A stretch of 64,000 bases of DNA from Methylobacteriaceae bacterium (GTDB lineage: Bacteria; Pseudomonadota; Alphaproteobacteria; Rhizobiales; Beijerinckiaceae): contig JACKJE010000016.1 in the NCBI GenBank assembly GCA_020638135.1, positions 925 to 64,924 on the forward strand. The letters are read 5' to 3'. Below, one piece after another: positions 1-64,000 of the stretch. How positions within the stretch are numbered: position 1 is the stretch's first letter; each line of letters starts with the position of its first letter. Below the pieces are notes generated by a model, which searched no databases, was not told where the DNA came from, and saw only the letters and a program-made list of their open reading frames with translations. The position numbers and the translations under genes are program-made.

Positions 1-2
1 AC

Positions 3-818
3 CGCATCCAGCCCTACGAGACCACCGCTCGCGCGGTCCAGCTGCTTCGCGCCGCCGGCGCCCAGTCGATCAACATGGACCTGATCTATGGCCTGCCGCG
101 CCAGACGCTCGAGGGGCTCGAAAAGACCATCGACATGGCGCTGGCGCTTGGACCGGACCGGCTCTCGCTGTTTGGCTACGCCCATGTGCCGTGGATGAAG
201 GCGCATCAGAAGCTGATTCGCGAGGAGGAGCTGCCCGGCGCGCGCCTGCGCTATCGCATGCAGCGCCGCGCCGCCGATCTCCTGGAGGAGCGCGGCTGGC
301 GCCGTCTCGGCCTCGACCATTTCGCCCGCCCCGACGACGGTCTCGCCGCCGCCGCCGCCGAAGGGCGGATGCGGCGCAATTTTCAGGGCTATACAACCGA
401 CGAGGCGCCCGTGCTGATCGGCTTCGGCGCTTCCTCGATCGGCCGCATGCCGCAGGGCTATGTGCAGAACGCGTCCGCCGTGCCGCAATGGCGCGAAAAG
501 CTGGAGCGCGGCGAACTGCCGGTGGCGCGCGGCGTCGAAATGACCGCCGACGACCGCTTCCGCGCCGAGATCATCGAACGGCTGATGTGCGATTTCGCGG
601 TCGATCTGGCGGAAGTCTGCGCCGCCCACCATCGTCCGCTCGCCGATCTCGACGGATCCGTCGCGCGACTGGCGCCGATGCAGGCCGACGGCATCGCATT
701 GGTCCATGGGCCGCACGTGGAAGCTACCCAAACCGGCCGCGATTTCATCCGTTCGATCTGCGCCGTCTTCGACGCGCATCTCGAACAGGGCGCGACGCGC
801 CATTCGGCGAGCATCTGA
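3..818 (+). CDS. hemN: oxygen-independent coproporphyrinogen III oxidase, C-terminal part (5' end lies outside the window)
   Basis: Frame is open from the window edge (RIQPYETT...SINMDLIYGLPRQT...FGYAHVPWMKAHQKLI). This matches the typical radical-SAM HemN C-terminal half. Confidence 0.85.
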   Translation, partial: RIQPYETTARAVQLLRAAGAQSINMDLIYGLPRQTLEGLEKTIDMALALGPDRLSLFGYAHVPWMKAHQKLIREEELPGARLRYRMQRRAADLLEERGWRRLGLDHFARPDDGLAAAAAEGRMRRNFQGYTTDEAPVLIGFGASSIGRMPQGYVQNASAVPQWREKLERGELPVARGVEMTADDRFRAEIIERLMCDFAVDLAEVCAAHHRPLADLDGSVARLAPMQADGIALVHGPHVEATQTGRDFIRSICAVFDAHLEQGATRHSASI

Positions 819-1159
819 GCATCGGGGCGGGCGCGGCGAATTCCCCGGCGCAAAGCAAAAGCGACGCCGGCGCGCTTAAAATACATGCGCGCGGGCGTCG
901 CCTGATGCGTCGACCGGAAGTCTCGCCCCCACGAAGCCCTGCCGATCTCCACATATAAAGAATATGTCGGGTCGTGGCCCGCCGCTGTGTGTCGCCTCAC
1001 AATTCGCCAGCGATTGCGGCGGCCACCTCCTGCAGGGTCTGTCGGCACGGCCCGCGCGAGAGCAAATCCCGCAATAGTTTCAGACTTTTGCGACAAGGAA
1101 ATGCGGCGAAAACAGGAGCATGGAGCGCTACGCGCGCTGCCGTGAAAACGTGACGCGCT

Positions 1160-1552
1160 CTATCCGGCCCCGCGCTTCAGCCGTTCGTGCAGATTGTTCT
1201 TGCGGCTCGCGCCGGCCTCGTCGATTTCCTGGATCTCGACCGACAGCGACAGGCCTCGCTTGGCGAACGCATCCGCCGTAATGTCGGCCAGCGTCGCCAG
1301 TACCGCCTGCGAAACGCGCCTGCGCGTTTCCTCGTCGCGTCCGCGCCCGACGCGGATCAGGATCGCGCAAAAGGCGTTCGACGGATCGCCGTCGGCGACG
1401 CGATAGACGTCGCGCCGTTCGGCGCGCGTGCGCACGCCGCCGATCGGGAAGACGCCGGTCGCGACGATCGTCGCGTGCACGCGATCGACAAGGTCGCGCG
1501 GCGAGACGTCCTCTTCCAGATTGGCGGAATATTCGATGATCACATGCGGCAT
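1160..1552 (-). CDS. 5-carboxymethyl-2-hydroxymuconate isomerase-like tautomerase
   Basis: 130 aa beginning MPHVIIEYSANL. Length and N-terminal Pro1 match CHMI/HpcD-type tautomerases as I remember them. Confidence 0.7.
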   Translation of the reverse strand: MPHVIIEYSANLEEDVSPRDLVDRVHATIVATGVFPIGGVRTRAERRDVYRVADGDPSNAFCAILIRVGRGRDEETRRRVSQAVLATLADITADAFAKRGLSLSVEIQEIDEAGASRKNNLHERLKRGAG

Positions 1553-1568
1553 GCCGCGCGCCCCGCGC

Positions 1569-1898
1569 TCACTGGACTGTGGAAAAAGCCGTCGGCTTCA
1601 GGAAGGAATTGACGATGTTGGACAGGATCGGCCCGTCCTTCTCGCTTTCCGCGCGCTTGGCGATCCATTCGGGGTCGGTCGCAAAGGCCATCCATTTCGT
1701 CTCGCGCTCGGCCATCGATTCCCAGCGCAGCATATAGGTGAGCTGGAGATTGGATTCGCCGACCTCCGTCGTCCAGAACCCCGCCGGCTCGATGCCGTGA
1801 CGCTTCCACAGGTCGAGCGTCGTCTGCTCGAAACGCTGCAGCAGCGCCGGCATGCGGCCGGGCAGGCAGCGGTAGACCCGCATTTCGTAGATCGCCAT
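1569..1898 (-). CDS. NIPSNAP family protein
   Basis: MAIYEMRVYRCLPGRMPALLQRFE...WKRHGIEPAGFWTTEVGESN is a typical NIPSNAP pattern. Start placed at the internal Met15 of the ORF. Confidence 0.65.
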   Translation of the reverse strand: MAIYEMRVYRCLPGRMPALLQRFEQTTLDLWKRHGIEPAGFWTTEVGESNLQLTYMLRWESMAERETKWMAFATDPEWIAKRAESEKDGPILSNIVNSFLKPTAFSTVQ

Positions 1899-1933
1899 GT
1901 CTCCTCCCCGTCCCCTTGTCGCGCCTTGGTGCG

Positions 1934-2032
1934 CCCTCATGCTGAGGAGCAGGCGAAGCCTGCGTCTCGAAGCATGGAGACTGCGGCCATCCTTCGAGAC
2001 GCGATGCTACGCATCGCTCCTCAGGATGAAGG
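1934..2032. repeat. inverted pair of ~45-bp structured intergenic repeat units (family 1)
   Basis: Unit 1934-1977 is the exact reverse complement of unit 61727-61770. Unit 1987-2032 is the reverse complement of unit 5343-5388 apart from one base. Confidence 0.9.
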
Positions 2033-2054
2033 CGCGTGTGTCGTTCTCTCCCGT

Positions 2055-2882
2055 TCAGCCGTCGAGGCCGAGCAATATGGTTGGAACATTGGCGGTCCCG
2101 TCGCGCAAGGTGCAGACATGCGAGCCGGGTCTGCGCCCCTTGCGCGTCTCGGACAGATTGCGGCCGGCCGACAGCAATCGATCGCGCGTCGCCGCAATGT
2201 CGGGAACGCGCCACGACAGGCCGCCGAACCAGTCCGGCTTCTGCGACACCCCGCCCTTCAGCTCGTGGGCGATTTCCACCACCAGATCGCCGCAACGGAA
2301 GAACAGCAGCCGCGCCCCCCAGGCCGGATTGGACCGGTCGAGGCGCATGTCGAAGCCGAGCCGCGCGCCATAGAGCGCGACCGCGCGCTCCGGATCGGCC
2401 GTGCGGATGACGACATGGTCGAGCCCGGAGGCGGCGTCTACGGCGCCGTGGATCGGCGCCGGCCTCGGCGCGGCGAGCAGGATCGATTCGATTCCGTGCG
2501 TCGCCGCAACTGGAAGATTGCGCGCGCGAACCCCGTTTGCCGCGCCGTTCGCCTCGACCGCGCGCGCATATTCCGCCCCCGGCGCGAGCCCGCGCCGCTC
2601 GAACAGATTTGCCGTCTTGTCGAGATCGTCGACGCAATAGCCGATCGCCCACAGGCCCTCGCCGGCCGCCGCGAGCCGCGCGCGCACGGCGTCGCCCGGC
2701 GCTCCCGCGCCATCAGGCGCAATCAGCGCAAACCTTATGTTGGCGGTCGAGAACCATGCCTGCCGCGTTCCCTGCGCCGCGATGACGCCGTCGGGCGCGC
2801 GGCCGAACAACAGCGCATAGTCGCGCGATGCGGCGTCGAGATCGCCCGTCGCCAGCGCGATGTGATGGATGGACGTGATCAT
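2055..2882 (-). CDS. VOC (glyoxalase/bleomycin resistance/extradiol dioxygenase) family protein, two-domain
   Basis: 275 aa. MITSIHHIALATGDLDAA and a second LDHVVIRTADPERA module are typical VOC beta-alpha-beta-beta-beta repeats. Confidence 0.7.
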   Translation of the reverse strand: MITSIHHIALATGDLDAASRDYALLFGRAPDGVIAAQGTRQAWFSTANIRFALIAPDGAGAPGDAVRARLAAAGEGLWAIGYCVDDLDKTANLFERRGLAPGAEYARAVEANGAANGVRARNLPVAATHGIESILLAAPRPAPIHGAVDAASGLDHVVIRTADPERAVALYGARLGFDMRLDRSNPAWGARLLFFRCGDLVVEIAHELKGGVSQKPDWFGGLSWRVPDIAATRDRLLSAGRNLSETRKGRRPGSHVCTLRDGTANVPTILLGLDG

Positions 2883-2893
2883 GTGGAGGCGGG

Positions 2894-3154
2894 TTATTTG
2901 CTCTTGGACTTGTCGCCGGCCGTGGCCGCGCCCTTGGTGAAGGCGGAGAAGAAGGAGCCCAGCAATTCACGGTTGGCGCTCATCAAGGGCATCCACGCCT
3001 CGAACAGCTTCTCGGGCGTATAGGTCTCCATCTCTTTCATCAGGCGCTTTTCCATGGCGTCCATCACCGCCGCCTGCATCGGCTGGACGTCGGGCAGTCC
3101 GAAGAACTGACGCGCTTCGAGCGGGGTGCAGTCGATGTCGATCGTCACCTTCAT
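2894..3154 (-). CDS. small conserved hypothetical protein (86 aa)
   Basis: Internal Met MKVTIDIDCTPLEARQFFGLPDV has non-Arg-rich, protein-like composition. The upstream part of the ORF looks like non-coding read-through. Confidence 0.45.
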   Translation of the reverse strand: MKVTIDIDCTPLEARQFFGLPDVQPMQAAVMDAMEKRLMKEMETYTPEKLFEAWMPLMSANRELLGSFFSAFTKGAATAGDKSKSK

Positions 3155-3330
3155 GCCTATCCCCTTGCGATCATTGGCCGGTTGGGCGGGAGAGCCCGAG
3201 CGTGACGATAGGGCTCCCCGCGCCCGCGCGCAAACCGGGCGGCCGACGCCGGCTTTTCCAGACCAGCGCGCCCATTGCGGCCGGCGCCCGACCATGCCAT
3301 TGATCACATATATTCGAATGGGAGAATACA

Positions 3331-3723
3331 ATGACTACTGTTCCGCTGCGCCGCGGCTTCAAGCAGATGCTCGCCGAGGCCAACGCCACCATCGAGACGA
3401 TCGACGTCCAGCACGCCCTGCGCCTCGTCGGCGACGCCAGCGTCCAGTTCGTCGACATCCGCGAGGCGCACGAGGTCGCCCAGACCGGCACGCTGCCGGA
3501 CGCGGTCCATGCGCCGCGCGGCTTCCTCGAATTCCTCGCAGATCCCGAATGTCCGATGCACAACAAGGCGCTGGCTGGCCGCAAGCTCGTCCTGCTCTGC
3601 GCTACCGGCGGTCGCTCGACGCTCGCCGCCAAGACGCTGCAGGACATGGGGATCTCCGATGTGTGCCACGTCGCCGGCGGCATCGCCGCTTGGTCAGCGG
3701 CCGGCGGTCCGATCCAAAAGTAA
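3331..3723 (+). CDS. rhodanese-like sulfurtransferase domain protein
   Basis: 130 aa with an active-site loop CATGGRS and a typical rhodanese fold pattern (VDIREAHE...G.LP.A.H.PRG). Confidence 0.85.
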   Translation: MTTVPLRRGFKQMLAEANATIETIDVQHALRLVGDASVQFVDIREAHEVAQTGTLPDAVHAPRGFLEFLADPECPMHNKALAGRKLVLLCATGGRSTLAAKTLQDMGISDVCHVAGGIAAWSAAGGPIQK

Positions 3724-3780
3724 GCCGCTGCGTCGTCCTGTCGTTTGACAGGCCGGCGCCCGTCTGATTTCCATCGAGCC

Positions 3781-4158
3781 ATGCTCGACCGTTTGCGTCA
3801 TGTGCGCCTCTCGGCGATTGCGCTCGCGCTTTATGCGCTGGCGACGCTCACGGTCGGCTTCGCCCATAAGCCGATCGCGCTCGCCGGCCCCGAACCGGCG
3901 CTCGCGGCCCTGGCGCTCCACGACGACGCGCCACTCTCGCTCTGCGATCATGATGGCGGCGCGCCGGTCCACCATCAGGCCAGCGATGGCGTCTGCGACG
4001 CCTGCGCCCTGACCTCGGCCCCCGGCCTGCCGCCGGCGGATCAATGCGTCGTGCCCACGCCGCGCGGACGCAAACTTGCCCTTTCCTTCGACGCCGAAGC
4101 GCAATTTGCCCCGGCGACCCTGCATGCGCCGCTGTCGCGCGGACCGCCGGCCGCCTGA
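3781..4158 (+). CDS. DUF2946-like Cys-containing membrane protein, copper-cluster associated
   Basis: N-terminal hydrophobic helix and a CDAC motif. It sits directly upstream of the PCuAC and SCO genes. Start is uncertain (3745 or 3781). Confidence 0.5.
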   Translation: MLDRLRHVRLSAIALALYALATLTVGFAHKPIALAGPEPALAALALHDDAPLSLCDHDGGAPVHHQASDGVCDACALTSAPGLPPADQCVVPTPRGRKLALSFDAEAQFAPATLHAPLSRGPPAA

Positions 4159-4244
4159 ACCGGCGCCTTCGCGCATCGCAAGCCGACAATCGACTATCCC
4201 AGGCCGCGCCGTGCGCCGGCCGACCAGACATTCAGGATCATCCC

Positions 4245-4718
4245 ATGAAGACCGTTCTCAAGACCGCCTGCGCGGCCCTGCTCCTTGCCGGCGCGATCGG
4301 CTCCGCCCACGCTGGCGACATTTCGCTCGAACATCCCTGGTCGCGCGCGACCCCGGCCGGCGCGCCGGTCGGGGCGGGCTATGTCACGCTCAAGAATGCC
4401 GGCGCCGCCCCGGACAAACTGATTTCTGCAACGGCGCCCGACGTCGCGGGGAAAGTCGAAGTTCACCAAATGACCATGGACGGCGGCGTGATGAAGATGC
4501 GCCCGATCAACGGCCTCGAAATCCCGGCCGGCAAGAGCGTGGAATTGAAGCCCGGCGGCTACCACATCATGTTCATGCAGCTGAAGAAGCCGCTCGTCGC
4601 TGGCGAAACGGTCAAGGGAACGCTCTCTTTCGAGAAGGCTGGCGCCGTGCCGGTCGAATTCAAGATCGAGGCGATCGGCGCGGGCGCTGGCGGCATGCCC
4701 GGCCACAAGGGGCATTGA
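4245..4718 (+). CDS. periplasmic copper chaperone PCu(A)C (DUF461)
   Basis: Signal peptide MKTVLKTACAALLLAGAIGSAHA, then HPWSRATP...GAGY.TL.N and the H-x-M/MxM motif VEVHQMTMDGGVMKMR. Confidence 0.85.
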   Translation: MKTVLKTACAALLLAGAIGSAHAGDISLEHPWSRATPAGAPVGAGYVTLKNAGAAPDKLISATAPDVAGKVEVHQMTMDGGVMKMRPINGLEIPAGKSVELKPGGYHIMFMQLKKPLVAGETVKGTLSFEKAGAVPVEFKIEAIGAGAGGMPGHKGH

Positions 4719-4723
4719 GAACC

Positions 4724-5305
4724 TTGACGCGACTGGCTCTCATTCTCTGGTCGGCGGCGGCTCTGGCCGCCGTCGCCTTCGCCGGCCTGTTCTGGTTCAC
4801 GTCCGGCGGTCCGCCGACGCCGGCCATCGGCGGCCCCTTCCGGCTGAAAAGCCAGACCGGCGAAATGATCGACAGCGCCGCGCTGAAGGGCAGGCCCTAC
4901 GCCATCTTCTTCGGCTTCACCCATTGCCCGGAAGTCTGCCCGACCACCATGGTCGACATGGCCGCGCTGATGGCCAAGCTCGGGCCTGCGGCGAAGGATT
5001 TCAAAATCTATTTCGTCAGCGTCGATCCCGAGCGCGATACGCCGGAAGTCCTGCGCAACTATCTCTCGTCTTTCGAGCCGCATGTCGTCGGTCTGACCGG
5101 AACGCCGGACGAGATCGCCAAGGTGGCCAAGGAATTCCGCGTCTACTATCGCAAGACGCCGCTCGACGGCGGCGACTATACGATGGACCATTCCGCCTTC
5201 GTCTATCTGATGGGCAAGGACGGCGGATTCCGCAACGTGATCGGCTATCAGGAAAAGCCCGATCGCGCGCTGGAAAAGCTGAAGAGCCTGCTCGAGAAGG
5301 GCTGA
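4724..5305 (+). CDS. SCO1/SenC family copper chaperone (thioredoxin fold)
   Basis: FGFTHCPEVCPTT CxxxC motif plus DHSAFVYLM. TM anchor at the N-terminus. The only plausible start is TTG at 4724, 6 nt after the PCuAC stop, so the start is uncertain. Confidence 0.8.
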   Translation: MTRLALILWSAAALAAVAFAGLFWFTSGGPPTPAIGGPFRLKSQTGEMIDSAALKGRPYAIFFGFTHCPEVCPTTMVDMAALMAKLGPAAKDFKIYFVSVDPERDTPEVLRNYLSSFEPHVVGLTGTPDEIAKVAKEFRVYYRKTPLDGGDYTMDHSAFVYLMGKDGGFRNVIGYQEKPDRALEKLKSLLEKG

Positions 5306-5342
5306 GGCGCGTTACGCGTCTCGCGCCGAACACCTGCCCGCA

Positions 5343-5457
5343 CCCTCATCCTGAGGAGCGATGCGTAGCATCGCGTCTCGAAGGATGGCCGGAGCCCGAG
5401 ACGCTGAATCATGCTTCGAAACGCCGCGCTGTGCGCGCGGCTCCTCAGCATGAGGGG
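5343..5457. repeat. inverted pair of family-1 structured repeat units
   Basis: Units 5343-5388 and 5410-5457 share the conserved flanks CCCTCATNNTGAGGAGC and GTCTCGAANNATGG, with a variable inner hairpin. Confidence 0.9.
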
Positions 5458-5498
5458 CGTGGAAATGCCGCGCATTTCGAGCCAGGCGCCGACGCGCC

Positions 5499-6896
5499 TC
5501 AGGTCGCCCATTCGTGCACGGGCGCGCCGGAGCGCTGGCCCTCGCAATAGGCTGCCATCATTGCAAACAGTTCGCCGCGCTTTTCGAGCGCGCGCCGTTG
5601 CCAGACGGCGCCCGTCTGACGCGTGCGCACGCGCGCTTCGATCACGTCGAGAAAGCCGCTTTCCTTCACGCCAAAGTCCGCCAGCCCGTCGCGCGCGAGC
5701 GGAATGAGACGTTCCAAGAGCAGCCTGTCGGCGGCGATCGCGCCGACGCCCGGCCAGTTCAGCTGCGCGTCGAGCCCATGGCGCGCGGCGGCGTAGAAGT
5801 TCGCCACCGCGTCGTCGAACGACAGCCCGCCGGTTCCAAACCTGCAGCCGACCGCCAGTGCGCGGGCGAGGCCGAGATAAAGGGCCGCATTGGCGATCAT
5901 GTCGGCCAGCGTCGGACCGGCGGGCAGGATGCGATGCTCGATGCGCAGGTGCGGCGAGCCGTCCGCATCGAAACCGACGAGCGGGCGGTTCCAGCGCCAG
6001 ATCACGCCGTTATGCAGCCGCAGATGCCGGAACTCGCCGGCCGGCGCATCGAAGGCCATCGGCAGCAGCGGCTCGTAGACGCGATGGTTCTCCTCGAAAA
6101 TCTCGAACAGCGAATGCGTCGCATAGCCGGAGCCCATCGATACGCGCGGCGGGCCGGGCAGGACGACCGCCTGCTCGAACAGGGGAATGCGCGTCTCCTC
6201 CCACAGCGCCCTGCCGAACAGAAGAGGCGAGTTGCCGGCGACCGCCAGCACCGGCCCTGAAGCAGCGATCGACGCATTGTAATAGGCGCGCGAATCCTGC
6301 GCCGGCGCCTTGAGATGAATCTGGAACGAGGTCGTGGCGGCTTCCAGCATCACGTCGCAATGTTCCGACACGAGATGGTCGCGGCCCGCGATGTCGACGC
6401 GCAATGGCCGGCCGCGTCGCTGGCGCAGCACTTCGCGGTTGAGCGCGTAGTAGCGGTTGAGCGGCGAGATATTGGCGAGACTCATGTCCTCGTCGCGGAT
6501 CGTCGGCAGCGTGCCGATCATCACGAGATTGGCGTCGAGCCGATGCGCCGTTTCGTTGCAGCGCGCCCAGAGTTTCGCGAGATCGGCAAGCGCGCGCGAA
6601 AGAACGTCGCCCGACAGCGCCAGCGGCTCGCAATTCAATTCGACATTGAAGCGCGACAGTTCCGGCACGACCAGGGGATCGTCGAGCGCTTCAAGCACCT
6701 GCTGATTGATCGGCGCCGGGAAATGATTGTGATCGAGAATCCAGGTCTCGATCTCGAAGCCGAGCATCGGATCGGTATGCGAAAGGCGATCCCCGGCGAA
6801 GGCCTCGCGCAGCAGCCGCGTCTCCTGTCCGAGACGCTCCGCAAAACGCGCCTTGTCCTCGCGTGAGAAACCCCGAGCCTCGATTTCCTCGCCCAT
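5499..6896 (-). CDS. glutamate-cysteine ligase family 2 (GCS2) type carboxylate-amine ligase, possibly gamma-glutamylcysteine synthetase
   Basis: 465 aa. LGFEIETW...ELSRFNVELNCEP...TSFQIHL pattern resembles GCS2/YbdK-like ligases. The exact substrate is not determinable here. Confidence 0.6.
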   Translation of the reverse strand: MGEEIEARGFSREDKARFAERLGQETRLLREAFAGDRLSHTDPMLGFEIETWILDHNHFPAPINQQVLEALDDPLVVPELSRFNVELNCEPLALSGDVLSRALADLAKLWARCNETAHRLDANLVMIGTLPTIRDEDMSLANISPLNRYYALNREVLRQRRGRPLRVDIAGRDHLVSEHCDVMLEAATTSFQIHLKAPAQDSRAYYNASIAASGPVLAVAGNSPLLFGRALWEETRIPLFEQAVVLPGPPRVSMGSGYATHSLFEIFEENHRVYEPLLPMAFDAPAGEFRHLRLHNGVIWRWNRPLVGFDADGSPHLRIEHRILPAGPTLADMIANAALYLGLARALAVGCRFGTGGLSFDDAVANFYAAARHGLDAQLNWPGVGAIAADRLLLERLIPLARDGLADFGVKESGFLDVIEARVRTRQTGAVWQRRALEKRGELFAMMAAYCEGQRSGAPVHEWAT

Positions 6897-6962
6897 GCCA
6901 GCCTCGCCGATCGGCGCAGTCTAGCGGCGTTTGCGGCAGTCGTAACCGGGGATCGCGCCCGC

Positions 6963-8072
6963 CTAATCCTCCGCCTTCCGCAATCGCGGCGCGGCATGCG
7001 GTCGCGGATTGACCGGCGTCGCGCTGAACCGCGCGGGATGGCGCGCGGTGCGCACGCGGCCGAGATCGGCGGCGTCGATCTCGACGAAATTGCCATTCTC
7101 CTGCGCCTGCGGATCGTGCAGCAGGTCCTCGCGCAAATTCACCCGCCCGCCCGGCGCGTCCTCATGCGCCAGCCGCGCGTCGAGTTCGGCGGTCGTGAAC
7201 GACGCGATCTTCGCCTCCATGATCTCGCGATAGGCGACGCGGTTCGCCATGCGCAGCGTCGGCGTTGCAAACCGCGGGTCGTGATAGAGCTCCGGCGACT
7301 CGACGGCGCGGCACAAAGCCTCGAACTCCACCTGCTGCAAGGCCGACAGCGACACGTGCCCGTCGCGCGTCTGCCACAGCCGATAGCTCGTCGAGACTTC
7401 CGGCGAAGGCTCCGGCGGACTGTCGAGAAAGGCATGGTTCCACATGCCCTCCGGCCAGTTGAAGGCGAGCGCGACATCGAACATGGCGACCTCGACATGC
7501 TGGCCCTTGCCGGTCGTCGCGCGCGCAACGAGCGCGGCCGTGATCGCCTGCGCGGCGATCAGCGCGGTGACCTTGTCGCACACGTAGGAACGCACCAGCT
7601 CCGGTTCGCCGGACGGTCCCGCCTGGCAGGCCGCAAAACCGGCAAGCGCCTGCACAACGGAATCATAGGCGCGCGATTTCGCGCGAGGACCATGCGCGCC
7701 GAAGCCGGAGATCGAGCAATAGACGAGGCGCGGATTGCGCGCGGCGACCGCCTCGTAGCCGAAGCCGAGACGTTCCGCGACGCCCGGCCGGAAGTTTTGC
7801 ACGAGCACATCGGCCTTCTCGATCTCGGCCCAGACGCGCGCGCAATCCTCCTTGCTCTTGAGATCGGCGACGAGCGCCTGCTTGCCGCGATTGACCGCGA
7901 AATAGAGCGCGCTCATGTCCTCCTTGCGCGGCCCGATCAGCCGCGAGGGATCGCCCTTGGCATCCTCCACCTTGATGACCTCGGCGCCCTGATCGGCCAG
8001 CCACGCGGCCGCGAGCGGCCCCGAGATCACCTGGCTCATGTCGACGACGCGCACGCCCTTCAGCGGTCCCAT
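6963..8072 (-). CDS. CoA-transferase family III (CaiB/BaiF) protein
   Basis: MGPLKGVRVVDMSQVISGPLAAAWLADQGAEVIKVE is a typical family III N-terminus. 369 aa. Confidence 0.85.
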   Translation of the reverse strand: MGPLKGVRVVDMSQVISGPLAAAWLADQGAEVIKVEDAKGDPSRLIGPRKEDMSALYFAVNRGKQALVADLKSKEDCARVWAEIEKADVLVQNFRPGVAERLGFGYEAVAARNPRLVYCSISGFGAHGPRAKSRAYDSVVQALAGFAACQAGPSGEPELVRSYVCDKVTALIAAQAITAALVARATTGKGQHVEVAMFDVALAFNWPEGMWNHAFLDSPPEPSPEVSTSYRLWQTRDGHVSLSALQQVEFEALCRAVESPELYHDPRFATPTLRMANRVAYREIMEAKIASFTTAELDARLAHEDAPGGRVNLREDLLHDPQAQENGNFVEIDAADLGRVRTARHPARFSATPVNPRPHAAPRLRKAED

Positions 8073-8090
8073 GTTGTTCCTCTTGTCTGG

Positions 8091-8139
8091 ACCGCGAGCC
8101 TTCAGGCTCGCATGACGACCGCGAGCCTGAAGGCTCGCG
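8091..8139. repeat. pair of perfect hairpin repeat units (family 2)
   Basis: ACCGCGAGCCTTCAGGCTCGC, then a 6-nt spacer, then ACCGCGAGCCTGAAGGCTCGCG. The same architecture recurs at 53935-53995. Confidence 0.9.
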
Positions 8140-8148
8140 TTCCCTTTC

Positions 8149-9303
8149 TCACCGCAACGGCCGGAAAAATTCCCGTATCTCGTGCGCCAGCGCCTCCGGC
8201 TGCTCCAGCGCGGCGAAATGCCCGCCCTTCTCCATCACGCTCCAGCGGCGGATGTCGTATTGCGCTTCGGCAAACGAACGCGGCGGCCGCATGATCTCGT
8301 TCGGAAATTCCGCATAGCCGAATGGCACGGGAATGCGGGCGTCGCGCGGGATCGGCCATTTGCTGTGGCGGCGATCGTAATAGGGCCAGAACGACGAGCC
8401 GATCGCGCCCGTCGCCCAGTAGAGCGTGATGTTGGTCAGCATGGCGTCGCGCGGGATCGCATTTTCGATCTCGCCGCCGCAATCGCTCCACGTACGGAAT
8501 TTTTCGACGATCCACGCCGCGAGGCCGGCCGGCGAATCCGTCAAACCGAACGCCAGCGTCTGCGGCTTCGTGCCCTGGATCCACTGATAGCCGCTCTCCT
8601 CCTGCATCCAATGCGACGCCACTTTGTAGTACTCGATCTGCTCCGGCGTCGGATTTGGGAAAGCGGATGGATCGCGACCGGCGATCAGCATGTTGACGTG
8701 GAAGCCGCACAGCAAGGCGGGATGCATATGCGCCAGCAGCGTCGTGATGACCGAACCCCAGTCGCCGCCCTGCGCGCAGAATTTCTGATAGCCGAGCACA
8801 TCGCGCATCAGCCGCGCGAACATGTCCGCAATACCTTCGAGGCCCACGCGTTTCTGCCCCTCACGAAACGACAGCGTGTAGCCCGGCAGCGACGGCGCGA
8901 CCACGGTGAAGGCGTCTGCGGGATCGCCGCCGAAGGACGCGGGATCGGTCAGCATGGGAATGATCGTAGCGAACTCGACGATCGAGCCCGGCCACCCGTG
9001 CGACAGCAGGAGCGGCTTCGGATTCGGTCCCTTGCCCTGCACGTGGATGAAATGGACGCCGATCCCGTCGATCTCGACCTTGAATTGCGGAAAGGCGTTG
9101 AGCTTCGCCTCCTGCGCGCGCCAGTCGAAACCGTCGCGCCAATAGGCGACGAGATCGCGCATGTAGCCGACGCTCGCGCCGAAACTCCACGGCGCCTCGG
9201 GCGCCTCGTCGGGAAAGCGCGCGCGCGAAAGCCGGGCGCGCAGATCGTCCAGCACGTCTTGCGGTACCGCTATGCGGAACGGTTCTGGCTTCGGCGCAGC
9301 CAT
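8149..9303 (-). CDS. epoxide hydrolase (microsomal EH-like, alpha/beta hydrolase with EH N-terminal domain)
   Basis: F.I.VPQ..LDDLR.RL...R.P plus DW..QE..LN.FPQF...IDG..VHFIH and HGWPGS. Start placed at MAAPKPEPF. Confidence 0.85.
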   Translation of the reverse strand: MAAPKPEPFRIAVPQDVLDDLRARLSRARFPDEAPEAPWSFGASVGYMRDLVAYWRDGFDWRAQEAKLNAFPQFKVEIDGIGVHFIHVQGKGPNPKPLLLSHGWPGSIVEFATIIPMLTDPASFGGDPADAFTVVAPSLPGYTLSFREGQKRVGLEGIADMFARLMRDVLGYQKFCAQGGDWGSVITTLLAHMHPALLCGFHVNMLIAGRDPSAFPNPTPEQIEYYKVASHWMQEESGYQWIQGTKPQTLAFGLTDSPAGLAAWIVEKFRTWSDCGGEIENAIPRDAMLTNITLYWATGAIGSSFWPYYDRRHSKWPIPRDARIPVPFGYAEFPNEIMRPPRSFAEAQYDIRRWSVMEKGGHFAALEQPEALAHEIREFFRPLR

Positions 9304-9462
9304 GCTGCGTCCTCCCTTTGGCTTGTTGGCGCATAACAGAGCCCATTGCGCCCCCCTTGCCAAGCTGTCCGACAAAATCCTCCGATGACAGGCCTTTCCG
9401 AACTTTACCAGAGCCTCGCGCTCTGCCAGTTTGCACGCAACCGAACATCAGGGAGAAACGCC

Positions 9463-10688
9463 ATGGCCAAGAACGGCCTTCGTCGCGCCGCCATCGTCTC
9501 GCCGATCCGCACGGCGGTCGGCAAGTTCCAGGGCTCGCTGTCGTCTATTCCTGCCGGCGACCTCGGCGCCGTCGTCCTCAAGGAACTGGTCAAGCGCACC
9601 AAGATCGATCCCGAGAAGATTGACGACGTCATCTACGCGCAGGGCTACGGCAATGGCGAGGCGCCGTGCATCGCGCGCTGGTCGGCGCTCGCCGCGGACC
9701 TGCCGATCACGGTGCCGGGCTATCAGCTCGACCGCCGTTGCGGCTCCGGCCTGCAGGCCGTGATCGACGCCGCCATGATGGTGCAGACGGGCGCCGCCGA
9801 TGTCGTCGTCGCGGGCGGCGTCGAGAGCATGAGCAATGTCGAATATTATTCGACCGACATGCGCAACGGCGCGCGCTCGGGCTCTGTCACCATGCACGAC
9901 CGTCTCACGCGCGGCCGCGTGATGAGCCAGCCGATCGCGCGCTTCGGCGTCATCTCCGGCATGATCGAGACAGCCGAAAATCTCGCGCGCGATTATCAGA
10001 TCAGCCGGCAGGATTGCGACGCCTATGCGGTGAAGAGCCACCAGCGCGCCACGCAGGCCTGGAAGGAAAACCGCTTCGCGGACGAGCTCGTTCCCGTCGC
10101 CGTCCCGCAGCGCAAGGGCGACCCGAAAATCTTCGCGCATGACGAAGGCTATCGCGCCGATGCGACAATGGAGACGCTCGGCGCCCTGCGCGCGATCGAA
10201 AAAGGCGGCGTGGTGACGGCGGGCAACGCCAGCCAGCAGAACGACGCTGCGGCCGCCTGCCTCGTGGTGGCGGAAGACCAGCTCGAAAAGCTCGGCCTCG
10301 AGCCGATGGGTTATTTCGTCGGCTGGGCCGCGGCCGGCTGCGATCCCGCGCGCATGGGCATCGGACCGGTGCCGGCGGTCGAGCGCCCTTTGCTCGCTCC
10401 GGGCTCAAGTGGAGCGACATCGATCTCGTCGAACTCAACGAGGCCTTCGCCTCTCAGGTGCTCGCCGTGCTCAAGGGCTGGGGCTGGACCGACGACGATT
10501 CCCGCCGCGACATTCTCAACGTCAACGGCTCCGGCATTTCGCTCGGCCACCCGATCGGAGCGACCGGCGTCCGCATCCTCGCCAATCTCATGTACGAGAT
10601 GAAGAAACGCGACGCGAAATATGGTCTGGAGACCATGTGCATCGGCGGCGGCCAGGGGATTGCGGCGGTGTTCGAGCGGGCGGCGTAA
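9463..10688 (+). pseudogene. acetyl-CoA acetyltransferase (thiolase), reading frame broken once near 10384-10392
   Basis: The N-terminal 307 residues (frame 1: MAKNGLRRAAIVSPIRTAVGKF...GIGPVPAVER) continue in frame 0 as ...ARSGLKWSDIDLVELNEAFASQVL...NVNGSGISLGHPIGATG...CIGGGQG. The junction lies in a CCCTTT run. Confidence 0.85.
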
Positions 10689-10702
10689 GGAGCCCGCGCG
10701 CC

Positions 10703-10812
10703 CTCGTGCTTCGAGACGCGGTCCTTTGGACCGCTCCTCAGCATGAGGGCTAATGTTGCAACCCTGAACCCTCATGGTGAGGAGGCCGCGCAGCGGCCGT
10801 CTCGAACCATGG
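10703..10812. repeat. inverted pair of family-1 structured repeat units
   Basis: Units ~10705-10749 (reverse orientation) and 10769-10812 (forward) carry the family-1 flanks with different inner hairpins. Confidence 0.85.
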
Positions 10813-10839
10813 CCGCAAGCAGGAACGCCGACGCGGCCC

Positions 10840-11460
10840 CTACTCCGCCTCCCCCGCAAACTGCGGAAAATACTTTTTCAGCGTCGGCCCGCCGGCGCGC
10901 CACGACCAGCAGCCGTCGACAAAATACGGCTTTTGCGCGCGCGTGTTTTTCGTCTCCGCGCCCATGTTCGCGATGTCGCGATAGGACATGGACTGGAACA
11001 GCGTCGTGATCGCCGGCCCGATCAGCTCCGTCAGATGCGTGCAGGACGCGCGCTTCTCGAGCCGCGCGCGCACCGCCGCGCGCCAGCCACCGCCGAGCTT
11101 CAGCCCAACCAGCGCTTCCATGCGCGGCGGCACGTCGTTGCAGGTGACGTAGGGGACGTCGTCCATCGCGGCGGCAGCTTCGACGATGACGAGATGATCG
11201 TCGACCGTCAGGCGGATCGACATCTTGTGCACGGGGTCGCCCGGCTGGCGCGAACCGCGTTCGAAATCCTCATGTGCGAATGGCTTGGTGTCGAGCAGCG
11301 CGGCCTCGACCTCCCATAACCCATCGTCGCGCAAGAAACCTTCGCATTGCACGGTGCGGCTGTGGACGTGGCGACGGGCGGCGGGGGGCGGCAGCGGCAT
11401 GGAGCCTCGCGGGAGATGCAGGATTTGGTCCTGCATCGCGCGTCGGGCGACCGAGGTCAA
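10840..11460 (-). CDS. DUF2889 family protein
   Basis: 206 aa. HSRTVQCEGFLRDDGLWEVEA.L.D.K...H.M.IRLTVD and CTHLTEL resemble DUF2889 members as I remember them. Confidence 0.6.
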   Translation of the reverse strand: MTSVARRAMQDQILHLPRGSMPLPPPAARRHVHSRTVQCEGFLRDDGLWEVEAALLDTKPFAHEDFERGSRQPGDPVHKMSIRLTVDDHLVIVEAAAAMDDVPYVTCNDVPPRMEALVGLKLGGGWRAAVRARLEKRASCTHLTELIGPAITTLFQSMSYRDIANMGAETKNTRAQKPYFVDGCWSWRAGGPTLKKYFPQFAGEAE

Positions 11461-11465
11461 ACCAT

Positions 11466-12932
11466 TCAGTACTTGATCGTAGTGCGCAGGCCCGCCACGG
11501 CGGCGTTGCCGACGCGGCGCAGACCGAACGGATCGCGCGGATCGGGTACGCCGCCGGCCGGCCGGATCACATATTGGAAGTTCGGCTGCAGCGTCCAGCC
11601 ATCGACCACTTTGTAGAGATAGGTCGCCTCGAGCGTCGTCTCGGACGAGCGAACCGGACCGGGTACGCCGTTGAAGAAATTCGTGTCGAAATCGAGCCCG
11701 CGCGCTCCGTCCGATATCCGCGCATAGCCGACCGCGACGCCGAAGGAATCGTCGGGCCGTCCGGGAATCACGCCGGTGAAGTTGACGCCGCCATCCATGT
11801 AGAAGCCGACGAGATTGCGATCAGACGGGCTGACCGAGGCGCGCAGGAAGACGCCGACGCCCTTGTCCGCCTCGCCGCTCGGCAGCTTGTAGATCTGCTG
11901 GTCGAGCACGCCGTAAATCCCGCGATTGCCACGACGGTTGATGGCGACGCCGACGCCGGCAGGATCGGCCAGCGACAGGCCGTCGACGCCGAAGCGCTGA
12001 TCGGCGAAGCGGCCGAAATGCGTCCATCCGCCGAGTTTCGCCATCCCCGCAAGGCCGGCGATCTCGTATTTTCCTTGCGCTTCCGCGATCACGAAGGGGC
12101 GATCGCGCAGGCGGAACTTCACGCCATTGTTGTTGCGCGCCTGTGGATTGGGATTGTTGAACGGCGTCGCCGGTCCCGCCGGATCGCCGTTGAACACCGC
12201 CGCCAGCAGCGCGAGATTGCCGGTCGGTTCGATTTTGACGCGCACGCCCGGCGTCGCCAGCGGATAGGCGGGACCGCCGCTCGGCAGGTTCGCCGCCGTG
12301 ATCGTCGGCCAGCCGAAAGTGCCGTTGATGAACAGCCCGCCCCAGGACGTCGTGATGAATTCCTGGTCGGCGGCGAGCTGACCGAAGCGCACGCTCGCTG
12401 CGCCCGCGAGGAACTCCTGCTGCAGCCAGGCCTCGAACAGGCGGGTCGCATGCGTCGCCTCGATATTGCTGATCGGCATGAGATTGCCGATGTTGAATGT
12501 CGACACGCCGCGTCCATGAATCTGGAAGGCGTTGACGTGCATCGTCAGACCGGAAATGCCGGTTATCTTGTCGAGCTGGCCGTCGAGCGTCATCTCGAGA
12601 CGACCTTCGTAAATCGCGCCGGTGCGCGTCGCTCCGCCGCTCAGATTGGCGAGCCCTTCGCCGATATAGGTAAGGCCGATCTGGAAACCGAGATCGGCGA
12701 GCGCCTTGCGCAGACCGAACAAGCCGCCGACCGCCGGCGGCAGGCTGGTGGCGATGGACGGCGAGGGAATGCCGTCCGGCGCGATCAGCGGCTTCGGCGC
12801 CTGGGGCGCGGGCGCCGCGGCTTCCATCTTCGGCGCCGCGCCCGTGTCGGCGGCGCGCCCGACGTCGGGCAGGCAAATCGCGCCCGCCGCAACGAGGGCG
12901 GCGCAGGCGCGAAGGAAAGTCGGCTTTCTCAT
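11466..12932 (-). CDS. carbohydrate-selective porin, OprB family
   Basis: Signal peptide MRKPTFLRACAALVAAGAICL. Beta-barrel-like alternating pattern and a C-terminal ...TLQPNFQYVIRPAGG...RTTIKY ending in an aromatic residue. Confidence 0.8.
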   Translation of the reverse strand: MRKPTFLRACAALVAAGAICLPDVGRAADTGAAPKMEAAAPAPQAPKPLIAPDGIPSPSIATSLPPAVGGLFGLRKALADLGFQIGLTYIGEGLANLSGGATRTGAIYEGRLEMTLDGQLDKITGISGLTMHVNAFQIHGRGVSTFNIGNLMPISNIEATHATRLFEAWLQQEFLAGAASVRFGQLAADQEFITTSWGGLFINGTFGWPTITAANLPSGGPAYPLATPGVRVKIEPTGNLALLAAVFNGDPAGPATPFNNPNPQARNNNGVKFRLRDRPFVIAEAQGKYEIAGLAGMAKLGGWTHFGRFADQRFGVDGLSLADPAGVGVAINRRGNRGIYGVLDQQIYKLPSGEADKGVGVFLRASVSPSDRNLVGFYMDGGVNFTGVIPGRPDDSFGVAVGYARISDGARGLDFDTNFFNGVPGPVRSSETTLEATYLYKVVDGWTLQPNFQYVIRPAGGVPDPRDPFGLRRVGNAAVAGLRTTIKY

Positions 12933-13065
12933 CTGGATGGTCCAAGACTGGAGTCGATCGAACAGATCGGGCGCAGCTATCCATCCGCTACTGCGGCCGG
13001 CCAAGTCAACGGCATCGCCCGATTATGGAATCGCTCGAATATCCGCGCGTCTTGCACGCACTCGG

Positions 13066-13557
13066 TCAGGCGCGGCTGGCGGAGGCTTTCAGCTCGGCCA
13101 GATTGCCCATAAGCGCCTCGATCGTTTCCGGCCCGACATTGTCGAACAACGACAGCACCAGTCGCTCGTTCTCTTTCGCATAGACCGCGAATTTCGATCT
13201 CCCCGCTTTCGACAGCCGCACGATGAAGGCGCGCCGGTCCTGCGGATCGGCCGCGCGCAGGACGAGGCCTTCCTGAACCAGCCGCTCGACGAGGCCGGTA
13301 AGATTGCCGTTCGTCACCATCATCCGTTTCGACAATTCGCCGAGCCGCAGGCCCTTCGGCTCGCGGTCGAGCTGCGCCATCAGGTCGAAAGCCGGCAGGG
13401 TGACGTCGAATTTTTCGCGCAGGCGCCGCCTGATCTGCGCACTGACGATGTTCGTGGTCGACAGCAGCCGCAGCCACAGGCGCAGCTCCGCCTTGCCGCC
13501 GCGCGCGACGGCCTCGAGATCGGCCGGCGCCTCGGCCAGCGCTGCTGAATCGCTCAT
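13066..13557 (-). CDS. MarR family transcriptional regulator
   Basis: Winged-helix pattern LT.P.FD.MAQL....GLRLGELS.RMMVT.GN.T.LV.RL...GLV.R..DP.DRR. Divergent from the hydroxylase operon. Confidence 0.85.
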   Translation of the reverse strand: MSDSAALAEAPADLEAVARGGKAELRLWLRLLSTTNIVSAQIRRRLREKFDVTLPAFDLMAQLDREPKGLRLGELSKRMMVTNGNLTGLVERLVQEGLVLRAADPQDRRAFIVRLSKAGRSKFAVYAKENERLVLSLFDNVGPETIEALMGNLAELKASASRA

Positions 13558-13585
13558 CGCTCCCTTGGACCACGTCCCAATTCGC

Positions 13586-13630
13586 TTGACAATCAATTTT
13601 AGGCTTCGATATTTTATATTTCAAATAATA
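13586..13630 (+). promoter_or_regulatory. putative sigma70-like promoter and MarR operator in an AT-rich island
   Basis: TTGACA at 13586-13591, then GATATT/ATATTT 16-17 nt downstream. Palindrome TATTTCAAATA at about 13617-13627. This is the only AT-rich stretch in the 92-bp divergent intergenic region. Confidence 0.35.
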
Positions 13631-13649
13631 AGACCGAGGGGAGCGAACC

Positions 13650-15950
13650 ATGCGGATCGTTTGCATCGGAGGAGGACCGGCGGGTCTCTATTTCGGCCTG
13701 CTGATGAAGAAGCTGCGGCCCGAGCATTCCGTCACGGTGATCGAGCGCAATCGCGCCTACGATACGTTCGGCTGGGGCGTGGTCTTCTCCGACCTCACCC
13801 TCGATTCGATGCGCGCATGGGACGCCGAGACGGCGGCCGAGATCGAAGTCTCCTTCAATCATTGGGACGACATCGAGCTTCTCTTCAAGGGAACCCGCCA
13901 GCGCACGACCGGCCACGGCTTCGTCGGCATCGGCCGCAAGAAGCTGCTCAACATATTGCAGGCTCGCTGCGAGGCGCTCGGCGTTCAACTCGTCTTCGAG
14001 CGGGACGTCGGCTCCGATCTCGAATTCCCCGATGCCGATCTCGTCATCGCTTCGGATGGCGTCAACTCGAAGATCCGCGACCGCTATGCGGACATTTTCA
14101 AGCCCGACCTGCAGGTGCGGCCCAACCGCTACATATGGTTCGGCACGACAAAACTCTACGACGCCTTCACCTTCGATTTCCGCCGCACCGCGCACGGCTG
14201 GTTCCAGGCGCACATCTATCGCTTCGACGACACGACCTCGACCTTCATTGTCGAGACGACGGAAGAAACGTTTCTGGCGCACGGGCTCGACAAGGCCGAT
14301 CAGGCCGAATGCATCGCCTTCTGCGAAAACCTTTTCGCCGAGGTTCTCGGCCGCGCGCCGCTGATGACCAATGCGCGTCACTTGCGCGGCTCGGCCTGGC
14401 TCAATTTCAACCGGCTGATCTGCGAGCGCTGGAGCCATTTCAACGGCCAGAGCCATGTCGTTCTGATGGGCGACGCCGCCCATACCGCGCATTTCGCGAT
14501 TGGCTCCGGCACCAAGCTCGCCATCGACGACGGCATCGAACTCGCCCGCCAGTTCGAACGCATCGGCCACGATGTCGGCAGCATTCCCGCCGTGCTAAAA
14601 GCCTACGAGGAAATCCGCCGCGTCGATGTGGCGCGCATCCAGAACGCCGCCCGTAACGCCATGGAATGGTTCGAGGTCGTCGGATTTCGATACGCCGACG
14701 CACTCGATCCCGAGCAGTTCATGTATTCCATGCTGACGCGTTCGCAGCGCATCAGCCACGAGAACCTGCGCCTGCGCGACCGTGCATGGCTCGAAGGTTT
14801 CGAGCACGATTTCGCGATCAAGGCGCATGCCGCCAACGATTCCCTGCCGCCGGCGCTCACCCCTTTTCGGGCGCGAGGCGTCACGCTTTCAAATCGCATC
14901 ATCGTCTCGCCCATGGCCATGTATTCGGCTGTCGATGGTCTGCCGAACGACTTCCATCTCGTGCATCTCGGCGCGCGCGCGCTCGGCGGCGCGGCGTTGG
15001 TCTTCGGCGAAATGACCTGCGTTTCGCCCGACGGCCGCATCACGCCCGGCTGCCTCGGTCTGTGGAACGACGAACAGGCCGCGCAATGGAAGCGCATCGT
15101 CGATTTCGTACATCGCGAGACGCCGGCCAAGTTCGGCATCCAGCTCGGCCATGCCGGCCGCAAGGGCGCGACGCGCGTCGCCTGGGAGGGCATGGACGAG
15201 CCGCTGGCGTCGGGCGGCTGGCCGCTCGTCTCCGCCTCCGCCCTGCCCTATCTCGCGCACAGCCAGACACCGAAGGCGATGGACCGCGCCGACATGGATC
15301 GCGTGCGAGACGATTTCATCGCCGCCACGAAACGCGCCGCCGCGACCGGCGCCGACTGGCTGGAGCTGCATTGCGCACACGGCTATCTGCTGTCGAGCTT
15401 CTTGTCGCCGCTGACCAACAGGCGCACCGACGAATATGGTGGCGACCACGCGAGCCGCGCGAGATTCCCGCTCGAAGTATTCTGCGCCATGCGTGAAAAC
15501 TGGCCGGCCGGCCAGCCGATGTCTGTGCGCCTCTCGTGCACGGATTGGAACGCCGCCGGCAACACGCCGGAAGACGCCGCCATCTTCGCTGCGCTATTCA
15601 AGGCCGCAGGCGCCGACGTCATCGACTGTTCGGCGGGACAGGTGACGAAGGACGAGAGCCCCGTCTACGGCCGCATGTTCCAGACACCCTTCTCCGACAA
15701 GATCCGCAATGAGGTCGGCGTCGCCACGATCGCCGTCGGCGCGATCACTGAACTCGACCAGGCCAATTCCATCATCGCCGCCGGCCGCGCAGATCTCTGC
15801 GCAGTGGCGCGGCCGCATCTCGCCGACCCCGCCTGGCTGCTGCACGAGGCGGCAAAGCTCGGCGTCGCCGGTCTCGTCTGGCCGAAGCAATATCTCTCGG
15901 GCAAGATGCAGTTCGAGGCAGGACTGCAACGCGCCGCAAACGCGACATAG
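13650..15950 (+). CDS. bifunctional aromatic acyl-CoA hydroxylase/reductase (2-aminobenzoyl-CoA monooxygenase/reductase or salicylyl-CoA 5-hydroxylase type)
   Basis: 766 aa. N-terminal FAD monooxygenase ([30 protein letters not shown]) fused to a C-terminal Old-Yellow-Enzyme-like FMN domain ([26 protein letters not shown]). Confidence 0.85.
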
Positions 15951-15959
15951 CGGGGGCAG

Positions 15960-16748
15960 ATGAGCGCGACCGAATTTGCAGGGCGTCACGTCCTCGTGAC
16001 GGGCGCGGGCTCCGGGATCGGAGCGGCCATCGCACAGGCCTTTGCGGAACGTGGCGCGCGCGTCTCGCTCGCCGGCCGCCGCCGCGCGCCGCTGCAAGAT
16101 GTTGCGCGCGCGCTGCCTCCCGGCGCATCGCTCGTGCTCGCCGATTTCGACGTCACGAAGGCCGCCGCCATCGCCAATGGGCTCAACATTGCACGTGAAA
16201 AATTCGGCGCCGTCGACATTCTCGTCAACAATGCTGGCGACGCGCCGAGCGCGCCCTTCGAGAAAATCGACGAAGCCATGTGGTCGCATACGATCGGCGT
16301 CGATCTCACCGGCGTCTTTCTGGTGACGCAGGCCGTGCTGCCCGATCTGCGCAAACGTGGCGCCGGCGCCCGCATCGTCAACATCGCCTCGACCGCGGGA
16401 CTCAAGGGCTATGCCTATGTCGCCGCCTATTGCGCGGCCAAGCACGGCGTCATCGGTCTCACGCGCGCGCTCGCACTCGAACTGGCGCGCGCCGGCATTA
16501 CCGTCAACGCCATCTGTCCGGGCTTTGCCGATACGCCGCTCGTTCAGCGCTCGGTTGACGCGATCGTCGCCAAGACCGGCCGCACGGCGGACGAAGCGCG
16601 GCGCGAACTGGCGAAAAACAATCCGCAGGGTCGGCTCATCGATCCCAAGGAAGTGGCGGCGGCGACGCTGTGGCTCGCGTCGTCAGCCGCGCATTCCATC
16701 ACCGGCCAGGCGCTGCCGATCGCCGGCGGCGAAGTGATGGCCGGCTGA
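15960..16748 (+). CDS. SDR family oxidoreductase
   Basis: VLVTGAGSGIGAAIA glycine motif, NNAG, and the YCAAK catalytic Y-x3-K. 262 aa. Confidence 0.9.
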   Translation: MSATEFAGRHVLVTGAGSGIGAAIAQAFAERGARVSLAGRRRAPLQDVARALPPGASLVLADFDVTKAAAIANGLNIAREKFGAVDILVNNAGDAPSAPFEKIDEAMWSHTIGVDLTGVFLVTQAVLPDLRKRGAGARIVNIASTAGLKGYAYVAAYCAAKHGVIGLTRALALELARAGITVNAICPGFADTPLVQRSVDAIVAKTGRTADEARRELAKNNPQGRLIDPKEVAAATLWLASSAAHSITGQALPIAGGEVMAG

Positions 16749-16772
16749 AACGCAGGAAGATCGGAGGACGCC

Positions 16773-18434
16773 ATGTCCGCAGGCGACACGCGACGGGGAG
16801 GAAGGCTCGGACCGAGCGGCCATGTCGACACATTCGCGCGCGACAACCTCCCGCCGCGCGAACAATGGCCGGACTTTCTGCTCGACCGTCCCGAGTTTCA
16901 ATATCCCGACTGGCTGAACGCCGGCGTGGAGCTGAGCGATCGTCTCGTCGAACAGGGCTTTGGCGATCACATCGCGCTGATCGGCAACGGCCGCGTGCGC
17001 ACCTACAAGGAACTGTCCGACTGGACCAACCGCCTCGCCCATGCGCTGGTCGAGGATTTCGGCGTCAGGCCGGGCAATCGCGTGCTCGTACGCTCCGGCA
17101 ACAATCCCGCAATGGTCGCCGCCTGGCTCGCCGCGACCAAGGCCGGCGCTGTCGTCGTCAACACCATGCCGATGCTGCGCGCCGGCGAACTCACGCAGAT
17201 CATCGACAAGGCGCAAGTCTCGCTCGCGCTTTGCGACAGCAGGCTTGCGGAAGAACTCGAGACGGCGGCTGCGACCAGCGCCGTCCTGAAACGCATCGTG
17301 CATTTCGACGGCACCGCCAATCACGAGGCGGAGCTCGATCGCGCCGCGCTCCACAAGTCGACGCGCTTCGAGGCGGTGAAGACCGGCCGCGACGACGTCG
17401 CGCTGCTCGCCTTCACCTCCGGCACGACCGGCAAGCCCAAGGCGACGATGCATTTTCATCGCGACATCCTGCTGATGGCCGATGGCTATGCGCGCGAAGT
17501 GCTGAAGATCGAACCAAAAGACGTGATCGTCGGCTCGCCGCCGCTCGCCTTCACTTTCGGCCTCGGCGGGCTCGCGGTGTTTCCGTTGCGCGTCGGCGCG
17601 ACCGCGACGCTGATCGAGACCGCGACGCCGCCCAATCTCGTCAAATATATCGACGCCTATCGCGCGACCATCGTCTTCACTGCGCCGACAGCCTATCGCG
17701 TGCTGCTCGGCGCCTTGAAGGACGGCGCGGATTTTTCCTCGCTGCGGCTCGCCGTCTCCGCCGGCGAGACCCTGCCCAAGCCCGTCTACGACGACTGGAT
17801 CGCCAAGACCGGCGTGGAAATTCTCGACTCCATGGGTTCTACCGAGATGATCCATGTCTTTATTACGAGCCGCATCGGCCAGTCGCAGGGCGGCGTGACG
17901 GGGCGGCCCGTCACCGGCTATGACGCGCGCATTGTCGACGACGACATGAACGATGTTCCCGCCAACACGCCGGGACGTCTGGCGGTGCGCGGCCCCACGG
18001 GCTGCCGCTATCTCGCCGACGAGCGCCAGTCGAACTACGTGCGCGACGGCTGGAATCTCACGGGCGACACCTTCACCTGCGACGAGAACGGGCTGTTCCG
18101 CTTTGTCGCCCGCGCCGACGACATGATCATCTCGTCGGGCTACAACATCGCGGGCCCCGAGGTCGAAGCCGCGCTGCTCGCCCATCCCGCCGTCGCCGAA
18201 TGCGGCGTCGTCGGCGCGCCCGACGAGGAGCGCGGCGAAATTGTCGCCGCCTATGTCGTGCTGGCGTCCGGGCAATCGCCATCGCCCGTACTCGCGAGCG
18301 CGCTGCAGGATCACGTCAAGGCGACGCTCGCGCCCTACAAATATCCGCGCGTCGTTCATTTCGTCGACGCGCTGCCCAAGACGTCGACCGGAAAGATTCA
18401 ACGCTTCGTGCTGAGAGCCGAAGCACGCCAATAG
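16773..18434 (+). CDS. AMP-dependent aromatic acid-CoA ligase (benzoate/2-aminobenzoate-CoA ligase family)
   Basis: FTSGTTGKPKATMH AMP-binding motif. N-terminal FARDNLPPREQWPDF is typical of anthranilate/benzoate-CoA ligases. C-terminal LPKTSTGKIQRF. Confidence 0.85.
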   Translation: MSAGDTRRGGRLGPSGHVDTFARDNLPPREQWPDFLLDRPEFQYPDWLNAGVELSDRLVEQGFGDHIALIGNGRVRTYKELSDWTNRLAHALVEDFGVRPGNRVLVRSGNNPAMVAAWLAATKAGAVVVNTMPMLRAGELTQIIDKAQVSLALCDSRLAEELETAAATSAVLKRIVHFDGTANHEAELDRAALHKSTRFEAVKTGRDDVALLAFTSGTTGKPKATMHFHRDILLMADGYAREVLKIEPKDVIVGSPPLAFTFGLGGLAVFPLRVGATATLIETATPPNLVKYIDAYRATIVFTAPTAYRVLLGALKDGADFSSLRLAVSAGETLPKPVYDDWIAKTGVEILDSMGSTEMIHVFITSRIGQSQGGVTGRPVTGYDARIVDDDMNDVPANTPGRLAVRGPTGCRYLADERQSNYVRDGWNLTGDTFTCDENGLFRFVARADDMIISSGYNIAGPEVEAALLAHPAVAECGVVGAPDEERGEIVAAYVVLASGQSPSPVLASALQDHVKATLAPYKYPRVVHFVDALPKTSTGKIQRFVLRAEARQ

Positions 18435-18442
18435 GAGGTCTC

Positions 18443-18835
18443 ATGCACAAGATCGTTCAGCCCGAAGGCTGGCCGCGCCCCAAAGGCTACGCCAATGGCG
18501 TGCTCGCGCAGGGCAGGATGCTGTTCGTCGCCGGCCAGGTCGGCTGGAACGAGAAGGAGCTGTTCGACAGCGACGATTTCGTCGCGCAGACCGAACAGGC
18601 CTTGAAGAACATCGTCGCGATTCTCGCGGCCGGCGGCGGCAGGCCCGAGCACATTGCGCGCATGACCTGGTATGTGACGGACAAGCAGGACTATCTCGGT
18701 CGCCTCGCCGAGATCGGCGCGGTCTACCGCAAGGTGATAGGCCCGGTCTACCCCGCCATGTCGCTGGTGCAGGTGGCGGGCCTCGTCGAACACGGCGCCA
18801 AGCTGGAAATCGAGGCGACCGCCGTCATACCCTGA
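18443..18835 (+). CDS. RidA family enamine/imine deaminase-like protein
   Basis: 130 aa. PKGYANGV...LFVAGQVG...Q....L.NI..IL.A.G.....I.....Y.......KLEIEATAV. AGGAGG Shine-Dalgarno sequence 4 nt upstream. Confidence 0.85.
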   Translation: MHKIVQPEGWPRPKGYANGVLAQGRMLFVAGQVGWNEKELFDSDDFVAQTEQALKNIVAILAAGGGRPEHIARMTWYVTDKQDYLGRLAEIGAVYRKVIGPVYPAMSLVQVAGLVEHGAKLEIEATAVIP

Positions 18836-18861
18836 AGAGGAACAACAGGCGGGATTCGATC

Positions 18862-19761
18862 ATGCATGACGGCGCTTCACGCGCGCGGCTCTGGCTCGGC
18901 GGCGCACGGCCGCAGACGCTGGTTCTGTCGCTGACGCCGATCATGGTCGGCGCCGCCTATGCGTTCGCGGTCTTGCATCGCCTCGCGCTCGCGCCTGTGC
19001 TCGCGGCGACGCTGTCGGCGATCGCGATCCAGATCGCGACCAATCTCGCCAATGATTCCGCCGACGGCGGGCGCGGCGGCGACGGCGCCGAACGGCTTGG
19101 CCCGGCGCGCCTCGTCGGCGCAGGGCTGATGTCGGCCGAAAGCGTGCGGCGCGGCGCTCTGATCGCGAGCCTCATTGCCGCCCTCGCGGGCGCAATCGTC
19201 GTCGCTTACGGCGGCCTGCCCATTCTTGCCGTCGGCGTCGCCTCGCTCGTCTGCGCATGGGCCTATTCCTACGGCCCCGCGCCGATCTCGGCTTCGCCGC
19301 TCGGCGAGATCTTCGTCATTCTGTTCTTCGGGATCGCGGCGACGGTGGGAACCGTCTGGATCGCGGCCGGCGCGCTCGATGCGACAGCGATCCTGCTCGG
19401 CGCGGCATTGGGTCTGCCCGCCGCCGCCGTGCTGACGGTCAACAATCATCGCGACCGCGCGCAGGATGCGGCGAACGGCCGGCGCACGCTCGCCATCCTC
19501 CTCGGCGCGCGCGCGACCGTGTGGCTCTACGGGTTCGAACTTGCCGGCGCCGCGCTGCTTTCGGCCTATGCGCTGCTGCCGCTGTCGCGGGCTGCGATCC
19601 TGATCGCGCTCATCGGCGCCGGCGCGGCGCTCGTGCGCGCGGCCGCGCTCGCGCATGTCCCGGTTTCGCGCGCGCTCAATGCGCAGCTCGTCGCAACCGT
19701 GCGTTTCCAGATCGCGCTGGCGGCCGGCGTCATCGCGCTGCTGCTCGGTCTGCCGCGCTGA
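18862..19761 (+). CDS. UbiA-family prenyltransferase, MenA-like (1,4-dihydroxy-2-naphthoate polyprenyltransferase-like)
   Basis: About 9 predicted TM helices. Asp-rich motifs NLANDSADGGRG and NNHRDRAQDAANGRRTL. Confidence 0.7.
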   Translation: MHDGASRARLWLGGARPQTLVLSLTPIMVGAAYAFAVLHRLALAPVLAATLSAIAIQIATNLANDSADGGRGGDGAERLGPARLVGAGLMSAESVRRGALIASLIAALAGAIVVAYGGLPILAVGVASLVCAWAYSYGPAPISASPLGEIFVILFFGIAATVGTVWIAAGALDATAILLGAALGLPAAAVLTVNNHRDRAQDAANGRRTLAILLGARATVWLYGFELAGAALLSAYALLPLSRAAILIALIGAGAALVRAAALAHVPVSRALNAQLVATVRFQIALAAGVIALLLGLPR

Positions 19762-19771
19762 GACAAAAGAA

Positions 19772-19806
19772 AAGCCCCGCCGCAATGCGCGACGGGGCTC
19801 TTTTCA
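19772..19806. terminator. bidirectional Rho-independent terminator between the convergent MenA-like gene and acnB
   Basis: AAAAGCCCCGCCGCAATGCGCGACGGGGCTCTTTTC: a GC stem flanked by an A-run on one side and a T-run on the other. Confidence 0.8.
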
Positions 19807-19823
19807 CAACAGCGAACGTCCGA

Positions 19824-22415
19824 TCAGGCGCCGACCGTCTCCGCCACTTCCACGAATTCCGGAATCTGGTCGAAATTCATGTAGCGATAGACTTCCGCGC
19901 CCTTGCCCGCGAGGCCGCCGACCGCCGCCATATATTCCTCCATCGTCGGGATCCTGCCGAGCAGAGCGCCGACGGCGGCGAGTTCGGCCGACGAGAGATA
20001 GACGCGCGTGTCGATGCCGAGGCGGTTCGGGAAGTTGCGCGTCGAGGTCGAGAGCGCGGTCGAACCCTTGCGGATCTGCGCCTGGTTGCCCATGCACAGC
20101 GAACAGCCCGGCATTTCCATGCGCGCGCCGGACTTGCCGAGGGTCGCGTAATAGCCCTCTTCGGTCAGGATATGCGCGTCCATCTTGGTCGGCGGCGCGA
20201 TCCACAGGCGCGTCGGAATGTCCGACTTGCCGGCCAGAATCTTACCCGCCGCGCGGAAATGGCCGATGTTGGTCATGCACGAGCCGATGAAGACCTCGTC
20301 GACCTTGTCGCCGGCGACGTCGGACAGCGTCTTGATGTCATCGGGATCGTTCGGGCAGGCGAGCAGCGGCTCCTTGATCGCGTTGAGATCGATCTCGAAC
20401 ACCGCCGCATATTCGGCGTCCGCGTCGGGCTGCATAAGATGCGGATCGGCGATCCACGCTTCCATTTTCGCGATGCGGCGCTCGAGCGAACGCTTGTCCT
20501 GGTAGCCCTGCGCGATCATCCACTTCATGAGCACGATGTTCGAGCGCATGTATTCGATGATCGGCTCCTTGTTGAGCCGCACGGTGCAGGCCGCAGCCGA
20601 GCGCTCAGCGGAAGCGTCGGACAGTTCGAACGCCTGCTCCACCTTGAGATTCGGCAGACCCTCGATTTCCAGGATGCGGCCGTTGAAGACGTTCTTCTTG
20701 CCCTTCTTCTCGACCGTGAGATCGCCGGTCTTGAGCGCCGCATGGGGGATGGCATTGACGAGATCGCGCAGGGTCACGCCCGGCTGCATCTCGCCCTTGA
20801 AACGCACGAGAACCGATTCCGGCATGTCGAGCGGCATCACGCCGGTCGCCGCAGCGAAGGCGACGAGCCCCGAGCCCGCCGGGAAGGAAATGCCGATCGG
20901 GAAGCGCGTATGGCTGTCGCCGCCCGTGCCGACCGTATCGGGCATGAGCAGGCGGTTCAGCCAGGAATGGATCACGCCGTCGCCCGGCCGCAACGAAATG
21001 CCGCCGCGGTTGGAGATGAAGGTCGGCAGGTCGCGATGCGTCTGCACGTCCACGAGCTTCGGATAGGCCGCGGTGTGGCAGAAGGACTGCATCACCAGAT
21101 CGGCGGAGAAGCCGAGGCAGGCGAGGTCCTTCAGCTCGTCGCGCGTCATCGGCCCGGTCGTGTCCTGCGAGCCGACCGTCGTCATCTTCGGCTCGCAATA
21201 CGTGCCCGGACGAATGCCTTTGCCCTCGGGCAGACCGCAGGCGCGCCCGACCATCTTCTGCGCGAGCGTGAAGCCCTTGCCCGTGTCCTTGGGCTGCGCG
21301 GGCATGCGGAACAGCGTCGAGGCCGGCAGGCCCAGCGCCTCACGGGCGCGCGTCGTCAGGCCGCGGCCGATGATCAGCGGAATGCGGCCGCCGGCGCGCA
21401 CTTCGTCGAAGATCACGTCCGACTTGACCTTGAACTCTGCGATCACCGCGCCGTTCTTCAGCGCCTTGCCGTCATAGGGCCGCAGTTCGATGACGTCGCC
21501 CATCTCCATCTGCGAAACGTCGAGCTCGATCGGCAGCGCGCCGGCGTCTTCCATCGTGTTGTAAAAGATCGGTGCGATCTTGGAGCCGAGGCACACGCCG
21601 CCGAACTTCTTGTTCGGCACGTAGGGAATGTCCTCGCCGGTGAACCACAGCACCGAATTGGTCGCCGACTTGCGCGAAGACCCAGTGCCGACGACGTCGC
21701 CGACGTAAGCCACCGGATTGCCCTTGGCGATCAGCTTCTCGAGCTGTTTCACCGCGCCGCGCACGCCCGGCTCGTCCGGCTCGATGCCGGGGCGCGGGTT
21801 CTTCAGCATGGCGAGCGCATGCAAGGGAATGTCGGGGCGCGTCGAGGCGTCGGGCGCGGGCGACAGATCGTCGGTGTTGGTCTCGCCGGAGACCTTGAAC
21901 ACGGTGAGCGTCAGGGATTGCGGCACTTCCGGACGCGAGGTGAACCATTCCGCGTCAGCCCAGGACTGCATCACGCCTTTGGCGGTGGCGATGCCCTTGT
22001 CGGCCAGCTCCTTCACGTCGTGGAAATAATCGAACATCAGCAGGGTCTTCTTCAGACCCTCGGCGGCGACCGCGCCGACTTCCGCATCCGCCAGCAGGTC
22101 AATCAGCGGCTTGATGTTGAAGCCGCCGAGCATGGTGGCGAGCAGTTCGGTCGCGAGCTTCCGCGACACCAGCGCGTTCTTCTCCTCGCCCTTGGCGACC
22201 GCGTCGAGGAAGCCGGCCTTCAGTCGCGCGGCGTCGTCCACGCCCGCCGGCACACGATGGGTCAGCAAGTCGACAAGAAACGCCTCCTCGCCGGCCGGCG
22301 GCTGGCGCAGCAGCGCGATCAGTCCCTCGGTCTGCTTGGCGGACAGCGGCAGCGGCGGAATGCCGAGCGCGGCGCGTTCGGCGACATGGGCGCGGTAGGT
22401 TTCGAGCAGCGACAT
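19824..22415 (-). CDS. acnB: aconitate hydratase B (bifunctional aconitase 2 / 2-methylisocitrate dehydratase)
   Basis: [25 protein letters not shown]-terminus. About 863 aa, with Fe-S cluster cysteines in the ...[10 protein letters not shown] and ...[10 protein letters not shown] contexts. Confidence 0.9.
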
Positions 22416-22671
22416 GTTTCGATCCTTCTGATCCCATAAGGGAATGATGAATTCCGCCGGCCTTGGAAAGCTGGACCTTCGTCGCTGATCCGCCGCCGCG
22501 CCTTGCCGCGTCATACATCAATATTCGCGCTTGCGCTGCACAAAGACCTCTCACATTCGCATCGGCGGATGTGACGAATGCAGCGGGCGCTGCCGACGTC
22601 GCGTCTTATGGTATTGATATTGCGCTGTTTATTCTAGCCTGCCGCTGACGCCGCGTCCTGCGCCGGGCCGC

Positions 22672-23046
22672 TCAAGCGGCGGCTTCGCCGGACGCCATCC
22701 AGCGGCGCGCCGCCTCGGCCTGATCCGCAGGAAAGGCGCGGAATTCGCCCGGCGACATCAGGCCCCACAGCCGCATCGCCCAGTCGATCCAGCCGGGGCC
22801 GCCGACCACAGCCATGCGGCCGATGTCGGCGCGATGCTTCAGCCCGTAGCGGGCGTCGTCCCACACGGCGGCGGGCTCGAGCCGCAGCGGATCGTCGAGC
22901 AGGACGAGCGCGTTGAGCTTGCGATGCTGCGCCAGCACCGCGTCGAGCGCGGGAATCAGCGTGTTCTTGTAATCGGCGTCGGTCAGGACGCCGCTTGCGC
23001 GCACAACAACCGTGTCGCCGGCGCTCTCGGGCAGAATTTCGATCAT
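22672..23046 (-). CDS. SpoIIAA-like (STAS/DUF3478-type) protein
   Basis: MIEILPESAGDTVVVRASGVLTDADYK...L.LL.D pattern. 124 aa. Confidence 0.6.
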   Translation of the reverse strand: MIEILPESAGDTVVVRASGVLTDADYKNTLIPALDAVLAQHRKLNALVLLDDPLRLEPAAVWDDARYGLKHRADIGRMAVVGGPGWIDWAMRLWGLMSPGEFRAFPADQAEAARRWMASGEAAA

Positions 23047-23151
23047 GGCTGCGCTCCAGTCTCCCGCGCTCTTGCGCCCGCGCATTCGCGAGGACAATCG
23101 CATTTCACCATTGGACTGGGGCGCCAGTTTGACGCGGCCCATTCACGCGCG

Positions 23152-24303
23152 TCAGACCAGCCGCGCGCCCTTGCGCAGAACGTCGGGCGCGTCGAACGGC
23201 GAGGCGTCGAAACAGATCAGGTCCCCGCGCTCGCCTGCGGCGATGGCGGTGGACGCGACATTCCACAGCCGTCGCGGCCGCGTGGTCGCGGCTTCGAGCG
23301 CCGCCGCCATCGGCACGCCGGCGTCGACGAAGTGGAAGATTTCGTCGACCAGCGCCGCGCCATGCACGACGCCCGGACTGCCGGCGTCCGAGCCCGCGAC
23401 CAGTTCGACGCCCTTGCGATGCGCGAGCCCGATATGTTCGGCGTGACCGTCGAGGATGCGGCGCAGATTGCCGATCGTGTTGGCGTCCCAACCCGCAAGC
23501 TCCGGCCGCGCCCACTGGAAATGCACCGGCGAGACGGTCGGAACCCAGGCAATGCGTTTGTCCGCCATCACGTCGAGAATGTCAGGCGTCATGAAGAAGC
23601 CGTGCTCGATCGAATCGACGCCGGCCGCGACCGCGACCTTCAGGCCCTCGAGCCCGCTGCAATGCGCGAAAGTCCTTTTGCCATACGCATGCGCCGTCGT
23701 CACGATGGCGCGCAATTCCTCTTCGTTGAATTGCGGCGCGCCCTTCACCTCGCCTGCCGCGAAATCGATGATGCCGGTCAGGATGATCTTGATGTCGTCG
23801 GCTGTCGCCGCCATGTCCGCGACGACAGGCGCGACATCGCCGCCGGCCTCGATGTCGCGCGCCATGAAGCCGCCATAGCGCTTCGGGCGCTTGACGCCGA
23901 GACCTGGCGACCGGACCGCCACCCGGCCGCCGCGCTGTTCCGCACGGATCGCGTCGTTGACGCCGTAGCGGTCGCCGGCGTCGCGCACCAGCGTCACGCC
24001 CGCCGCCGCATTGCGCGCGATATTTTCGCGCGCCACGCGCAGCATCTCGTCCTTTGGCGCGTCGAGATAGGCGTTGCGCTTGTCGAAATCGAGTTCGCCG
24101 CCGTCGAGGAAGAGATGTGCATGCGCTTCGACCAGCCCCGGCATGACGAAAGCCACGCGCTGGTCGAACGGCGCCTCCGTCGCACGGCGATCGATCGCGG
24201 CGATCCGGCCATCCTCGACCGAAATCAGATGCGGCCCATCCTTCGCCGGATGCAGCGCGCATCCGTCGAAATAGCTGTCGGCCAGCAGGCGAAGCGCAGC
24301 CAT
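23152..24303 (-). CDS. amidohydrolase family (metal-dependent hydrolase) protein
   Basis: PGLVEAHAHLFLDG HxH motif, later IEHG and GSDAG motifs. The start lies 2 nt after the upstream gene's stop. Confidence 0.8.
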   Translation of the reverse strand: MAALRLLADSYFDGCALHPAKDGPHLISVEDGRIAAIDRRATEAPFDQRVAFVMPGLVEAHAHLFLDGGELDFDKRNAYLDAPKDEMLRVARENIARNAAAGVTLVRDAGDRYGVNDAIRAEQRGGRVAVRSPGLGVKRPKRYGGFMARDIEAGGDVAPVVADMAATADDIKIILTGIIDFAAGEVKGAPQFNEEELRAIVTTAHAYGKRTFAHCSGLEGLKVAVAAGVDSIEHGFFMTPDILDVMADKRIAWVPTVSPVHFQWARPELAGWDANTIGNLRRILDGHAEHIGLAHRKGVELVAGSDAGSPGVVHGAALVDEIFHFVDAGVPMAAALEAATTRPRRLWNVASTAIAAGERGDLICFDASPFDAPDVLRKGARLV

Positions 24304-24305
24304 CG

Positions 24306-25196
24306 TCAGGCCTTGTAAAACTTGCGTACGGCCCGCAGCGCATTGCTGCCGGTCTGCTCGAGGAAATTGCGATAGGCCTGCAGCACGTAATTGTCATCGG
24401 GCAAGGCGTGATAGCCACGCCACGGCGTGCCGAGCACCGTATCGAAGCCGCGCGGATTGGCGATGGTGAGGAAGGCGCATTCCAGCATGTGCTTGAGTTC
24501 CGAACCATCGGCCGCCTTGGCCGGCATCTGCTGGCCGATGTTCGACAGCCCGCCCATCATGTGCACGCCCTTCAGGTCCGGGTCGGCGCCGATCATGCCG
24601 ATCGCATCGAGCGTCGCGCGGTTGAGGCCGGTCGTGTCGGCGATGATGGCGCTGACCGACATGTCGAGAAAAATATCCGACAGCGGCATGCCGTATTCGT
24701 CGCGCAGCCGCAGCGCGCAACGCCGCGCCGTATCGTAGACTTCCTGCGCGGTCTTGTTGCCCTTCGCCTGCCCGCCCTCGACACGCTCGGAGGCCATGAG
24801 AATGACCTTGAACGGACCATGCGTCCTGTAAAGTTCCATCAGGTCCCAGCGATGCTCGGTGATCGAGTTGACGATCGGATCAGCGCCGCCGGCCTTCGCG
24901 CGATCATAGGCTTCGAGACACACTTTCTGCACCTCGGCGCTCGGGAAATCGAACGACAGCGGGATTGCGACCACCTCCTGGATGGCGCGGATCACCGTCG
25001 CCATGAAGCCAGGGTCTGTCAGCGCGCGCGCGCCAATATTGACGTTGAGATAGCGCGCGCCGGCCTCGGCCTGCTTGACCGCGAGCGCCTGGATGCCGGC
25101 GATGTCCTCGTTGTCGAACAGGGCCTTCGTGCTCTTGAAACCCGGATTGATCCGTTCGCCGATGATCTGGAGCGAAAATCCCTGCGATGCGGTCAC
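24306..25196 (-). CDS. pterin-binding methyltransferase (methyl-corrinoid:tetrahydrofolate methyltransferase, MT-II type)
   Basis: 296 aa from GTG 25196. LQIIGERINPGFKS...YLNVNIG...SFDFPS...NSIT...GGLSNIG is a dihydropteroate-synthase-like TIM barrel, as in AcsE, the MetH pterin domain and CmuB. GTGA overlap with the upstream stop. Confidence 0.8.
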   Translation of the reverse strand: MTASQGFSLQIIGERINPGFKSTKALFDNEDIAGIQALAVKQAEAGARYLNVNIGARALTDPGFMATVIRAIQEVVAIPLSFDFPSAEVQKVCLEAYDRAKAGGADPIVNSITEHRWDLMELYRTHGPFKVILMASERVEGGQAKGNKTAQEVYDTARRCALRLRDEYGMPLSDIFLDMSVSAIIADTTGLNRATLDAIGMIGADPDLKGVHMMGGLSNIGQQMPAKAADGSELKHMLECAFLTIANPRGFDTVLGTPWRGYHALPDDNYVLQAYRNFLEQTGSNALRAVRKFYKA

Positions 25197-26998
25197 GATG
25201 CGCGTTCCTCTCTGTGGCCGGAAAAGCCGATGTTCTTCATGAAGCGTTTCTGGAACTGCGGATTGGTCGACAATTCCACATAGGCGCAACGCGCCGCGAT
25301 CTCGCGCGCAAGCTTGCGTTCGGCGGTGGACGCGAGCATGCGCGCCACGCCGACGCCGGCCGCATTGCCGACCTGCGCGAATTTTTCGCGAGCAAGACGC
25401 GGCAGCAGCCCGATCTCCATCGCGCTGTCGAGATCGATATAGGCGCCGAAGGCGCCGGCGAGGATGAAGCGATCGATGCGCTGCTCGCTGAGCCCCATGC
25501 GCTCCAGCAGCAGGTCGACGCCGGTGCGCACGGCGGATTTCGCGAGCTGCACGGCGCGCACGTCGTTCTGCACGACCTGTACGCCATCGGCGAGCCGGAT
25601 CACGCGCCGGCTGCCATCGACGATGACGTCCGCGTAGCCCTCGCCGATCCGCCCGCCCTTGTCGACCAGCCCGAGCCGCAGGCCGGCGGCGATGGCGTCG
25701 AGAACGCCGGAGCCGCATACGCCGACCGGCGCGGCATTGGCGATCGTGGCGATGCGCAGGCGCCCGTCCTCGATTCTCACGCGTTCGATCGCGCCGTCGG
25801 CTGCGCGCATGCCGCAGGATATGTGCCCGCCTTCGAGCGCCGGCCCAGAGGGACAGGAGGCGGAGACGATCTGCCCATCGTGCATCAAAGAAATTTCGGT
25901 GTTGGTGCCGATGTCCATGACGAGCGATACGCCGCCCTGCTCCCAGCGCGCCCGCGTCGCCAGCAGCGCCGCGACATGATCCGAACCGACGAAGCCGCCG
26001 ACATTGCCGGCGACATGCACGCGCGCGCCCACCGCGAAATCGAGACCGAGATCGCGCGCGAAAAGGTCCATCGCATCATGCGCGGCCGCGACGAAGGGCG
26101 CACGGCCGAGCTGGCGCACCGGCAGGCTGAGCAGCAGGTGCTGCATGGCGGTATTGCCACAGATCGTCACGTCGCGAATGTCGTGCGCGCGCAGGCCAAC
26201 GGCGCGCGCGAGATCATGGCCGAGCGCATTGATCGCCGTACGCGCCGCCGCCTGCAACTCGTCTTGGTGTCGTCGCCCGCCGACCGCATGGTTGATGCGG
26301 CTGACGAGATCGGCGCCCCAGGCGACCTGTGGATTCTCGATGCCGAGGCTCGCCAGCCGCGCGCCCGTTTCGAGGTCGAGCAGGAAGCCGACGACATTGG
26401 TCGTGCCGAGATCGATGGCAAGCCCGACCGCGCGCCGCCCCGGCGCGCCGATGCCGACGATCCGTCCGTCGCGCGAATAGACGCGCGCCGCCCAATCGTT
26501 GTCGCGCAAGACTTGCGGCAGCGCGCGCGCCGCCTCGATGTCGATCGTCTCGATGCGCGCGCCCATCGCGCGCCGCACGCGCGAAAAATCGTCGGCGTGA
26601 TCGACGAGCGTCGCGGGCGGGACCGTCACATCTTCGAACGAGACAGCCGGCGCCGGCGCGATGGCCGCCTCGTCGCGCGCATGCACATCGGCGCGCGTCA
26701 CCTGCGCCAGCGAACGCGGCGCAATCTCGATCGCGCAATCGCCGGTCGGACGCACGCGGCATGCATGCGCCCATTTCCGCCCGCCTTCGATCTCCGCGCC
26801 TTCGTCGTCGGTCAGTTTGCCGTCATGCGCGCGCACCATGCACGAGCCGCAGGCGCCGCGGCCGCCGCAGGCGCCGACGATGCGCACGCCCGAGCGGCGC
26901 GCCGCGTGAAAGATCGTCTCGTCCGCCGCGCAATCGATCTCGCGGTCGAGATGCGCGAAGCGCACGCGATAGGTCGCAACGGGAGAATGCGCGTCCAT
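25193..26998 (-). CDS. RACE-type corrinoid reductive activase (N-terminal 2Fe-2S ferredoxin plus ASKHA/DUF4445 ATPase)
   Basis: GACGGRGACGSCMV ferredoxin cysteines. GLAIDLGTTNVVG and VMDIGTNTE ASKHA phosphate motifs. About 600 aa. Confidence 0.85.
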   Translation of the reverse strand: MDAHSPVATYRVRFAHLDREIDCAADETIFHAARRSGVRIVGACGGRGACGSCMVRAHDGKLTDDEGAEIEGGRKWAHACRVRPTGDCAIEIAPRSLAQVTRADVHARDEAAIAPAPAVSFEDVTVPPATLVDHADDFSRVRRAMGARIETIDIEAARALPQVLRDNDWAARVYSRDGRIVGIGAPGRRAVGLAIDLGTTNVVGFLLDLETGARLASLGIENPQVAWGADLVSRINHAVGGRRHQDELQAAARTAINALGHDLARAVGLRAHDIRDVTICGNTAMQHLLLSLPVRQLGRAPFVAAAHDAMDLFARDLGLDFAVGARVHVAGNVGGFVGSDHVAALLATRARWEQGGVSLVMDIGTNTEISLMHDGQIVSASCPSGPALEGGHISCGMRAADGAIERVRIEDGRLRIATIANAAPVGVCGSGVLDAIAAGLRLGLVDKGGRIGEGYADVIVDGSRRVIRLADGVQVVQNDVRAVQLAKSAVRTGVDLLLERMGLSEQRIDRFILAGAFGAYIDLDSAMEIGLLPRLAREKFAQVGNAAGVGVARMLASTAERKLAREIAARCAYVELSTNPQFQKRFMKNIGFSGHREERAS

Positions 26999-27003
26999 GC
27001 CGA

Positions 27004-27690
27004 TTACGCCGCCGCCGCGCGAAGAGCGACCGCGCAGGTCTTGCGCGACCGGCAATCATCGCAGCGCGACCACAATGCGATGGGCAGATCGCGGCCGACG
27101 CCGAACATGACCGACGCCGATTTCGCTGGCTCCAGCGCGAGCGACGAGGTGACCGCAACGCCAATCCTGTCGGCGCCGGCCAGCCGCAACACGGCCGGCT
27201 GCGCATCGAGCACGAGCCCGGGATCGCCGGGCCGCAATTCGCCGGCCATGGTCAGATCGCGCTTCGTCACATCGGCGAGGATGCGGTCCTGCAGGCGGCG
27301 CGAGGCCTCAATCAGCATCTGGTTGCCGAGCGTGTCGAGCGCCAGCGCCAGCGACATTTTTCGTTCGGCAAACAGCGCCCGCACTTTTTCGACCAGCGCC
27401 GGACCGATCGTGCAGACGCCGAAGGCGAGCGCGGTCAGCTCGCCGGTTTCAGGCAACATGCGCGGCGCATGAAAGGCCTCGCCGCCGGCGCGCAAAATGT
27501 CTGCCGCCGGCGCGTCGAGCGCGACGATGGCATAGGTCATATGCGCGCGCCCTAGCCCTTGCGCACGTGCGATCGCGATCGCCTCGGCGCGGAAGCGACG
27601 CCGCGCGTCCGTCAGCCCCACGGGCTCGACGGCCGCGATCGCCTTCAGCGCATCGAAGGCGCGCGGCGCTGCGGGCGCGTCAGCCGGCAT
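27004..27690 (-). CDS. stand-alone homologue of the methionine synthase (MetH) reactivation/AdoMet-binding domain
   Basis: 228 aa. The C-terminal LRPGDPG...IGVAVTSSLALEPAKSASVMFGVG parallels MetH RPAPGYPA...IG..LTES.AM.P.ASVSG. The start overlaps the upstream gene by 11 nt. Confidence 0.65.
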   Translation of the reverse strand: MPADAPAAPRAFDALKAIAAVEPVGLTDARRRFRAEAIAIARAQGLGRAHMTYAIVALDAPAADILRAGGEAFHAPRMLPETGELTALAFGVCTIGPALVEKVRALFAERKMSLALALDTLGNQMLIEASRRLQDRILADVTKRDLTMAGELRPGDPGLVLDAQPAVLRLAGADRIGVAVTSSLALEPAKSASVMFGVGRDLPIALWSRCDDCRSRKTCAVALRAAAA

Positions 27691-28945
27691 ATTTGCGCGC
27701 CGCGCGGAACATCGCCCGCACGTTCTCGACCGGCGTCTCGTCCGGCAGGCCAAAGGCCGCATCGAGAATGATGCGCCCGCCCTTGTTCCAGACATTGTCG
27801 ACAATGTATTTCACGGCCGCATCGACATCCTCGGGCTTGCCGGTCGTCAGGATCGACGGCGAGACATTGCCGCGCAGCGCGACCGTATCGCCCAGCACCT
27901 CGCGCGCCTTCACGATATCGGCGCGCTCGAACCAGTAGATCGCCTTGCCCTTCGGAATGTCCTGGATGATCTCCAGCCGCTTGGTGCAATCGGATTCCCA
28001 CATCGGCATCGGGATCAGACCCTCGGCGATGAGATCGAGCATCATCTGCCGGAACGACGGCCACCAATAGGTCTTGAACTGGTCCTGCGACATGAAGGCG
28101 TCGGGCGCCCAGTGCAGCGGGATGAAGACGATCGGATTGCCGGCGGCCTTCGCGGCGGGCACGGCCTGTCTCACCAGCAGCCGCCGCATCTTGTCGCAGG
28201 CTTCGAGCAACTTGTCGCCGCGCCTGCGCATGTCGGTGAGAATGCCGCGCGCGCCGCGGAAATAATCGCCGAGCACATCGAACGGCGCGCCCGACGTCGC
28301 GATACTGCCCATGGGATAGCCGAGCTCCGCCATGCGCGCGATGAAGCGGGCGTTGCGGTCGGCGAGCTGCTGGCTCGCCTCGCCCGCTTTCTGCACGCGC
28401 GCCCAGGATTCCTGCAACGCAGGGCTGAGGAAGCCGCGCACATTGGCGAAGAGTCGGAAATAAAATCCGCCCGCAATGTTCGGGAATTCCGAAAAGCCCT
28501 CGAACGCGCCCATCACGCGCGGCAGATAGACGCGCAGATAATAGCCGGTCGGATCGAACAGGAAGTCGTCATACTCTTCCGGCGGCATGTATTCGCGGTC
28601 GAGATATTGATAGGGCTGATTGTCGCCCACGCCATGTCCCGGCCATTGCAGCTGCTTGTAGCCGGTCGCGTCCAGCGTCGGCCCCATGGCCGTCTGCAGC
28701 ACGAGCGGGCTCACCGTATCGGGATCGAGTTCGAGTACGGCGCGCTCGGCGATAGCTGCCGTGCCCTCGAAATCGTACATCAACTGCTTGTAGGAAACGC
28801 CGCCGTATTTCGCGAGCCAGAACGTTCCAAACAGCGTCGCCGGCATGCGGTCGGGCTGGCGCAGTTCGACGCAATCCATGATCCTTTGCCAACGCGCGTC
28901 ATAGGCGGCCTTGGCGTCCGCGGGGGCTTCGACGGCGGCGCTCAT
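27680..28945 (-). CDS. uroporphyrinogen-decarboxylase (URO-D) family methyltransferase, substrate:corrinoid MT-I type
   Basis: 421 aa. C-terminal LRGNVSPSILTTGKPEDVDAAVKYIVDN...GGRIILDAAFGLPDETPVENVRAMFRAARKY is a URO-D/MtaA-family signature. No H-x-C...C zinc motif is visible. ATGA overlap with the corrinoid protein stop. Confidence 0.75.
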   Translation of the reverse strand: MSAAVEAPADAKAAYDARWQRIMDCVELRQPDRMPATLFGTFWLAKYGGVSYKQLMYDFEGTAAIAERAVLELDPDTVSPLVLQTAMGPTLDATGYKQLQWPGHGVGDNQPYQYLDREYMPPEEYDDFLFDPTGYYLRVYLPRVMGAFEGFSEFPNIAGGFYFRLFANVRGFLSPALQESWARVQKAGEASQQLADRNARFIARMAELGYPMGSIATSGAPFDVLGDYFRGARGILTDMRRRGDKLLEACDKMRRLLVRQAVPAAKAAGNPIVFIPLHWAPDAFMSQDQFKTYWWPSFRQMMLDLIAEGLIPMPMWESDCTKRLEIIQDIPKGKAIYWFERADIVKAREVLGDTVALRGNVSPSILTTGKPEDVDAAVKYIVDNVWNKGGRIILDAAFGLPDETPVENVRAMFRAARKYAG

Positions 28946-29604
28946 GCGTTCACTCCCATCCAGCCCTTGCACAGCGAAACCGCTTCGACCGCATTGACGC
29001 CGAAGGCGTCGGCGCCGGTATAGGCGCGCACCGTCTCGTCGATCTGCCCGCCGCCGATCATGATCTTCACATCGTTGCGCAGGCCCGCATTGTCGATCGT
29101 GGCGATCGTCTCCTTCATCGAGTCGAAGGCGAGCGTGAGAAAGCCCGAGAGGCCGACGACATCGGGCTTGAACGCCTCGATCTCCGACACGAAGGTCGCG
29201 GCCGGCACGTCGATGCCGATGTCCTTCACCTCGAAGCCGTTGATGTCGAGCATGAAGCTGACGATGTTCTTGCCGATGTCGTGCAGGTCGCCGTGCACCG
29301 TGCCGATCAGCACCTTGCCGAGCCTGCGCGGCTCCTCGCCCGGCGCGCTCTTGATCAGCGGCTTGGCGATGGCGCCGATCGTGTCGAGCATCTCGCCGGC
29401 CAGCACCAGTTCGGGCAGAAAATATTCGCCGTCCTCGAACTTCTTGCCGACGATATCCATCGCGGCGCGACAGAGTTCGAGCACGCGCATCGGATCGGCG
29501 CCCTCTTCGAGCAGCATCTTCTTGGCGAGATCGATGCCCTCGTCCTCTTCCATCTCGGCCAGATGGCCGACGAGGCGGGCTTCCTGTTCCGTCATTTCGC
29601 TCAT
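28942..29604 (-). CDS. cobalamin-binding corrinoid protein (B12-binding cap plus Rossmann domain)
   Basis: GTVHGDLHDIGKNIV contains the DxHxxG lower-ligand motif. LSGFLT and IMIGGG motifs follow. 220 aa. Confidence 0.9.
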   Translation of the reverse strand: MSEMTEQEARLVGHLAEMEEDEGIDLAKKMLLEEGADPMRVLELCRAAMDIVGKKFEDGEYFLPELVLAGEMLDTIGAIAKPLIKSAPGEEPRRLGKVLIGTVHGDLHDIGKNIVSFMLDINGFEVKDIGIDVPAATFVSEIEAFKPDVVGLSGFLTLAFDSMKETIATIDNAGLRNDVKIMIGGGQIDETVRAYTGADAFGVNAVEAVSLCKGWMGVNA

Positions 29605-29646
29605 CAAAACCTCCCAACACAATTCTTGCGGGTCATTGCGCGCGCC

Positions 29647-31026
29647 TCACGCGCGCACGCCCGATTGAACGATCGCCTCCGCCAGTGTCGCCTCGTTGCG
29701 GTGTCCCATCAGATGGACGCCGGCGACGCCTTCGATGTCGCGCAGCGCCTGGATCGTCTCCACGAGTATGGCGAGCCCTTCCGCCTTCTGGTCGTCGGCA
29801 TTGGCGATGCGGACGAGAACGGAATCCGGGATATGTACGCCCGGAACATGATGCGCCATCCAGCGCAGCGCCTTGACGCTGCTCAAAGTGCCGACGCCGA
29901 CGATCATGCGCGCGCGGTCGTGCAGGCCACGCGCGCGAACGCCGTCCATGAAGCGGCGGAACAGGTCGAGATCGAAACAGAATTGCGTCTGGATGAATTG
30001 CGCGCCCGCGTCGATCTTCATTTCGAGATTGTCGATCCGGTCCTCGTAGGGCGGCGCGAAAGGATTGGCGGTGGCGCCGATGAACAGGTCCGGCGGCGTC
30101 TCCAGCTTGCGCCCCGAAGCGAATTCGCCTTTGTCGCGCATGTCGCGGGCAATGCGCAGCAGGTTGATCGCGTCGAGATCGAACACGGGTTTGGCCTGCG
30201 GATGGTCGCCCTGGCTCACATCGTCGCCGGTCAGGCACAGGATGTTGCGGACTCCGAGCGCGGCCGCGCCGAGTATGTCGCCCTGCACGGCGATGCGATT
30301 GCGGTCGCGGCAGGCGATCTGGCAGACCGGCGTGTGACCGTGCGCGGCGAGAATGGCCGCGGCCGCCGCGCTCGACATGTGGCAATTGCCGCCGGCGCCG
30401 TCGGTGATGTTCACGGCGTCGACGAGCCCCGCGAATTTTTCCGCGCGCGCGAGCAGCGCGGAGGGATCGGCGGAATCCGGCGGCGCGATCTCGACCGTCG
30501 TCACGAAGCGCCCGGAGCGGCACGCCGCCTCGAACGCATGGACCGGACGTTCGCGCGGCGGCGGCGCGGGCCCCTGCTCGGGCGCGGGCGCGCCTTCGAT
30601 CACCCTGATCCAGGTCGACCGGCCCTGCCGCGAAAAATCGATCGGCGGCAGGGACGGCGGCGCAGCGTCGCGCGAATTGATCGCCCGCATGCCCTCGCGC
30701 GCCTCGAGCCAGACGCAGCGCGTCGCCGGGTCGACCTCGCAGCCGCCATCGGCGCGCACGCCGCCGCACGGCCCGTTGCGCATCGCCTTGCCGCAATTGG
30801 TCGGACAGGCCATGCCGGTCTTGCGCAGAACGCAGGCGCCGCACATGCGGCAGTCGAACATCAGGTTTTTCGCGCCGCGTTCGATCGGCGTCAGCGCGCG
30901 TTCGGCGCGGTCGCTGCCGACAAATGTCGCCAGCGGCCTCAGAAATGGCGCAACATGGGCGAAGGCTTCGTAGAGCCTGTCGAGTCCGGCGGCGTGCCTT
31001 ACGCTCCACTGCCGGGCGGCTTTCAT
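29647..31026 (-). CDS. methylenetetrahydrofolate reductase with fused N-terminal Cys-rich MetV-like (MTHFR_C) domain
   Basis: N-terminus FDCRMCGACVLRKTGMACPTNCGKAMRNGPCGG...GGCEV...RCVW. C-terminal MetF TIM barrel (VTTVEIAPP...VNITDGAGG...NILCLTGDD...FIQTQFCFD). Confidence 0.8.
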   Translation of the reverse strand: MKAARQWSVRHAAGLDRLYEAFAHVAPFLRPLATFVGSDRAERALTPIERGAKNLMFDCRMCGACVLRKTGMACPTNCGKAMRNGPCGGVRADGGCEVDPATRCVWLEAREGMRAINSRDAAPPSLPPIDFSRQGRSTWIRVIEGAPAPEQGPAPPPRERPVHAFEAACRSGRFVTTVEIAPPDSADPSALLARAEKFAGLVDAVNITDGAGGNCHMSSAAAAAILAAHGHTPVCQIACRDRNRIAVQGDILGAAALGVRNILCLTGDDVSQGDHPQAKPVFDLDAINLLRIARDMRDKGEFASGRKLETPPDLFIGATANPFAPPYEDRIDNLEMKIDAGAQFIQTQFCFDLDLFRRFMDGVRARGLHDRARMIVGVGTLSSVKALRWMAHHVPGVHIPDSVLVRIANADDQKAEGLAILVETIQALRDIEGVAGVHLMGHRNEATLAEAIVQSGVRA

Positions 31027-31565
31027 GTCTCGCCGACTTTCGTGAGTTGCGCGGCCCGCGCGTGGATTTTTTCGAGCAGGCGGATGGCGGCGCGGCGCTC
31101 CTGATCTGTGAGGTCGGCCAGCAGGAATTCCTCGCGCTCGCGCGCGACGTCGACGATCTGGTCGTGCAGTTCGAGCCCCTTTTTCGTCAGCGCGATGAAT
31201 TGCCGGCGCATGTTGTTGTCCTGGAACCGCGTCTCGACCAGCCCCCGCTCCTGCATGAAGGCGACGCTGCGGCTGATGACCGCGCGATCGAAACCGATGA
31301 CCTCCGATATGCGGCCGGCGGGAATCCACGGCTCGACCGCCAGCAGCGCCATGATCCGCCAGTCGGTGACGCCGACGCCGAACCGCTTGCGATAGATGAC
31401 CGAGGCGCTGCTCGACACCTTGTTGGCGATCCAGGTGAGATAGGCGACGGCGTAATTCTCGAGATCGAGCGCTTTCGGCGAACTGCGGACGTCGCCGCCA
31501 ACGGGCGACTTCCGCCGCGTCGGCGCTTCGCTCCTGACCTTGTTCGCCGCACGTGTCGCCCGCAT
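31023..31565 (-). CDS. MarR family transcriptional regulator embedded in the operon
   Basis: Winged-helix pattern GVGVTDWRIMALLAVEPWIPAGRISEVIGFDRAVISRSVAFMQERGLVE. ATGA overlap with the downstream MTHFR gene. Confidence 0.85.
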   Translation of the reverse strand: MRATRAANKVRSEAPTRRKSPVGGDVRSSPKALDLENYAVAYLTWIANKVSSSASVIYRKRFGVGVTDWRIMALLAVEPWIPAGRISEVIGFDRAVISRSVAFMQERGLVETRFQDNNMRRQFIALTKKGLELHDQIVDVAREREEFLLADLTDQERRAAIRLLEKIHARAAQLTKVGET

Positions 31566-31576
31566 GCCCGTCTCCC

Positions 31577-32800
31577 CTACTGGCGCGTCGCCCGCACCGG
31601 CAGCGAGGAAAATGCGCGCAGCACATTATTGTACTGCCGCTTCGGCTCGCCGGCGAGTTCGATCGTCGCGGCCTTGCGCGCGAAGGCCGCAAACACTGCC
31701 TCGCCCTCGAGCCGCGCGATCGGCTGGCCGACGCAGCCGTGAATGCCCGTGCCGAACCCCATATGGCCGACGACCTTGCGCTCGATGTCGAATTCGTCGG
31801 CGCGTTCCCAGCGACGGGGATCGCGATTGGCCGATTGCATGAAGGCGCAGATCTTTTCATCCGCACCGACCTTCACGCCGCCGATCTCGACGTCTTTCGT
31901 CGTCGTGCGGAAGAAGGCCTGCGCCGGACCTTCGTAGCGCAGGCTCTCCTCGAAGGCGTTGCGCGCCAGTTCGGGCTTTTCGCGCAATTTCTTCCACTGG
32001 GCCGGATGCGTGGCGAGGCACCACAGCAGATTGCCGAAGGCGTTGACGGTCGTGTCCACGCCCGCTGACAGGAAGGAGCGCACCAGCATGGCCGCTTCGT
32101 CCTCCTTCAGCTCTCCGCTGTCGACGGCGGCGTAGATCATCGCGCCGAGCCCGTCCTTGGTCAGCTCTGCCCGCGCGCAATTGGCCATGATCCAGCCGCG
32201 CACGGCATCGGCGTTGGCCATGGCGGCCTGCGTGAATTCGTTCTGCGGCCCGAAGGAATTGAACACCATCGCGCCATAGGGCAGCAGATTCTCGCGCCCC
32301 TTTTCCGGCAGGCCGAGCGCGTCCGGAAAAACCTTGGTCGGATAATATTCGGCGAAGTCGGCAATGCCATCGAACTCGCCCATGTCGAGCATGCGATCGA
32401 CCAGAAGTTCGGCCTCGCGCTCGAACTGCTCACGCAATTTGCGCACGATGCCCGGCGTCATCGTGCGCGCGAGCACCGTGCGCGTGCGCGTATGCAGCGG
32501 CGGATCGGCCTCGAGCACGATGCTCGGCGGCCGCCACGGCTTTTCCTTGTTGAAATTGGCGAGCCCGACGCCGGCGGCGGACGAAAACGTCTGCCACTCG
32601 CTGAGCACGCGCTGCACATCGTCGTGCCGCGCAACGACGTAGCATTCGTATTGCGGCGACCAGAGCGCTGGCCCTGCTTCGCGCATCGCCTCGAAATGCG
32701 GATAGGGATCGTCCATGAATTCGCGCGTGAACGGATCAGCGTGCAGGATCGGCGCGCCAGCGCGCGCTTCGGCAGCGGCTTTCATGATCGCCTCCCTCAC
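31577..32800 (-). CDS. cytochrome P450, CYP199A-like (4-methoxybenzoate O-demethylase type)
   Basis: Heme loop FGTGIHGCVG. FNKEKPWRPPSIVLEADPPLHTRTR, EGRENLLPY, LVRSFLSAGVDTTVN and FFRTTT match my memory of CYP199A2/A4. GTG 32800 overlaps the binding-protein stop (GTGA). An ATG at 32785 is an alternative start. Confidence 0.85.
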   Translation of the reverse strand: MREAIMKAAAEARAGAPILHADPFTREFMDDPYPHFEAMREAGPALWSPQYECYVVARHDDVQRVLSEWQTFSSAAGVGLANFNKEKPWRPPSIVLEADPPLHTRTRTVLARTMTPGIVRKLREQFEREAELLVDRMLDMGEFDGIADFAEYYPTKVFPDALGLPEKGRENLLPYGAMVFNSFGPQNEFTQAAMANADAVRGWIMANCARAELTKDGLGAMIYAAVDSGELKEDEAAMLVRSFLSAGVDTTVNAFGNLLWCLATHPAQWKKLREKPELARNAFEESLRYEGPAQAFFRTTTKDVEIGGVKVGADEKICAFMQSANRDPRRWERADEFDIERKVVGHMGFGTGIHGCVGQPIARLEGEAVFAAFARKAATIELAGEPKRQYNNVLRAFSSLPVRATRQ

Positions 32801-34008
32801 TTGACGAGCGGGCAGTCGCTTTCCGACAACGGCCGGAAGGCCTTGTCGCCGGGAATCGTCTTGATCAGCTTGTAGTAATCATAGGCATATTTGCTCTCCT
32901 CAGGCGACTTCACCTGGAAGAGATGCATGGCGTGCACCGCGCGGCCGTCGGCGCGCACGCTCATGTCGCCGAACAGCGGATCGTGGAAGGGCGCCTTCTT
33001 CATCTGCGGCACGACGTCCTTCGCATTGTCGCTGCCGGCGGCCGCGACCGCCTTGAGATAGGCGAGCGTGGCGGAATAGACGCCGGCCTGGTTCGCGCTC
33101 GGCATCTTGCCGCCCATGCGCGCCGCAAACCTCTTCGCGAAGGCCCGCGTCTCGTCGTTCATGTCCCAGTAGAAGGCTTCCGTCAGCAGCAGTCCCTGCG
33201 CGGTCTTCAGGCCCATGGCGTGCACGTCGTTGACGAACATCAGGAAAGCGACGAGCGACTGGCCCTGCGAGCGCATGTTGAATTCGGCCGCCTGCTTCAT
33301 CGAATTCGCCGTATCGGGCCCGGCATTGGCGAGCGCGACGACCTTGGCCTTGGAAGCCTGCGCCTGCAGCAGGAACGACGAAAAGTCGGACGCGCCGAGC
33401 GGATGCTTGGCAGAGCCCAAAACCTTGCCGCCCTTCGACTGGATGTAGGCTGTCGCGTCCGCCTCGATCGAATTGCCGAGCGCGTAATTGACCGTGACGA
33501 AATACCAGCTGTCGCCGCCGCGCTCGAGCATGGCGCCCGATGTCGCATGCGAGATCGCCCAGGCGTCGGTCACCCATTGCACGACGTTGGGCGAACAGGC
33601 CTTGCCGGTCAGAGCCGAGGTCGCCGTCGCCGAGGCCAGCATGGTCATCGGCGTATCGCGCACGATCGTGTTGACCGCCAGCGCGACGCCCGAATTCGGC
33701 AGGTCGACGATGGCGTCGACCTTCTCGACATCGAGCCAGCGGCGAACGACGGTCGCGCCGACATCCGGCTTGTTCTGGTGGTCGCCGGAGACGATCTCGA
33801 CCTTGATGTTCTTGCCGCCGCCCGCGAAATCCTCGGCCGCCATTTTCGCGGCCTCGATCGAGCCCGGACCATTGTAGTCCTGGAACACGCCGGACGTGTC
33901 GTTGAGAACGCCGACGCGCACGACGCCGTCGGAAATTTCTGCATGCGCGAGGCCCGCGCAGGCGACGAGCGCAAGGACCGACACACCGGCCGCGTGAAAG
34001 CGCGTCAT
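32797..34008 (-). CDS. LivK-type (Leu/Ile/Val-binding family) periplasmic substrate-binding protein
   Basis: Signal peptide MTRFHAAGVSVLALVACAGLAHA. VRVGVLNDTSG...G..VE.V..D.Q.KPD pattern. 403 aa. Confidence 0.85.
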   Translation of the reverse strand: MTRFHAAGVSVLALVACAGLAHAEISDGVVRVGVLNDTSGVFQDYNGPGSIEAAKMAAEDFAGGGKNIKVEIVSGDHQNKPDVGATVVRRWLDVEKVDAIVDLPNSGVALAVNTIVRDTPMTMLASATATSALTGKACSPNVVQWVTDAWAISHATSGAMLERGGDSWYFVTVNYALGNSIEADATAYIQSKGGKVLGSAKHPLGASDFSSFLLQAQASKAKVVALANAGPDTANSMKQAAEFNMRSQGQSLVAFLMFVNDVHAMGLKTAQGLLLTEAFYWDMNDETRAFAKRFAARMGGKMPSANQAGVYSATLAYLKAVAAAGSDNAKDVVPQMKKAPFHDPLFGDMSVRADGRAVHAMHLFQVKSPEESKYAYDYYKLIKTIPGDKAFRPLSESDCPLVK

Positions 34009-34107
34009 TGGTTTCCCTCCCGTTCGGAGCTTTTTGCGCTCCTGATTTCGGTCATCCGGACGCGGCTCTGCCGCTCGCGCTGTCGCGCCCGTCCGGTCGC
34101 CGGCAAT

Positions 34108-34137
34108 AATGTTGCGTCAGCAATATTGCGTTGTCAA
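34108..34137. promoter_or_regulatory. AT-rich palindromic operator/promoter region between the divergent binding-protein genes
   Basis: AATGTTGC-GTCA-GCAATATT has 7 of 8 matching arms. It overlaps ATTGCGTTGTCAAT. On the minus strand, TTGACA (34132-34137) is a -35-like box for the operon. Confidence 0.4.
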
Positions 34138-34220
34138 TCTTTTATCCGGACGGCGCCCCTGTCGCCCGGGCGGCCGGTGAACTAACCTTCCGGTCAAGCA
34201 AGACAAAACGGAGGAAACAC

Positions 34221-35432
34221 ATGAGACGGATCATCCTTGCGTCCGCGGGCGCGTTCCTGCTGGCGGGCGGCGGCCTGGCGCTTGCGGCGCAATACGATCA
34301 GGGCGCGAGCGACAAGGAGATCGTCATCGGCAATATCGTCCCCTACAGCGGCCCGGCCTCCGTCTATTCCGTCTACGCCAAGGTGTTCGAGGGCTATTTC
34401 GCGCGCCTCAACGAGCATGGCGGCGTCAACGGCCGCAAGATCAGGATGATCTCCTACGACGACGCCTATTCGCCGCCGAAGACGGTCGAGCAGGCCCGCC
34501 GGCTCGTGGAAAGCGACAATGTGCTGTTCCTGTTCGGCGTCGTCGGTACGCCGACCAATGTCGCCATCCTCAAATACATGAATGCGAAGAAGACGCCGCA
34601 ATTGTTCGTCGGCACGGGCTCTTCGGCGCTGGCCGACCCCGCGCATTTTCCGTGGTCGATCGGCTTCCAGCCCAACTATCGGGCCGAAGGCCGCCTCTAC
34701 GCCAGCTACGTGCTGAGCCACAAGCCCGATGCGAAGATCGGCGTGCTCTATCAGGACGACGATTTCGGCAAGGACCTGCTGCAGGGCCTGACCGACGGTC
34801 TCGGCGACAAGGCCGCCGGCATGATCGTCGCGAAAGTCTCCTACGACACGCGCACGCCGACGGTCGACTCGCAGATCGTCCAGATCAAGGCGGCCGGCGC
34901 GGACGTCATGATGGATTTCACGACGCCGAAATTTTCGACGCAGGCCATTCGCAAGATCGCCGAACTGAAATGGCAGCCGATGCAATTCGTCGCCTCCGTC
35001 GGATCGCACGTCGGCAGCGTGCTCAAGCCCGCGGGCTTCGACAATTCGAAGGGCGTCATCACCGGCCACTGGGTGAAGGACCCGAACGATCCCGCCATGA
35101 CCGACGACGCCGGCGTCAAGGAATGGCGCGAATTCATGACGCGCTACTATCCTGGCGGCGACCAGACCAACAACATCAACGTCATCGCCTACGTGCTCGC
35201 CCAGACGCTGGAGCAAGTGCTGAAGAAGTGCGGCGACAATCTCACGCACGACAACATCATGCGCACGGCGACCACGCTCGGCGTCTTCACGCCGCCGCTG
35301 CTCATTCCCGGCGTGCGCATCGAGCCCTCGCCCAAGGACTACCTCGTCGTGCGCGACCTCAGGCTCGACCAGTTCGATGGCGAGAAATACACGCCGATCG
35401 GCCCCGCCATGGAGATGAAACTGTCGCGCTGA
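34221..35432 (+). CDS. LivK-type periplasmic substrate-binding protein (second copy, divergent)
   Basis: GGAGGA Shine-Dalgarno sequence and signal peptide MRRIILASAGAFLLAGGGLALA. IVIGNIVPYSGPAS...INGRKI..ISYDD.YSPPKT pattern. Confidence 0.85.
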   Translation: MRRIILASAGAFLLAGGGLALAAQYDQGASDKEIVIGNIVPYSGPASVYSVYAKVFEGYFARLNEHGGVNGRKIRMISYDDAYSPPKTVEQARRLVESDNVLFLFGVVGTPTNVAILKYMNAKKTPQLFVGTGSSALADPAHFPWSIGFQPNYRAEGRLYASYVLSHKPDAKIGVLYQDDDFGKDLLQGLTDGLGDKAAGMIVAKVSYDTRTPTVDSQIVQIKAAGADVMMDFTTPKFSTQAIRKIAELKWQPMQFVASVGSHVGSVLKPAGFDNSKGVITGHWVKDPNDPAMTDDAGVKEWREFMTRYYPGGDQTNNINVIAYVLAQTLEQVLKKCGDNLTHDNIMRTATTLGVFTPPLLIPGVRIEPSPKDYLVVRDLRLDQFDGEKYTPIGPAMEMKLSR

Positions 35433-35441
35433 CTCCCGTGT

Positions 35442-35468
35442 GGCGAAGTCGCTGCGATCGACTTCGCC
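35442..35468. repeat. perfect 10-bp stem hairpin (GGCGAAGTCG / CGACTTCGCC) downstream of the binding-protein gene
   Basis: Seen directly. It shares the GAAGTCG core with the hairpin at 44172-44198. No T-run follows, so it is not a canonical terminator. Confidence 0.7.
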
Positions 35469-35618
35469 CGCGATCCAAAACACACGCCGAACATGACAGT
35501 TTTGCGACGTCCTTAACGCTGCTGTGTCATATAAATGTCATATGATCTTTGCGCGTAGCGGCATGCGCGCGGCTCCACTAGTTTGCGTAAAATTGGATCA
35601 GTCAATGGAGCCGGTCGC

Positions 35619-35900
35619 ATGGCCAAGAGCCGTCAACGCAGCCTCAAGATCATCGAAAAATTCAGGAAGAACGCCGAGAAGGAAAAGGAGCGCGCGCGCC
35701 GCCTGATCGACAAGTGCGACAAGGCGGACGAGGCTGAAAAGCCCGCGCTCGCCGAACTCGTCGACCGTCTGAAGCAGAAGGAGCTGCAGGCGAGCGGCGA
35801 GATCGTCTGGGCGCAACAGCAGATCGAACGCGCCCGCGCCGCCGGGCGGCGCGAAGAAAAATCCGGCAAGAAGGCGAGGGAGAAGAGCGCAGGCGAGTAA
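35619..35900 (+). CDS. small Lys/Glu/Arg-rich coiled-coil-like hypothetical protein
   Basis: 93 aa. MAKSRQRSLKIIEKFRKNAEKEKERARRLIDK has non-shadow-like composition, and the upstream region is AT-rich. Confidence 0.4.
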   Translation: MAKSRQRSLKIIEKFRKNAEKEKERARRLIDKCDKADEAEKPALAELVDRLKQKELQASGEIVWAQQQIERARAAGRREEKSGKKAREKSAGE

Positions 35901-36002
35901 CACGCACGCAAACCGTCGACATCGAGGAGCCAACGGCGACGCCGGATCGCCGCACGACCGAAGGCGCGATGCAAGACGGCGGCCCGCCTTCGAGAAATTC
36001 GA

Positions 36003-36078
<76 letters not shown>

Positions 36079-36295
36079 ATCGACCGGTTGCGACCGGAGG
36101 CGGCGAAATAGCAAACGCGCTTGGCCCTGTCCAGCCCGCCGGGCGCAATTTTCAATGCGTCCGCCTGCACATTGCCCGGCGCCGCCCTGTCCGGCGCCGC
36201 AACCCGCCCGGAATCGTCAGGGATCGGGCATTTCCGCGATTCCCCTCGAACGCGGGCTGATCTACGATCATCCAGCGTATTCGACGGAGCGGGCG

Positions 36296-36652
36296 ATGAA
36301 GATTGCACGGGGTCTGCTGGCCGTGGCCGCCGTCGCACTCCTCCTCGGCGCCGGCGCGATGGATGGCGCGGCGGCCCGCGAGCGCGGCTGGTCGCGCGCA
36401 TGCGCCTGCGCGCCCCGGGGCAAGCCACGACGCCTCGCGCATCGGCGCGCGCGCCGGCTCCATTCATCCTACCGGCCCGCGCTGGCGGTCGATTTGATCC
36501 CGATCGTCGTCGAGACCGGCGAGGGGCCGATCATCGTCGGCCAACGCCGTTCCGTCGGCTATTTCTTCCCGCACCCGCACTGGGGCTATGACTATCCCTG
36601 GGACGGCTACGGCGGGCCCTATTATGGATACCCGCCGCGCGATCGTTATTGA
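36296..36652 (+). CDS. hypothetical secreted protein with a Tyr/Gly/Pro/Trp-rich C-terminus
   Basis: Signal-like MKIARGLLAVAAVALLLGAGA. C-terminus HPHWGYDYPWDGYGGPYYGYPPRDRY. There is no family recognition, and several ORFs overlap here. Confidence 0.35.
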   Translation: MKIARGLLAVAAVALLLGAGAMDGAAARERGWSRACACAPRGKPRRLAHRRARRLHSSYRPALAVDLIPIVVETGEGPIIVGQRRSVGYFFPHPHWGYDYPWDGYGGPYYGYPPRDRY

Positions 36653-36668
36653 GCTGAGAACACGCGTC

Positions 36669-36920
36669 TCAGCGACGGCGGCCGCCGCCGGTCGTGTCGA
36701 GCGCATGCGCGCAGGCGGCGCTCACCTTGGCCTTGTTCTTTTCCAGACAATCTCGTGCGGCGCCGCGTTCATGCGTGGTATTCGCACACAATTTCTCGAT
36801 GTCCTGCTGGCACGCGGCGGCGACGGGACCCGTGCCGGGCTCCGGGCGCTGCGCATAGGCCGGCGCGGCAACAAGACCAATGGCCAGCGCGGCTGCGGTG
36901 AAAATCGAAATGCGCATCAT
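36669..36920 (-). CDS. small secreted cysteine-rich protein
   Basis: Signal peptide MMRISIFTAAALAIGLVAAPAYA. Paired Cys repeats (CQQDIEKLC, CLEKNKAKVSAAC). Confidence 0.55.
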   Translation of the reverse strand: MMRISIFTAAALAIGLVAAPAYAQRPEPGTGPVAAACQQDIEKLCANTTHERGAARDCLEKNKAKVSAACAHALDTTGGGRRR

Positions 36921-37087
36921 TTGCTCCTCTGAGTGCGATGGCGTCTTGCGCCGTCGCACGGGAGATGGCTGCGCGCCTACAAATGCAAAAGGCCGTGCGA
37001 CCGTATGGCGCACAGCTCGAGCTCGCCGACAAAAAAGAAAAGGGCCGCGCGCGGCCCCTTTCGTTCCATTCGCGACGAAAGCGCAGA

Positions 37088-38656
<1,569 letters not shown>

Positions 38657-38778
38657 TGTGCTTGTCCTCGAATCGAATTTTTCGGTCGAAGCCGGCGCGA
38701 CGCTGTCGAAAATCTCGGGCGGCCGGCGGGTCGGGTTCTCGTCATCCCCTCAGCGCCCAGGCAAAGCCCAGCCGGCGC

Positions 38779-38898
38779 TCAGGGGCGGCTAAGAAGCAGC
38801 AGGCCCGAAAGAAGCTTTGCAGAGGCGCGCGCGCGAGCGCCGGCGGGGGCCAGAGGCCCACGGGCGTCGATCAGCGTGCTGGTGGCGAAACGGGCCAC
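38779..38898 (-). promoter_or_regulatory. candidate leuA leader peptide (39 codons, ends KLLSGLLLLSRP)
   Basis: GTG at 38898 is preceded by GAGGA. Six Leu codons fall in the last 12 codons, four of them consecutive. The stop codon sits inside a 12-bp stem. Confidence 0.35.
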
Positions 38899-39080
38899 GG
38901 AATCCTCGCGCAACTTCGTGCGCCGGTCGCGCACGAACAACCCATGGATACATGAAGGCCGCCTGCGCCGCAAGACCCGGCCGCGCGCCACGCCCGCGCC
39001 GGAAGCCAGATTTTCCTTGAGACGGCGCGCGGATCGTGCACTTTCAGCGCACCCGCTGTCCGACAAAACGAGCCGACGAA

Positions 39081-39560
39081 ATGACCGACGATCGCATGAC
39101 GACCTGCAATCCGCCGCCGCCGGAAGGATGGAGCCTGTTCACCCTGCGCGGCGGCTTCATCGACCGCAACGGCCCGCTCTTTTTCCGCGATGACGGCCCG
39201 CACGGCTTCCAGCTCGGCATGCGCATCGAGGACCGCCACTGCAATCCGCGCGGCGTCGGCCACGGCGGCTGGCTGATGACCTTCGCCGATATGATGCTGC
39301 CGATGGCCGCGCACAGGCATCCCAAAGTCGGGCGCTATTTCCTGCCGACCGTCTCGATGTCCGTCGACTTTCTGGCGCCCGCGCCGCTCGGCGCGTGGCT
39401 GACCAGCCAGACCGAAATCCTGCGTGTCACCCGCAATCTCGTCTTTGGCCAGGGGCTCGTCTACGCCGACGACACGCTGGTGGCGCGCGTCAACGGCGTC
39501 TTCAAGATCGGCGAGTCGATCGCGAAACTTTTGGGCGACGCGGACCTGCAGGACGCTTGA
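39081..39560 (+). CDS. PaaI-family (hotdog fold) thioesterase
   Basis: HCNPRGVGHGGWLMTFADM is a typical PaaI/YbdB active-site segment. 159 aa. Confidence 0.8.
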   Translation: MTDDRMTTCNPPPPEGWSLFTLRGGFIDRNGPLFFRDDGPHGFQLGMRIEDRHCNPRGVGHGGWLMTFADMMLPMAAHRHPKVGRYFLPTVSMSVDFLAPAPLGAWLTSQTEILRVTRNLVFGQGLVYADDTLVARVNGVFKIGESIAKLLGDADLQDA

Positions 39561-39615
39561 CCGAAACCGGCGAAGCGGCGAACCTCGCGCGCCTCTCGAT
39601 GGAGCCCCCGCCCCG

Positions 39616-39972
39616 ATGACCCATCGCCTGCCGCCGCTCTCGGTCTGCGCCGCCCTGCTCGCGCTCGCCTCCTGCAATTCGTCGCCTGCGCCGCAGGCCG
39701 TGGCGACCAACCCGGCGCCGCAGCAGCGCGTCGTCAACCCGATCACGCCGCAGGGCTTCAAACTGCCGGAAGGTTCGGGCTGCTCCGGCGCGATCGCCCG
39801 CTATCGCGCGGTCATCGCCAACGACCATCAGACCGGCAATGTCGGCGAGAGCGTCTACAAGCAGATCGAGGGCGAGATTGCAGGCGCCTCGGCCGCCTGC
39901 GCGGCGGGCAGGGACGGCGAAGCCATGAGCCTCATCGCCGCCTCCAAGAGCCGGCACGGCTATCCCGGCTGA
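39616..39972 (+). CDS. hypothetical lipoprotein
   Basis: Lipobox LALASC after MTHRLPPLSVCAALLA. 118 aa. Confidence 0.55.
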   Translation: MTHRLPPLSVCAALLALASCNSSPAPQAVATNPAPQQRVVNPITPQGFKLPEGSGCSGAIARYRAVIANDHQTGNVGESVYKQIEGEIAGASAACAAGRDGEAMSLIAASKSRHGYPG

Positions 39973-40311
39973 GGCGGACAGGCGGCATCCGGCCGGAAAT
40001 GGCCGACGTCGCCGACGGCGATGTCAACGAAGACGGGAGGCGTAAGGGCGCCGCCCCGCGACGCCCGCCTTGATTCCGGCTGATCCAGCGGTACGGTGCT
40101 CAAGTCGATTCATACCGGATGCAATTTGCGGCAAACTAGATCGGCCTGTCGTGTTCGGGCCGCCGCGGGCGGGGCAAGACTTTCCGGGGTCCGATGACGA
40201 GATGAAGAGCATCAGCAGCCACCGCGCAATCGCGCGCATGTCCATTCTCGCCCCGGCCGAACCGTTCGCCCGCGAGACCCCGGCAAGCGGCGGCGCTTCC
40301 GGTTCGCGCCG

Positions 40312-42180
40312 ATGAAACGCAAGATCGCCGCCATCCTCGCCGCCGATGTCGCCGAATACAGCCGGCTCGTCGCCGAGGACGAGGAGGAAACGCTCACGCG
40401 GCTCGCCTCCTGTCGCGACGTGTTCGAGGATTTCGTCGGCAAGGCGCATGGCCGCGTGTTCAACACGGCGGGCGACGCCGTTCTCGCGGAATTTCCCAGC
40501 GCGGTCGAGGCCACGCGTTGCGCCATCGACATCCAGGAATCGCTGCGCACGCGCAACATGGGCTATCCGCCGCACCGGCAGATGCTGTTCCGGATCGGCG
40601 TCACGATCGGCGATGTCGTCGAGCGCGAGGGCGATCTGCTGGGCGACGGCGTCAACATCGCCGCAAGGCTCGAAGGGCTGGCGCAGCCGGGCGGCATCTG
40701 CGTTTCCCGCAGCGTATACGAGCAGGTCGCCAACAAGATCTCCGTGCACTTCAAGGACATTGGCGTCCGCGAGGTGAAGAACATCCCCCAGCCCGTGCAT
40801 GCCTTCATCGTCGAGATGGATGGCGCTGTCCCCGGCGCGTGGCGGCAGGCGCCGGGCGCGCGTGCGAAGCCGCCACGGACGAGCCTGCCGATGATCGCGG
40901 GCGCCATCGGGCTCGGCCTCGGCGTCGCGGCTCTGGCGCTGATCATGCGCAAGCCCGCGAACGACACGCCCACGCAACCGCCAGCGCCGGCCTCGCGCGT
41001 GGAGACGCTGACGCAGAGCTATGCGGAACTGGCGAAATCCGGCGGACTGGTGCAGGACGCCCGTACCGCGCCGCAGCTCTACCACAATGCGCGCAGCTAC
41101 GAGGCGCGCGGCGAATCCGCGGCCGCGCGACAGGCTTACAGCGCGCTGGCCGACCTCGGCGTCGACGCCATCGACGCCCATTTGCGCTATGCGGCCCTGT
41201 TGCGCGCGCAGGACGGCCGCGCCGGCGCGCGCGAGGTCTACGATCGTCTGCGCGAAAAGACGGGCGTCGGCGCCGTGGCCCTCGTCTACGCCACGCTGTT
41301 CGAGGGCGACGAGCGCCGCCGCCGGGTCGAAGCATTCGCGGCCTCGCGGCCGGACTATGGCCCCGCGCAATTGCTGCTCGCCGACGAATATTCCGAAGAC
41401 CGGGTCGGCGCGCAGACGATCGCGGATCGGCGCAGGGAGGCCGATGCGCTCAAGCGCTTTCTCGCCGCCGATGCGGACGGGCGCCTTGCGCCGCATTTCC
41501 TCGATCAGTCCGTTCTCGCCGAATGGCTGGAGCGCGCCCGGCGCCGTCTGGCCGCGCTCGACGCCAACCTCAAGACCGCGAGCGCCGCGCCGGTCGTGAA
41601 ATTCACCCGCTCCGGCGCCGGCTGGAGCGTCGCCATATCGACGCCCGAACCCGCGATTTCGATCGGATGGCGGATCGCCGGCGCCGGCGAATTCACGCCC
41701 ACGGGACAGATCGCCGCCATCGACCAGCGCACGGGTCGCCCCATGCCCAATCCCTCGTTCGAAATGTCCGGGGAAACGCCGGCGACGACGATCGAATTGC
41801 GCTACGAAGACGCCGGCGGCCGGACCGTCGGACCCTTTTCGGTCGCCTTCGATCCGGTCACGGCGCTGGCCGACGGCCATCGCGAATTGCTCGAGCGCTT
41901 CTGGACCTCGTGGCTCGCGTTCGGCGCCGACGGCAAGCTCCTCTACTACAGCCATCTGATGAGCTATCGCTGCGCCATAGCCAAGGTGGAGATCGGTTTC
42001 GACGGCGCGACGCCGTCGCAGGAATTGCCGCTGCCGCCCTGCGACCGCAGCAATCCCTTCTCGATCCCGGCGAGCGCCCGCCCCTATCTCGCCGCCCCGC
42101 CCGGCGCAAAAACTGTCTCCGCCCGCCTCACCTACGTCAACGGCGCGCAATCCGAGACGCGCGAGTTTCGGCGCAAGTAG
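40312..42180 (+). CDS. class III adenylate/guanylate cyclase domain protein with a TM segment and a large C-terminal domain
   Basis: The N-terminus IAAILAADVAEYSRL...FNTAGDAVLAEF...IG...GDV......GDGVNIAARLE is a class III cyclase. TM helix LPMIAGAIGLGLGVAALALIM, then about 390 aa including TPR-like helices. Confidence 0.8.
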   Translation: MKRKIAAILAADVAEYSRLVAEDEEETLTRLASCRDVFEDFVGKAHGRVFNTAGDAVLAEFPSAVEATRCAIDIQESLRTRNMGYPPHRQMLFRIGVTIGDVVEREGDLLGDGVNIAARLEGLAQPGGICVSRSVYEQVANKISVHFKDIGVREVKNIPQPVHAFIVEMDGAVPGAWRQAPGARAKPPRTSLPMIAGAIGLGLGVAALALIMRKPANDTPTQPPAPASRVETLTQSYAELAKSGGLVQDARTAPQLYHNARSYEARGESAAARQAYSALADLGVDAIDAHLRYAALLRAQDGRAGAREVYDRLREKTGVGAVALVYATLFEGDERRRRVEAFAASRPDYGPAQLLLADEYSEDRVGAQTIADRRREADALKRFLAADADGRLAPHFLDQSVLAEWLERARRRLAALDANLKTASAAPVVKFTRSGAGWSVAISTPEPAISIGWRIAGAGEFTPTGQIAAIDQRTGRPMPNPSFEMSGETPATTIELRYEDAGGRTVGPFSVAFDPVTALADGHRELLERFWTSWLAFGADGKLLYYSHLMSYRCAIAKVEIGFDGATPSQELPLPPCDRSNPFSIPASARPYLAAPPGAKTVSARLTYVNGAQSETREFRRK

Positions 42181-42266
42181 GTTGGGCGGGCGGCGCGCCG
42201 CCCCTCCCCTTGACCCCGCCCCCGTCCCGCGCTACCAAACCCGCCGATCAACGCATTGGCGGAACC

Positions 42267-42317
42267 ATGCGCACCAAGCTTATCGTATCGCGAGCGCCTC
42301 AGACGGAGCGGGACTGA
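42267..42317 (+). promoter_or_regulatory. candidate ilvIH leader peptide MRTKLIVSRAPQTERD
   Basis: 16-codon ORF with consecutive Leu-Ile-Val codons. It lies 31 nt upstream of an intrinsic terminator and 93 nt upstream of ilvI. Confidence 0.35.
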
Positions 42318-42346
42318 CCCGCAGCTCCGCCGCTGGCGCTCATTCC

Positions 42347-42371
42347 GAGGTCCCTGACGGGGCCTTTTTTA
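42347..42371 (+). terminator. Rho-independent terminator/attenuator in the ilvI 5' leader
   Basis: GAGGTCCC-TGAC-GGGGCCTTTTTTATT. The stem forms 6-8 bp including G-U pairs and is followed by six T residues, located before the ilvI start. Confidence 0.6.
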
Positions 42372-42410
42372 TTGCCAGAAATTCCGCCAAAAGGACCGCA
42401 GTTCGAGGAG

Positions 42411-44177
42411 ATGGCCATGTCGAGAAAGATGACCGGCGCCGAAATGATCGTGGAAGCCCTGAAGGATCAGGGCGTCGACACTATTTTCGGCTATCCCGGC
42501 GGCGCGGTCCTGCCGATCTACGACGCGATCTTCCACCAGAACAAGGTCAAGCACGTGCTGGTGCGCCACGAGCAGGGCGCAGGCCATGCGGCCGAGGGCT
42601 ATGCCCGCTCGACCGGCAAGGTCGGCGTGCTGCTGGTGACGTCGGGCCCCGGCGCGACCAACGCCGTCACCGCGCTGACCGACGCCCTGATGGACTCGAT
42701 CCCGCTCGTCTGCATCACCGGCCAGGTGCCGACCCATCTGATCGGCTCCGACGCCTTTCAGGAATGCGACACGGTCGGCATCACCCGCCACTGCACCAAG
42801 CACAATTATCTGGTGAAGCGCATCGAGGACCTGCCGCGCATTCTTCACGAGGCCTTCTACGTCGCCTCCAGCGGCCGCCCCGGCCCGGTCGTGATCGACG
42901 TGCCCAAGGACGTGCAGTTCGCGACAGGCACATACCACTTCGCGCGAAATATCCAGCACAAGACCTATCAGCCGCAGCTCAAGGGCGACCGCGCCAAGAT
43001 CAAGAAGGCCGTCGCCATGATGGCCGCCGCCAAGAAGCCGATCTTCTACACCGGCGGCGGCGTCGTCAATTCGGGTTCGGCGGCCTCGACGCTGCTGCGC
43101 GAACTGGTGAAGCTGACGGGCTTCCCGATCACCTCGACGCTGATGGGGCTCGGCGCCTATCCCGCGCCCGATCCGCAATGGGTCGGCATGCTCGGCATGC
43201 ACGGCACGTATGAAGCCAACAATGCCATGCACGATTGCGATCTGATGATCGCCGTCGGCGCGCGCTTCGACGACCGCATCACCGGCCGTCTCGACGCCTT
43301 CTCGCCGGGCTCGAAGAAGATCCACATCGACATCGATCCCTCCTCGATCAACAAGAACGTCAAGGTCGATCTCGGCATCGTCGGCGATTGCGCCCATGTG
43401 CTGGAAGACATGGTCGCGCTCTGGCGTTCGGAAGCGCACGTGGCCGACCGCAAGGCGCTCGACGCCTGGTGGAAGCAGATCGACAAGTGGCGCGCCCGCA
43501 AGTCGCTGTCGTTCCGCAATTCGACCGAGACGATCAAGCCGCAATACGCCATCCAGCGGCTCTACGAGCTGACCAAGGACCGCAAGACCTACATCACGAC
43601 CGAAGTCGGCCAGCACCAGATGTGGGCGGCCCAGCATTATCACTTCAAGGAGCCGAACCGCTGGATGACCTCGGGCGGCCTCGGCACCATGGGCTATGGC
43701 CTGCCGGCCGCCGTCGGCGTGCAGATGGCGCATCCGGACGCGCTGGTCGTCGACATCGCCGGCGAGGCCTCGATCCTGATGAACATCCAGGAGCTGTCGA
43801 CCGCCGTGCAGTTCCGCTGCCCGGTCAAGATTTTCATCCTCAACAACGAATACATGGGCATGGTGCGCCAGTGGCAGGAGCTGCTGCACGGCGGGCGCTA
43901 TTCGCATTCCTATTCGGACGCCCTGCCCGATTTCGTGAAGCTCGCCGAAGCCTACGGCGCGCACGGCATCCGCTGCTCGGACCCGGCCAATCTCGACGAC
44001 GCCATCAAGGAGATGATCGACACGCCGAACGTCGTCATCTTCGACTGCCGGGTCGACAAGGCCGAGAATTGCCTGCCGATGATCCCCTCGGGCAAGGCGC
44101 ACAACGACATGATCCTGCCCGACGAGATCGACGACATCGGGTCCGTGATCGACGACAAGGGGAAGATGCTCGTTTGA
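42411..44177 (+). CDS. ilvI: acetolactate synthase (acetohydroxyacid synthase) large subunit
   Basis: MTGAEMIVEALKDQGVDTIFGYPGGAVLPIYDA. ThDP motif GLGTMGYGLPAAVG...NN..MGMVRQWQ. The start is 42411 or 42417. Confidence 0.95.
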   Translation: MAMSRKMTGAEMIVEALKDQGVDTIFGYPGGAVLPIYDAIFHQNKVKHVLVRHEQGAGHAAEGYARSTGKVGVLLVTSGPGATNAVTALTDALMDSIPLVCITGQVPTHLIGSDAFQECDTVGITRHCTKHNYLVKRIEDLPRILHEAFYVASSGRPGPVVIDVPKDVQFATGTYHFARNIQHKTYQPQLKGDRAKIKKAVAMMAAAKKPIFYTGGGVVNSGSAASTLLRELVKLTGFPITSTLMGLGAYPAPDPQWVGMLGMHGTYEANNAMHDCDLMIAVGARFDDRITGRLDAFSPGSKKIHIDIDPSSINKNVKVDLGIVGDCAHVLEDMVALWRSEAHVADRKALDAWWKQIDKWRARKSLSFRNSTETIKPQYAIQRLYELTKDRKTYITTEVGQHQMWAAQHYHFKEPNRWMTSGGLGTMGYGLPAAVGVQMAHPDALVVDIAGEASILMNIQELSTAVQFRCPVKIFILNNEYMGMVRQWQELLHGGRYSHSYSDALPDFVKLAEAYGAHGIRCSDPANLDDAIKEMIDTPNVVIFDCRVDKAENCLPMIPSGKAHNDMILPDEIDDIGSVIDDKGKMLV

Positions 44178-44198
44178 AGTCGCATCGCGACTTCAAAC
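44172..44198. repeat. perfect 12-bp stem hairpin GTTTGAAGTCGC-ATC-GCGACTTCAAAC overlapping the ilvI stop codon
   Basis: Seen directly. It lies in the ilvI-ilvH junction and shares the GAAGTCG core with 35442-35468. Confidence 0.75.
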
Positions 44199-44214
44199 CA
44201 CGCGCGACAGGCGA

Positions 44215-44865
44215 TTGCTGAGGCAATCGCCGATAGCGCCAAGCCGTACGAGACCGTTTCAGGAATTCGCTCAAGCGGGAACGCCAACGTCCGCCCACTC
44301 CTCGAACCCCGCAATCCCGACCCCCGCCTCCCCGCCCTCCCCCTATTCCTCCGCCGTCGGCAAGTCGAACGTCGAGAGCCATACGCTGTCGGTGCTCGTC
44401 GACAACGAGCCCGGCGTTCTCGCGCGCGTCGTCGGCCTGTTCTCGGGTCGCGGCTACAATATCGAGAGCCTGACCGTCGCCGAGGTCGCCCACGGCGAGC
44501 ATCTCTCGCGCATCACCATCGTCACGACCGGGACGCCCGAGGTGATCGAGCAGATCAGCCATCAGCTCGAGCGCATCGTGCCGATCCACAAGGTGATCGA
44601 CCTCTCGCTCACCAAGCGCGCGATCGAGCGCGAACTTGCGATGGTGAAGGTGCGCGGAACGGGCGAAGCGCGCGTCGAGGCGCTGCGGCTGGCGGAGGCC
44701 TTCCGCGCCAAGGTGATCGACGCCACGACCGAGAGCTTCATCTTCGAACTGACCGGCGCGACCTCCAAGATCGACGATTTCGTCGAACTGATGCGCCCGC
44801 TCGGCCTGGTCGAGGTCTCCCGCACCGGCGTCGCCGCCATTTCGCGCGGGCCTGAGCCGATCTGA
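44215..44865 (+). CDS. ilvH: acetolactate synthase small (regulatory) subunit
   Basis: HTLSVLVDNEPGVLARVVGLFSGRGYNIESLTV ACT domain. The only canonical in-frame start upstream is TTG 44215, which gives a Pro-rich N-terminal extension, so the start is uncertain. Confidence 0.85.
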   Translation: MLRQSPIAPSRTRPFQEFAQAGTPTSAHSSNPAIPTPASPPSPYSSAVGKSNVESHTLSVLVDNEPGVLARVVGLFSGRGYNIESLTVAEVAHGEHLSRITIVTTGTPEVIEQISHQLERIVPIHKVIDLSLTKRAIERELAMVKVRGTGEARVEALRLAEAFRAKVIDATTESFIFELTGATSKIDDFVELMRPLGLVEVSRTGVAAISRGPEPI

Positions 44866-44910
44866 GGGCGCAACCCCGGATTGCGGGCCGAAAGGCCTGC
44901 CGGGGCTTGA

Positions 44911-46198
<1,288 letters not shown>

Positions 46199-46245
46199 TA
46201 GCGCATCTGATCTTGTAGCCGCCACTTGATCGCCGAGCCCGCCCA

Positions 46246-46940
46246 GTGACGCCCACCACCTTGCACAACGTCGCCCTCGCCCTTTCGGGCGCCCCGATCC
46301 TGCGCGACATCTCGTTCGCGCTCGCGCCCGGCGAATGGACCTTCCTCCTCGGCCCGCCCGGCGCCGGCAAGACGACGCTGCTGCGTCTGCCGCCGGCGAG
46401 ATCGCGCCGACGTCAGGCGCGATCGAGCGCGCAGGCGCCGGCATCTTCGTCCACCATTCCATGCCGCTCGACGACACGAAATTTTCGCGTGATATCGTGG
46501 CGGAAGCGATGTCGGGCCCGAATGCCCTCGCGCGCGCGGAAAATCTGCTGAGCGATCTCGGCCTCGAGACCTATCTCGGCCATGAGCCCTTCAGGTTGTC
46601 GCGCGGGCATCGCGCGCGGCTCGCCATCGCACGGGGGATCGCCGCCAAGCCGGCCCTGCTCTGCCTCGACGACCCCTTCTCGCCGATGGACCGTCGCGCC
46701 AAAGCGCTGACAGCCAATGCGCTCGCCCGCGCGGCCGATGAAGATGGACTGGCGATATTCATGGCGAGCAATAACCCGCTCGACGTTCTGCGCTACGCCG
46801 ACCGCATCGCGATCCTGAGCGCGGGGCCGGCGGCAACGATCATCCAGACGATCGCGCACGAGCCGACGCCGGAGGCAAACGACGACGAACTCTCGGCAAG
46901 CGATCTGCATGCGAGATTGTGGCGCGCGCTCGACGGCTGA
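46246..46940 (+). pseudogene. ABC transporter ATP-binding protein with one frame break near 46386-46394
   Basis: Walker A GPPGAGKTTLLRL lies in frame 1. The continuation AGEIAPTSGAIERAG...LSRGHRARLAIARG...LLCLDDPF lies in frame 0. Confidence 0.75.
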
Positions 46941-46942
46941 TT

Positions 46943-47353
46943 TTACTTCACGAACTCGAGCGTCTTGAACGACGTCATCTTGCCTCTGGCCTTGCCGGAG
47001 GCGTCGCGTTGCACGCCGGTCGCGGTCGTGATCTTCACCTTCTTGCCGATCATGGAGCGCGGCATTCCCTGCTTTTCGACCCAGGGGGCGCAGGCCTTGG
47101 CCTCGCAGAGCCCGGTCTCCTCGGCTTTCGCGGTCTTGATCGTCAGATAGCAATTGTCGCCGCACTCGAATTTCCGGATCGCGCCTTCGAGCGTCTTGGT
47201 GGCGGCGATTGCTTTCGCGCTGAGCTTCTTCGGTTTCTTCTTGATGATCCGAAAGGACTGCGTCGGCGCGTCGGGCGCGGGCTGGCGTGTCTGCGCCTGC
47301 GAGCCGCCTGCGAACGCAAGTGCGAGAACGGCGGCGAAAATCTGTACCTTCAT
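46943..47353 (-). CDS. hypothetical secreted protein (136 aa, 4 Cys)
   Basis: Signal peptide MKVQIFAAVLALAFAGGSQAQ. Lys-rich mature part with protein-like composition. Confidence 0.55.
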   Translation of the reverse strand: MKVQIFAAVLALAFAGGSQAQTRQPAPDAPTQSFRIIKKKPKKLSAKAIAATKTLEGAIRKFECGDNCYLTIKTAKAEETGLCEAKACAPWVEKQGMPRSMIGKKVKITTATGVQRDASGKARGKMTSFKTLEFVK

Positions 47354-47427
47354 GTCTCCCCCCGGCGACGATCTACGCAAGAAAACGGGCGCGGCTGGCC
47401 GGCCGCGCCCATCATATGGGGGTTCGA

Positions 47428-47947
47428 TCAGAACTTCACGAGGTCCTTGATCGCGGCTTCCGCATTCGACGGCACGACGCCGCGCTTCACGAAATCGTCC
47501 CAGTTCTTGAACTTGCCCTTGGCGCGGGCCTCGATGATCGCCTTGGCGCGCGCCGGTCCGATCTGCGGCAGCTTGTCGAGATCGTCGGCGCTGGCCGTGT
47601 TGAGATCGATCTTCTTGCCGGTCATCGCAGCGGGAGCAGCTGCAGGCTTGGCGGCGGCGGCAGGCTTGGCAGGCGCGGCCGCCTTGGCGGCAGGCGCGGC
47701 AGGCGCTGCGGCGGGCTTCGCGGGTTCCACCGCCTTGGCTGCGGGCTTGGCAGGCGCCGCGGCGGGTTTGGCGGGTTCTGCAGCCTTGGCCGCGGGCTTG
47801 GCGGCTGGTTTGGCCGGCTCGGCCGCCTTGCCGGCGGCCGGCGGCCTTGAGCGGATTGGAGGTCGCCGGCTGGGTCGCCTGCGCGAAGGCGGCGCCGGTG
47901 GTCAGCGCCGCGAACAGGGTGGCGGCAATCAATTTGCGAGCAATCAT
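47428..47947 (-). pseudogene. ComEA-like helix-hairpin-helix DNA-binding protein with a Pro/Ala/Lys-rich linker, one frame break near 47830-47860
   Basis: The signal peptide MIARKLIAATLFAALTTGAAFAQA is in one frame. The AKPAA-type linker and the HhH domain (IDLNTASADDLDKLPQIGPARAKAIIEAR) are in another frame. Confidence 0.7.
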
Positions 47948-48126
47948 GACATTCCTCGGCGCCCGGGTAGGTTGTGTCGCGCGCTCCGGGCCAGCGCGCG
48001 CAAGTTTCCCCTCCGCGCGATGCGGACGGACACGGCCATGAAACATCCTCGCCGGCCGCGACGCAATCTCTGCCGTCGGGCGCATGAATGGCGGCTGAAC
48101 GCCCAGCCGTGCCGCCACAGGCGCCC

Positions 48127-49077
48127 TTACTGGATCGCCTGTTCGAATTCCGTGACGATCTGCGCGAACGCCTCGCCGGCCGGCGACATCATGCGATCGG
48201 GCGACCAGGCGATGTCGTAGCCGCAGACGAATTGTTCGAGCGAATAGGACAGCGCCACGATCTCCCCTCGATCGACCAACTCCCGTAGGAGGCACATCGG
48301 CGCCCAGCTCACCGCATTGCTGGAGAGAACGACGGCGCGCGCGGCAGGATAGGAATTGACGAGAATCTGCGGTTCGAAGAGACCGCTTTCCGGCAGGATG
48401 CTCCCGCTGGCGCCGAGTTCCTCGGGACGAAACGGCAGCATTTGCGGCCCCATGTGGAAGCCGACCAGCGGATAGGCCGCAATCTGGGCCGGCGTCGCTT
48501 CCGGAAACATCGCCAGGGGATGGCCGGCCCGGCAATAGAAGACATGCCGCCGGCGCGGCAATCGCCGGCACATCAGACCGCGATAGGCCGGGTCAGCTTC
48601 GGGGTCGCCCGGAATCCAGACGATGCCGATATCCGCGTCCCGCTCGCGCAATTTCCGCGCTGCGACGAGTTGGTCGTCGACCGTCAGGTGCACTTTCAGC
48701 TTGGGATACCGACGAACGAGTTCCGCGACGGCCCGCGCGACAGAAACATGCGCGGGATACATGGTCGTCGTGATCGTCAGCTCGCCGCGCTCCTTGTCGC
48801 GCAGGAGCGTGATGTCGTGCCGCAGATCGTCGAATGCTTGCAGCACGGCGTTCGCCTGCCGCAACGCCGCCTCGCCGAAGACGGTCGGCTGCACGGCGCG
48901 CGCGCTCCGGTCGAACAGCTTGACGCCGAGCGCCTCCTCGATGGTCTGCAACCGTCGCGATAACGCCGGCTGTGTCACGCCCAGAGTATCGGCCGCCTTG
49001 ATGAAACTTCCGAGGCGGCCGACCACAGTGATCACCCGCGCGTCGCTTTCCGACCTCATCCCTCCCACCCCCGTCAT
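48127..49077 (-). CDS. LysR family transcriptional regulator
   Basis: HTH FIKAADTLGVTQPALSRRLQTIEEALGVKLFDRS and a LysR substrate-binding domain. 316 aa. Confidence 0.9.
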   Translation of the reverse strand: MTGVGGMRSESDARVITVVGRLGSFIKAADTLGVTQPALSRRLQTIEEALGVKLFDRSARAVQPTVFGEAALRQANAVLQAFDDLRHDITLLRDKERGELTITTTMYPAHVSVARAVAELVRRYPKLKVHLTVDDQLVAARKLRERDADIGIVWIPGDPEADPAYRGLMCRRLPRRRHVFYCRAGHPLAMFPEATPAQIAAYPLVGFHMGPQMLPFRPEELGASGSILPESGLFEPQILVNSYPAARAVVLSSNAVSWAPMCLLRELVDRGEIVALSYSLEQFVCGYDIAWSPDRMMSPAGEAFAQIVTEFEQAIQ

Positions 49078-49235
49078 GCGCCGCAGCGATCAGGAACGGA
49101 CGCGGCTCCACCATCCCCGTTCAGCGCGCTCCACCGTTCATCATTATGCGTACATCAAGGACAATCAACGACATAGAGCTATGCGCAAAGGTTATCGACG
49201 GTTGCGCCAGCGCCGACGCGCCAGACCGCCATCGT

Positions 49236-50681
49236 CTACCGTCCGCCGGTAGGAAGCGGAAGCGGCGCCATATCCAGTTGATCCGATGGCGTTTCCGGTA
49301 GAGGAATCTCGATCCGCTCCGGCGCCGGCGCGACGATGGGCGCCGGCTTGTCGAGTTGATGCGTCAGCTCCGGCCAAACGAAAGTCGCAGTCACGACCGC
49401 CGCCAGCGCCGCGAGAAAAGGCGCGACCGCACGCGCGATCGCCGCTGTCGTCGCAGCGACGTCCTTCGCCGCGCGCGACATCATTATGGAATAGCCGAGC
49501 GGCGGCGTCAGAAAGCTCGCCTGCAGCGTCAGCGCCGTGAGCGCGGCGACCCAGGCTGCGTCCGGCGCGCGCATCAGCGCGCCCGGCATGACGATCGGCA
49601 CGACCACGAAAACGATCTCGAAGGCGTCGAGCACGAGCGCGGAAGCCGCCATGATCAAGAGCAGCGCCAGGACGGCGCCGGTCGCGCCGCCCGCCGCGGA
49701 GGCAAGCAGGTCGCTCGCAAGCCGGTCGGTCCCGAGTACGCGCAGAACGAGCGTGAAGGTCGTCGCGGCGACGAGCAGCGCGAACAGGGCGCCGGAAATC
49801 GCCAGCGTGTTGCGCAATATCTCCTTCAGGGCGTCGACAGTCAGGGCGCGCGCGAAAACGCCAGCCGCCAGCAGCGCGACGCAACCGGTGGCGGCGGCCT
49901 CCACGGCATAGAACAGGCCGCTCGCCACGCCGCCGAGCAGGACGAGGACAGACAGCGCGCACAGCGCCGCAACCACCGCCTCCCGCTTGGCGAGCGGCGG
50001 CTCTTTCTCCCGCGCCTCGCCCCGGCCCGCGCCCACGAACGCCACGAGCGCCCAGAGCGCCAGCGTCAAACCGGCAGGGACCAGCGCGGCGCGAAAAACG
50101 TCCTGCGTGTTGACGATCCGCACCGACGCATGGGTCGCGCGCGCCGCGATGGAATGGGCGTTCAGCATGGCGTCGCCGAGAAACAGCAGGACGAGCGACG
50201 GCGGAATGGCGACGCCGAGCGTGCTGGCGGCCGCGACCAGCGCGACGCGTTCGGCCGGCGGAACGCCCGCCCGCGCCAGCAGCGGCGCGACGCCGCGCGA
50301 CAGCATGGCGACGCTCGCGCCGACCGAGCCGTTCATCGGCGCGACCAGCGCCCCGATGGCCAGCGCGGAAAGACGCTGGGCCGCAGCGCTGTTGCGCCCC
50401 AGCGCCGAGCCCGTGCGGAACAGGCTCTCCACCAGCGGCAGCCGGTTCATTGTCGCGCCCATCATCACGAACAGCGGCAGCGCCTGTAAGAGATCGCCCT
50501 CGAGCAGCGCCTGCAGCCGTGCGCCGAGCGCCTGCAGCAGCGCCGCATCGCCGCCGCTCGCGACGACGAACAAGGCGCCGAGCCCTGCCGCGCCGATCAG
50601 CACGAGAAAGGCCGGCAGGCCGGTCGCCAGCATGACGCCGGCGACCAGCGGGAACAGCGCAACGCCGACCCAGGCGTTCAT
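49236..50681 (-). CDS. TRAP transporter large permease (DctM family) with a Pro-rich C-terminal extension
   Basis: Multi-TM protein MNAWVGVALFPLVAGVMLATGLPAFLVLIG...LFVMMGATM. ATGA overlap with the small-permease stop. Confidence 0.75.
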   Translation of the reverse strand: MNAWVGVALFPLVAGVMLATGLPAFLVLIGAAGLGALFVVASGGDAALLQALGARLQALLEGDLLQALPLFVMMGATMNRLPLVESLFRTGSALGRNSAAAQRLSALAIGALVAPMNGSVGASVAMLSRGVAPLLARAGVPPAERVALVAAASTLGVAIPPSLVLLFLGDAMLNAHSIAARATHASVRIVNTQDVFRAALVPAGLTLALWALVAFVGAGRGEAREKEPPLAKREAVVAALCALSVLVLLGGVASGLFYAVEAAATGCVALLAAGVFARALTVDALKEILRNTLAISGALFALLVAATTFTLVLRVLGTDRLASDLLASAAGGATGAVLALLLIMAASALVLDAFEIVFVVVPIVMPGALMRAPDAAWVAALTALTLQASFLTPPLGYSIMMSRAAKDVAATTAAIARAVAPFLAALAAVVTATFVWPELTHQLDKPAPIVAPAPERIEIPLPETPSDQLDMAPLPLPTGGR

Positions 50682-51178
50682 GCGCTCTCGTCTTCCGGAT
50701 CGCGCACAGCGGCGGACAGGTCGACGAGCGCCTGCGCCGCGACCAGCGCCGCCAGCGCGATGACGGCGAGCTTGATGAAGAAATAGCCGGGATTGTTGGT
50801 TTCCGGAAAGCGCTCGAGGACCAGCAGCGACCGCCACGCGTCGCGGCCGTAGACCATCATGACGAAGATCGACCAGGGCAGCGCGATGAAGGCCGCGCCG
50901 GCCGCGGCGACCCAACGGCGCGTCCGCGCCCCCAGGCTGCGGGCGAAAAAGTCGGCGCGCAGATGCGTTCCCGCGCGACTCGCCGCCGTCAGCGCGATCG
51001 CGATGAACAGCGCAAACAGCCATTGTCCGAGATCATTGGCCTCGCGCGAGCAGCAGCGCACGGCGTCGCGCAGCGGCCATTGCGCGCTGAGCAGCAGCAC
51101 GACCGGCAGCGCCAGCCATTTGCCGGCTTCCTCGATCCGCCCGACGAGGCGATCGAGGACCTCCGCGACCCCATCCAT
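50678..51178 (-). CDS. TRAP transporter small permease (DctQ family)
   Basis: 166 aa with four hydrophobic segments. Translationally coupled to the DctM-like gene. Confidence 0.7.
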   Translation of the reverse strand: MDGVAEVLDRLVGRIEEAGKWLALPVVLLLSAQWPLRDAVRCCSREANDLGQWLFALFIAIALTAASRAGTHLRADFFARSLGARTRRWVAAAGAAFIALPWSIFVMMVYGRDAWRSLLVLERFPETNNPGYFFIKLAVIALAALVAAQALVDLSAAVRDPEDESA

Positions 51179-51292
51179 CGCTTCATTCTCCCAATGTTCA
51201 GACTAAGCTATGACCCAAGGCCCCGGCAATGCGCGCCGTCTTGCGCCGGGCGCGCCGATCGGCCAACGTGCGACCCCATCTCGCCGGGCCCT

Positions 51293-52117
51293 ATGCCGCA
51301 GACCAACGCAACCCCCGATCCCGCCGTCAGCCTCGAGCGCGTGACCGTCGCCTTCGGCGCGGGCGCCGCGCGCTACGTCGCGGTCGCCGACGCAGATCTC
51401 GCCGTCGGGACGAGTGAGTTCGTCGCCATTGTTGGGCCAACCGGCTGCGGCAAGTCGACACTGCTCAATGTCGTCGCCGGCCTGCTGAAACCGGCCGGAG
51501 GCAGCGCGCGCGTGCAGGGCGCCGAAGTCTCCGGCGTCATGGCGCCCTGCGGCTATCTCTTCCAGCAGGACGCGCTCATGCCGTGGAAGACGGCGCGCGA
51601 CAATGTCGCCGTCGCGCTCGAGCCCAAGGGCGTCGCCCGCGCCGAGGCGCTCGCGCGCGCGCAAGGCTGGTTGGCGAAAGTCGGGCTCGCCCTCTTCGGC
51701 GACCGCTATCCGCACCAGCTCTCCGGCGGCCAGCGCAAGCGCGTCGCGCTGGCGCAGATGCTGATCCGCGATCCGCAGATCCTGCTGATGGACGAACCCT
51801 TCGGACCGCTCGACGCGCAGACCCGCGCGCTGATGGGCGATCTGCTGCTCGATCTCTGGTCGGCGGACCGCAAGGCGGTTCTCTTCGTCACGCACGATCT
51901 CGAAGAGGCGATCGCGCTCGCCGATCGCGTCGTCGTCATGTCGGCCGGCCCCGCCGCGCGTATCGTCGCCGAGCACGCGATCGACCTGCCGCGCCCGCGC
52001 GAAATCAACGAAATCCGCCTCGATCCGAAGTTCCACACGATCCAGCGCGCGATCTGGAACGACCTGCGCGAGGAAGTGCTGAAGACCTATCAGGCGCAGG
52101 CGGGAGGCGCGGCGTGA
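51293..52117 (+). CDS. ABC transporter ATP-binding protein (nitrate/sulfonate/taurine NitT/TauT family)
   Basis: GPTGCGKSTLLN Walker A, LSGGQRKRVALA signature, LLMDEPFGPLD Walker B. Confidence 0.9.
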   Translation: MPQTNATPDPAVSLERVTVAFGAGAARYVAVADADLAVGTSEFVAIVGPTGCGKSTLLNVVAGLLKPAGGSARVQGAEVSGVMAPCGYLFQQDALMPWKTARDNVAVALEPKGVARAEALARAQGWLAKVGLALFGDRYPHQLSGGQRKRVALAQMLIRDPQILLMDEPFGPLDAQTRALMGDLLLDLWSADRKAVLFVTHDLEEAIALADRVVVMSAGPAARIVAEHAIDLPRPREINEIRLDPKFHTIQRAIWNDLREEVLKTYQAQAGGAA

Positions 52118-52899
52118 ATCGCTCCACACTCCTCGCCTGGCAGGTCGGCGTCGCGGTCGCCCTGCTCGCGATCTGGCACGTCGGATCGAGCGTGCCGATC
52201 TTCGGCTTCTACTTCATGCCGAAATTCTTTTTTTCCACGCCGGCGGACGTGCTCGGGCGCGTATGGAAGATGTTCGTGACCGGCGTCGTCTGGCGCCATC
52301 TGTGGATCACGCTGACCGAAACCGCGCTCGCCTTCGTCATCGGCTCGGTGGCGGGCGCCGGCATCGGCTTCTGGTTCGCGCGCAAGCCGAAGCTCGCGGC
52401 CATCTTCGATCCCTTCCTGAAAGCCGCCAATTCGCTGCCGCGCGTCGTGCTGGCGCCGATCTTCATGCTGTGGTTTGGGCTCGGCGTGTGGTCCAAGGTC
52501 GCGCTCGGCGTCACGCTCGTCTTCTTCATCGTCTTCTTCAACGTCTATCAGGGCCTGCGCGAGACCTCGCCGGTCGTGCTCGCCAACGCCCGCATGCTCG
52601 GCATGAACGACCGCCAGCTGATGCGCCACGTCTACTGGCCGTCGACGCTCACCTGGGTCTTCTCCTCGCTGCACGCCTCGGTCGGTTTCGCGCTGGTCGG
52701 CGCCGTCGTCGGCGAATATCTGGGCGCGGCGGCGGGGCTGGGCTATCTCATTCACGAGGCCGAAGGCGTATTCGACGTGACCGGCGTCTTCGCCGGCATG
52801 ATCGTGCTCGCGCTCTTCGTCATCGCCATCGACTGGGCGGTGACATCGATCGAAAACCGGCTGCTGGTCTGGCGCCCGCAGCCGCATCAACAAAGCTGA
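52114..52899 (+). CDS. ABC transporter permease (NitT/TauT family)
   Basis: GTG start overlaps the ATPase stop (GTGA). BPD-transport pattern with six TM segments. Confidence 0.85.
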   Translation: MNRSTLLAWQVGVAVALLAIWHVGSSVPIFGFYFMPKFFFSTPADVLGRVWKMFVTGVVWRHLWITLTETALAFVIGSVAGAGIGFWFARKPKLAAIFDPFLKAANSLPRVVLAPIFMLWFGLGVWSKVALGVTLVFFIVFFNVYQGLRETSPVVLANARMLGMNDRQLMRHVYWPSTLTWVFSSLHASVGFALVGAVVGEYLGAAAGLGYLIHEAEGVFDVTGVFAGMIVLALFVIAIDWAVTSIENRLLVWRPQPHQQS

Positions 52900-52910
52900 G
52901 GAAACATCCC

Positions 52911-53930
52911 ATGAAGAAGCATATGCTGCTCGGCGCCTTCGCCGCTCTCGCCTTTACCGCCACCGCCGCGCTCGCGCAGGTCGCGGGCATCGAGAAGCCC
53001 AAGCTCGTCATCGGCGTCGGCGGCAAGTCGCTGCTCTACTATCTGCCGCTGACGATCGCAGAGAAGAAGGGCTACTTCAAGGAACAGGGCCTCGACGCCG
53101 AGATCATCGATTTCGCCGGCGGCGCCAAGAGCCTGCAGGCGCTGATCGGCGGCTCGGTCGATATCGTCGCCGGCGCCTACGAGCATACGATCCACATGCA
53201 GGCCAAGGGCCAGGACATCCGCGCGACCGTCGATCTCGGCCGTTATCCCGGCATCGTCATCGCGCTGCGCAAGGACGTGAAATACGACAAGCCCTCCGAC
53301 CTCAAGGGCCTGAAGATCGGCGTCACCGCGCCGGGCTCCTCGACCAACATGCTCGCCAAATTCTTCCTCGCCAAGAACGGCCTCTCGCCCGACGACGCGT
53401 CGTGGATCGGCGTCGGCGGCGCGGCCTCCGCCGTGGCGGCTATCCGCAACAAGCAGGTCGACGGCGTCTCGCATCTCGAACCCGTCATCACCATGCTCGA
53501 GCAGACCGGCGATATCAAAATCGTCGCCGACACGCGCACGGAAGCCGGAACGCGCGCCCTGTTCGGCGGCGAGAATCCGGCCGCCGTCATCTACACGAAG
53601 AAGGCCTTCATCGACGCCAATCCGAACACCGTGCAGGCGATCGTCAACGCCGAATACAAGGCGCTGCAATGGTTGAAGACGGCGAGCGCCGAGGATGTGG
53701 CGAGCCTCGTGCCGGAAAACTACCTGCTCGGCGACAGGAAGCTCTACATGGCCGCCTTCCAGTCCTCGCGCGCCTCCTATTCGCAGACCGGCCTGATCGA
53801 CCCCGCAGGCATGAAGAGCGCCCTCGACATGCTCGCGCAATTCACGCCCGACCTGAAGAGCGCCAAGATCGACCTCGGCGCGACCTTCGACGACCGCTTT
53901 GCCAAGAAGGCGGCCGAGAGCGTGAAGTAA
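52911..53930 (+). CDS. ABC transporter substrate-binding protein (NMT1/SsuA/TauA-like)
   Basis: Signal peptide MKKHMLLGAFAALAFTATAALAQ. LVIGVGGKSLLYYLPLTIAEKKGYFKEQGLD pattern. Confidence 0.85.
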   Translation: MKKHMLLGAFAALAFTATAALAQVAGIEKPKLVIGVGGKSLLYYLPLTIAEKKGYFKEQGLDAEIIDFAGGAKSLQALIGGSVDIVAGAYEHTIHMQAKGQDIRATVDLGRYPGIVIALRKDVKYDKPSDLKGLKIGVTAPGSSTNMLAKFFLAKNGLSPDDASWIGVGGAASAVAAIRNKQVDGVSHLEPVITMLEQTGDIKIVADTRTEAGTRALFGGENPAAVIYTKKAFIDANPNTVQAIVNAEYKALQWLKTASAEDVASLVPENYLLGDRKLYMAAFQSSRASYSQTGLIDPAGMKSALDMLAQFTPDLKSAKIDLGATFDDRFAKKAAESVK

Positions 53931-53934
53931 TCAG

Positions 53935-53995
53935 GACCGCGAGCCTTCAGGCTCGCATTTCTCAGGAGAAGGATTGCGAGCCTGAAGGCTCGCAG
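53935..53995. repeat. pair of family-2 hairpin repeat units
   Basis: GACCGCGAGCCTTCAGGCTCGCA, then a 16-nt spacer, then TTGCGAGCCTGAAGGCTCGCAG. Same units as at 8091-8139. Confidence 0.9.
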
Positions 53996-54010
53996 TCCAA
54001 GATTGCGACC

Positions 54011-54865
54011 ATGAACATCCTCTCGATCCAGTCCCACGTCGTCTACGGCCATGTCGGCAATTCCGCCGCGGTCTTCGCCCTGCAGCGCCTCGGCGTCGAG
54101 GTCTGGCCGGTCCACACCGTGCAATTCTCCAATCATGCGGGCTATGGCGCGTTGCGCGGAAAGGCCTTCGACGCGGGACTGATCGACGACTGCGTGACCG
54201 GCGTCGCCGAACGCGGCGCGCTCGCCCAGTGCGACGGACTGATCTCCGGCTATGTCGGCTCGGCCGAAACGGGCGAGGCGATCATCCGCGCCGTCCATCG
54301 CATGAAGAAGGAAAACCCGCGCGCGCTCTATTGCTGCGATCCCGTGATCGGCGACGCCGGCCCCGGCGTGTTCGTCAAGCCGGGCGTGCCTGAGTTCTTC
54401 GCGGATTCAGCCCTCGCCGTCGCCGATATCGTCACGCCCAATCATTTCGAACTGGAATGGCTGACGGCCAAGCCCATTGTCGGCATGAAGGGCTTTCGCG
54501 CCGCCATCGACGCGCTGCATGCGCGCGGACCGACGATCGTCCTCGTCACCTCGGCCCATCTCGCCGATACGCCGGACGATTGCGTCGATCTCTTCGTCTC
54601 GTCCTTCGAGGGCGTCTTCCGCATCCGCACGCCGCGCCTGCCGGTGACGTTCAACGGCTCGGGCGACGTGGTCGCGGCCCTCTTCTTCGCCCATTGCCTG
54701 CAGACGCAATCGCCGAAGACCGCGCTCGAACGCGCCAGCGCGTCGATTTTCAGCATCCTCGAGCGCACGCACGAGGAAGGTCGCCACGAACTCATGCTGA
54801 TCGAGGCGCAGGACCAACTCGTCGCGCCGACGACGACCTTCGTCGCAGAAGAAATCACTCAGTAG
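54011..54865 (+). CDS. pdxY: pyridoxal kinase
   Basis: MNILSIQSHVVYGHVGNSAAVFALQRLG...SGY.GS...CDPV.GD...VTPN.FE...GSGD. 284 aa. Confidence 0.9.
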   Translation: MNILSIQSHVVYGHVGNSAAVFALQRLGVEVWPVHTVQFSNHAGYGALRGKAFDAGLIDDCVTGVAERGALAQCDGLISGYVGSAETGEAIIRAVHRMKKENPRALYCCDPVIGDAGPGVFVKPGVPEFFADSALAVADIVTPNHFELEWLTAKPIVGMKGFRAAIDALHARGPTIVLVTSAHLADTPDDCVDLFVSSFEGVFRIRTPRLPVTFNGSGDVVAALFFAHCLQTQSPKTALERASASIFSILERTHEEGRHELMLIEAQDQLVAPTTTFVAEEITQ

Positions 54866-57800
54866 CGCCCGGCGGTCGAGGGATCGGGCGCCGCGCCGCG
54901 TTTGGCGGGCGCGAAGGCCGCCGGCGGGCGCCTCGGCGGCGCGGGATGCTGCGGCGTCAGCACGGTCGCAGGCGCGCGAGGCGGGGGCGGCGACACGGGC
55001 GGAGGCGCCGGCGGCTGCTCCAGAATGCGCCGGGCCTCCTCCAGCGCGCGCCGTTCCTCGTCGTTACGGCGATCCATCTTCAGGCGTCGGTTGAAGAAAG
55101 CGCGTTCGTGGATATCGGCCTCGAGCGCGGCGTTGCGTTCGGCCTCGCGCGCGATCGCCCGTTCCGCCAGCGCGCCGATCAGCGCATCCGCATTCACCCT
55201 GCGGGCAAGCGCGCCATGCTCCCCGCTCCAGGAAATCTCGATGCCCGGCGCGCTCGTCCAACCCGCGGGCCCCGGCGCGCTCAACGTCTCGCGCACGTCG
55301 AGCGCGCCCGTGCGCAGGTCGAGCGCTCCCGACAGATGCGCGGAGGCATCGCCGACGCGCAACTGCGTCGGCGCAAACGAGAGACGGCCGGAGGCGATAG
55401 TCGCCTGGCTCTCGAACGCCGGCAATTCCTGCGCGTCCTTGTCCATTTCGCGTGCGAGCGTCTGCGAGATTGCGAGCGGCTCGAACGCGCCCTCCGCCTT
55501 CTCGGCCTCGGCTACGACATGCGCGAGCGCTTCCGGCGCCGCCTGCGCGATCCGCGCGTCCGAAAATTTCAGGCGCGCCGAACCGGCAAGCGACGCGACA
55601 AGCTCCGCCATCGAACTGCCGGCGCCGGACAGGTCGACCGCGCCGTTCACACGCGCCGCGAAAGGACCGGCGGACGCCGCGAGGCTCTCGCCGTTCAGCG
55701 CGGCCTTCGCGATGACCGCGCCGCCCTCGCGCCGTACCGCCGCCTCACCGGACACGCGTCCCTCGCCGAGCGTCATCGCAATTTCGCGCGCTGCGACGAC
55801 GCCCGGCGCGAGCGACAACCGCAACCGCGCGTCCTGCGCAACTAGCCCGGCGCCGAGATCGAGGCGCCCGACATCGAGCCCGACATCGGCATTCGGCGGA
55901 TCGAACCGCGCCGGCGCGAATTTCAGCATCGGCCAAAGCGCGGCGGCGGACGCAGGCTGCGGCGGGCCGAGCGCGAGCGCGGCGAGGTCCGGCGCGGACA
56001 GATGATCGAGCGCGAGCGCGCCGCTGACAGCGCCCGCCACATCGCGCGCAAGATCGCCCTTCGCCTTCACGCCGGCGATCTCGGCGGCGATCGACGACAG
56101 CGCGAGCCCCTGTCCGTCGAAACGCATCTGCGCGCGCCCGCTCAAGGGAACCTTCTTTGACAAATCCGGCGCGCCGAAAGCGAAGAGCGGCGCGAGCCGC
56201 GCAAGATCGGCGCTCTCGCCGATCAGTTCGCCGCGCGCCGACGCTCGGTCGAGCGCGAGAATTGTCTCGCCTGCAAAGCGTAACGACAGGCCCGCGAGGT
56301 CGAGACTCGCGCGCGTCCGCAACGGCGCGCCGACCACGCCTTCGCCCTCGGCCTCGAGCCGCGCGCCGCCGACGCCCTTGAGCGGCAGGACGGCAAGCCC
56401 CGCCTGCCGCAACAGCGTCGCGGCTTCGGGCGCCTGCACGCTGAGACGCGCCTGCATGCGGCCCTCCCCGGCAGGTTGCGCCTGCGCGCTGTAGCGCGCC
56501 CCGCCCGCATCGCCCGAAAGATTGAGCTGCGTGAAGGCGCCGTTCGCATCGATCGCGACGCCGAACGTCAGATGCGCGGGCGACAGCGCTCGTGCGCGGG
56601 CGACAAGCGCCTCGCTCGCCGGCCCCGGCGCGACGCGACGCACGAGCGCGGCGAGATCGCTCAATCTTTCGGCGTCCAGCTTGAAATCGAAACCGCCGCC
56701 CTGCTCCGTCACGCGGCCCGAGCCCGAGAGATCGGCGCCGCCGAGGCCGAGGATCGACATGTCCTTCAGCAGGGTGACGCCATCGGCGCGCGTCAGCGAC
56801 AGCCGTAGCCGGCCCGTCTCCGCCGGCGCGGCGCCGATGCGCGCGACGCGCAGCGATTGCGCGTCGAGCGACAGCATCAGATCGTCTCTCGCGCTCACAT
56901 GCGCAAGCGCGGAAAAATCCGGAAGGCTGTCGATGTCGACGAGAGGCGCGGCGAGGCGCATATCGAGTCGGCTGCGTGCATTGGGCGTCGCCGCGCGCCA
57001 GTCGATCGCGCCGGCAAGCCGCGAGCGATCGATCTCGATCGCGCGCGCAGCGAGCGTCAGGCCGTCGGCGTCGACGCGCGCGTGGCCGTCATAGGAGAGC
57101 CGCGTGAAAACGCCGGCCGTCAGCCAGCGCGCGAGTTCTGGCGCGACGGGCGTGATATAGGCGGCGAGCTTGCCCGCGTCGCGCGTCTCGACTTTCAGCT
57201 CGCCGTCGAACGCGCGCGCCGCAATCACATCGAACGCGCCGTCGTAATGCAGCCGCGTGCGGCCGGGCAGTCCGGCGTCGAGCGCGATGCGCGGCGTCGC
57301 CTCGGGCTTGCGCGCGACATCGGCCGCGACATTGGTCAAGGCCTGACCGCCGAGCGTCACGCTGTCGGCGGCAAGCCGGAGCCGCAACGCGAGCGCGGGC
57401 GCGGCCTGCGCTGCGTCAAACGTGGCGTGTCCCGCGCGAAACCGGTCGAGATCGAGGCTCGCCGCCTGCAGCCGCCCATCAAGACCGTTTTCACGCGAAA
57501 AATCGGCGGCGCCGGAAAAGCTCAGCGCGTGATCGTCGTCGCCGAGGCGCGCATCGATCTTGTCGGCATGCAGTGCGTCGGCATTCGCCGCGAGCATGAA
57601 ATTCGCGCGCGCGGGCGCGCCGCCGAGCGCGCCATTGACAATCGCCTGGCCGGAAAAAGTTGCCGCGCCATCCTCCAGCGCGACTTCGCCGGTCGCCTCG
57701 ACATGCGCTTGCGAGCCGCGATCGTCGAAAGCGAATTTTCCGCGCAACCGGCCCTGTTCGATCGAGGCGGTCGAAAAGGAGAAATCGACGGCGCGCGCGC

Positions 57801-58311
57801 CGCGCCAGACGCCCTGCCCGCGAAACGGCCCGGCAAGCGTATCGGCGGCGCCGGTCATGTCGACATGATCGAACGCCAACGGATGCGCGCCTGCGACGCG
57901 CAGGGCGGCGTCGGTCAGGCGAAAGCGCGCCACCGCGACGCGCGCGCCCTGCACGTCGGCGATATCGAGCAAGGCCGGTTCGAGCGACACCTCGGCATGG
58001 TCGAGGCCGATATCGGTGAATTCGAAGGCGCCGCGCAACAACGCCGGCGCCGAGAGTTCGAGCGCCGTTTCTCGCGCGCGAATGACGAGCCCCGCGCGTT
58101 CGGCGACGAGCGCGCCCGCCGTCAGCCGTGGCGCCGGCAGCAGCCGCAGGCGCACCGGCCCCTCCAGCGCGACGCGCCCGCCAAAACCTTCGCCGAGCTT
58201 CTGCGCGATCGCCGCGCCGTGTTTCGTCCAGTCGACGAACGGCGGCACGGCGAGCGCGGCCGCGAGCGCGACCACGATGCAGGCGGCGATGATCGTCAGG
58301 ATTTCGCGCAA
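54859..58311 (-). CDS. AsmA family outer-membrane biogenesis protein (1150 aa) with a Pro-rich C-terminal tail
   Basis: N-terminal anchor MREILTIIAACIVVALAAALAV. Long Ala/Gly/Leu-rich beta-rich body typical of AsmA-like proteins. It overlaps the pdxY 3' end by 7 nt (convergent). Confidence 0.75.
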   Translation of the reverse strand: MREILTIIAACIVVALAAALAVPPFVDWTKHGAAIAQKLGEGFGGRVALEGPVRLRLLPAPRLTAGALVAERAGLVIRARETALELSAPALLRGAFEFTDIGLDHAEVSLEPALLDIADVQGARVAVARFRLTDAALRVAGAHPLAFDHVDMTGAADTLAGPFRGQGVWRGARAVDFSFSTASIEQGRLRGKFAFDDRGSQAHVEATGEVALEDGAATFSGQAIVNGALGGAPARANFMLAANADALHADKIDARLGDDDHALSFSGAADFSRENGLDGRLQAASLDLDRFRAGHATFDAAQAAPALALRLRLAADSVTLGGQALTNVAADVARKPEATPRIALDAGLPGRTRLHYDGAFDVIAARAFDGELKVETRDAGKLAAYITPVAPELARWLTAGVFTRLSYDGHARVDADGLTLAARAIEIDRSRLAGAIDWRAATPNARSRLDMRLAAPLVDIDSLPDFSALAHVSARDDLMLSLDAQSLRVARIGAAPAETGRLRLSLTRADGVTLLKDMSILGLGGADLSGSGRVTEQGGGFDFKLDAERLSDLAALVRRVAPGPASEALVARARALSPAHLTFGVAIDANGAFTQLNLSGDAGGARYSAQAQPAGEGRMQARLSVQAPEAATLLRQAGLAVLPLKGVGGARLEAEGEGVVGAPLRTRASLDLAGLSLRFAGETILALDRASARGELIGESADLARLAPLFAFGAPDLSKKVPLSGRAQMRFDGQGLALSSIAAEIAGVKAKGDLARDVAGAVSGALALDHLSAPDLAALALGPPQPASAAALWPMLKFAPARFDPPNADVGLDVGRLDLGAGLVAQDARLRLSLAPGVVAAREIAMTLGEGRVSGEAAVRREGGAVIAKAALNGESLAASAGPFAARVNGAVDLSGAGSSMAELVASLAGSARLKFSDARIAQAAPEALAHVVAEAEKAEGAFEPLAISQTLAREMDKDAQELPAFESQATIASGRLSFAPTQLRVGDASAHLSGALDLRTGALDVRETLSAPGPAGWTSAPGIEISWSGEHGALARRVNADALIGALAERAIAREAERNAALEADIHERAFFNRRLKMDRRNDEERRALEEARRILEQPPAPPPVSPPPPRAPATVLTPQHPAPPRRPPAAFAPAKRGAAPDPSTAGRY

Positions 58312-58367
58312 TGGCCTCGTTCCGATTCCGCGCGCATCCTACCGCAATTCGTGGCCTGCGGATGGCC

Positions 58368-59807
58368 TCAGGGATCGCGGGCCGACAAGGGGCGCGCCAC
58401 CGCTTCCAGCGGCCGCCGTTCGGCCGCCACGCCCCAGCGCAAGGTCGCGGCAGCCGCGCCGATCATGCAGGCCGCGCCGAACAGATAGCCGGCAAACAGC
58501 GCGAGCCGCGAGCCCGTGCCGATCAGCTCGCCGAAAATATAGGGCGCGGCGACCCCGCCGAGCGCCGTGCCGAAGGCGTAGAACAGGGCGATGGCGAGCG
58601 CGCGGATTTCTACGGGGAAGATTTCGCTGACCGTCAGATAGGCGGAACTCGCCGCCGCCGAGGCGAGAAAGAACACGCAGGACCAGACGAGGGTCTGCTG
58701 ATGCGCGCTGAGCGCGCCGCGCCAGAACAGATAGCCGGCGACGGCGAGCGCCATGCCGGAGGCGGCGTAGGTCGCAACGATCATCGGCCGCCGTCCGAGC
58801 GTGTCGAACAAGGGTCCGAGCAGAAACGGCCCCAGCACATTGCCGAGCGCGAAGGGAATGAGATGCCAGCCGACCTGATCCGGCGGCACGGCGTAAAAGC
58901 GCGTGAGGATCAGCGCATAGGTGAAGAAGATGGCGTTGTAGAAAAACGCCTGCGCGCCCATCAGCGCGAGCCCGACGAAGGAGCGCGTGCGATGCGTGTG
59001 CACGATCGCCTCGTAGACTTCGCCGAGCGGCGTATGCGTGCGCGCGGCGAGCGTGAGCTTCGGCGCGTCGCCGAGTTCCGCGAGCCTGTGGCCCGATGCG
59101 CGAAAATCGGCCTCGAGCTTGTCGACGATCGCTTCCGCTTCGCCCGCGCGCCCGTGGATCGCCAGCCAGCGCGGGCTCTCGGGCAGAAAGGCGCGCAAGC
59201 CGAGAATGAGCAGGCCGAGCGCCGCGCCGATGAAGAAGGCGAGGCGCCAGCCGACATCGGGCGCAAAGCGCGCGGGATCGAGCAGAACGATGGAGGCCGC
59301 GGCGCCCATCGCCGCGCCGACCCAGAACGTGCCGTTGATCGAGAGATCGACGCGGCCGCGATAGCGCGCTGGCATCAATTCCTGGATGGTCGAATTGATC
59401 GCGGCATATTCGCCGCCGATGCCCGCGCCGGTGAGCAGGCGAAAGAAGCAGAAGCTCGCAAAGCTCCACGAGAACGCCGTCGCGGCGGTCGCCAGCAGAT
59501 AGAGCGCCAGCGTGATGAAGAACAGCTTCTTGCGGCCGAGCCGATCGGTCAGCCAGCCGAACAGCAGCGCGCCGACGACAGCGCCCGCGAGATAGAAACT
59601 CGAGGCGAGCCCGATCTCGGCGTCGCTGAAATGCAGGCTCGGCGACGCCTTGAGCGCGCCGGCGATCGCGCCAGCGATCGTCACCTCCAGCCCGTCGAGC
59701 ACCCAGGTGACGCCGAGCGCCACGGCGACCAGCGTGTGGAAGCGTCCCCACGGCAGACGATCGAGCCTCTGGGGAATGTCGGTGACGATGCGCGCGGTCT
59801 CGCTCAT
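58368..59807 (-). CDS. MFS transporter (metabolite:H+ symporter-like)
   Basis: 12-TM pattern. GWLTDRLGRKK MFS loop motif and PESPRWL. Confidence 0.85.
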   Translation of the reverse strand: MSETARIVTDIPQRLDRLPWGRFHTLVAVALGVTWVLDGLEVTIAGAIAGALKASPSLHFSDAEIGLASSFYLAGAVVGALLFGWLTDRLGRKKLFFITLALYLLATAATAFSWSFASFCFFRLLTGAGIGGEYAAINSTIQELMPARYRGRVDLSINGTFWVGAAMGAAASIVLLDPARFAPDVGWRLAFFIGAALGLLILGLRAFLPESPRWLAIHGRAGEAEAIVDKLEADFRASGHRLAELGDAPKLTLAARTHTPLGEVYEAIVHTHRTRSFVGLALMGAQAFFYNAIFFTYALILTRFYAVPPDQVGWHLIPFALGNVLGPFLLGPLFDTLGRRPMIVATYAASGMALAVAGYLFWRGALSAHQQTLVWSCVFFLASAAASSAYLTVSEIFPVEIRALAIALFYAFGTALGGVAAPYIFGELIGTGSRLALFAGYLFGAACMIGAAAATLRWGVAAERRPLEAVARPLSARDP

Positions 59808-59849
59808 GCCCTCCTCCGCTCGCGATGCGCGAGCAGGACGAAGGTTGCC

Positions 59850-61028
59850 CTATCGCGCCAGGCCGAACAACGGTCGAAGTCGCGCGCCGAGCGCGACGCC
59901 GGCGAGAGCGCACAGCGCCCAGACGAGGCCATGCGCACTGCCGGAAGCGAGGCCGGAGAAGAAGGCGCCGATGTTGCAGCCCGTCGCGAGACGCGCGCCG
60001 ACGCCCATCAGCAGGCCGCCGAGCGCGGCCGCCGCCAGCGACGGCAAGGGAATGCGCGCCTGCGGCGCATAGGCCCCGGCAAGTCCGGCCGCAGCCGCGG
60101 CGCCGAGCATGAGACCGAAATTCATGACCGAGGTGGAATCCGCGAACAGGTTTGCCGCGAGCGCGCTCTCGCCCTGCCAGAACGGCCACGCTGCGACATT
60201 GACGCCGATCGCGGCCGCAATCTTCGCGCCCCACAGGGCGAAGCCGTAGGTGATGCCCCACGGGCGTCCCGCGAGCACGAGCGTTGCAACATTGACGAGC
60301 GCGAGCGCGACCGCGCCACCGGCGAGCGGCCACGGGCCAGCGACGAGCGAAGCGCGCGCGACATCGAGGCCGAGCGGTTCGGCGGCGCCGTGACGCATGC
60401 GCTCGATCGCAAGCGCAGCCGCATAGCAGGCGGCGAGCGCGAGCAGGCCGACGGCGAGCGCCCATGTTCCGCCCAGCGTCTCGACCAGCGACCAGGCGCC
60501 GATATCGGGCCAGCTGCGCCAATGCAGCGGATCGGCGGTCGCAGCCAGCGATCCCGCGATGAAGGCGAAAAGCGCCACGATCATGCGCGAATTGCCGCCG
60601 CCTGCGGTGTAGAGCGTGCCCGAGCCGCAGCCGCCGGCCAGCTGCGTGCCGACCCCGAACAGAAAGCTGCCGAGGACGAGCGCAAGCCCGACACTATTGA
60701 CGAAGCCCGAAACGTCGGCGCCGAACAAGGAGCCCTGCGCCAGCGCGGGAAAGAACACGACAATGGCGAGCGCCAGCATAACGAGTTGCGCGCGGATCGC
60801 GCGACCGCGCCGGTCGACCAGCATGCGCCGCCAGGCGAAGGCAAAGCCGAACGAGGAATGATAGAGCGCGACGCCGGCAAAAAATCCGACGCACGCGAGC
60901 GCGGCCTGCCGCCAGCCGGCCTCGCGCGCGCCGAATATCGCGAGCGCGACGAGGCCCGCGACGGCCAGCGCGACGACGCCGGTTTGCGGATCGCGCGCTT
61001 TGGTCAGCGCGGGCGCGGCAAGGCTCAT
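59850..61028 (-). CDS. YeeE/YedE family sulfur-compound transporter
   Basis: Two conserved Cys motifs (LAGGCGSGTLY and LATGCNIGAFFSG) in a polytopic membrane protein. Confidence 0.8.
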   Translation of the reverse strand: MSLAAPALTKARDPQTGVVALAVAGLVALAIFGAREAGWRQAALACVGFFAGVALYHSSFGFAFAWRRMLVDRRGRAIRAQLVMLALAIVVFFPALAQGSLFGADVSGFVNSVGLALVLGSFLFGVGTQLAGGCGSGTLYTAGGGNSRMIVALFAFIAGSLAATADPLHWRSWPDIGAWSLVETLGGTWALAVGLLALAACYAAALAIERMRHGAAEPLGLDVARASLVAGPWPLAGGAVALALVNVATLVLAGRPWGITYGFALWGAKIAAAIGVNVAAWPFWQGESALAANLFADSTSVMNFGLMLGAAAAAGLAGAYAPQARIPLPSLAAAALGGLLMGVGARLATGCNIGAFFSGLASGSAHGLVWALCALAGVALGARLRPLFGLAR

Positions 61029-61516
61029 GGCGCGGTCGCCTGCGCCGCGATGGATGCAAAGATCGCATCGAGCTCGCGCGCGAGTTCTTTCAGCGGCGCG
61101 CCGCCTTCGGCGAAATAAGGCGCGAACACATCGCTCGGCAATCGGTAGGACAGGGTCGCATGGCCATCGGCGTTTTCGGTCACATAGAAGCGCACCGGCG
61201 CCTCGATGCCCGCGGCGAGGCTGGCCGCCAGCATCCGCCGCGCGAAATCGTTGCGGTAGACGCCGACGACGCGATTGCCCGGAATGACGATCCCCTGCGC
61301 CTTCGCGCCCTGCGATGCGCTCGCCGAATTGACGAGGTTCATCTTTGCCGCGTCGACCGCCTTGTCGAGGCGCGAAGACAGCGCGTCGAAGGAATAGCCG
61401 GTCGCCTTCACCGCCCAGCCCGGCCGCGCGGTCAATGGTGCGGGCGCGGCCACGGCGCCGGAAAGCGTCAGTACGACGGTCAACATCGCGCCGATGCGCA
61501 AGAAATATGTTCGCAT
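61025..61516 (-). CDS. DUF302 domain protein (secreted)
   Basis: Signal peptide MRTYFLRIGAMLTVVLTLSGAVAA. ...G.VIPGNRVVGVYRNDFARRML... is typical of DUF302. ATGA overlap with the YeeE/YedE gene. Confidence 0.7.
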   Translation of the reverse strand: MRTYFLRIGAMLTVVLTLSGAVAAPAPLTARPGWAVKATGYSFDALSSRLDKAVDAAKMNLVNSASASQGAKAQGIVIPGNRVVGVYRNDFARRMLAASLAAGIEAPVRFYVTENADGHATLSYRLPSDVFAPYFAEGGAPLKELARELDAIFASIAAQATAP

Positions 61517-61665
61517 GGTCCTCGCCTCACAGAGTGCGACAAGGACCGCTATAGCGCGCGATCGATCACGGGCGCAGTCACGAATGGGTGAAGGCGACGC
61601 GAGCGGGGCGCCGCCTTGCGCAAACAAGGCTCCTCATTCAGAGGGCCTGCCTCGAAATTCAGGAA

Positions 61666-61770
61666 CCCTCACCCTGAGCAGCCGCGCAGCGGCGTCTCGA
61701 AGGGTGGCCGGATCACGTGTACGCGGCCATGCTTCGAGACGCAGGCTTCGCCTGCTCCTCAGCATGAGGG
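61666..61770. repeat. inverted pair of family-1 structured repeat units
   Basis: Units 61666-61708 and 61727-61770. The second is the exact reverse complement of 1934-1977. Confidence 0.9.
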
Positions 61771-61802
61771 TTTCGGGGCTGCAATCAATTCACCCGGGCG
61801 CC

Positions 61803-63233
61803 TCAGGCGTCCAGCACCTTCCCCGGGTTCATGATGTTCTGCGGATCGAGCGCACGCTTGATCGCGCGCATCACGTTCAGCGTCTCCGGCGAATGTTCCT
61901 CGCGCATGTATTTGATCTTCGCCTGGCCGACGCCGTGCTCGCCGGTGCAGGTGCCGCCCATGTCGAGCCCGCGCCGCACGAGGCGCTCGACAAAATTCTT
62001 GGCCTTCGCGACATCTTCCGGATCGTTGGGGTCGAACAGCGGCCCGGTGTGAAAATTCCCGTCCCCGACATGACCGACGACCGGCGCGACAATGCCGATG
62101 CGCTCCGCATCCTCGATCGTCTGCGTCACGCAATCGGCGAGCCGCGAGATCGGCACGCAGACGTCGGTCGAAAAGCCCGTCATCTCGGGTTTGGCCTTCA
62201 GCGTCTGGTGCGCCCAGTAGACGTCGTGGCGCGCCTGCCAGAGTTTCGTGCGCTCCTCGGGCTTGGTCGTCCAGTTGAAGGGACCGCCGCCATTGCCTTC
62301 GGCCAGTTCCTTGAAGCGCGTCGTCTGTTCCTCCACGCCCTTTTCCGTGCCGTGGAATTCGAGAAACAGCATCGGCGCTTCGGTCAGGCCGAGCTTGGCG
62401 TAATTGTTGAACGCGCGCACGGTGAGCGGATCGACGAGTTCGATGCGCGCGATCGGCAGGCCGGACTGGATCGTCTCGATGACCGTGTCGCAGGCCGCCT
62501 TGATCGACGGGAACTGGCAGGTCGCCGCCGAAATCGCTTCGGGGATTCCGTAGAGCTTGAGCGTGATCTCGGTGATGATGCCGAGCGTGCCTTCCGATCC
62601 CACGAACAGACGCGTGAGATCGTAGCCCGCGGAAGATTTCTTCGCGCGCCGCGCCGTCTTGACGATGCGCCCGTCCGGCATGACCACGGTCAGCGCCAGC
62701 ACATTGTCCTTCATCGTCCCGTAGCGGACGGCGTTGGTGCCGGACGCGCGCGTCGCGCACATGCCGCCGATCGAGGCGTCGGCGCCGGGATCGATCGGAA
62801 AGAACAGACCGGTGTCGCGCAGATAATCGTTGAGCGCCTTGCGGGTGACGCCCGGCTGCAGCACGACGTCGAGATCCTCGGCGTGCACTTCGAGGATTTC
62901 GTTCATCTGCGACACGTCGATCGACACGCCGCCATAGGGCGCATTGGTATGCCCTTCGAGCGAGGTATTGGCGCCGAGCGCGATGACGGGCACGCCATGG
63001 CCGGCGCAGATCTTCACGGCGTCGGACACGTCTTCCGTCGATTGCGCGAAAATCACCGCGTCCGGCGGCTGGTTCGGCGTCCACGAGAGATTGTGGCCGT
63101 GCTGCTCGCGCACGGCCATCGAGGTCACCAGCCGGTTGCCGAAACGCGCGGCGAGTTCGCCGACGGCGACGTCGATTTCGGCCTGCGGCGGACGCTGCGT
63201 CAGCCGCGCGATGGCGGGATCATGTTCGGTCAC
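61803..63233 (-). CDS. FAD-linked oxidase (D-lactate dehydrogenase / GlcD-like)
   Basis: FAD_binding_4 pattern (VIALGANTSLEGH, YDLTRLFVGSEGTLGIITE) and C-terminal GTCTGEHGVG. GTG start at 63233. Confidence 0.85.
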   Translation of the reverse strand: MTEHDPAIARLTQRPPQAEIDVAVGELAARFGNRLVTSMAVREQHGHNLSWTPNQPPDAVIFAQSTEDVSDAVKICAGHGVPVIALGANTSLEGHTNAPYGGVSIDVSQMNEILEVHAEDLDVVLQPGVTRKALNDYLRDTGLFFPIDPGADASIGGMCATRASGTNAVRYGTMKDNVLALTVVMPDGRIVKTARRAKKSSAGYDLTRLFVGSEGTLGIITEITLKLYGIPEAISAATCQFPSIKAACDTVIETIQSGLPIARIELVDPLTVRAFNNYAKLGLTEAPMLFLEFHGTEKGVEEQTTRFKELAEGNGGGPFNWTTKPEERTKLWQARHDVYWAHQTLKAKPEMTGFSTDVCVPISRLADCVTQTIEDAERIGIVAPVVGHVGDGNFHTGPLFDPNDPEDVAKAKNFVERLVRRGLDMGGTCTGEHGVGQAKIKYMREEHSPETLNVMRAIKRALDPQNIMNPGKVLDA

Positions 63234-63364
63234 CTGGGCTCTCCCGAATTTGCTTTTGGCGTAATCTATCCCTCGGACTCCGGCGCGTCGAGAACGGACC
63301 GCGGGCCCCAAGGCTCGCGGGCGCCGCCCTCGCCAAGGCCGGCCTGAACGAGCGCAATCCAGCC

Positions 63365-63883
63365 CTACTTCTTCATCCGCAACGGCCCGGTGAAGTCGCG
63401 CTTGCCGATCGGCACGCCGCGCATGCGCAGCAGGTCGTAGGCGGTCGTCGCGTGGAATTGCAGGTTGGGCGTCGAAAACGACATCAGGAAATTTTCCACC
63501 GTGAACGGCAGCTTCACGTCGCGGAATTCGAAGAACATCTCCTTGCCTTCCAGCGCGTCCATGTCCTCGCGCGTCACGCCCTTCAGCATCGTGCGGGCGT
63601 CGGCCACAAGCTGCTGCAGGCCGGCATAATCCTTCGGCCCCTCGGCGCGCGGCGAAAACGTCCCCTTGCGCGCGCCCTCGATCGCGCCCTGCGAATGATG
63701 CACGACGGATATGACCTGGAAGCTGAACGGAAACATGTCCGGCCACAGCCGCCCGGCGACAACCTCCTCGAGCGCGCCCGGCTTTTCGGCGAAATGCACG
63801 CGCCCCTTTTCGAGGAAACCCGCAACGCCCGTCAGCGTCTGGAGGAAACCCGCGACGCTGACGTCGTAGAGTGAAATGGCCAT
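63365..63883 (-). CDS. DUF1993 family protein
   Basis: MAISLYDVSVAGFLQTLTGVAGFLEKG...F..H.TTAYDLLR..GVPIGKRDF is typical of DUF1993. 172 aa. Confidence 0.7.
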   Translation of the reverse strand: MAISLYDVSVAGFLQTLTGVAGFLEKGRVHFAEKPGALEEVVAGRLWPDMFPFSFQVISVVHHSQGAIEGARKGTFSPRAEGPKDYAGLQQLVADARTMLKGVTREDMDALEGKEMFFEFRDVKLPFTVENFLMSFSTPNLQFHATTAYDLLRMRGVPIGKRDFTGPLRMKK

Positions 63884-64000
63884 GGCGCGCTCCTTGCTGT
63901 GCGTTTCCCGTATGGTCGTGTTTACGACAGGCTATCGTCTCACGCGCTGAACACAAGCGCGCGGCCACATTGCGCCTATGACTTTTGGGACTATCGGGCG

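Follow-up and report, generated by a model that had tools for sequence, protein, structure and literature searches.

Within the window, the whole 64,000-nucleotide stretch that we analyzed, positions 23152 to 31026 probably hold an O2-independent, corrinoid-dependent demethylation cassette of the MT-I/corrinoid protein/MT-II kind, which would transfer the methyl groups of methoxylated aromatic acids to folate; we hold this reading with somewhat better than even confidence. All four canonical components (MT-I, corrinoid protein, MT-II, and the activase RACo) are present, together with a C1-oxidizing methylenetetrahydrofolate reductase (MTHFR). As judged from its conservation, the true unit appears to be a set of seven genes, encoding MetVF, the corrinoid protein, MT-I, a protein with the fold of the MetH reactivation domain, RACo, MT-II, and an amidohydrolase. 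The core cassette is widespread yet uncharacterized in Proteobacteria.

Layout of the gene block

Eleven ORFs lie tightly packed on the minus strand at 22672-34008, with no internal stops, and their coordinates bear out the original prediction of a tight same-strand operon. Seven of the junctions read in that prediction (31566-31576, 31023-31026, 28942-28945, 27680-27690, 26999-27003, 25193-25196, and 24304-24305) also agree with the coordinates, and independent gene calls on near-identical contigs concur. In contrast, the GTGA overlap proposed at 32797-32800 between the first two genes is more likely an 11-nt gap, since the P450 gene probably starts at ATG 32785. This codon has GAGGGAAG seven nucleotides upstream, and a homologue of the P450 is called at 402 amino acids. 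The corrinoid protein, too, more likely starts at ATG 29604 than at TTG 29622, and its homologues, called independently at 220 amino acids, match the ATG start.

Promoter and terminator scans within the block gave results at shuffle level, which is compatible with a single transcript but is no proof of one; we infer co-transcription. The block is evidently not a chance run of ORFs, since its five central genes (for the corrinoid protein, MT-I, the MetH-reactivation-fold protein, RACo, and MT-II) occur together and in conserved order in 45 of the 54 loci with sufficient flank, where homologues of the window genes were sought by tblastn.

Components of the cassette

Pfam and NCBIfam profile searches confirmed all the protein families that had been called, save that the MetH-activation-like protein was recognized by fold only. 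The fused MetV-MetF reductase (29647-31026) joins in one protein a MetV-like Cys-rich domain (DUF5981, residues 42 to 131) and an MTHFR domain (residues 166 to 452), and a homologue is found in 36 of the 45 complete cassettes. The 220-residue corrinoid (B12) carrier protein (28942-29604) consists of B12-binding_2 and B12-binding domains, shows the DxHxxG motif as DLHDIG, and matches the model for methyltransferase cognate corrinoid proteins (TIGR02370, E 7e-42); its median identity among distant loci is 77%. RACo (25193-26998), an ATP-dependent reductive activase of corrinoid proteins of the RACo/RACE type, is built of an N-terminal 2Fe-2S domain and an ASKHA domain, with matches to Fer2, RACo_linker, Raco_middle, and RACo_C_ter (E 4.8e-73) and to an AcsV-type NCBIfam model (E 4e-103). 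The GTG start of the MT-II gene (24306-25196) overlaps its stop. As called, MT-II is a pterin-binding methyl-corrinoid:tetrahydrofolate (THF) methyltransferase: it matches Pterin_bind at 36.2 bits, above the cut-off, and PRK07535, the methyl-THF:corrinoid methyltransferase domain (E 6e-29), and among solved structures it comes closest to MeTr/AcsE (E 1e-12), MetH folate domains, and Desulfitobacterium hafniense 4o0q.

The gene at 27004-27690, which overlaps that of MT-I by 11 nt, encodes a protein that matched nothing in Pfam or NCBIfam, and its profile reached 1j6r in the PDB with an E value of 0.007. Its AF2 model (pLDDT 90.3) was more informative: the top 19 PDB matches in Foldseek were all MetH reactivation domains (best, 1j6r, E 7.7e-9), so the call of a MetH-activation-domain homologue holds at the level of fold. 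The C-terminal motif WSRCDxCx5C is invariant.

MT-I (27680-28945; 421 amino acids) is a substrate:corrinoid methyltransferase of the URO-D family (E 2.3e-20) and, on reading of its sequence, lacks the HxC...C zinc motif, as had been noted. The solved protein nearest to it is CdmB (9rui), with E 5.6e-40 for the single sequence and 2.2e-45 for the profile; this is its sole strong relative among solved structures, UroD reaching only about 1e-3 and MtaA giving no match in the sequence and profile searches against these structures. The AF2 model has the URO-D/MtaA fold, with MtaA and MetE as remote fold matches only. At least 1,184 homologues exist, all named "uroporphyrinogen decarboxylase family" or "hypothetical" and none characterized. 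CdmB is haloalkane specific and inactive on methoxy-aromatics, and has been grouped with MtvB, OdmB, VdmB, and MtoB, which are O-demethylases, among the MT-Is without zinc (PMC13222342). Through this published placement of CdmB, MT-I appears to group with the zinc-free CdmB/O-demethylase MT-Is and not with MtaA or CmuA.

Carriers of the cassette

Cassette carriers span Alpha-, Beta-, and Gammaproteobacteria. Close relatives of the present locus are labeled Rhodoblastus; many other carriers are metagenome-assembled genomes of Sulfuritalea, Sterolibacterium, and Steroidobacteraceae, and the isolates include Aromatoleum anaerobium and Paramagnetospirillum. Denitrifiers are among these carriers. 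The strict anaerobe Desulfomonile tiedjei has relatives at 33% identity, in a triad of MT-I, a homologue of the reactivation-fold protein, and RACo (36% identical to ours), accompanied by an MFS transporter; the organism reportedly O-demethylates methoxybenzoates. Given the Rhodoblastus relatives, these denitrifiers, and the D. tiedjei triad, the aerobic context that was originally assumed is not established.

Flanking genes and neighborhood

Upstream of the core, this lineage has three further genes. The regulator at 31023-31565, whose stop overlaps the MetVF start (ATGA), has weak MarR_2 and HTH matches and MarR-type NCBIfam matches, and a MarR homologue adjoins the cassette in 19 of the 54 loci. 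The P450 (31577-32800, with its likely start at ATG 32785) is a genuine CYP199A, as had been proposed: it matches CYP199A2 (2fr7) at E 6.3e-140 and CYP199A4 at E 4.9e-138, with an identity of about 52%, versus 1e-55 for the next P450 family, and conserves all of the carboxylate-binding residues R92, S95, R243, and S244. We predict it to be an O2-dependent O-demethylase of the para-methoxybenzoate type; no gene for a ferredoxin partner was found among the operon ORFs. The 403-residue LivK-type periplasmic solute-binding protein (32797-34008; Peripla_BP_6, E 1.5e-101) carries a signal peptide. It had been described as an aromatic-acid type, but its best solved relatives are two uncharacterized Burkholderia proteins (3i09 and 3n0w) outside the aromatic-acid-binding group. 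By tblastn, the P450 type occurs beside the cassette in 5 of the 54 loci and the binding protein in two (L006 and L009), so that the two appear to be lineage-specific accessories and not parts of a conserved system.

Downstream, the gene at 23152-24303 encodes a binuclear-metal amidohydrolase (Amidohydro_1, E 8e-22) of the Xaa-Pro dipeptidase/Arg carboxypeptidase/ochratoxinase type, with the metal ligands HxH, Lys, His, His, and Asp visible in the translation; its PDB matches include amide hydrolases (ADH type), ochratoxinase, and Cc2672. Nine nucleotides further on the same strand lies a SpoIIAA-like/STAS protein gene (22672-23142; PF11964, E 1e-24). It had been counted in the system, but no homologue adjoins the cassette in any related locus compared, and it probably stands outside.

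Frequent neighbors of the cassette elsewhere are Liv-type ABC importers and regulators of the MarR, LysR, or GntR families. A Rieske oxygenase of the VanA/DdmC type, which among solved structures comes nearest to the dicamba O-demethylase DdmC (E 1.8e-47), adjoins it in 13 loci, six of which additionally have a VanB-type reductase; in L073, the vanA-like, vanB-like, and MetVF genes follow one another on one strand. The commonest neighboring binding protein (16 loci) belongs to the 3tx6/4f8j/3sg0 group (E 1e-96 to 1e-105), which contains CouP-type proteins of Rhodopseudomonas palustris that bind phenylpropanoids and aromatic acids. Circumstantial as neighborhood association is, these Rieske O-demethylases and CouP-like binders, with the five CYP199-like P450s, favor a methoxy-aromatic acid as the substrate and lend support to the THF-linked demethylation originally hypothesized.

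Alternative substrates and direction of methyl transfer

The amidohydrolase invites another reading, which we consider unlikely: a different imported methylated compound, such as an amino acid conjugated to an N-acyl or N-aroyl group, or an amino-acid derivative methylated on N or S, would be demethylated and its amide hydrolyzed as a core step, with the oxygenases acting on the same substrate. A homologue of the enzyme is present in 31 of the 45 complete cassettes, here 2 nt after MT-II, and its solved relatives (ochratoxinase, ADH type, Arg carboxypeptidase Cc2672, Xaa-Pro dipeptidase) cleave amides of the N-acyl amino-acid type. Amino acids and amides are the classical cargo of LivK-type transporters (NCBIfam matches), and VanA-family Rieske enzymes include N-demethylases, NdmA and NdmB being among the Rieske structure matches. 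However, about a third of the otherwise complete cassettes lack the amidohydrolase, N-methyl donors are served by MT-Is of the MttB, MtmB, or MtbB type, and the carboxylate-binding residues of CYP199A suit para-substituted benzoates. The characterized MT-Is of this clade, moreover, use O-methyl or halomethyl groups (PMC13222342, PMC8630106).

That clade includes CdmB, and a CdmB-like MT-I could dehalogenate chloromethane or bromomethane, the methyl group passing through the corrinoid protein and MT-II/MetVF to the folate pool; the cassette would then do for Proteobacteria what CdmBCA does elsewhere, offering them an alternative to Cmu. We regard this as quite improbable, even though CdmB is far ahead as the closest solved relative of MT-I and likewise has no zinc motif. 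Some bacteria degrade chloromethane although they have no cmu genes. The MTHFR gene adjoining the methyltransferases recalls metF of cmu clusters (PMC3621897). Against it, MT-I is only about 25% identical to CdmB-like proteins, under the 40% that the CdmB authors set for close homologues, and a relative of CdmB need not be a halide enzyme, since CdmB's own nearest characterized relative is the O-demethylase MtoB, at 31% identity (PMC13222342). A gas can also enter without an ABC importer fed by a binding protein, whereas importers of this kind lie beside most cassettes. The neighbors that recur, moreover, are oxygenases of the aryl O-demethylase type and CouP-like binding proteins. Very improbable in our view is a reversed, biosynthetic flow, from MetVF via methyl-THF, MT-II, the corrinoid protein, and MT-I to an acceptor such as homocysteine or another thiol, in what would amount to a methionine synthase split into separate proteins and provided with a reactivation domain of its own. 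In its favor, the cassette has counterparts of the folate, B12, and reactivation modules of MetH, accompanied by an MTHFR, but none of its homocysteine domain: the corrinoid protein matches TIGR02082 (metH), MT-II matches MetH folate domains, and the reactivation fold has been described above. In addition, URO-D-family enzymes of the MtaA type methylate thiols (NCBIfam matches), and a comparable split bidirectional system is found in Ruegeria (PMC12478193). But MT-I lacks the HxC...C site used in thiol activation, resembles MtaA and MetE remotely, and has several paralogues per genome, which, with catabolic-type regulators and importer and O-demethylase neighbors, fits a housekeeping synthase poorly.

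Proposed pathway and comparison with known systems

On the favored reading of methoxy-aromatic demethylation, MT-I would demethylate a methoxylated aromatic acid and load the methyl group onto Co(I) of the corrinoid protein, MT-II would pass it on to THF, and MetVF would oxidize methyl-THF to methylene-THF for C1 metabolism. Where the cobalt is accidentally oxidized to Co(II), RACo would restore Co(I) at the expense of ATP and with electrons from a donor, probably with help from the reactivation-fold protein. With the MarR regulator, the CYP199A P450, and the LivK-type protein added upstream in this lineage, the operon would hold two demethylases for related substrates, one that depends on O2 and one that does not. 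They may divide the work by oxygen supply, oxic or anoxic, or by ring position; the para and meta methyl groups of veratrate, as originally suggested, may be one such case.

Counting against the favored reading are the conserved amidohydrolase, for which the classical O-demethylase scheme has no place, the haloalkane specificity of CdmB, the low identity of MT-I to CdmB-like proteins, the kind of binding protein in the window itself, and the missing gene for a ferredoxin partner of the P450. In its favor, several genomes have additional "orphan" MT-I paralogues that lie next to binding proteins, regulators, and oxygenases of their own, a pattern that resembles acetogens, where substrate-specific MT-Is share one corrinoid set. 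The original prediction that the block matches no described system stands insofar as our literature search found no paper describing the cassette, but a split corrinoid system in an aerobic alphaproteobacterium has a precedent in the bidirectional methyltransferase system MtgBCD of Ruegeria (PMC12478193).

Gene content of the block

The eleven minus-strand genes of the block, running from 34008 down to 22672, are all present as open reading frames (ORFs), none of which contains an internal stop codon. Profile searches (Pfam, NCBIfam) agreed throughout with the protein families assigned in the original prediction, except for the seventh gene, g7, which was settled by fold. The first gene encodes a LivK-type binding protein (g1; Peripla_BP_6, E = 1.5e-101), followed by a P450 (g2, P450 profile match) and a MarR regulator (g3, weak profile match), and the last encodes a STAS-like protein (g11, SpoIIAA-like profile match). 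Between them lie the seven genes that we call the cassette (g4-g10, 23152-31026), for a MetV-MetF fusion (MetVF), a corrinoid protein, a substrate:corrinoid methyltransferase (MT-I), g7, a reductive activase (RACo), a methyl-corrinoid:THF methyltransferase (MT-II), and an amidohydrolase. The tight junctions predicted between the genes fit the coordinates, and independent gene calls on near-identical contigs concurred, but two starts had to be corrected. For the P450 the probable start is ATG 32785, where a good Shine-Dalgarno sequence is present and the length agrees with a 402-aa homologue; for the corrinoid protein it is ATG 29604, giving a product of 220 aa. Scans for consensus promoters and terminators within the block gave matches at shuffle level only. 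The GC content of the window (0.62-0.71) showed no compositional break at the block and no sign of a recent transfer.

Upstream of g1, a second LivK-type gene (34131-35432, plus strand; Peripla_BP_6, E = 4e-52) is divergent from the operon and 122 nt away; no LivHMGF permease or ATPase genes were seen beside it. The divergent intergenic region contains an inverted repeat at 34103-34129 with 12-nt arms (GCAATAATGTTG / CAGCAATATTGC). As a candidate MarR operator this repeat was without support, as two close relatives (L009 and L083) do not conserve it. Elsewhere in the window, a separate MarR-headed cluster (13066-18835) encodes an SDR, an AMP-binding CoA ligase, a RidA protein, and a 766-aa protein in which an FAD monooxygenase part (FAD_binding_3) is fused to an Old-Yellow-Enzyme part (Oxidored_FMN). 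This fusion resembles 2-aminobenzoyl-CoA monooxygenase/reductase, an enzyme of the aerobic hybrid pathway for anthranilate. A 465-aa ORF on the minus strand (5499-6896) has coding-like codon bias and no Pfam match, and adjoins genes for a family III CoA-transferase, an epoxide hydrolase, and a thiolase.

The conserved unit is a portable seven-gene cassette

Scanning a single genome for each species gave 224 matches; 79 loci carrying MT-I homologues were fetched, 54 of them well flanked. As the ORF caller was unreliable in high-GC DNA, core genes were counted by tblastn with the window's proteins, and neighbouring families were counted by clustering the ORFs of all 79 loci. By tblastn, the corrinoid protein, MT-I, g7, RACo, and MT-II co-occurred in 45 of the 54 well-flanked loci. 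These five central genes were accompanied by MetVF in 36 of the 45 loci, by the amidohydrolase in 31, and by both in 28. A MarR homologue was present in 19 of the 54. The remaining genes, which had been proposed to belong to the same system, did not follow the cassette: homologues of the P450 were found in 5/54 well-flanked loci and of the LivK-type protein in 2/54, and no locus among the 54 had a homologue of the STAS-like g11, which had been counted as an operon member.

Carriers with 86-94% identity include Rhodoblastus and Beijerinckiaceae metagenome-assembled genomes (MAGs). At 61-67% identity, the cassette occurs in Ramlibacter, Ideonella, Sulfuritalea, Sterolibacterium, Steroidobacteraceae, Rhodoplanes, Xanthobacteraceae, Telmatospirillum, Azospirillum, Paramagnetospirillum caucaseum, and Aromatoleum anaerobium; cultured carriers include Azospirillum sp. 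TSO22-1 and ST 5-10, A. anaerobium LuFRes1, and P. caucaseum SO-1. In the window, the block lies between the aconitase B gene (acnB) on one side and the second LivK gene, leuA, and ilvB on the other, whereas in a 91%-identical relative (L083) it lies between nuo genes and HU-lon-clpX. Even in relatives with 90-94% identity, acnB, leuA, and the second binding protein gene were not found beside the block, which therefore occupies different chromosomal contexts. By the conservation counts and the differing flanks, the real unit is a portable seven-gene cassette, preceded by a lineage-specific front end that consists of the P450 and the binding protein and partly of MarR.

In some genomes the full cassette is present twice, or MT-I at up to three loci (L048, L055, L075, and a LacPavin MAG with MT-I loci on three contigs, L012, L014, and L046), which suggests an expanding paralogue family. 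ORF clustering also revealed, in several genomes, additional orphan MT-I paralogues that have binding proteins and regulators of their own, an arrangement that recalls the multiple MT-Is of acetogens.

MT-I belongs to a distinct family

The original prediction had placed MT-I and MT-II in the URO-D and pterin-binding families, and both assignments were borne out by profile searches (MT-I, URO-D, E = 2.3e-20; MT-II, Pterin_bind, 36.2 bits against a cut-off of 25.5). The zinc motif is indeed absent from MT-I, which has no HxC and in which H278 is followed by W-A. Its homologues number at least 1184, none of which carries a functional name, and the family has no characterised member. Among solved structures, the only strong relative of MT-I is CdmB of Acetobacterium dehalogenans (E = 2.2e-45 with a profile and 5.6e-40 with the single sequence); UroD reached about 1e-3 and MtaA was undetected by sequence. 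CdmB is a recently described, zinc-free chloromethane:corrinoid methyltransferase that prefers haloalkanes and is grouped by its authors with the O-demethylase MT-Is MtvB, OdmB, VdmB, and MtoB; of the characterised enzymes, MtoB is the closest to it, with 31% identity (PMC13222342). Over about 420 columns, MT-I is 24-25% identical to two CdmB-like proteins from the supplement of that paper, below the 40% or more that defines close CdmB homologues (PMC13222342, Supplementary Data 2). The stretches proximal to the active site also differ, reading HWAPD...WESDCTKR in MT-I versus VWY..N...FQGEHDH in CdmB. An AlphaFold2 (AF2) model of MT-I has the URO-D/MtaA fold, and a Foldseek search with it retrieved only UroD and MtaA, from a library older than the CdmB structure (9rui), which is therefore unranked.

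A search of 1.84 billion representatives placed 249 clusters (50% identity) from all taxa, including Desulfobacterota, in the MT-I family at E < 1e-30. The relatives with 33-34% identity come from Desulfomonile tiedjei and from Desulfomonilaceae and Syntrophobacteraceae MAGs. A distinct MT-I family spread across Proteobacteria is one of the new elements of the system.

The other core proteins and the fold of g7

A MetV-MetF fusion had been predicted for g4, and Pfam located both domains in a single polypeptide, the Cys-rich MetV-type PF12225 at residues 42-131 (E = 1.8e-22) and the methylenetetrahydrofolate reductase (MTHFR) domain PF02219 at 166-452 (E = 2.5e-38). The corrinoid protein (g5) contains B12-binding_2 and B12-binding domains, matches TIGR02370 (E = 7e-42), and carries DLHDIG, a form of DxHxxG. 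RACo (g8) combines Fer2 with three RACo domains and matches the AcsV-type model at E = 4e-103, and the solved relatives of MT-II (g9) are MeTr and the folate domains of MetH. The amidohydrolase (g10) resembles ochratoxinase, Arg carboxypeptidase, and Xaa-Pro dipeptidase-type enzymes and is without a place in the classical O-demethylase scheme. One might speculate that it hydrolyses amide conjugates to release an aromatic acid, or works on a formyl-folate.

The hardest call from sequence was that g7 is a homologue of the MetH activation domain. Searches of Pfam and NCBIfam with g7 gave no match at E <= 0.01, including to the MetH reactivation family PF02965, and a profile of g7 homologues matched the Thermotoga MetH activation-domain protein TM0269 (1j6r) only marginally in the PDB (E = 0.007). 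The AF2 model of g7 was confident (pLDDT 90.3), and the top 19 Foldseek matches to it were all MetH activation domains (TM 0.57-0.75, probability 1.00), so that, as far as the fold is concerned, the call was right. The invariant RPGDPGL of g7 aligns with ISPGYGDL of TM0269, the Tyr of the AdoMet-binding PGY motif being replaced by Asp, and by Thr in the D. tiedjei homologue. At the C-terminus, WSRCDxCx5C was invariant in all 34 aligned homologues; this tail, modelled with low confidence (pLDDT about 60), could bind a metal or an Fe-S cluster, or serve for docking. The D. tiedjei homologue keeps the WS and the second Cys and has Lys for the first Cys, the BLASTP alignment stopping before the third.

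A related cluster in the strict anaerobe Desulfomonile tiedjei

The D. tiedjei locus (L087; CP003360, 6986-14012) encodes, in order, a fused MT-II-corrinoid protein (533 aa; Pterin_bind, B12-binding_2, and B12-binding), an MFS transporter in place of an ABC importer, an MT-I, a g7 homologue (240 aa, 24% identity, E = 1e-14), and a RACo with 36% identity to g8, with sigma-54 activators on the flanks. The MT-I/g7/RACo triad is therefore older than the proteobacterial cassette and operates in a strict anaerobe. For the same reason, the idea that g7 is an adaptation to oxygen could be ruled out, since its homologue holds the same position in D. tiedjei.

Neighbouring genes point to methoxylated aromatic acids

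The assignment of the P450 to CYP199A was confirmed by E values of 6e-140 to CYP199A2 and 5e-138 to CYP199A4, the next family lying at 1e-55, and all four carboxylate-anchoring residues (R92, S95, R243, and S244) are kept in the HMMER alignment. CYP199-like P450s also accompany the cassette genes in Telmatospirillum (60% identity) and Ideonella (52% identity). Rieske oxygenases are neighbours in 13 loci, and their best solved relative is the dicamba O-demethylase DdmC (E = 1.8e-47), a member of the VanA family of O-demethylase oxygenases; VanB-type reductases are neighbours in 6 loci. In Sulfuritalea (L073), LysR, vanA-like, vanB-like, MetVF, and corrinoid protein genes follow one another in this order on a single strand, with further genes behind them. 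An Ideonella sp. MAG (L042, 5645-21210) has LysR, a VanA-like Rieske protein, a corrinoid protein, two tandem MT-Is, g7, RACo, a Liv-type ABC transporter, and a CYP199-like P450, and its locus is without MetVF, MT-II, and the amidohydrolase.

Complete Liv-type ABC importers are common neighbours of the cassette. The commonest neighbouring binding protein (16 loci) matches the 3tx6/4f8j/3sg0/3uk0 group at E values of 1e-96 to 1e-105; these are Rhodopseudomonas palustris proteins of the CouP type, which bind phenylpropanoids and aromatic acids. The binding protein of the window itself had likewise been regarded as an aromatic-acid type, a view that was not upheld, as g1 is closest to uncharacterised Burkholderia proteins.

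Two unrelated O2-dependent aryl O-demethylases are therefore joined to the same cassette in different lineages, and this contextual link is the strongest argument that methoxylated aromatic acids would be the substrates of the cassette. The pairing with oxygenases suggests either oxic/anoxic redundancy or complementary regiospecificity. Since Sterolibacterium and Steroidobacteraceae carry the cassette, we also considered whether it is among the estrogen-methylating emtABCD genes, and rejected this because EmtA is MtmB-like and not a URO-D protein (PMC7448270).

A candidate pathway for anaerobic methoxyl turnover in Proteobacteria

Lignin-derived aromatics contain a large pool of C1 carbon in the form of methoxyl groups. 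From Proteobacteria, oxygenases (VanAB, P450s) and the corrinoid-independent LigM/DesA are known. Nitrate-dependent anaerobic O-demethylation by Pseudomonas sp. PN-1 was reportedly observed by Taylor in 1983, and to our knowledge the enzyme responsible was never assigned. Oxygen-independent O-demethylases have so far come from acetogens, Desulfitobacterium, and a few archaea (PMC8630106, PMC13222342). We found no description of the proteobacterial cassette in the open-access literature. What is new is the fixed association of this MT-I family with a fused MetVF, a Cys-motif protein of MetH-reactivation fold, and an amidohydrolase, together with the repeated joining to oxygenase demethylases.

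We tentatively propose, as a possible reading that could well be wrong, that the cassette represents a widespread, unrecognised B12-dependent pathway in facultatively anaerobic and aerobic Proteobacteria. It would remove aromatic methoxyl groups without O2 and keep their carbon as methyl-THF, have its own two-part corrinoid repair (RACo and the Cys-motif MetH-reactivation-fold protein), and have been linked, independently and in different lineages, to oxygenase demethylases that are unrelated to one another (CYP199A in the window, VanAB-type in other loci), so that operons for dual oxic/anoxic demethylation arose. If true, this would supply the missing enzymology of anaerobic methoxyl turnover in denitrifiers and phototrophs, beyond acetogens, sulfate reducers, and methanogens. 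The conserved corrinoid cassette is a concrete candidate for proteobacterial anaerobic O-demethylation, and the cultured carriers make experiments feasible. It may also provide new parts for biocatalytic methyl shuttling, and g7 offers a new MetH-reactivation-like partner for RACo-type activases.

Comparison with known corrinoid and O-demethylase systems

By analogy, the cassette is predicted to work like the Mtv/Odm/Mto O-demethylases and CdmBCA. We compared it with the O-demethylases of anaerobes, namely Moorella MtvABC, Acetobacterium OdmABCD/Vdm, Desulfitobacterium Dhaf_4610-4612 with its activating enzyme, and archaeal MtoABCD (PMC8630106). All share a zinc-free URO-D MT-I, a DxHxxG corrinoid protein, a THF MT-II, and a 2Fe-2S/ASKHA activase, as well as transporter and regulator genes close by and several MT-I paralogues per genome. 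However, the hosts of those systems are acetogens, Desulfitobacterium, and methanogens, whereas the cassette is carried by Proteobacteria, many of them oxygen respiring. Its MT-I is a separate family with about 25% identity to the only solved member of the clade, and its MT-II is remote from Desulfitobacterium 4o0q (E = 6e-7). The cassette further contains the MetV-MetF fusion, the MetH-reactivation-fold protein, and usually the amidohydrolase, and, unlike these systems, it is repeatedly joined to O2-dependent O-demethylases.

Two chloromethane systems were also compared with the cassette. CdmBCA of A. dehalogenans (PMC13222342; 9rui) likewise has a zinc-free MT-I and a separate activating enzyme, and follows the same logic, from MT-I through the corrinoid protein and MT-II to methyl-THF, but beside the cassette lie genes for solute importers and for oxygenases of the aryl O-demethylase kind, neither of which a gaseous substrate would need. 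The Cmu system (CmuA, CmuB, MetF2, FolD, PurU; PMC3621897) resembles the cassette in performing corrinoid/THF methyl transfer in oxygen-respiring Alphaproteobacteria and in having a linked MTHFR gene for C1 oxidation. In contrast to CmuA, a fusion of MT-I and corrinoid domains, the cassette has two separate proteins, and MT-I scores 32.8 bits against TIGR01463 (MtaA/CmuA), far under the cut-off of 235.4; the block is therefore not a cmu variant. Its MTHFR is also of the MetV-MetF type, unlike that of Cmu, and it encodes RACo and the MetH-reactivation-fold protein, which Cmu does not.

A split corrinoid methyltransferase system is already known from aerobic marine Alphaproteobacteria including Ruegeria, in the form of MtgBCD, a glycine-betaine methyltransferase/methionine synthase (PMC12478193). 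This precedent shows that "anaerobe-style" systems also occur outside anaerobes, and it makes the mere presence of one less surprising than the original prediction supposed. The MT-I of MtgBCD is, to judge by NCBIfam family names among other things, a glycine-betaine-specific MttB-type enzyme and not a URO-D protein; it doubles as methionine synthase, and both substrate and gene set are unlike those of the cassette. Finally, the P450 is about 52% identical to the R. palustris 4-methoxybenzoate O-demethylases CYP199A2 and CYP199A4 (2fr7, 4dnz) and has the same carboxylate-binding residues. It differs from them in that no ferredoxin gene is adjacent or present in the operon, and in that it shares this operon with a corrinoid cassette.
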